From an uncultured bacterium (GTDB lineage: Bacteria; UBP14; UBA6098): a stretch of 22,832 nt of DNA. The translations under genes and the position numbers were made by a program. The stretch spans positions 1-22,832 of the forward strand of contig CAYNTG010000031.1 in assembly GCA_964400105.1 (NCBI GenBank), in the 5' to 3' direction. How positions within the stretch are numbered: the first letter of the stretch is position 1; each line of letters begins with the position of its first letter. The notes under the pieces are model-generated. The model was not told the origin of the DNA. It saw only the letters and a list, made by a program, of their open reading frames with translations, and searched no databases. Shown in pieces: positions 1-22,832 of the stretch.

Positions 1-231
1 CATCTCCTCTTCGTCGCCCTCGGCATGTTCGCCCTCTTCCATTTCCTCCTCGGCCTCGTCGGTCTCGAACTCGGCTATCGTAGCTTCGAGCTTGACGATA
101 TCCGCTTTTAGCTCCATGTTTTCCTTCTGAAGCTCTTTGATCTTCATCTGAGCCTCTGCGTCGCCCGGTGTGCATCCGGCAACGATAACCGCCGCGATAA
201 TCGCAACGATGATTATAATACTTTTCCTCAT
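1..231 (-). CDS. Lipoprotein with coiled-coil region (N-terminal 77 aa; 3' end outside window)
   Basis: Reverse-complement reading from ATG (complement of 229-231) gives MRKSIIIIVAIIAAVIVAGC..., a signal peptide with an L-x-x-C-like lipobox (VAGC). A charged heptad-like region follows (KIKELQKENMELKADIVKLEATIAEFE). GGAGGA Shine-Dalgarno lies about 6 nt upstream on the minus strand. The ORF runs off the window start. Confidence 0.55.
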   Translation of the reverse strand, partial: MRKSIIIIVAIIAAVIVAGCTPGDAEAQMKIKELQKENMELKADIVKLEATIAEFETDEAEEEMEEGEHAEGDEEEM

Positions 232-318
232 TTTTTCCTCCTTAAGGATTGGTCATTTTGGGAATAATCCATTTTCCTAAAAATATGTTATTATTAAGGT
301 ATTGTCAAATGGTTTCGT

Positions 319-1278
319 TCAAACGACGATTTGCCCGTCCTTCATTATCTGGAGATCGTCGAAGACGAGCGACGGTTCGAGCAAAATCGCATCGAGATGC
401 GAAGCCACGCGAACGTGGCCGCCCATCGAGCGGTTGTCGCCCATCGCGATATGCACGGTGCCGAGGACCTTTTCATCTTCGAGGACGTTGCCGATTAGCT
501 GCGCCTTATAATTCGTCCCGATTCCCAGTTCGGCGATATTATATGCCTCCTTGCCGTGCGGTTCCATTATCGATTTCAGATATTCTGCAGACTTGCCGCC
601 GGTAATCTCCACCGCATAACCGTCCTCGATCTTCACCGTGATGAAATCGTCCGGTTGAAGGATTCCCGTGTCGGCGATAGCGCCGTCGATAACCATCACG
701 CCGTTGGCCGTGCCCTCGAGCGGCGCGGTGTATGCCTCGCCTGCCGGCAGGTTGGTGAATTCACCAGGTTCGTGGCAAATTCCGGTATCGGGAAGTCCGG
801 CTCGACTTTCGAGAGAGAAGCTGAGGTCTGTGCCAGCAGGCGTGGTAACTCGGGCGCTTTTGGCATCTGTGATCTTCTTCGCCAATCGAATCGAGAGCGT
901 GGCGATTCGGCTGTAATCCGCATTCATCGCTCTCGTCATCGTTTCGGGGATAATATTCGGAAGCGTCGCGCACCTCGCGCCGGCTTTGCATGCGTTACGT
1001 CGTGCTTCGGTATGGCTCATGCTTCGCCACGTCGGAATTATCAGAACATCATAGGTCTTCATCATCTCGGCGATCTCCGGCGGCGGTTCTTCTGCATGAC
1101 TTTTTCTCGGTTTGATAGTTACCAGCGTCGCGTCGGCAATTTCTGCGGCGACATCGAATAAGGTTTTTCCGATCTCGAAAAGCTTGGTATCCGTAATCAC
1201 CAAAACCCGCTCGTCGGTTTTGACCCCCAAACATTCCCTAACCGCGACCTCTGCGGAGGCTTTTAAAGCTTCGTTCAT
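319..1278 (-). CDS. M29-family aminopeptidase-like protein (AmpS/PepS/aminopeptidase T family), 319 aa
   Basis: Full ORF. C-terminal region ...NIAELGIGTNYKAQ...GTVHIAMGDN...HVRVASHLDAILLEPSLVFDDLQIMKDGQIVV aligns by eye with the conserved C-terminal block of Thermus aminopeptidase T (...SHIAFG...HVDWMIGS..VDVDGL..DGT...RRGRWVI). Minus-strand AGAGAGAGG-type RBS before the ATG. Confidence 0.6.
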   Translation of the reverse strand: MNEALKASAEVAVRECLGVKTDERVLVITDTKLFEIGKTLFDVAAEIADATLVTIKPRKSHAEEPPPEIAEMMKTYDVLIIPTWRSMSHTEARRNACKAGARCATLPNIIPETMTRAMNADYSRIATLSIRLAKKITDAKSARVTTPAGTDLSFSLESRAGLPDTGICHEPGEFTNLPAGEAYTAPLEGTANGVMVIDGAIADTGILQPDDFITVKIEDGYAVEITGGKSAEYLKSIMEPHGKEAYNIAELGIGTNYKAQLIGNVLEDEKVLGTVHIAMGDNRSMGGHVRVASHLDAILLEPSLVFDDLQIMKDGQIVV

Positions 1279-1293
1279 TTGCCTCTCTCTTTA

Positions 1294-2145
1294 TTAATTT
1301 GTATTAAGGATTATCGGCGAAGTGCCCTTCATGTCGTCGGGTATCATAATGATCGTGTTGTTCGGCGAATTGACCAGCTGCTTCAACATCTCGATACGAT
1401 ACCACTGAATATAACCCGCCGTAAGGCCCTGCGCGATAATCTTATTCGCTTCGCGTATTCCTTCCGCTTCGACAACCTTACGCTCTTTTTCGAGGTGCTC
1501 TTTCTGCAGGACAAATTCCATCTTTCTTGCGTCCTGTTCGGCTGCGAGTTTCATGTCGATCGCATCTGATATTTTTGTAGGAAGAATGACATTTCGAAGT
1601 AAAATTTTATCGATCTCGACACCCTTGCCCTCGAGAAGACTTTGCGAACGCGTTCTGATGGAATGAACCACTGTATCTCGCTTTGAAGAATAGATATCCT
1701 CGGCTGTGAACTGAACAACTATATCTCTTATAGCAGTTCTAAGCGTCGGCCGGATTATTTTCCTATCATAATCCGAGCCGATTTCATTATATACCCACGG
1801 TGCCTTTTCCGGCGTAAGTCTATACCATGCAGTTAGGTCGAGCCGAACTGTTAATCCCTCTGATGTCAGGGCATCTATTGCGTCGTCCCCTTGGCGAAGC
1901 CCCTCTTCATGTGCAATCGACATCGTGTATTCGCGAAGGCGGGTTTCCATCTTGACCACGTTCGCAAGTGGATTCACGAGATGAAGCCCCGGATTGATAA
2001 TTTTCGGACGAACCTTTCCGAAAAGGACGATTACACCGACGTTTCCGGCCGGTATAACGGTGATCGCAGCGAGGATAAATATCGCGACGACAATCCCGAT
2101 AATCGACAGGATTACGGTTTTCAAACTTGCTTTTCTTGGATCCAT
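1294..2145 (-). CDS. SPFH/band-7 (stomatin/prohibitin/HflKC-like) membrane protein
   Basis: ORF 1294..2175. The start was moved to the internal ATG at 2145 (MDPRK...) because GGGAGGG lies 4 nt upstream on the minus strand. N-terminal TM helix (TVILSIIGIVVAIFILAAITVI) is followed by an SPFH-like domain and a coiled-coil, charged C-terminal part (KLAAEQDARKMEFVLQKEHLEKERKVVEAEGIREANKII). Confidence 0.7.
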   Translation of the reverse strand: MDPRKASLKTVILSIIGIVVAIFILAAITVIPAGNVGVIVLFGKVRPKIINPGLHLVNPLANVVKMETRLREYTMSIAHEEGLRQGDDAIDALTSEGLTVRLDLTAWYRLTPEKAPWVYNEIGSDYDRKIIRPTLRTAIRDIVVQFTAEDIYSSKRDTVVHSIRTRSQSLLEGKGVEIDKILLRNVILPTKISDAIDMKLAAEQDARKMEFVLQKEHLEKERKVVEAEGIREANKIIAQGLTAGYIQWYRIEMLKQLVNSPNNTIIMIPDDMKGTSPIILNTN

Positions 2146-2221
2146 TTTCCCTCCCATTTTTATATATTTATACAAAGATAATGCAGAAATAGTGTTATTT
2201 CAACGATTTATAATAAATTTA

Positions 2222-2250
2222 TAAAAAAAGGAGGCTAAATAAGCCTCCTT
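2222..2250 (-). terminator. Rho-independent terminator of the minus-strand trxA-tlpA-osmC operon
   Basis: Perfect 9-bp stem AAGGAGGCT / AGCCTCCTT with a 5-nt loop (2228-2250). Read on the minus strand it is followed by a run of seven U (complement of A2222-A2228). It sits 10 bp downstream of the OsmC stop. Confidence 0.7.
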
Positions 2251-2259
2251 GATTTAGTC

Positions 2260-2730
2260 CTATGTGTCGAATCTCGGAGGCCTTTTTCGAGAAGCCTCTT
2301 CTGGCGTGATAATCTCGAACGAGGTTGTTATCGGACTGACCGCAGATATCGTCGCGGATGCGGAGCAGTATTTATTTTGAGAAAGTTCTATTGCCTTTTC
2401 GACGGCTTTCGGCGGAATACCCTCGCCGACGACTGTGAAATGGATATGTATCTCCGACGCCACCTTCGGATGTTCATTGCGGCGTTTCGCCTCGATCTCG
2501 ATCCAAAGATCGTCGACCTGTATCCGCTTTTTCCTGAGCACATAGAGGACATCCATGCCAGTGCAACCGGCGAGGGAGGCGAAAAGCATCTCGAACGGGC
2601 GCATCGCGCCGTCGCTTCCACCGACGCCGGTTCCCGTATCCATCATCGTCCAGTGGCCGCTGTCCGAACGGGCGATGAATGACATGTCGCCTGATTTGCG
2701 GGCAAAAAGATGTAGTTTATTGACGGGCAT
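2260..2730 (-). CDS. OsmC/Ohr-family peroxiredoxin-like protein
   Basis: 156 aa. The sequence reads as OsmC-family by eye (...GGSDGAMRPFEMLFASLAGCTGMDVLYVLRKKRI...HIHFTVVGEGIPPKAVEKAIELSQNKYCSASATISA...). The start ATG overlaps the upstream tlpA-like stop (TAATG), implying co-translation. Confidence 0.65.
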   Translation of the reverse strand: MPVNKLHLFARKSGDMSFIARSDSGHWTMMDTGTGVGGSDGAMRPFEMLFASLAGCTGMDVLYVLRKKRIQVDDLWIEIEAKRRNEHPKVASEIHIHFTVVGEGIPPKAVEKAIELSQNKYCSASATISAVSPITTSFEIITPEEASRKRPPRFDT

Positions 2731-3416
2731 TATAGGGCCTTTTTCGATGATGTTGTATTTACGGCTACACTCTCTTCTATAAGCGGTTTGATAAGACCAT
2801 CGAATTGATTATATGAGTGCACGCCGACAACGCGATGTTTGACACATCCGCTGCGGTCGATGATAAATGTGGTCGGGATCGAGGTTACATTGCCATAAGC
2901 CATAGCCACATTATGTCCGTTTGCAAGAATCGTGTAGTTAATTCCCATTTTTTTAACGAAACCGGGAAGTGTCCGGGGATCGCGGTCGAGGGATATTCCG
3001 ACGACCACAAGGCCGCTTTCTCTGTATTTTTTCTGAAGCTCGATGAAACTGGGAATCTCCATTATGCACGGTCTGCAAAATATGGCCCAGAAATCGAGTA
3101 TTACGACCTTGCCTGCGAAATCCGAGAGTGAGACCGGCTTGCCGTTCAGGTCGCCGAGCGTGAATGAAGGAGCGGGATTATCGCATTTAACCGGCGGTTC
3201 CGGTTTGGCCTCGGTCGGCTCTTCGATCTCAGCAGGGTTGTTTTCGACAACGACCTCGTCGTTTGGAATAGGTTCTTCCGGCGTTCGATCCTCTTCGACC
3301 TCCGCAGCAGGCGGCTCCTGTATCGACGAAACGTCGGGTTCGTCCTTCTTTGCACACCCGGATATGCCAATAAACATAGCGAGTGCGATGAGAAGGATGG
3401 CAAAATATTTCAGCAT
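2730..3416 (-). CDS. TlpA/ResA-like thiol-disulfide oxidoreductase lipoprotein (thioredoxin fold, CxxC = CRPC)
   Basis: ORF 2730..3473. The start was moved to the ATG at 3416 (MLKYFAILLIALAMFIGISGC, a lipoprotein signal with lipobox ISGC), which has GGAGAG 5 nt upstream. A low-complexity Pro/Glu-rich linker precedes a thioredoxin-fold domain containing VVILDFWAIFCRPCIMEIP. The gene begins 2 nt after the trxA stop. Confidence 0.7.
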   Translation of the reverse strand: MLKYFAILLIALAMFIGISGCAKKDEPDVSSIQEPPAAEVEEDRTPEEPIPNDEVVVENNPAEIEEPTEAKPEPPVKCDNPAPSFTLGDLNGKPVSLSDFAGKVVILDFWAIFCRPCIMEIPSFIELQKKYRESGLVVVGISLDRDPRTLPGFVKKMGINYTILANGHNVAMAYGNVTSIPTTFIIDRSGCVKHRVVGVHSYNQFDGLIKPLIEESVAVNTTSSKKAL

Positions 3417-3417
3417 T

Positions 3418-3741
3418 TTACTCTCCGATAAGCGAGGTGGTTTTATCGTAAAGGGTCTCGAATGGAACCGCACCGAGCACCGATTCCGCGACCTTTCCGT
3501 CCTTGAACCACATAATCGTTGGGATGCTCATCACCCGGAATTTTGCGGCGGTCTTTCGGTTCTCATCGATGTTAATTTTATATACCTTGATCTTATCTCC
3601 CATTTTTTTCTCGAGCTTCTCGATCTCCGGCCCGACCATTACGCATGGGCCGCACCAAGGCGCCCAAAAATCCACTACCGCGCAGCCATCGGAATTCGTG
3701 ATTTTCTCGTCGAAATTGGCATCATTAATGTGTTCAGGCAT
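3418..3741 (-). CDS. trxA: Thioredoxin
   Basis: 107 aa with the canonical motif DFWAPWCGPC and typical thioredoxin length. GGGAGGA RBS lies 4-5 nt upstream on the minus strand. It is the first gene of the minus-strand redox operon. Confidence 0.85.
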   Translation of the reverse strand: MPEHINDANFDEKITNSDGCAVVDFWAPWCGPCVMVGPEIEKLEKKMGDKIKVYKINIDENRKTAAKFRVMSIPTIMWFKDGKVAESVLGAVPFETLYDKTTSLIGE

Positions 3742-4019
3742 TTGATCCTCCCGTCGTAGTTTGTTCTGATATTAATAATTTGACCGAAATATATGGGTGC
3801 ATATCGATATGTCAAGGATAAAAATATTTGTTTATCTGTATATATGAATATCTGAATATCATTAATCGTTTCTATTCTTAAAAAAAGAAAATCATCGTTA
3901 AAATCTGTTGCAAAATCGGACAAATAGACTAATTTGAATGAACCTTTCGGATATACTCCGTGGGTTCCTGACAATGTCGCATAGTTCCGTAGATCTATTT
4001 AATTTAAGAGGAGAATGAA
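3742..4019. promoter_or_regulatory. AT-rich divergent promoter region between trxA (minus) and tkt (plus)
   Basis: 278-bp spacer with markedly lower GC than the flanking genes. It contains a tandem 8-bp direct repeat TGAATATC TGAATATC (3845-3860) and a small inverted repeat ATATGggtgCATAT (about 3790-3803). The tkt RBS AAGAGGAG is at 4006-4013. Confidence 0.45.
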
Positions 4020-6080
4020 GTGACCTTAAGTGACCTCGAATCGAGATGTATAAACACGATACGATTTCTTTCCGCAGACGCCATTCAAAAAGCGAAATCG
4101 GGCCACCCCGGATTGCCGATGGGCGCGGCGCCGATGGCGCATGCGCTCTGGTCGCGGCATCTTCGTTTCGATCCGAAAGCCACATGCTGGCCGGATCGCG
4201 ACCGTTTCGTGCTGTCCGCAGGACATGGCTCGATGCTCCTTTACTCAATGCTTCACCTCACGGGATACGATATTCCAATCGAGGAGATCGAATCGTTTAG
4301 GCAATGGGGGAGCCATGCTCCGGGGCATCCCGAAAATATTTTGACACCCGGTGTCGAGGCGACCACCGGACCGCTCGGGCAGGGAATCGCCAACGCGGTC
4401 GGAATGGCTATTGCCGAGGCTCATCTTGCGGCCGAATTCAACACGCCCGATTTCCCGAATATCGTCCATCATCATACATATTCGATTTGCGGCGACGGCG
4501 ACCTTATGGAAGGCATCTCCTACGAAGCAGCTTCTTTGGCGGGTCATCTCAAGCTCGGTAAACTGATCGTCCTTTTCGACGATAACCGGATATCCCTCGC
4601 CGGGGCTAGCGCTTTGAGCACATCCGAGGACATCGAAAAGCGATTCGAGGCGGCGGAATGGCAGGTTATTCGCGTCGGCGACGGAAACGATGTGGATTCC
4701 ATCGACGACGCGATTTCGCGGGCGAAGGCGTGCGCAGATAAGCCGTCTCTTATCATGGTCAGAACGGTTATCGGTTTCGGTTCTCCAAACAAGGCTGGCA
4801 GTTCTAAGGCCCATGGCTCGCCGCTCGGCGAGGACGAACTTCGCGAAACGAAAAAATCGCTCGGTTGGCCGCTGGAACCGGCATTTTATATTCCCGACGA
4901 TGTTTTAAAATTCTATCGTGATTGCGGCAAAAAAGCCGCCGAGGCTCATCGAACATGGCTTTCAGATTTCGAGAACTATCGACAGACATATCCCGACGAG
5001 GCCGCAGAATTCGAGCGACGATTCGCCGAAAGGCTCCCCGATAACTGGAATTCCTCTCTGCCAAAATATTCCGCAACCGACGATCCGATAGCGACGCGCA
5101 AGGCTGGCGAGGCGGCTATGAAAGCCATGGCCGACAAGTTACCGGAACTTATCGGCGGATGCGCCGATCTCAATCCATCGACGTTCGCATGGCTTCCGGG
5201 GCACGGCGATTTCCAACCGGACGAAACGGTTCCGGCAGAACAAATCGAGGGTAGCGTCGGAGGGGTATGGGGATACGCGGGACGGAATATCCATTTCGGC
5301 GTTCGGGAACATGCGATGGGGTCGGTCGCGCTCGGAATCGCACTTCACGGCGGGTTGATCCCGTTCACCGGCACATTTTTCGTTTTCCTGGATTACATGC
5401 GCCCGTCGATTAGGCTCGCCGCGCTCTCGAGGATTCGAACGATCTTCGTTTTCAGCCACGACAGCATCGGCGTGGGCGAGGACGGCCCGACGCACCAGCC
5501 GGTCGAGCATATCGCAAACCTTCGTGCGATCCCGGACCTCGTCACGATCCGTCCGGCGGACGGCAACGAAGCGGTCGAGGCGTGGCGCATCGCTATCGAG
5601 CGAAAAGATGGCCCGACGGCGCTCGTTTTCAGCAGACAAAAATTGCCGATTATCGATCGCGAAAAAACCGCTGCGGCTTCAGATTTACGACGGGGTGCAT
5701 ATATTATCCGGCAGGCGAACAAGTCTCGAACGGACATCATACTCATCGCAACCGGATCGGAGGTTTCAATCGCTATCGAGGCCGCAAAGATGCTCGAAAA
5801 AGAAGGAATTGCGGTGCGCGTCCTTTCGATGCCGTCGTGGGAGCTTTTCGAGGCACAGCCGGTCGAATATCGGGAATCGATCTTACCGCCGAATATAAAG
5901 GCACGAATCGCTATCGAGGCGGGAATCGGACAGGGATGGGAGCGCTATATCGGTTTCGATGGCGATTTTATCGGCATGAGTGGTTTCGGCGCGAGCGCAC
6001 CGGCAAAAATTCTTTATGAAAAATTCGGAATAACAGCGAAAAACATCGTCGAGCGCGCTAAAATACTCATTTCTAAGTAG
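4020..6080 (+). CDS. tkt: Transketolase
   Basis: 686 aa with the canonical N-terminal thiamine-diphosphate-binding motifs (...[25 protein letters not shown]...[17 protein letters not shown]...) and a full-length TK C-terminal domain. An in-frame ATG at 4015 is followed immediately by TGA, so the probable start is GTG at 4020, 6 nt after AAGAGGAG. Confidence 0.9.
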
Positions 6081-6116
6081 AGATTGCCGCGGGCTTCGCC
6101 CTCCTCGCAATGACGT
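6081..6116. repeat. Short repeat element (copy A) related to elements in the batB-yihY spacer
   Basis: AGATTGCCGCGGGCTTCGCCCTCCTCGCAATGAC. Its reverse complement GTCATTGCGAGGAGGGCGAAGCCCGCGGCAATCT matches 18316-18349 (GTCATTGCGAGGAAGCGAAGCGACGAAGCAATCC), with 13/13 identical at the 5' end and shared GCGAAG and GCAATC blocks. Confidence 0.5.
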
Positions 6117-6195
6117 GCCAATGGAGGGAGATTGCTACGCAGCGACGAATAACATAATATTCAATAAGGCATCGAAGAACATTATCGGAGGAAAT

Positions 6196-7314
6196 ATGAA
6201 CCGAATTCAACAGCTTCACAAAATCGGCCAGTCGATCTGGCTCGACAATATCGAAAGATCGCTTATTACTTCGGGAAGACTCGCCGAACTGGTCGATATG
6301 GGTATCCGGGGGGTTACATCGAACCCCTCGATCTTCGAGAAGGCGATAGTCGGCGGCGCGGCATACGACGACGATATCGCGAAGCTCGCTTCGAGTGGCA
6401 AATCGGCGATGAAGATATACGAGGCCGTCGCGGTCGAGGATATTTCGCTCGCCGCCGATGTCCTGCGGAAGGTTTTCAACGAATCCTGCGGAGAGGACGG
6501 ATATGTCAGCCTCGAGGTAAGTCCGCTGATCGCAGACGACACGGAGACAACGATCTCGGAGGCGCGACGGCTTTTCAAACTTATCGATCGACCTAATATA
6601 ATGATAAAGGTTCCGGCGACGCGCGAGGGAATGCCCGCAGTGAGAAAGCTTATCGGCGAAGGGATAAACATTAACGCGACGCTGATCTTCTCCGTCTCTC
6701 AGTATGAGGAAATCGCGGAGGCCTATATCTCAGGCATCGAGGATTTGATCGCCGCCGGTGGAGACCCATCGAGTGTCGCGTCCGTGGCTTCGATCTTCGT
6801 CAGCCGTCTCGATGGTAAGATCGATCCAATTCTCGAATCGATGGGTATCGTCGAGCTTCGCGGCGAGATCGCAATAGCCAATTCGACGTCAGTGTATTCA
6901 CGCTTTAAAGAAATATTTGCCGGAGAGCGGTGGCAAGCCCTTTCGGAAAAAGGCGCTCGCGTGCAGCGTGTTTTGTGGGCGAGCACGGGAACGAAGAATC
7001 CCGAATATTCCGATCTGCTTTATGTCTATAACCTCGTCGGGCCGCAAACCGTGAACACGTTGCCGGGCAAGACCCTCGATGCGCTTATCGATCACCTTCT
7101 CGTCGAGGAGACGATTATGCGTGATCCTGAAAGCGCGAAAAAGGCTATCGAAAGACTGCCACAAATTGGCATCGATCTGGACAAGATCAACGATATGCTT
7201 CTTCAGGAGGGTGTGGAAAAATTCGCCGTCTCGTTCAATTCACTAATCGACAGTATCGAGTCGGCAATGCCGACAGATAACTTGCTCAACGGCTTCGCCG
7301 ATTCGCTACACTAA
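6196..7314 (+). CDS. tal: Transaldolase (long form, about 372 aa)
   Basis: ORF 6115..7314. The start was moved to the ATG at 6196 (MNRIQQLHKIGQSIWLDNIERSLITSG...), which has GGAGG 5 nt upstream. Transaldolase-family motifs are visible (GVTSNPSIFEKAI; IMIKVPATREGMPA). It follows tkt after a 115-bp spacer. Confidence 0.8.
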   Translation: MNRIQQLHKIGQSIWLDNIERSLITSGRLAELVDMGIRGVTSNPSIFEKAIVGGAAYDDDIAKLASSGKSAMKIYEAVAVEDISLAADVLRKVFNESCGEDGYVSLEVSPLIADDTETTISEARRLFKLIDRPNIMIKVPATREGMPAVRKLIGEGININATLIFSVSQYEEIAEAYISGIEDLIAAGGDPSSVASVASIFVSRLDGKIDPILESMGIVELRGEIAIANSTSVYSRFKEIFAGERWQALSEKGARVQRVLWASTGTKNPEYSDLLYVYNLVGPQTVNTLPGKTLDALIDHLLVEETIMRDPESAKKAIERLPQIGIDLDKINDMLLQEGVEKFAVSFNSLIDSIESAMPTDNLLNGFADSLH

Positions 7315-7321
7315 AATAAAC

Positions 7322-7345
7322 TCTCCCCCTTATTCAAGGGGGAGA
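7322..7345 (+). terminator. GC-rich hairpin directly after tal (putative terminator)
   Basis: TCTCCCCC ttattcaa GGGGGAGA, a perfect 8-bp stem with an 8-nt loop, 8 nt after the tal stop. It is not followed by a clean U-run, hence moderate confidence. Confidence 0.45.
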
Positions 7346-7675
7346 TGTCCGCCACAAGGTCCGTATGGAAAGGACATATGGATCGCAACCATCCGCCCAT
7401 TTATATCATATCAATCGCCTCGATTAACATCTTCTCCTCGTTGAGATTTGGCGGCATCCGTTCCATCGATTCGTTGCGTGAATCACAGAATACGTGAGTT
7501 TTCTTGCGGCAGATTATTGAGAAATGACTTGCACATCGGACAGATCGACATTATTTTCATGTTCGAGAATAGGTGCGGAAGTTTCGTCACCGAGGCGTTA
7601 AACCGCTTCGCACGATTCGCTTCGGCTAGATGAAATTTTTCTATATGAAGTATCAAAACCAACAAGGAGAAAAAC

Positions 7676-7963
7676 ATGTGGCTAGTCTTGATCTATCTCG
7701 CGCTTTTAGGAGTATATCTTGGGTTAACTATTCCGAGACTCAGAAAAAAGGTAAAAAAGGGTAATATTTATCTTGCAATCCTTGGGAATGTTATGGCTAT
7801 GGGAGGATTGTTGTTTTATTATTATCTTGTGCGTTTAGTTGGTGGTGATCTTGAGCTATGGTTAATCCTGGCAATGATTCTTGTTGTTTTCGGAATATGG
7901 ATCGGTAATAGAGAGACCAAGAAAGAAATATCAGACGACGTGGAAAAGAAGCAAGCTGATTGA
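7676..7963 (+). CDS. Small hypothetical membrane protein (95 aa, 3 predicted TM helices), low-GC gene
   Basis: AAGGAG lies 6 nt upstream of the ATG. Three hydrophobic segments separated by Lys/Arg-rich loops, with a charged C-terminus (ETKKEISDDVEKKQAD). GC content is visibly lower than the surrounding genes (roughly 38-40% against about 55%). I recognise no family. Confidence 0.5.
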   Translation: MWLVLIYLALLGVYLGLTIPRLRKKVKKGNIYLAILGNVMAMGGLLFYYYLVRLVGGDLELWLILAMILVVFGIWIGNRETKKEISDDVEKKQAD

Positions 7964-8219
7964 TCTGAGACCTACGAAAATTTTCCTCGCTTCGGGCGGC
8001 AGTGCCGTAGCCGTCGAGCATGACGGCTGCGGAGCGGACAGGCGGCCGGCATGGGGGATGGCGGGTTTGGGGTTGGGATTTTTGCGTCCTATCGGAACCG
8101 CAAAAATCATGACGGCCGATGCGTTGGTGTAACGGCAATCGCCTACCACGGTATATCCTAAGGGCGCTTCGATTAAGCTCGATTGTTGTTCTGCCTTGCC
8201 TGTCGTCATGTGGCGACTG

Positions 8220-8267
8220 GTCGTATAGATATATGCCTTGTCATTTTGGCATATATCTATAAACGAC
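8220..8267. repeat. Long imperfect palindrome about 100 bp upstream of the response-regulator gene
   Basis: GTCGTATAGATATATGCC ttgtcatttt GGCATATATCTATAAACGAC: 14 perfect pairs plus a 5-bp GTCGT/ACGAC extension across a 2-nt bulge, with a 10-nt loop. It is not followed by a U-run on either strand, so it is more likely an operator or structured element than an intrinsic terminator. Confidence 0.5.
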
Positions 8268-8370
8268 GATAAAAAATCCGAGATAGCGGTTTTCCAATAA
8301 AGTCCTCACGACCAATAATTACGAGTGTGTTTGTTTTTTGGCATTTCGTTTGCGATTATCGTTGGCGAGT

Positions 8371-8772
8371 ATGAAAAAGAATGAACTGAAAACTCTTATA
8401 GTCGAGGACGACCTTAGGGCTGCGGAAACGCTCTGCGAATTCCTCGATCTTCGCGGAAAAATGAAAAGCGTTATCGCTTGCGATGTCGAAGATGCTCTTT
8501 CGCTTTTCAATAGCGATTTTGAGTTCGCGATTATAGATATCAATCTTTCGGGCGAGATCGACGGTCTCGAACTTTTAAGACGGTTAAAGGCCCTTAACCC
8601 GAATCTCTTTATCGTGATCGTCACGGCTTCGGACATCGACGATAACCGCAAAATTAGCCTTTCGCTGGGTGCCGATGCCTTTTTGCCGAAGCCGCTCGAC
8701 TTCGGATCGCTCGATGTAATTCTCGACGGGGTATGCTCGAAGAAAACCGTCGCCGATCATGGCAAAACCTGA
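8371..8772 (+). CDS. Single-domain CheY-like response regulator (receiver domain only)
   Basis: About 133 aa from the ATG at 8371 (the track ORF begins at a TTG at 8338). Receiver-domain hallmarks are present: the acidic pair in LIVEDD, the phospho-acceptor Asp in FAIIDINL, the conserved Thr/Ser in IVIVTAS, and the conserved Lys in FLPKP. There is no output domain. No histidine kinase is present in the window. Confidence 0.75.
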   Translation: MKKNELKTLIVEDDLRAAETLCEFLDLRGKMKSVIACDVEDALSLFNSDFEFAIIDINLSGEIDGLELLRRLKALNPNLFIVIVTASDIDDNRKISLSLGADAFLPKPLDFGSLDVILDGVCSKKTVADHGKT

Positions 8773-8812
8773 TCGGGGTTATTTAACAAGTCTATTATTC
8801 CGGTTGCTCTGT

Positions 8813-8836
8813 GCACCACGGTCGTGGTGCTTCCTT
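8813..8836 (+). terminator. Putative terminator after the response-regulator gene
   Basis: GCACCAC ggtc GTGGTGC, a 7-bp stem with a 4-nt loop, followed by TTCCTT. It lies 40 nt after the stop at 8772. Confidence 0.4.
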
Positions 8837-9020
8837 GGGAACTAATAAAGAGCGCCGTTAAAATCGGGAAGCGCCGCTTTCCGACGGCGGCACGACAGCG
8901 GATTGCGAAAACGTGCGGTGGACGCGATCATCGTTAATGTGTCGGCATCGTGTAAACGGTTCTTCCCGACGATTATTCGCGCACGATCTTGCGCTTATAG
9001 GATATCGACAGGAGGTCGAA

Positions 9021-9968
9021 GTGGTTATTCTATTAATCTTTATGGCGGTATCGTCGCTGCTCTGCGCGCAGATGTCGCCCGACAGCGCTGCGGACTCCCT
9101 CGTATCCGTGCAGGAATGGGGAAATATCGAGATCGAGGGTAGCCTTTCCGCCGACTCGATCTCTCAGAATGACACCCTTGTTTTCACCGTCAAATTGAAA
9201 CTTCGAGGAAATCCCGACGATTATTCAATCGCGGAACCGGGCGCGCCGCCGATAACCAATCTAAGTCTTATCGCCACGTCGCAGGCAAATCGAACCGAAC
9301 GATCGGAAGGCGAGACACACCTCATAAAAGAGTATCGATTTACATATGTGGCGATCTCTATCGGGATGGCCTATGTCAACCCGTTGCGCGTCCAGTATGT
9401 CTATATCCCAAACGGAGAAAGCCGTTCGCTCGCCTCCTCCAGATTTGAAATCGAGATTACCGAACCGATCATTCCGAAGAAGGGAGTCGATTGGGTTGTC
9501 GTGATTATAGTCCTCTTGATAATCTGTGCCGGCGCTATTCTCACGTTTATTTTATCGAAGAAGGGCAGAAAAAATCCGACCGTCGAGGAGGAGGAAATTC
9601 CCCCGGAAAAGATAGCCCGTCAGAGGATTATCAACCTCAAGCCCGGTCGAAATGCAGATATATCAAAAAGTATAGACGATACTACGCGAATCCTGTCCAA
9701 TTATATCTTCGCCCGTTACGGAATCGATGCCGCACGCCTTTCGAAGGAGGAGATCGTTATGTCCCTCGAAAAACATGGTATCCCGGCCAACACAACGAAG
9801 AATCTCGATATGGCCTTCGCGATATGCGATGAGGTTCGTTTCGCCAATCATAAGGCCACCCAAACGGATCGAGATAACATCGAATTGGCGTTGGAATCGC
9901 TTCTCGCTTTCGGGGAAAAAACGAATCCACAACAATCGAAACAAGACGATATCGACGATAAATCATAA
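9021..9968 (+). CDS. BatD-family paralog 1 ('mini-BatD'): signal peptide, one BatD-type beta-rich ectodomain, TM helix, DUF4381-like cytoplasmic tail
   Basis: ORF 8913..9968. The proposed start is GTG 9021, 4 nt after AGGAGGT, giving MVILLIFMAVSSLLCAQ as signal peptide. A TM helix (VVVIIVLLIICAGAILTFIL) follows at about residue 180. The C-terminal tail (ILSNYIFARYGIDAARLSKEEIV...LDMAFAICDEVRFA) shares a motif pattern with the tails of the 14274 and 20243 proteins: ILxxYIxxRxGxxAxxLSxxE...L...CDxVKFA. Confidence 0.6.
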   Translation: MVILLIFMAVSSLLCAQMSPDSAADSLVSVQEWGNIEIEGSLSADSISQNDTLVFTVKLKLRGNPDDYSIAEPGAPPITNLSLIATSQANRTERSEGETHLIKEYRFTYVAISIGMAYVNPLRVQYVYIPNGESRSLASSRFEIEITEPIIPKKGVDWVVVIIVLLIICAGAILTFILSKKGRKNPTVEEEEIPPEKIARQRIINLKPGRNADISKSIDDTTRILSNYIFARYGIDAARLSKEEIVMSLEKHGIPANTTKNLDMAFAICDEVRFANHKATQTDRDNIELALESLLAFGEKTNPQQSKQDDIDDKS

Positions 9969-9998
9969 CACGAAACCTTCCAATAATATGGAGATATT

Positions 9999-10988
9999 AT
10001 GAACGAAGAAATTCAGAAACTGAACGAAAGGATAGCCGGGGAATCCACCTTTATCGATGACATGAGGACCGAGTTCGCCAAGGTCATAGTCGGTCAAAAT
10101 TACCTGATCGACCGGCTTATTATCGGCCTTTTGGCGGACGGCCACGTCCTTCTCGAGGGCGTTCCCGGAATCGCAAAAACCCTTTCGGTGAAAACACTCT
10201 CCGATATTATCGAAGCGGACTTCCAGCGGATTCAATTCACCCCGGACCTGCTACCGGCGGATATTATCGGGACGTTGATCTATAATCAGGCCAAAGGGAT
10301 ATTCACGACCAAGAAAGGCCCGATTTTCTCGAACATCATACTCGCCGACGAGATCAACAGGGCACCGGCAAAGGTTCAATCCGCACTGCTCGAAGCGATG
10401 CAGGAACGTCAAATCACCATCGGCGGAGAGACATTCCCGTTGCCGGTTCCATTCATGGTTCTCGCCACGCAGAATCCCATCGAGCAGCAGGGGACATATC
10501 CGTTGCCGGAAGCGCAGGTCGATAGATTTTTGATGAAGGTGATCGTGTCGTATCCCGACCGAGAGGACGAGCGGAAGATCATGCGCCTTCACGGCCGGAT
10601 CGAAATCCCCGTTGCGAACCCGGTAATCAAACCGGAACAGATAATGCGCGCACGGCACACCGTCCGGGATATCTATGTCGATGAGAAGATCGAGAGCTAT
10701 ATCCTCGATCTGGTCTTCGCAACGAGGAACCCGGCGCACTACGGCCTCGACGAACTCGGCGAGCTTATCCAATATGGAGCGAGTCCGAGAGCGACACTCT
10801 ACCTGAGAAGCTGCGCGCAGGCCAACGCATTCCTCAACCATCGGGGATACGTCACGCCGGAGGATATCCGAACTATCGCTATGGACGTCCTTCGCCATCG
10901 CGTAATCGTTACATACGAGGCGGAGGCCGAAGAGATTGCTGCAGAGGACGTCGTTCTCAAGGTTCTCGGCGCGGTGGAGGTTCCGTAA
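9999..10988 (+). CDS. MoxR-family AAA+ ATPase
   Basis: 329 aa with a Walker A-like GVPGIAKT, a Walker B/DEAD-like ILADEINRA, and the extended MoxR signature (...ATQNPIEQQGTYPLPEAQVDRF...). Size and order match the ATPase that normally heads Bat/vWA operons. Confidence 0.9.
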   Translation: MNEEIQKLNERIAGESTFIDDMRTEFAKVIVGQNYLIDRLIIGLLADGHVLLEGVPGIAKTLSVKTLSDIIEADFQRIQFTPDLLPADIIGTLIYNQAKGIFTTKKGPIFSNIILADEINRAPAKVQSALLEAMQERQITIGGETFPLPVPFMVLATQNPIEQQGTYPLPEAQVDRFLMKVIVSYPDREDERKIMRLHGRIEIPVANPVIKPEQIMRARHTVRDIYVDEKIESYILDLVFATRNPAHYGLDELGELIQYGASPRATLYLRSCAQANAFLNHRGYVTPEDIRTIAMDVLRHRVIVTYEAEAEEIAAEDVVLKVLGAVEVP

Positions 10989-11000
10989 TTTAACGAAACT

Positions 11001-11819
11001 ATGAACATGGAAAAAGACGAAAACAACAAGACAAATTCCCGGCTTTCGCCGGATGAGATGGAGTGGAACCGCGATACATTCCGGTTTCCGAAGTCGTCTA
11101 TCGTCGAATCGAGTTTCAAAACTCCGACACGGGTTCAATGGTTTATCGGTCTGTGCGTATTGCTGTTCGCTATGCTGTTTTTTCTCGGACAGCTGCTTTT
11201 GCCGGATAAATCGGAGATATATCTTGTGGTGTCGTCCGTTTCCGTGCTCATTATCGCATTTTTCGGACTTTTCTCGCTCTCCAAACTAACGAGACAAACC
11301 AGACATCTCAGGTTGCTCTTGAATATCGACAGGACAACCGGTCTTTACGGTTCTACATTCTTGATGGAGGAACTCGATCGCTTTATCGATGAAGCCGGGC
11401 ATGAACTTGTCCTGATCTTCCTCGACCTCGACGAGCTTAAAAAATTCAACGATAAATTCGGCCACCGACGCGGAGATATTTTGATACGCAATGCTGCCGA
11501 TATTCTTTCAAAAACCGTTGCGGGAAAGGGCATGGGCTTCCGCTGCGGTGGGGACGAATTCGTGGCTATGCTGACCGATATATCGAGTGAGGAGGCCGTC
11601 GAGCTTGCAAAAAGCGTGCATGAATCGTTCGTCGAAAAGGGGATATCGGCGTCCATCGGCATCTATAAATGGAAAAAAGGGATGTCCGCCGACAAACTTC
11701 TCTATGAGGCCGATCAGGCCATGTATAAAGCGAAACGCGCGGGAAAAGGAAAACTGTTTATTCCGGATATCGGAAGCTATGGAAACGCCGACGATCTCGA
11801 CGGAGAATTTATCGAATGA
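11001..11819 (+). CDS. Membrane-anchored GGDEF-domain protein (putative diguanylate cyclase)
   Basis: 272 aa with two N-terminal TM helices (WFIGLCVLLFAMLFFLGQLLL; LVVSSVSVLIIAFFGLFSL) followed by a GGDEF domain. The active-site motif is intact (GFRCGGDEFVAML), with an upstream DRTTGLYG (DxLTGLxNR-like) block and the conserved ...KAKRAGKG... region. The start is 13 nt after the MoxR stop, and the stop overlaps the next ORF. Confidence 0.85.
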   Translation: MNMEKDENNKTNSRLSPDEMEWNRDTFRFPKSSIVESSFKTPTRVQWFIGLCVLLFAMLFFLGQLLLPDKSEIYLVVSSVSVLIIAFFGLFSLSKLTRQTRHLRLLLNIDRTTGLYGSTFLMEELDRFIDEAGHELVLIFLDLDELKKFNDKFGHRRGDILIRNAADILSKTVAGKGMGFRCGGDEFVAMLTDISSEEAVELAKSVHESFVEKGISASIGIYKWKKGMSADKLLYEADQAMYKAKRAGKGKLFIPDIGSYGNADDLDGEFIE

Positions 11820-11833
11820 AACGGACTGTTATG

Positions 11834-12406
11834 AAAAGAAACCTGATTATATCGATCTTATTATTCGCGGCCGTTGCCGTCTTCGCCGCCGAGGATGTCA
11901 CCGAAACGACGCCGAACAGGATCGCACCGGCTATCGGAGTTATGAATACCCCACTCGCTGTTGGGTATAAGATGCCCTTCGCGGATCATTACAGCATCGA
12001 TCTCATGCTCCACGTTCCGGAATTCTACAAAAACGAATCCGGCGGAAACTGCATCGAGTTCGGCGGTCTCGCAGGGTATAATATCCCGCTTCGCCTCGAA
12101 GAGAATATCGCATTCATGATCAAGCCGCAATTCGACCTATCCTATTCGATGGAAACGATAGAGATTCTCGATAAAAATTATTCGATAAACACATTGAGCC
12201 TGCGCCCTGGCGCTTTTATCGGTATCGAGGTTTTTCTCGAAGAGGTCGGTGTGCCGAATGTCAATATCTCATTGGGTTTCACCGCCGGAATGGAATATAA
12301 TATCGTCGATGCCGACGATGAACTCGGCTACAACGAATCCAATTTCCATATACCAATGGCGACACACCCATTCGGCGCGACCGTCGCGGCATGGTGGTTC
12401 TTCTAA
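11834..12406 (+). CDS. Small outer-membrane beta-barrel protein (about 170 aa mature)
   Basis: Signal peptide MKRNLIISILLFAAVAVFAA. Alternating hydrophobic/polar stretches are typical of beta-strands. The C-terminal ...TVAAWWFF ends in an aromatic Phe, the classic OMP sorting signature. An alternative ATG at 11816 overlaps the GGDEF stop. Confidence 0.6.
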   Translation, partial: KRNLIISILLFAAVAVFAAEDVTETTPNRIAPAIGVMNTPLAVGYKMPFADHYSIDLMLHVPEFYKNESGGNCIEFGGLAGYNIPLRLEENIAFMIKPQFDLSYSMETIEILDKNYSINTLSLRPGAFIGIEVFLEEVGVPNVNISLGFTAGMEYNIVDADDELGYNESNFHIPMATHPFGATVAAWWFF

Positions 12407-12426
12407 ATTTAATCACTCGATGTATT

Positions 12427-13302
12427 ATGATTCCAAAAGAGATAATAAAGAAAATACGACGACTCGATATCCGCACCAAGCGGCTCGTCAACGACATATT
12501 TTCAGGGGAGTATCACTCGGTATTCAAGGGCCGGGGCATGGAGTTCTCCGAGGTGCGAGAATATGTTCTCGGCGACGATATTCGCAATATTGACTGGAAC
12601 GTAACGGCGCGAACCGGGCAGCCGCATGTTAAGGTTTTCGAGGAGGAACGCGAACTGACCGTCATGCTTATGGTCGATGTCTCCAGTTCCGGCGAGTTCG
12701 GCACGGCGACGAGCATGAAGCGGGATATCGCCCTCGAGATATGCGCACTTCTGGCATTTTCCGCGATAGACAACAACGATCTGGTCGGCCTCGTGATGTT
12801 CACCGACAAGATCGAAAAATCGATCGTGCCGAAGAAGGGGCGTAAGCACGTGCTTCGCATCCTTCGTGAATTGCTATATTTCAAGCCGGAGGATACGCGG
12901 ACGAACCTCGCTCTTCCTTTGGATTATCTCAATCGAATTACGAAAAGGCGTTCCATCGTCTTCATGATAAGCGATTTTATGGGCGAAGATTATGAGAAGG
13001 CCATGACCATTACCGCAAAGAAACACGACCTCGTGCCTGTCGTAATCTCCGATCCGCGCGAGGAGAATATGCCGAATATCGGGTTGATCGAACTCGAGGA
13101 TGCCGAGACCGGCAAAGCCATTCTGATCGATACATCCGATCCGACTCTGCGCGATGCGTTCGGTCTTAACGTATCGAGGACACAGCTCGAAAGGGAAAAG
13201 ATATTCAAGCGTATTGGATTGGACCACATGGACATAAGGCTCGATAAGCCCTATATCGACGAACTGACGACATTCTTCAAAAAACGTGCGGCGAGATACT
13301 GA
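12427..13302 (+). CDS. DUF58-family protein (MoxR partner; degenerate vWA-like)
   Basis: ORF 12391..13302. The start was placed at ATG 12427 (MIPKEIIKKIRRLDIRTKRL...). The characteristic DUF58 N-terminal block is present (...YHSVFKGRGMEFSEVREYVLGDDIRNIDWNVTARTGQPHVKVFEEERELTVMLMVDVSSS...). It occupies the canonical position after the MoxR ATPase, apart from the two inserted genes. Confidence 0.85.
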   Translation: MIPKEIIKKIRRLDIRTKRLVNDIFSGEYHSVFKGRGMEFSEVREYVLGDDIRNIDWNVTARTGQPHVKVFEEERELTVMLMVDVSSSGEFGTATSMKRDIALEICALLAFSAIDNNDLVGLVMFTDKIEKSIVPKKGRKHVLRILRELLYFKPEDTRTNLALPLDYLNRITKRRSIVFMISDFMGEDYEKAMTITAKKHDLVPVVISDPREENMPNIGLIELEDAETGKAILIDTSDPTLRDAFGLNVSRTQLEREKIFKRIGLDHMDIRLDKPYIDELTTFFKKRAARY

Positions 13303-13318
13303 GTATAGGAGAATCGAA

Positions 13319-14269
13319 ATGGACAAAATCAACGATCCTTATAAAACAATTCGAATCGCTCTGATATTGAGCATTGTCGGCATTATCGTGACCGCGACGG
13401 CGCTGATTTTCGCTATTGTCTTGCCCACAAAAAATGCCGTGTCGTTCGAGCAGGCCAAGCGTTACGCGAGCAAGCTCGCCAATAGCGAGCTATATCCTCA
13501 AGCTGTCGGTGAATTCGAGCGGATTCTCCGCGACTACAATCTCAGCGACCGCGAGGCGGGAAGCATATTATACCAAATCGGAGATATATCCGCCGAACAC
13601 CTTCGCGATCCGGGTAAAGCGCTCGCGGCTTTCATCAAGATTCAAGAGCTTTACCCCGATCATCCATTGAAGGACGATATCGAGCGCAAGATCATTGCCC
13701 AGTTGGACAAAATGGGTATGTCAAAGCAGGCTCAACTCAGGTTGAGTGAGACGGTCGATCCGGGAAAACAGGTTTCGGAAACCGAACCGTCCGTGGTCGT
13801 CGCCCGGATCGGCGATAGGGCAATTACGAGTGACGAGATCGAGGACGCGCTTGCCGATTTGCCACCGGAGATTGCAGAGCAGTTAATCGATCCGCAGGCC
13901 AAAGGCCGGTTCCTGCAAGATTATGTCGGGCAGCAGCTTCTTTACGATGCCGCACTTCGAGCCGGTTATGACAAACACCCGGAGACGGTCGAGATGTTCG
14001 AATCGGCGCGGAAAAACATACTGATCTCGACCTATTTCAACGATAATATCGCCAATCGGGTTGAGATTTCACAATCCGATATCGGGTATTTTTACGAAAT
14101 CCATAAGGCGGAGTTCGGCGATAAACCGCTCGACGAGATACGACCGCAGGTCGAGAACGCTCTTCGACAACAGAAGATGGCGGAGATTCATCAGAGCGTG
14201 ATCGATGAATTGATAAAGACGGAGAAGGTCCAATTATTCCCGGAGAATCTGAAAAAAACCGGTGAGTAG
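13319..14269 (+). CDS. Membrane-anchored protein with a TPR-like segment and a SurA-N/PpiD-like chaperone domain (no PPIase domain)
   Basis: ORF 13286..14269. The start was placed at ATG 13319 (AGGAGAATCGAAATG). An N-terminal TM helix (IRIALILSIVGIIVTATALIFAIVL) is followed by a helical TPR-like region (...YPQAVGEFERILRDYNLSDREAGSILYQIGDIS...ALAAFIKIQELYPDHPL...). The chaperone-like segment begins with the SurA_N signature VVARIGDRAITSDEIEDAL and has the helical pattern (...GQQLLYDAALRAGY...) seen in the N-domains of SurA, PpiD and trigger factor. Confidence 0.55.
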   Translation: MDKINDPYKTIRIALILSIVGIIVTATALIFAIVLPTKNAVSFEQAKRYASKLANSELYPQAVGEFERILRDYNLSDREAGSILYQIGDISAEHLRDPGKALAAFIKIQELYPDHPLKDDIERKIIAQLDKMGMSKQAQLRLSETVDPGKQVSETEPSVVVARIGDRAITSDEIEDALADLPPEIAEQLIDPQAKGRFLQDYVGQQLLYDAALRAGYDKHPETVEMFESARKNILISTYFNDNIANRVEISQSDIGYFYEIHKAEFGDKPLDEIRPQVENALRQQKMAEIHQSVIDELIKTEKVQLFPENLKKTGE

Positions 14270-14273
14270 AGGT

Positions 14274-15338
14274 ATGAACGCAAGAGTAAAAATATATTTA
14301 TTGATAACTCTTTTTGTCGTGGCACTTTATGCCCAAAAAGCGACTATCGAGACATCGGCAAATCCGACGACGATAACCATCGGCGATTACATAACCTATC
14401 GCGTAACTATCACCCACGATCCGAAGATCGCTATCGCATGGCCCGGCGTTGCCGCCGAACTCGGCCAATTTCAGATCGTCGATTTCGAGACATCCGATCC
14501 GATTATTCTCGAAGACGACCGCGAAAAGGAGATTTTGACTTATTACATAAGCACCTACGATGTCGGTGAATGGATAATCCCGCCGACGGCGATAGCATAT
14601 TACGACTCCGCCGCAGACACGACAATCCTGCTTCGCACGGAGCCGATAGGTATAACCGTTAAATCCCTCCTGTCGGATGAGGATTGGGCGAAGATCAGGT
14701 CCATCGCAGAATCGGACAGCTCACTCGCCGGTAAGGAGAAGCAGATCGCCGCCGGTCGCGCAATCCAGATGGCGAAGGAAGAGATGCTCCGCGACATCAC
14801 CGATCCGCAAAGGATCGAGCGCGATAAGCTATTCTATATAGGTATCGCGGTCGTCGTTCTCATTCTCGCGGCGCTCATAGCCGGCTTTATCTTCTGGCGG
14901 AAACGCAGAGGGATCACCGGCTCGATATTCAGCATGTCCGCGCCGCAGGTTCCACCGCACGAAGCTGCTTTGGCCGCGATAGCCGCTCTCGTAGCGAAGG
15001 ATTATATCACGAACAAGAGGTTCAAAAAATACTACACACGACTTTCGGAAATCCTTCGTGAATATATCGAGAACCGTGTCGGCGTCGCGGCGCTCGAGCT
15101 CTCGACCTCCGAGACGATGAATAATCTCATAAGCTCCGATTTTCCGCTTCGAGAGGGGGATTCCGATCTCGTTGAATCCGTTCTCGAAAGATGCGATCTG
15201 GTCAAGTTTGCGAAGCTCGTTCCACCGGAGGATTGGCATATCGAAACGGTCGGAGTGGCGCGCGATTTTATCGAAAGAACCAAACCCGACGAGCCGAAGC
15301 CGGAGGATGAAGAGATCGAAGGGGGTGAAGTCGAATAA
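14274..15338 (+). CDS. BatD-family paralog 2 ('mini-BatD'), sitting in the pre-BatA slot normally held by a short DUF4381 gene
   Basis: Start ATG 14274 with GAGG 5 nt upstream. Signal peptide MNARVKIYLLITLFVVALYAQ. One BatD-type beta ectodomain (ITIGDYITYRVTITHDP..., compare BatD YVGEQINVSFTLYTQYN). TM helix (FYIGIAVVVLILAALIAGFIFW). DUF4381-like tail (YYTRLSEILREYIENRVGVAALELSTSETMNNL...LERCDLVKFAKL). The stop overlaps the batA start (TAATG). Confidence 0.7.
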   Translation: MNARVKIYLLITLFVVALYAQKATIETSANPTTITIGDYITYRVTITHDPKIAIAWPGVAAELGQFQIVDFETSDPIILEDDREKEILTYYISTYDVGEWIIPPTAIAYYDSAADTTILLRTEPIGITVKSLLSDEDWAKIRSIAESDSSLAGKEKQIAAGRAIQMAKEEMLRDITDPQRIERDKLFYIGIAVVVLILAALIAGFIFWRKRRGITGSIFSMSAPQVPPHEAALAAIAALVAKDYITNKRFKKYYTRLSEILREYIENRVGVAALELSTSETMNNLISSDFPLREGDSDLVESVLERCDLVKFAKLVPPEDWHIETVGVARDFIERTKPDEPKPEDEEIEGGEVE

Positions 15339-16378
15339 TGGAGGGTTTTATCAATAAGATAGCCAATGCAATTTTCGGCCGATTTACCGGAGGGTTTTTC
15401 GAGTTCGCTTCTCCGTGGTGGCTCCTTTTGATCGTCCCCGCGATAGCACTTTTCATTTGGCGCAGATCGCGCCGAAGCGGGTCTTTGCGCTATTCCAATA
15501 TCGATCTCGTAAAAGGCTCGAAGGTATCCGGTCGGGTGGCGATCTTCTCGGCTTTGGCCTGGCTCGAGATGATCGGGCTGGTTCTTTTTGCCATAGCGGC
15601 GGCGCGGCCAAGGTCCGGTGCGGTGAAGGAAGAGACGTTCACCGAGGGCGTCGATATTGTCATGGTTATGGATCTATCCAGCTCGATGCGCGCCGAGGAT
15701 TTCAAGCCGAAGAACCGTCTCGAGGCCGCAAAGGTCGTCGCCGCAGATTTCATCGAGGGCCGCACAAACGACCGGATCGGTCTCGTCGTTTTCGCCGCGA
15801 AGGCTTTTACCCAATGCCCGTTAACCCTCGATTACGGCGTGCTTTTGGACTTTTTAGAGGGGATCGAGATCGGCCAGATCGAGGATGGAACAGCCATTGG
15901 AACGGCTATCGCAACCGGCCTTAACCGCCTGCGCGACTCGAAGGCCGAATCGAAGATCATGATCCTTTTGACCGACGGGATAAACAACCGCGGTCAGGTC
16001 GATCCGATCACCGCTGCTCAGGCCGCGAAGGCTCTCGGAATTAGAATTTATACTATCGGAGCCGGACGAAAGGGATATGCGCTCTATCCGGTGGACGATC
16101 CATTCTTCGGCAAGCGCCACGTCCGAATGCCGGTCGAGATCGACGAGAAGACGCTTAATCAGATCGCGGAAATATCCGGCGCCGAATACTTCCGCGCCAC
16201 GGATACCGAGAGCCTGCGGAAGATCTACTCCGAGATCGATAAGCTGGAAAAAACGAAGATCGAGATTCACCATTTCACGCGCTACCGGGAGCTTTTCCAC
16301 GGTTTCATTATCGCGGGATTCCTGTTTCTTTTGGCCGATGTCCTGTTGCGCAACACCATATTCCGAAGACTCCCCTGA
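15338..16378 (+). CDS. batA: BatA-like vWA-domain membrane protein
   Basis: 346 aa with two N-terminal TM helices, then a von Willebrand A domain with a MIDAS motif (DIVMVMDLSSSM ... ILLTDGINN) and a C-terminal TM helix. This is the typical BatA architecture and position. Confidence 0.85.
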   Translation: MEGFINKIANAIFGRFTGGFFEFASPWWLLLIVPAIALFIWRRSRRSGSLRYSNIDLVKGSKVSGRVAIFSALAWLEMIGLVLFAIAAARPRSGAVKEETFTEGVDIVMVMDLSSSMRAEDFKPKNRLEAAKVVAADFIEGRTNDRIGLVVFAAKAFTQCPLTLDYGVLLDFLEGIEIGQIEDGTAIGTAIATGLNRLRDSKAESKIMILLTDGINNRGQVDPITAAQAAKALGIRIYTIGAGRKGYALYPVDDPFFGKRHVRMPVEIDEKTLNQIAEISGAEYFRATDTESLRKIYSEIDKLEKTKIEIHHFTRYRELFHGFIIAGFLFLLADVLLRNTIFRRLP

Positions 16379-17205
16379 TGACATTAGACGCCGGAAATAT
16401 CGCCAAATTTTACGATAACCCGCTCAAAAAAATCGGTAGCGAAACCGAACACGACTCGATAGAGTCAAAGCATTACGATATCGAGGCAGAGCGATTCCTC
16501 GCCGAAAATGACAAGCGCGCGCTTCTCGTGGATTTCGACGAGCCGCTACCGCCGAGGCACCGTGCATTCTGGATCGCAGTGGGAGATGTCGAGAATCTGC
16601 GTGTGTTGGATATCGGATGCGGCTATGGATATGCGGCTTCGCGGCTCGCGCTTTGCGGCGCAAAGGTCACGGCGATAGATGTATCCGAAGGGATGTGCGA
16701 TCTGACGCGTCGCGCGGCGCATATCAACGGCGTCGATATCGATGTCCGCAAGCTCAGCGCGGTCGATACCGGTTTGCCGGAGGGATCGTTCGATCTTATC
16801 GTCGGTCAGGTGTCGCTGCACCATCTTCCTCTCGACAGCGCCGGCCCGGAGCTTGTTCGCCTCCTGAAACCCGGCGGAAGAGCCGTTTTCCTCGAACCGA
16901 TTCATCCGTGGCGTGCGATTCTAAAAATGCGTGCGATGCTGCCGATTTCATGCCAGGAGTCGCCCGGCGGCGGCGCACTTCGCGCAGACGAGATCGAGCG
17001 GCTCGGCATCATATTCGGCGAGGTCGAATTGAAACGCTTCGCGATACTCGAACGCCTGCGTCGCTTTCGATCTTTGAGGTGGGCTTCTCCGTTTATATTT
17101 AGCATCGATAACCTGCTTCTTGCGATCCCGGTCCTGCGCGGACTTGCCGCACATGCCGTTATCGAGTTGACAAAAAATCAAAACCCAAACATAATACGAA
17201 GATGA
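16378..17205 (+). CDS. Class I SAM-dependent methyltransferase (unusual insertion between batA and batB)
   Basis: 275 aa with SAM-binding motif I VLDIGCGYGYAASRL, an acidic residue after beta2 (VTAIDVSEGM), and motif-II-like ...LKPGGRAVFLEP. The start overlaps the batA stop (TGATG frameshifted overlap), and the stop overlaps the batB start (ATGA). Confidence 0.75.
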   Translation: MTLDAGNIAKFYDNPLKKIGSETEHDSIESKHYDIEAERFLAENDKRALLVDFDEPLPPRHRAFWIAVGDVENLRVLDIGCGYGYAASRLALCGAKVTAIDVSEGMCDLTRRAAHINGVDIDVRKLSAVDTGLPEGSFDLIVGQVSLHHLPLDSAGPELVRLLKPGGRAVFLEPIHPWRAILKMRAMLPISCQESPGGGALRADEIERLGIIFGEVELKRFAILERLRRFRSLRWASPFIFSIDNLLLAIPVLRGLAAHAVIELTKNQNPNIIRR

Positions 17206-18233
17206 TACGATTTGCAAGCACATCCGCCTTTTATCTGATGATCGGATTGCCGATTCTTGTCCTCTTTTTCTGGAGCGTGGAGAGACGTAAAAGAGAGCTG
17301 CTCAAGCGATTCGGCGAGATCGAGCTTATTCAACGGCTTACGGCCAGCCGAAGCAAGGCGATGCTAGCCGTGCGAAGGGTCTTTTTCCTCCTCGGATACG
17401 CCCTTCTCGTCGTCGCTTTAGCGAGGCCGCAGCTTGGAACGAAGCTCGAAGAGGTAAAGCGCGAGGGGATTGATCTCATCGTCGCTATCGATGTTTCGAC
17501 CTCGATGCTCGCCGGGGATGTCGCTCCGAATCGAATGGACAAGGCACGGCACGAGCTTAAAACATTGATTGAAAAGCTCGGTGGAGACCGGATCGGTATC
17601 GTAGCATTCGCCGGCGATGCATTTCTCGTTTCGCCGTTGACCACGGATTATATGGCATCGCTCATGATACTCGATGCGGTCGATGTCGGCGTTATCCCGG
17701 AACAGGGAACCGCTATCGCCCGTGCGATAGAGATCGCCCGGAAAGGTTTCGTCGCGAAGGATAATCGCCAGAAGGTCATCCTACTTTTGACCGACGGCGA
17801 GGATCACGAGGGCGATCCGGTTGCCGCCGCAGAGGCCGCCGCAGACGATGGGGTGATTATCTATTGCGTGGGAATCGGTTCGCCTAGCGGGGTTCCGATC
17901 CCGCTCGATGATCGATATGGTAATAAAAGCGGATACCTTCGCAACGACGAAGGCGATATCGTAACGAGCAAATTGGACGAGGCGACGCTACGAAGGATGA
18001 CGCTTGCGGCAAACGGGAAATATTATTCCGCGCGGCCCGGAGCCGCAGAATTGGACGAGATTATCGAGGATATTAGCAGTATGGAAAAGGCCGAGATCGA
18101 GACGAGGGTATTTACAAATTACGAGGATCGATTTCAATGGGCGCTTTTGCCGGCGATGATTTTGTTTATCCTATCGGGCGCACTTCCAGAGCGTAAAAGG
18201 CGGGATCGCGGATCGAAAAGGCCGTGGATTTGA
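17202..18233 (+). CDS. batB: BatB-like vWA-domain membrane protein
   Basis: 343 aa with an N-terminal TM helix, a vWA domain with MIDAS (DLIVAIDVSTSM ... ILLLTDGEDH), and a C-terminal TM helix. This is the canonical second vWA protein of Bat operons. Confidence 0.85.
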   Translation: MIRFASTSAFYLMIGLPILVLFFWSVERRKRELLKRFGEIELIQRLTASRSKAMLAVRRVFFLLGYALLVVALARPQLGTKLEEVKREGIDLIVAIDVSTSMLAGDVAPNRMDKARHELKTLIEKLGGDRIGIVAFAGDAFLVSPLTTDYMASLMILDAVDVGVIPEQGTAIARAIEIARKGFVAKDNRQKVILLLTDGEDHEGDPVAAAEAAADDGVIIYCVGIGSPSGVPIPLDDRYGNKSGYLRNDEGDIVTSKLDEATLRRMTLAANGKYYSARPGAAELDEIIEDISSMEKAEIETRVFTNYEDRFQWALLPAMILFILSGALPERKRRDRGSKRPWI

Positions 18234-18240
18234 TTTTTTT

Positions 18241-18420
18241 AAAAGCGTGGTTGAGCCTTCATTGCGAGATTTACTGCACCTAGAAGACCGAATGTCGGGT
18301 CAATTTCGTTGCTTGTCGTCATTGCGAGGAAGCGAAGCGACGAAGCAATCCCGTCGTCCAAGGTGAGATTGCCGCAACCATTCGCATTTCGTGCTTCAGA
18401 TCTCGCAACGACGGTTAAAT
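18241..18420. repeat. Repeat-rich non-coding spacer between batB and yihY-like gene
   Basis: Contains CATTGCGAG twice (18262-18270 and 18320-18328). Also contains an element GTCATTGCGAGGAAGCGAAGCGACGAAGCAATCC (18316-18349) related to the reverse complement of 6081-6116, a GAGATTGCCGC copy (about 18366-18376, same motif as 6082-6092), and a distal inverted partner CAGATCTCGCAACGACG (about 18398-18414) of TCATTGCGAGAT (18260-18271). Confidence 0.5.
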
Positions 18421-18431
18421 GACAGGTTTTA

Positions 18432-19340
18432 ATGCAGATGAAAAATGTCCTTAAGAAAATAGGAGCATGGCTCGAGGCGAGGTTACAAACCCTTGCACGA
18501 ATCTTCAGAAGATTTCAGGCCGACAACGGCATGACCCTTGCCGGCTCGTTGAGCTTTTATTTTCTGATAAGCATCCTGCCGATGAGCCTTCTTGCGCTAT
18601 CCCTGCTCGGACATATCCTCGGAAGCAGGTCGGCCGCTGTATCCGCAGTTACCGCCCTCGGCAAGATCGGCAATATTCTCCCGGAGGGGACCATCGAAAT
18701 CGAGTCGATACTCGGCGACCTGATAGGTGGCAAGGGTATGCTCGGTGGTGTGGGAATCCTGCTGTTAGTGCTATTCTCCGGCGGGGTTTTTTACACGATA
18801 GAACTTATTATAAACCAGATATTTAGGGTAAGCATCCGAAGGGGATTTCTCAGGAGAACGGCGGTCGTCTATTTCTTTATACTGATTGCGGGTATTCTGC
18901 TTCTCGCATCCATCGCGGCCACCGTTATCGCGGTCATCGTGGGCGACCTTTCGATGAGCATTTTTGGCATTAATCCTGCGGAAATCCCTCTGCTGTGGAA
19001 TCTGTTCTTTTCGTTGGTGCCGCCCGCCTTGATAATGCTGATGTTCGCAATAATTTACAAGGTCGGCCCGAAGACCAAAGTCGCATGGCGCGCGGCATTC
19101 GGGGGGGCGGTTTTTGGATCGGTTCTATGGGAAATTTCGAGGCGATTATTCGGGTTGTATCTATCGTCGATAGCGCCTTATAGCAAGCTTTATGGTGCCC
19201 TCGGTGTTTTTTTAGCGCTCTGGATATGGATATTTTATTCGGCCAATATCTTCATAATCGGGGCCGAATATGCCGCTATACTCGACGAACGACGCAACAG
19301 GAGAATATCTGTTGAAAAAAACTTAGAACGAAAGGGTTAA
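18432..19340 (+). CDS. YihY/BrkB-family membrane protein (formerly annotated 'ribonuclease BN-like')
   Basis: 302 aa with six or more TM segments and the family-typical N-terminus (...RFQADNGMTLAGSLSFYFLISILPMSLL...) and C-terminal ...IFYSANIFIIGAEYAA.... No strong RBS is visible. It follows a 198-bp repeat-bearing spacer. Confidence 0.75.
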   Translation: MQMKNVLKKIGAWLEARLQTLARIFRRFQADNGMTLAGSLSFYFLISILPMSLLALSLLGHILGSRSAAVSAVTALGKIGNILPEGTIEIESILGDLIGGKGMLGGVGILLLVLFSGGVFYTIELIINQIFRVSIRRGFLRRTAVVYFFILIAGILLLASIAATVIAVIVGDLSMSIFGINPAEIPLLWNLFFSLVPPALIMLMFAIIYKVGPKTKVAWRAAFGGAVFGSVLWEISRRLFGLYLSSIAPYSKLYGALGVFLALWIWIFYSANIFIIGAEYAAILDERRNRRISVEKNLERKG

Positions 19341-19341
19341 T

Positions 19342-19539
19342 ATGCCGATTTATGAATTCAAATGCGAAAAATGCGGCGAAGAATTCGAGCTTCTTCTGCC
19401 GTCGTCCGGGCGCGACGACCGGAGCAATAAATGCCCAAAATGCGGAGAACCCGGTGTCGTAAGGAAATTATCGAATGTTGCTCCTTCGCAATCGGGAAAT
19501 AGTTGTCCAACATGCCAAAGCGGAACATGCGGTTTTTGA
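19342..19539 (+). CDS. FmdB-family zinc-ribbon protein (65 aa)
   Basis: MPIYEFKCEKCGEEFE...CPKCGE...CPTCQSGTCGF: the N-terminal MPxYE(F/Y)xCxxCG signature plus two further Cys pairs. AAAGGG lies upstream. It starts 2 nt after the yihY-like stop and overlaps the batC start. Confidence 0.7.
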   Translation: MPIYEFKCEKCGEEFELLLPSSGRDDRSNKCPKCGEPGVVRKLSNVAPSQSGNSCPTCQSGTCGF

Positions 19540-20243
19540 TTGCAATATCGGTCGTATCGATTCTCGCATCGTCATTGCTCGCGGGGCCTTATGGCGATGT
19601 TGTCAAAGGAGTTCGAGCCTTCGACGAGGATGATTTTCAGGAGTCGCTGACGAAATTCCAGGAGGCTAATCTCATAGAGCCGGAATCTCCCGTTATTCAA
19701 CAGAATCTCGGTCTCTCACTTTACAAACTCGGGGATTTTGAAAAATCTCGAGAGCAGTTGGAGAAGGCATTTACGGCTTCCGACGAACCGGTCGAGAAAT
19801 CGGATATCCAGTATAACCTCGGAAACGCATTCTTCCAAATCGACTCGCTGCCACGTTCGATAATCCATTACCAAAAAGCCCTCGAATTAAACCCGGAAAA
19901 CAGCGACGCAAAATATAACCTGGAGCTTGCGAGGGCGCTTTTGAAGGAATTCTCCGAAAAAGAGCAACAAGATCAGCAGCAACAGCAGCAACAGCAAGAT
20001 CAGGAGCAGCAAGATCAAGAGAAACAAGATCAAGAGCAAGATCAAGAGCAACAGCAGCAGGATGAGCAAGGCGAGGAGGAAGAGCAGCAAGAGCAGACTC
20101 AACCGAAACCCAAAGAAGGCGAGATGAGCGAGGAAGAGGCTCAAAGACTTCTCGATGCGATGAAGGAAAACGAAGAGGACCTTCAGAAGGAAAAGATGCG
20201 CCGTCAGGGGGACGGCAACGGGCGTCATGCCAAGCCGTGGTAA
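19512..20243 (+). CDS. batC: BatC-like TPR protein with Gln/Asp/Glu-rich low-complexity tail
   Basis: Signal/anchor MRFLIAISVVSILASSLLAG (first ATG at 19512, alternative ATG at 19527). TPR-like repeats (...QNLGLSLYKLGDFEKSREQLEKA..., ...YNLGNAFFQIDSLPRSIIHYQKALELNPENSDAKYNLELA...). The QQDQQQQQQQQDQEQQDQEKQDQEQDQEQQQQDEQGEEEE tail matches the acidic/Gln-rich tail known in BatC proteins. Confidence 0.75.
   Translation: MPKRNMRFLIAISVVSILASSLLAGPYGDVVKGVRAFDEDDFQESLTKFQEANLIEPESPVIQQNLGLSLYKLGDFEKSREQLEKAFTASDEPVEKSDIQYNLGNAFFQIDSLPRSIIHYQKALELNPENSDAKYNLELARALLKEFSEKEQQDQQQQQQQQDQEQQDQEKQDQEQDQEQQQQDEQGEEEEQQEQTQPKPKEGEMSEEEAQRLLDAMKENEEDLQKEKMRRQGDGNGRHAKPW
19963..20094 (+). repeat. Cryptic in-frame CAA/CAG/GAT/GAG nucleotide repeat encoding the Q/D/E tract of batC
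   Basis: Iterations of CAAGATCAAGAGCAA- and CAGCAGCAACAG-type units over about 130 bp. The reverse strand reads as poly-Leu, which explains spurious antisense ORF 19887..20228. Confidence 0.6.
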
Positions 20244-22048
20244 TGCGAAAATCTAAAATATGCATATTGGCGATGTTTTCGATGTGGGTTCTGACCGCTG
20301 CGGCGGCCTGGAACGTCGCCTCCGATATTGACCGCTCTAAGATCGGCCTCGAAGACAACCTCACGCTGACGATAGCGGTTTCGGGCGATAAGATTTCAAA
20401 TCTTTCAGGGCCGAATTTTTCCGGAAATGACGATTGGGCTTTCTTGAATACAAATACGAGCACAAGCTCGAATTTCCAGCTTGTTAACGGCAAGATGAGC
20501 CAGAACAGAACGGTGACATACAATATCTATCTCGCCCCGAAACAAAAAGGCACGCTCACAATTCCGAAAATCGAGGTTTCCGCCAACGGCGAGACGAAAA
20601 CGAGCAAATCGTTCCGGGTCGAGGTTGTCGATGGTAGTATCGCGCCATCGCGAAGCCAACAGAGAAATGTTCGACAGGCCGCACCTTCCGCGCCGGAGCC
20701 GTCGCAAAGGGATATCGGGGAAAACCTGTTTATCTCGGCATATGCCGATAAAACCGAGGCATATGTTGGCGAGCAGATAAATGTCAGCTTCACATTATAT
20801 ACGCAGTATAACCTCGGCGAGATATCCATGTCCAAGGACGCGGTTTTCAATGGTTTTTGGGCGAAGGATTTGTTTCGCGCGAAGAGGCTGCAATACCAGC
20901 GCAAAACGGTCAAAGGCAAAGCATACAATGCTGTCGTTCTAACAAGGGATGCCATATTCGGACTGAGTTCCGGCGAGAAGAAAATCGAGCCGATGGAGCT
21001 CGATTGTTCGGTGATAACCAATAACAGTCATTGGGGATTTTTCTCGCAAAGCAAGAAGGTCGAGGTCGTCGGGCGGCCGTTGAAAATTGTGGTAAAACCT
21101 TTGCCCGCAGGCGCTCCTGCCGATTTCGACGGTTTGGTCGGCGACTTTTCGGTGGTTGCCGAAACGAGTGTCGATCAGCCGAAAACCAATGAGGCCTTCA
21201 GCTATACAATCTCGGTCTCCGGCACCGGCAATCTTCATATCATAGACCAGCCGGAACTCGAATTCCCACCGGGATTCGAGCTGTTCGATGTCCAGGAATC
21301 GGGACATATCAGTGCGGACGGCGGCAAGGTCGCCGGAACGCGGAAATTCGAGTATATCCTCGTGCCGAGAAGCGAGGGAGAGTTCGATATTTCACAATGG
21401 CGGCTGTCATACTTCGATCTAAAATCCAAAACATATAAATACGCCGTCGCCGATCCAATTTCATTAGTTGTCGGGGAGGGCAAAGCGGAGCAATCCGGAG
21501 GGATGCAGATTGTATCGCGCGGCGAGGTGATGCGCGTCGGCGAGGATATCCGATTCATCGCGCCGGATTGCAAACGTATCGATGTCGGCACTCTCGATAT
21601 CGGCCATCTGTCGATTTTCATGTATATCCTGCCGCTCGAGTTGTTATTGATTTTGGCAGGGCTAATTATTTATCGCAGGAGGGAGCGTCTCGATACGGAT
21701 ATCGGATATGCCAGATACACGCGCGCGATGAAGAAGGCTGTTTCCGAGCTTCGCAAGGCGGAAGCCCGAATCGAGGATAGTGAGACATTCGTAGCTATGA
21801 CGCAAAATGCTATCCTGCATTACCTTGCGGACAGGCTCGGCCTTCCGCAGGAGGGAATCGTTTTCTCCGACACACGAGATCGTCTTGCGGAACGACGTGT
21901 CGATGACGAAACACTCGATAGCATCGAGGAGTTGCTCGAAAAGCTGAATTTTCTGCGGTTTGCTCCGGGCGAAAAGGATCGAGTATCGAAAGAATTGCTT
22001 AACGGGACAAAGGAACTTATACGCAAAGTCGATCGCGCTTTCAGATGA
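20243..22048 (+). CDS. batD: BatD-like protein (full length: signal peptide, at least two BatD-type beta ectodomains, C-terminal TM helix, DUF4381-like cytoplasmic tail)
   Basis: About 601 aa from the ATG at 20243, which overlaps the batC stop (TAATG). Signal peptide MRKSKICILAMFSMWVLTAAAA. A TM helix (IFMYILPLELLLILAGLIIY) sits near residue 470. The tail (...AILHYLADRLGLPQEGIVFSDTRDRL...LEKLNFLRFAPGE...) shares its pattern with the two mini-BatD paralogs. Confidence 0.8.
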   Translation: MRKSKICILAMFSMWVLTAAAAWNVASDIDRSKIGLEDNLTLTIAVSGDKISNLSGPNFSGNDDWAFLNTNTSTSSNFQLVNGKMSQNRTVTYNIYLAPKQKGTLTIPKIEVSANGETKTSKSFRVEVVDGSIAPSRSQQRNVRQAAPSAPEPSQRDIGENLFISAYADKTEAYVGEQINVSFTLYTQYNLGEISMSKDAVFNGFWAKDLFRAKRLQYQRKTVKGKAYNAVVLTRDAIFGLSSGEKKIEPMELDCSVITNNSHWGFFSQSKKVEVVGRPLKIVVKPLPAGAPADFDGLVGDFSVVAETSVDQPKTNEAFSYTISVSGTGNLHIIDQPELEFPPGFELFDVQESGHISADGGKVAGTRKFEYILVPRSEGEFDISQWRLSYFDLKSKTYKYAVADPISLVVGEGKAEQSGGMQIVSRGEVMRVGEDIRFIAPDCKRIDVGTLDIGHLSIFMYILPLELLLILAGLIIYRRRERLDTDIGYARYTRAMKKAVSELRKAEARIEDSETFVAMTQNAILHYLADRLGLPQEGIVFSDTRDRLAERRVDDETLDSIEELLEKLNFLRFAPGEKDRVSKELLNGTKELIRKVDRAFR

Positions 22049-22830
22049 AAAGTATAATAACGATATTATTAGTATTTTTGGTATCGGTCGTTTTCGCGGG
22101 CCCGACCGACCGTTATGTCGCCGGCAACGCGGCGTTCCGGGACGGCGATTTTTCCGCAGCAATTCGGGCATATGAAGAGGCATTAGAATCCGGTGCCGCA
22201 GACGCCCGCGTCTATTATAATTTGGGCAACGCCTACTATCGAACGGGCAATATCGGAAAGGCCGTTCTTTCATACGAGCGCGCGCGCTTCATTTCACCCC
22301 GCGATAAGGATATTTTCAATAACCTCGATTTCGTTCGTAAAACCGGAGTGGATATTGTAGAGAAAAGCGATGCCAAAGATGGCGTCGTTGGAGATGTCTA
22401 TCGTAACACACCGCTCGGCCTGTTTTTCGGAGTTCTCGAAAAAATTTCATTCCGCGAATTCGCATGGGCTGCCGCAATCTTCACTGTTCTCGGAGCGCTT
22501 TTCCTTTTCATCGCTCTTATCGTTAAATGGCGTATGCAAAAAACACTCAAAATTCTATCTATTATCGCATGGTCGATAGCACTATTAATCCTTGTGCCAT
22601 ATACATTTAAGCGAACACATATCTGGGAGACCGACAGGGCAATCGTTATTGCACCGAAGGTCGAGATTCGCAGCGCGCCATCGGAGAGTTCGCAGCTCAA
22701 ATACACATTCCACGAAGGCATGGAGGTGGCTGTTAAGGAGGTTCGTGGCGAGTTCGCACGGGTAATATTGCGGAACGGTGAGGATGGATGGCTCATGCTC
22801 GACCGTATCGAGCGCGTTATCCCCGATTGA
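22045..22830 (+). CDS. batE: BatE-like protein (TPR repeats, TM segments, C-terminal SH3b-like domain)
   Basis: 261 aa. Signal/anchor MKSIITILLVFLVSVVFAG. TPR motifs (...AIRAYEEALESGAADARVYYNLGNAYYRTGNIGKAVLSYERA...). Two TM helices (about AAIFTVLGALFLFIALIV and ILSIIAWSIALLILV). The C-terminal ...EIRSAPSESSQLKYTFHEGMEVAVKEVRGEFARVILRNGEDGWLMLDRIERV looks like a bacterial SH3 fold. The start overlaps the batD stop (ATGA). Confidence 0.75.
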   Translation: MKSIITILLVFLVSVVFAGPTDRYVAGNAAFRDGDFSAAIRAYEEALESGAADARVYYNLGNAYYRTGNIGKAVLSYERARFISPRDKDIFNNLDFVRKTGVDIVEKSDAKDGVVGDVYRNTPLGLFFGVLEKISFREFAWAAAIFTVLGALFLFIALIVKWRMQKTLKILSIIAWSIALLILVPYTFKRTHIWETDRAIVIAPKVEIRSAPSESSQLKYTFHEGMEVAVKEVRGEFARVILRNGEDGWLMLDRIERVIPD

Positions 22831-22832
22831 CC

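What the first reader, a model, noticed from the sequence alone, without database searches (positions are those of the whole stretch)
11001..12406. Membrane GGDEF diguanylate cyclase plus outer-membrane beta-barrel wedged between the MoxR ATPase and its DUF58 partner
MoxR and DUF58 genes are almost always adjacent. Here a gene pair is inserted between them: a two-TM GGDEF protein with an intact GGDEF motif (RCGGDEF) and a small signal-peptide protein ending in WWFF. The GGDEF stop overlaps the OMP start. The GGDEF protein has only a short periplasmic loop and no recognisable sensory domain, so its input may come through protein-protein contact with the Bat complex or the upstream orphan response regulator. 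A dedicated c-di-GMP source inside a MoxR/vWA operon would link second-messenger signalling to this still function-less system.
Basis: partly seen in the sequence, partly recalled or inferred. Interest (0 to 1): 0.65.

Follow-up and report, generated by a model that had tools for sequence, protein, structure and literature searches.

The report
Diguanylate cyclase and porin-like barrel inside Bat operon
In one small clade of uncultured Zixibacteria/UBP14-type bacteria, a gene for a membrane-anchored maker of the signal molecule c-di-GMP and a gene for a small outer-membrane barrel protein sit permanently between two normally adjacent genes of the poorly understood Bat (MoxR/vWA) envelope operon, which hints at a link to c-di-GMP signalling but does not prove one.

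Summary
Window 11001-11819 encodes a 272-aa protein with a disordered N-tail, two TM helices joined by a 5-residue loop, and a complete GGDEF domain. All catalytic residues are present and there is no RxxD I-site. Window 11816/11831-12406 encodes a signal-peptide protein ending in WWFF. Its AlphaFold model is an 8-stranded barrel that best matches OprF-N, NspA, OmpA and OmpW. The pair lies between MoxR (9999-10988) and DUF58 (12427-13302).

All 14 loci fetched with an ortholog (11 distinct lineages besides the window) keep MoxR-GGDEF-OMP-DUF58 inside the same roughly 15-gene Bat operon, with GGDEF identity falling to 40%. dN is far below dS, although dS is saturated. Of 58 outgroup loci, 52 have MoxR directly next to DUF58, and none carries the GGDEF, the OMP or the methyltransferase that also marks this clade.

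The pair is therefore an old, clade-specific, vertically inherited accessory. It is neither a recent insertion nor a general Bat feature. Functional coupling to the Bat system is inferred from synteny only. The direction of signalling and the input are unknown. The upstream receiver protein also occurs in an outgroup that lacks the cyclase, so it is not specifically tied to it.

Verdict: a new variant of a known kind, of moderate interest.

The parts
8338..8772 (+). Receiver-only response regulator at the head of the operon. The likely true start is the internal MKKNELK.
   Evidence: Pfam Response_reg E 1.2e-16. The acidic pair, phospho-acceptor Asp, Thr and Lys are all present. It is found at the same position in in-clade loci and in outgroup L019.
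9030..9968 (+). BatD-like membrane protein 1. The ORF extends up to 8913; the start was chosen from the length of homologs.
   Evidence: Weak BatD hit, E 0.003. Orthologs of 301-315 aa lie directly upstream of MoxR in all loci.
9999..10988 (+). MoxR AAA+ ATPase (MRP type).
   Evidence: AAA_3 E 1.2e-65 and AAA_lid_2 E 2.6e-20. It is 76-87% identical across the clade.
11001..11819 (+). 272-aa membrane-anchored GGDEF diguanylate cyclase.
   Evidence: PF00990 E 9.6e-31 and TIGR00254 at 102.8 bits. It belongs to an orthogroup of 19 clusters, E 1e-171 to 1e-58, followed by a drop to 1e-16. The AF2 model has pLDDT 80.5. Foldseek top hits are active DGCs at E about 1e-12.
11139..11279 (+). TM hairpin: TM1 is W47-L67, the periplasmic loop is P68-E72 (PDKSE), and TM2 is I73-L93.
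   Evidence: Hydropathy block at residues 42-98. AF2 helices span 43-65 and 68-107, and the second continues as a stalk into the GGDEF domain. Basic residues flank the cytoplasmic ends (sequence).
11322..11750 (+). GGDEF catalytic domain, residues 108-250. The A-site GGDEF is at nt 11547-11561. There is no RxxD I-site.
   Evidence: D142, D144, K147, N150, D151, H155, D159, R181, G183-F187, K245 and K249 are invariant in 19 orthologs. The I-site positions RPAD, RQSD and RSSD of GcbC, 3ign and DosC align to A-G-K-G in this protein.
11816..12406 (+). Small outer-membrane beta-barrel protein of 196 aa, or 191 aa from the ATG at 11831. Signal peptide about residues 1-24, conserved periplasmic N-tail at 25-38, eight-stranded barrel at 39-195, C-terminus WWFF.
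12427..13302 (+). DUF58 (vWA-like partner of MoxR).
   Evidence: PF01882 E 8.2e-79. All homologs are 291 aa. It is 79-90% identical in the clade and 69% or less in outgroups.
13286..15338 (+). Two membrane or periplasmic accessory genes: the 327-aa SurA-N/EpsD-like protein and BatD-like protein 2.
   Evidence: Weak SurA_N_3, EpsD and BatD hits. Both are present in in-clade and outgroup operons.
15338..16378 (+). BatA (BatA N-terminal TM region plus a vWA domain with a DxSxS MIDAS).
   Evidence: VWA E 1.3e-24 and BatA E 2.2e-5.
16378..17205 (+). Class I SAM methyltransferase, a third clade-specific accessory gene.
   Evidence: Methyltransf_11 E 1.5e-19. It lies between BatA and BatB in every in-clade locus whose sequence reaches that far and is absent from all 58 outgroup loci.
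17202..22830 (+). BatB, BrkB/YihY, a Zn-ribbon ORF, BatC (TPR), BatD, and BatE (TPR+SH3, which runs off the window).
   Evidence: Pfam hits. The same order is seen in relatives.

Best explanation
The two genes are a clade-specific accessory pair that entered an already complete, extended Bat (MoxR-DUF58-vWA-TPR-BatD) envelope operon once, in the ancestor of a small group of uncultured FCB-group bacteria labelled Zixibacteria or UBP14. They have been inherited vertically with the operon ever since.

Gene 1 is an active-type diguanylate cyclase. It has a cytoplasmic disordered N-tail, a TM hairpin with essentially no periplasmic exposure, a continuous TM2-stalk helix, and a canonical GGDEF domain that lacks the product-inhibition I-site. 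Because it has no sensor domain, its activity is most likely set in one of two ways. One is how much of it is made, through co-transcription with the Bat genes. The other is contact of its TM hairpin, stalk or N-tail with Bat membrane or cytoplasmic proteins that control its dimerisation. Either way, c-di-GMP synthesis would be tied to expression or state of the Bat machinery.

Gene 2 is a Sec-exported 8-stranded outer-membrane barrel. Its invariant acidic N-terminal tail (AED.T..TP.R) should hang in the periplasm. There it could be held by the periplasmic parts of the Bat assembly (vWA MIDAS domains of BatA/BatB, TPR or BatD domains), giving the system an outer-membrane anchor.

Shown here: domain identities, predicted folds, residue conservation, topology, conserved gene order, absence from outgroups, and purifying selection.

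Inferred: enzymatic activity, co-transcription, any physical contact, and the direction of signalling.
For: GGDEF identity and integrity:
- Domain and fold are supported.
- Catalytic and substrate residues are invariant across 19 orthologs that share only 39-63% identity with the window protein.
- The guanine-specifying Asp (D159, in GD) is kept, so the predicted product is c-di-GMP rather than cGAMP (for the residue; its role is established knowledge from PleD and Hypr GGDEFs).
- The I-site is absent in all members.
- Topology is supported.

OMP:
- An amphipathic strand pattern.
- A conserved C-terminal aromatic signal and a conserved N-tail.

Linkage to the operon:
- All 14 fetched loci show an identical order with short spacers.
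- No promoter or terminator excess and no mobile-element repeats surround the pair.
- There is no compositional break.
- dN/dS is about 0.06 for GGDEF and about 0.10 for the OMP, with dS saturated.
- GGDEF and OMP distances track MoxR distances, r = 0.91 and 0.84.

Clade restriction:
- DUF58 identity shows a gap, at least 79% in the clade against 69% or less outside.
- Outgroup operons have the same skeleton without the GGDEF, the OMP or the methyltransferase.
- The BatA-type vWA domain faces the periplasm in Borrelia BB0173 (PMC5700661).
Against: - No direct evidence of interaction or co-regulation exists. Sister clades run the same operon without the pair, so the pair is dispensable for core Bat function.
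- GGDEF and OMP evolve two to three times faster than MoxR, DUF58 and BatA, as loosely coupled passengers also would.
- No recognisable c-di-GMP receptor domain (PilZ, degenerate GGDEF/EAL, MshEN) appears in the Pfam scans of the operon genes scanned; the 65-aa Zn-ribbon ORF and the shorter start variants were among them.
- The OMP has no sequence-level membership in any OMP family. Only one ortholog touches OMP_b-brl, at E 0.009.
- The GGDEF domain is about 16 residues shorter than the profile, with a truncated hairpin before ISASIG. The effect on activity is unknown.
- The cyclase and the OMP cannot touch each other directly. The cyclase's periplasmic loop is 5 residues and the OMP tail about 14 residues.
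Confidence: 0.6

Rival explanations
1. Passenger cassette. A generic DGC gene and an OMP gene landed once between moxR and duf58 in the clade ancestor. They persist because the position gives them expression, but they act on targets unrelated to the Bat system, such as general biofilm or motility control and an unrelated outer-membrane function.
For: The pair is absent from all 58 outgroup loci with the same operon skeleton. Unrelated small genes (23S_rRNA_IVP) also occasionally insert at exactly this junction in other lineages. GGDEF and OMP diverge faster than the core genes. No c-di-GMP effector is visible in the operon.
Against: The position and order are retained in all 12 distinct lineages, including the window, down to 40% GGDEF identity with saturated dS. 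No ortholog with known context was found anywhere else. Spacers are very short or overlapping and no internal promoter or terminator signal is seen. A third accessory gene, the methyltransferase, co-occurs strictly with the pair, which suggests a coordinated remodelling of the operon.
Confidence: 0.25
2. Client model. The cyclase is a substrate or regulated output of the MoxR-DUF58 AAA+/vWA remodelling pair, so that ATP-driven remodelling gates its dimerisation or metal loading. Its placement between the ATPase and its adaptor reflects this.
For: The gene lies exactly between MoxR and its vWA-like adaptor. It has a 45-residue disordered cytoplasmic N-tail with conserved positions that could serve as a handle. 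MoxR-GGDEF distance correlation is r = 0.91, higher than MoxR-DUF58 at 0.70. That result is weak: it rests on 11 taxa and the pairs are not independent. From established knowledge, other MoxR/vWA pairs (NorQ/NorD, CbbQ/CbbO, CoxD/CoxE) act on clients encoded next to them; NorQD is described in PMC9976466 (listed, not read in depth).
Against: The same MoxR-DUF58 pair exists in hundreds of operons without any cyclase, so its primary client must be something else. There is no direct evidence of any kind.
Confidence: 0.1
3. The GGDEF protein is not a cyclase. It would be a degenerate scaffold or receptor. The barrel might likewise be a soluble periplasmic lipocalin- or avidin-like binder rather than an OMP.
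Confidence: 0.05

Closest known systems
Classical Bat / MoxR(MRP)-DUF58-vWA-TPR operon (Bacteroides fragilis BatI; Leptospira, Borrelia and Riemerella bat genes)
   Same: MoxR AAA_3 at the front, then DUF58, BatA and BatB vWA proteins with the BatA N-terminal region, a BatC TPR protein, BatD, and BatE (TPR+SH3), in that order. The function of these operons is still described only as a contribution to stress or aerotolerance (PMC11834572; PMC3557215, listed).
   Different: MoxR and DUF58 are separated by 1.4 kb that carries a DGC and an OMP. A SAM methyltransferase sits between BatA and BatB. Two extra BatD-like membrane proteins, a SurA-N-like protein, BrkB/YihY and a Zn-ribbon ORF are also embedded. 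The GGDEF, the OMP and the methyltransferase are missing from all 58 outgroup loci.
YfiBNR (TpbB) system of Pseudomonas and E. coli: outer-membrane YfiB, periplasmic YfiR, inner-membrane DGC YfiN
   Same: One operon encodes an inner-membrane GGDEF cyclase together with an outer-membrane protein. The concept is envelope state converted into c-di-GMP. The YfiN GGDEF domain is among the structural matches (7a7e, 4iob).
   Different: YfiN has a periplasmic PAS-like sensor and a HAMP domain; this protein has only a 5-residue loop. YfiB is an OmpA-C/Pal-like lipoprotein; this protein is a non-lipidated beta-barrel. No YfiR-like protein is present. Homology is limited to the GGDEF domain.
Stalk-only, partner-regulated DGCs (SiaD with SiaC; GcbC with LapD; DgcB coiled-coil-GGDEF)
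   Same: A helical stalk leads directly into the GGDEF domain with no ligand-binding sensor. The best Foldseek matches include SiaD-SiaC (7e6g), DgcB (6ttr, TMt 0.77) and GcbC (5euh). These are precedents for control by protein partners.
   Different: Those enzymes are soluble or have other membrane modules, and most keep an I-site. This one is anchored by a 2-TM hairpin and lacks RxxD. No partner has been identified.
Small 8-stranded outer-membrane barrels (OprF/OmpA N-domain, NspA, OmpW, OmpX, PagL, OprH)
   Different: There is no detectable sequence relationship. The family is tiny, with 5 representatives among 1.84 billion. It carries its own invariant motifs: an N-tail AED.T..TP.R and acidic RLEEN and FLEEVG turns.

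Membership tests
GGDEF diguanylate cyclase (PF00990 / TIGR00254) | Profile match above the curated cut-off, covering the whole domain | tested here: met
   PF00990 at 107.2 bits against 23.8, profile positions 2-160 of 161. TIGR00254 at 102.8 bits against 37.4.
GGDEF diguanylate cyclase (PF00990 / TIGR00254) | Intact GG(D/E)EF active-site motif | tested here: met
   G183-G-D-E-F187 is invariant in 19 orthologs.
GGDEF diguanylate cyclase (PF00990 / TIGR00254) | Metal- and GTP-binding residues, equivalent to PleD D327, K332, N335, D344, R366 and K442 | tested here: met
   D142, K147, N150, D159, R181 and K245 are invariant. They align with the corresponding residues of GcbC, 3ign and DosC. Mapping to PleD numbering comes from my own knowledge of PleD.
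GGDEF diguanylate cyclase (PF00990 / TIGR00254) | Palm-like alpha/beta fold | tested here: met
   AF2 pLDDT is 83-96 over the domain. Foldseek gives probability 1.0 to PleD, WspR, DgcZ, DgcB and SiaD, with rmsd 1.6-3 A on isolated domains.
GGDEF diguanylate cyclase (PF00990 / TIGR00254) | RxxD inhibitory I-site (common but not defining) | tested here: not met
   The positions that align to RPAD, RQSD and RSSD of solved DGCs read A-G-K-G. The family consensus is xGxG.
GGDEF diguanylate cyclase (PF00990 / TIGR00254) | Synthesis of c-di-GMP from GTP | not testable with these tools
   Needs an enzyme assay or in vivo c-di-GMP measurement.
Small outer-membrane beta-barrel (OmpA-N/OmpX/OmpW/NspA class) | Cleavable Sec signal peptide without a lipobox | tested here: met
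   Basic n-region, hydrophobic residues 10-24, A-x-A-like site before the invariant A25-E26-D27, and no Cys near the site. No dedicated predictor was available.
Small outer-membrane beta-barrel (OmpA-N/OmpX/OmpW/NspA class) | Closed antiparallel barrel of 8 strands with a hydrophobic exterior | tested here: met
Small outer-membrane beta-barrel (OmpA-N/OmpX/OmpW/NspA class) | C-terminal beta-signal ending in an aromatic residue | tested here: met
   The sequence ends FGATVAAWWFF. F186, G187, A188 and W194 are invariant, and the terminal F is present in 15 of 16 members.
Small outer-membrane beta-barrel (OmpA-N/OmpX/OmpW/NspA class) | Sequence membership in a curated OMP family | tested here: not met
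   No Pfam or NCBIfam hit for the window protein. One of 16 orthologs touches OMP_b-brl at E 0.0088. The profile against PDB sequences finds nothing.
Small outer-membrane beta-barrel (OmpA-N/OmpX/OmpW/NspA class) | Outer-membrane localisation | not testable with these tools
   Needs fractionation or a heat-modifiability test.
Bat / MoxR(MRP)-DUF58-vWA operon | MoxR AAA_3 ATPase with DUF58 immediately downstream | tested here: not met
   Both genes are present but they are separated by the 1.4-kb gene pair. In outgroups 52 of 58 are directly adjacent.
Bat / MoxR(MRP)-DUF58-vWA operon | BatA/BatB vWA membrane proteins, BatC TPR, BatD, and BatE TPR+SH3 downstream | tested here: met
   Pfam hits. 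The order is conserved in relatives.
YfiBNR-type tripartite envelope-to-DGC system | DGC with a periplasmic sensor domain plus HAMP | tested here: not met
   The periplasmic loop is 5 residues. TM2 runs straight into the stalk and the GGDEF domain.
YfiBNR-type tripartite envelope-to-DGC system | OmpA-C/Pal-like outer-membrane lipoprotein and a YfiR-like periplasmic repressor | tested here: not met
   The OMP is a non-lipidated barrel. No OmpA-C or YfiR-family hit appears in the operon proteins scanned.

The most novel reading that the evidence does not exclude
The clade has turned the Bat machine into an envelope-spanning signalling device. The new outer-membrane barrel would present its invariant acidic periplasmic tail to the MIDAS site of the periplasmic BatA/BatB vWA domains. 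The sensor-less cyclase, encoded between the AAA+ motor MoxR and its adaptor DUF58, would be switched on or off by ATP-driven remodelling or by movement of Bat transmembrane partners. Outer-membrane or periplasmic state would then be written into c-di-GMP. If true, this would be the first second-messenger output assigned to any MoxR/vWA Bat system and would give a measurable readout for its unknown activity.
Probability: 0.12. Interest if true: 0.75.

Novelty: new variant of a known kind. Interest (0 to 1): 0.4.

Why it matters
Bat/MoxR-vWA operons are widespread in Bacteroidota, Spirochaetota and many FCB-group phyla. They affect stress tolerance and virulence, yet they still have no molecular mechanism (PMC11834572, PMC5700661).

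A lineage in which evolution has fixed a cyclase with an easily assayed product, plus a dedicated outer-membrane protein, inside this operon offers two concrete handles:
- a readout (c-di-GMP) that could be tested for dependence on MoxR, DUF58 or the Bat proteins in a heterologous host;
- a candidate outer-membrane partner for the periplasmic vWA, TPR and BatD proteins.

It also adds an unannotated small OMP family, with no Pfam hit and only 5 representatives in 1.84 billion proteins. It is a further example of a sensor-less, I-site-less, hairpin-anchored DGC that is probably controlled by partners or by expression.

Two limits apply. The organisms are uncultured, and the link is so far only syntenic.

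Tried and rejected
- Pfam, NCBIfam and PADLOC scans of the OMP gave nothing. Scanning all 16 orthologs gave one marginal OMP_b-brl hit. A profile against PDB sequences gave nothing meaningful.
- PADLOC gave no defence-system assignment for MoxR, GGDEF, OMP or DUF58, so a conflict-system reading was dropped.
- Rfam and tRNA scans of the window were empty.
- The promoter/terminator scan showed no convincing internal signal around the pair.
- The repeat search found no IS or transposon footprints or target duplications flanking the pair. Composition shows no break. A recent mobile insertion was therefore rejected.
- Literature searches for MoxR or Bat together with diguanylate cyclase or c-di-GMP, and for Zixibacteria with DGC, returned no papers.
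- The AlphaFold-database fold search for the OMP was unavailable.
- dN/dS could only be estimated roughly. dS is saturated (above 1) in every available pair, and a few pairs gave nonsense values from mis-registered hit starts. Only the well-behaved pairs are cited.
That served as the outgroup sample but added no new in-clade loci.
- A Hypr (cGAMP-making) GGDEF was considered and rejected, because the guanine-specifying Asp (D159) is invariant.
- The upstream receiver as a dedicated input was considered and set aside, because it is also present in a GGDEF-less outgroup.
Full report
**What is in the window**

The + strand from about 8.3 kb to the end of the window is one tightly packed gene array. 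In order it contains:
- a receiver-only response regulator (8338-8772)
- a BatD-like membrane protein (about 9030-9968)
- MoxR AAA_3 ATPase (9999-10988)
- the GGDEF protein (11001-11819)
- the 196-aa protein (11816-12406)
- DUF58 (12427-13302)
- a SurA-N/EpsD-like 327-aa protein
- a second BatD-like protein
- BatA (vWA)
- a class I SAM methyltransferase
- BatB (vWA)
- BrkB/YihY
- a 65-aa Zn-ribbon ORF
- BatC (TPR)
- BatD
- BatE (TPR+SH3)

The finding's coordinates and gene content are correct. Antisense ORFs over the region (for example 10251-11138, 11345-11662 and 11861-12130 on the minus strand) have no support. I treat them as shadows of the + strand genes, which do have homologs.

**The GGDEF protein**

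Sequence-level evidence:
- Pfam GGDEF matches residues 108-250 over profile positions 2-160 of 161, E 9.6e-31.
- TIGR00254 scores 102.8 bits against a cut-off of 37.4.
- phmmer against PDB sequences finds 32 diguanylate cyclases at E below 1e-10, including GcbC, DosC, DgcZ, PleD and YfiN/TpbB.

Orthogroup:
- A search of 5.8 billion protein clusters gives a sharply bounded group of 19 clusters. All are 236-281 aa and contain only a GGDEF domain. E-values run from 1e-171 to 1e-58, and the next hits start at 1e-16.
- Across these 19 sequences (39-63% identical to the window protein), the following are invariant: D142, D144, K147, N150, D151, G154, H155, D159, R181, G183-G-D-E-F187, K245 and K249.
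- By my knowledge of PleD, these correspond to the metal-binding Asp, the GTP-contacting Lys, Asn and Asp, the Arg before GGEEF, and the C-terminal Lys.
- D159 is the residue that is Ser in cGAMP-making Hypr GGDEFs, so c-di-GMP is the expected product.

I-site: the RxxD motif (RPAD in GcbC, RQSD in 3ign, RSSD in DosC) aligns to A-G-K-G in this protein. The family consensus is xGxG.

Structure:
- The domain is about 16 residues shorter than the profile, because the hairpin before the ISASIG strand is truncated.
- The AlphaFold model has mean pLDDT 80.5, and 83-96 over the domain.
- It shows a disordered tail at 1-39, a helix at 43-65, and a single long helix at 68-107 that runs from TM2 through a short stalk into a canonical GGDEF fold.
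- Foldseek returns only diguanylate cyclases at probability 1.0: a phytochrome-DGC, SiaD-SiaC, WspR, DgcZ, DgcB coiled-coil-GGDEF and PleD.
- Hydropathy gives one block at residues 42-98, which splits into W47-L67 and I73-L93 around the loop PDKSE. Basic residues lie on the cytoplasmic sides.

**The 196-aa protein**

- It has no Pfam, NCBIfam or PADLOC hit.
- It has only 12 homologous clusters, all unnamed.
- A profile of the family run over 1.84 billion representatives finds five proteins in total. Three of these are distant 170-179-aa relatives.
- One distant relative (P0111) lies outside any Bat operon.
- The AlphaFold model (pLDDT 81.9) is all-beta, with eight long strands after a signal helix and a low-confidence segment at 25-32.
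- Within the predicted strands, one face is 68% F/W/Y/L/I/V/M. The other is 70% Gly/Ala/Ser/Thr/Asn or charged residues. This is the pattern of a lipid-facing exterior and a tight polar interior.
- The C-terminus FGATVAAWWFF is conserved. F186, G187, A188 and W194 are invariant, and 15 of 16 members end in F.
- Directly after the signal peptide there is an invariant A25-E26-D27-x-T29-x-x-T32-P33-x-R35. With the usual OMP topology this tail is periplasmic.

The OMP prediction therefore survives, though only at the level of a predicted structure. There is no sequence membership in any curated OMP family.

**Starts and junctions**

- The ATGA overlap at 11816-11819 depends on using the first ATG, which has a GGAG 8 nt upstream.
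- The database call (P0097, 191 aa, 100% identical) and most orthologs begin at the Met encoded at 11831.
- DUF58 homologs are uniformly 291 aa, so 12427 is the probable start.
- Either way, spacers are 12, 0-11 and about 20 nt.
- No promoter or terminator signal stands out.
- No repeats flank the pair.
- G+C is unremarkable.

**Comparative test inside the clade**

- Contexts of six GGDEF orthologs and six genome loci found with the OMP profile were mapped with the window's proteins.
- All 14 loci, which represent 11 distinct lineages besides the window, have the same order: REC-(HtrA)-BatD-like-MoxR-GGDEF-OMP-DUF58-p327-BatD-like-BatA-MTase-BatB-BrkB-BatC-BatD-BatE. One lineage (L004/L005) shows no p327 hit, and L011 and L012 end before the downstream genes.
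- Identities to the window are:

| Gene | Identity to window |
|---|---|
| MoxR | 76-87% |
| DUF58 | 79-90% |
| BatA | 69-80% |
| GGDEF | 40-65% |
| OMP | 44-62% |

- Record titles name Candidatus Zixiibacteriota, "bacterium UBP14_UBA6098" and unnamed MAGs.
- Nei-Gojobori estimates on the closest pairs give dN/dS of about 0.06 for GGDEF and about 0.10 for the OMP. MoxR and DUF58 give about 0.03. dS is saturated, so these values show only that dN is far below dS.
- Pairwise distances of GGDEF and OMP correlate with those of MoxR (r = 0.91 and 0.84) and with each other (0.84). This is what vertical co-inheritance predicts.

**Comparative test outside the clade**

- DUF58 homologs show an identity gap: at least 79% for the clade, then 69% or less.
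- Three nearest outgroup contexts, one of them labelled Zixiibacteriota, have the same skeleton: (REC)-HtrA-BatD-like-MoxR-DUF58-p313-BatD-like-BatA-BatB-(BrkB)-BatC-BatD-BatE. They lack the GGDEF, the OMP and the methyltransferase.
- A metagenome scan with a DUF58 alignment gave 80 more outgroup loci.
- Of the 58 loci with enough upstream sequence:
  - 52 have MoxR ending less than 300 nt before DUF58;
  - 4 have gaps of 463-625 nt, of which three (L027, L085, L096) hold small four-helix-bundle ORFs (23S_rRNA_IVP confirmed by Pfam for L027 and L096) and one an unknown 136-aa ORF;
  - 2 lack MoxR upstream;
  - none has a homolog of the GGDEF, the OMP or the methyltransferase.
The insertion is specific to one clade, and the methyltransferase is a third member of the clade-specific set.

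**Interpretation**

The identities of the parts are well supported. The functional link is inferred. Long retention at an intra-operon position, short spacers, strict co-occurrence with a third accessory gene, and the absence of any ortholog in another context all favour integration into the Bat module over a neutral passenger. They do not exclude the passenger model.

The cyclase has no sensor and no I-site. Its output must therefore be set either by expression with the operon or by partners acting on its TM hairpin, stalk or N-tail. SiaD/SiaC and GcbC/LapD are precedents among the closest structural matches.

The cyclase and the OMP cannot contact each other directly. Any connection between them must run through periplasmic Bat proteins. 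[quoted passage not shown] The window's BatA and BatB have the same TM layout and DxSxS MIDAS motifs. The OMP's invariant acidic tail is therefore a plausible MIDAS ligand. This is a speculation that I could not test.

The upstream receiver protein is intact. It also heads an outgroup operon without the cyclase, so it is not a dedicated input.

No paper in the searchable library links MoxR or Bat systems with diguanylate cyclases. Bat function is still described only phenotypically.

**Verdict**

- The locus is a new, lineage-restricted variant of the known Bat/MoxR-vWA operon. It carries an active-type, sensor-less, I-site-less membrane DGC and a previously unannotated small OMP family.
- Interest is moderate (0.4). 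The locus offers a testable handle on an unsolved system, but the link is syntenic only, the clade is small and uncultured, and the components themselves are ordinary.

Noticed in passing
window 16378-17205 (+): A class I SAM methyltransferase sits between BatA and BatB with 1-nt and 4-nt overlaps. It is present in every in-clade locus whose sequence reaches that far and absent from all 58 outgroup loci, so it co-occurs strictly with the GGDEF/OMP pair. Its substrate is unknown.
   Followed up: partly
window 18432-19539 (+): A BrkB/YihY-family multi-pass membrane protein (18432-19340) and a 65-aa FmdB-type Zn_ribbon_8 ORF (19342-19539, E 8e-16) are embedded between BatB and BatC. BrkB is also present in some outgroup operons (L017, L018), and a Zn-ribbon ORF is present in L008.
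   Followed up: partly
window 19503-20243 (+): The BatC TPR protein carries a long Gln/Glu/Asp low-complexity stretch (QQDQQQQQQQQDQEQQDQEKQDQEQDQEQQQQDEQGEEEEQQEQ) after the TPR repeats.
   Followed up: no
window 8338-8772 (+); L003-L008: An intact receiver-only response regulator heads the operon. Most relatives have an HtrA/DegP protease gene between it and the BatD-like gene. The window, L010 and L012 do not.
   Followed up: partly
window 7315-8337: This is a stretch of about 1 kb between transaldolase and the receiver gene with low G+C (about 0.445) and strong positive GC skew. It holds only a 95-aa ORF (7676-7963) with three hydrophobic segments and no Pfam hit. There is no Rfam or tRNA match.
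   Followed up: partly
window 1294-3473 (-): Oxidative-stress-type genes lie upstream on the other strand: an AhpC/TSA redoxin (2730-3473), OsmC (2260-2730) and an SPFH/Band 7 protein (1294-2175). This is of possible interest given the aerotolerance phenotype attributed to Bat operons.
   Followed up: no
L027 4591-5004; L085 4649-4963; L096 3562-3993; L091 4559-4969: In a few outgroup lineages the MoxR-DUF58 junction holds other small inserted genes. L027 and L096 carry 23S_rRNA_IVP four-helix-bundle proteins (E 7e-38 and 7e-26), L085 a similar ORF that was not scanned, and L091 an unknown 136-aa signal-peptide protein. The junction therefore tolerates insertions.
   Followed up: partly
L015 7510-10522: The most distant stand-alone relative of the OMP family (P0111, 173 aa) lies beside a divergently oriented gene pair, one of which is a VWA_2+OmpA-domain protein. 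This may be coincidence.
   Followed up: no
window 11816-12406; alignment A1: Besides the N-tail motif, the OMP family has invariant acidic turns: R93-L-E95-E96-N97 and F140-L-E142-E143-V-G145. With the usual OMP topology both would sit at the extracellular rim of the barrel, which might form a cation or ligand site.
   Followed up: no
in-clade loci W, L001-L014: GGDEF pairwise distances correlate more strongly with MoxR (r = 0.91) than MoxR does with DUF58 (0.70) or BatA (0.80). With only 11 taxa and non-independent pairs, this is a hint at most.
   Followed up: partly
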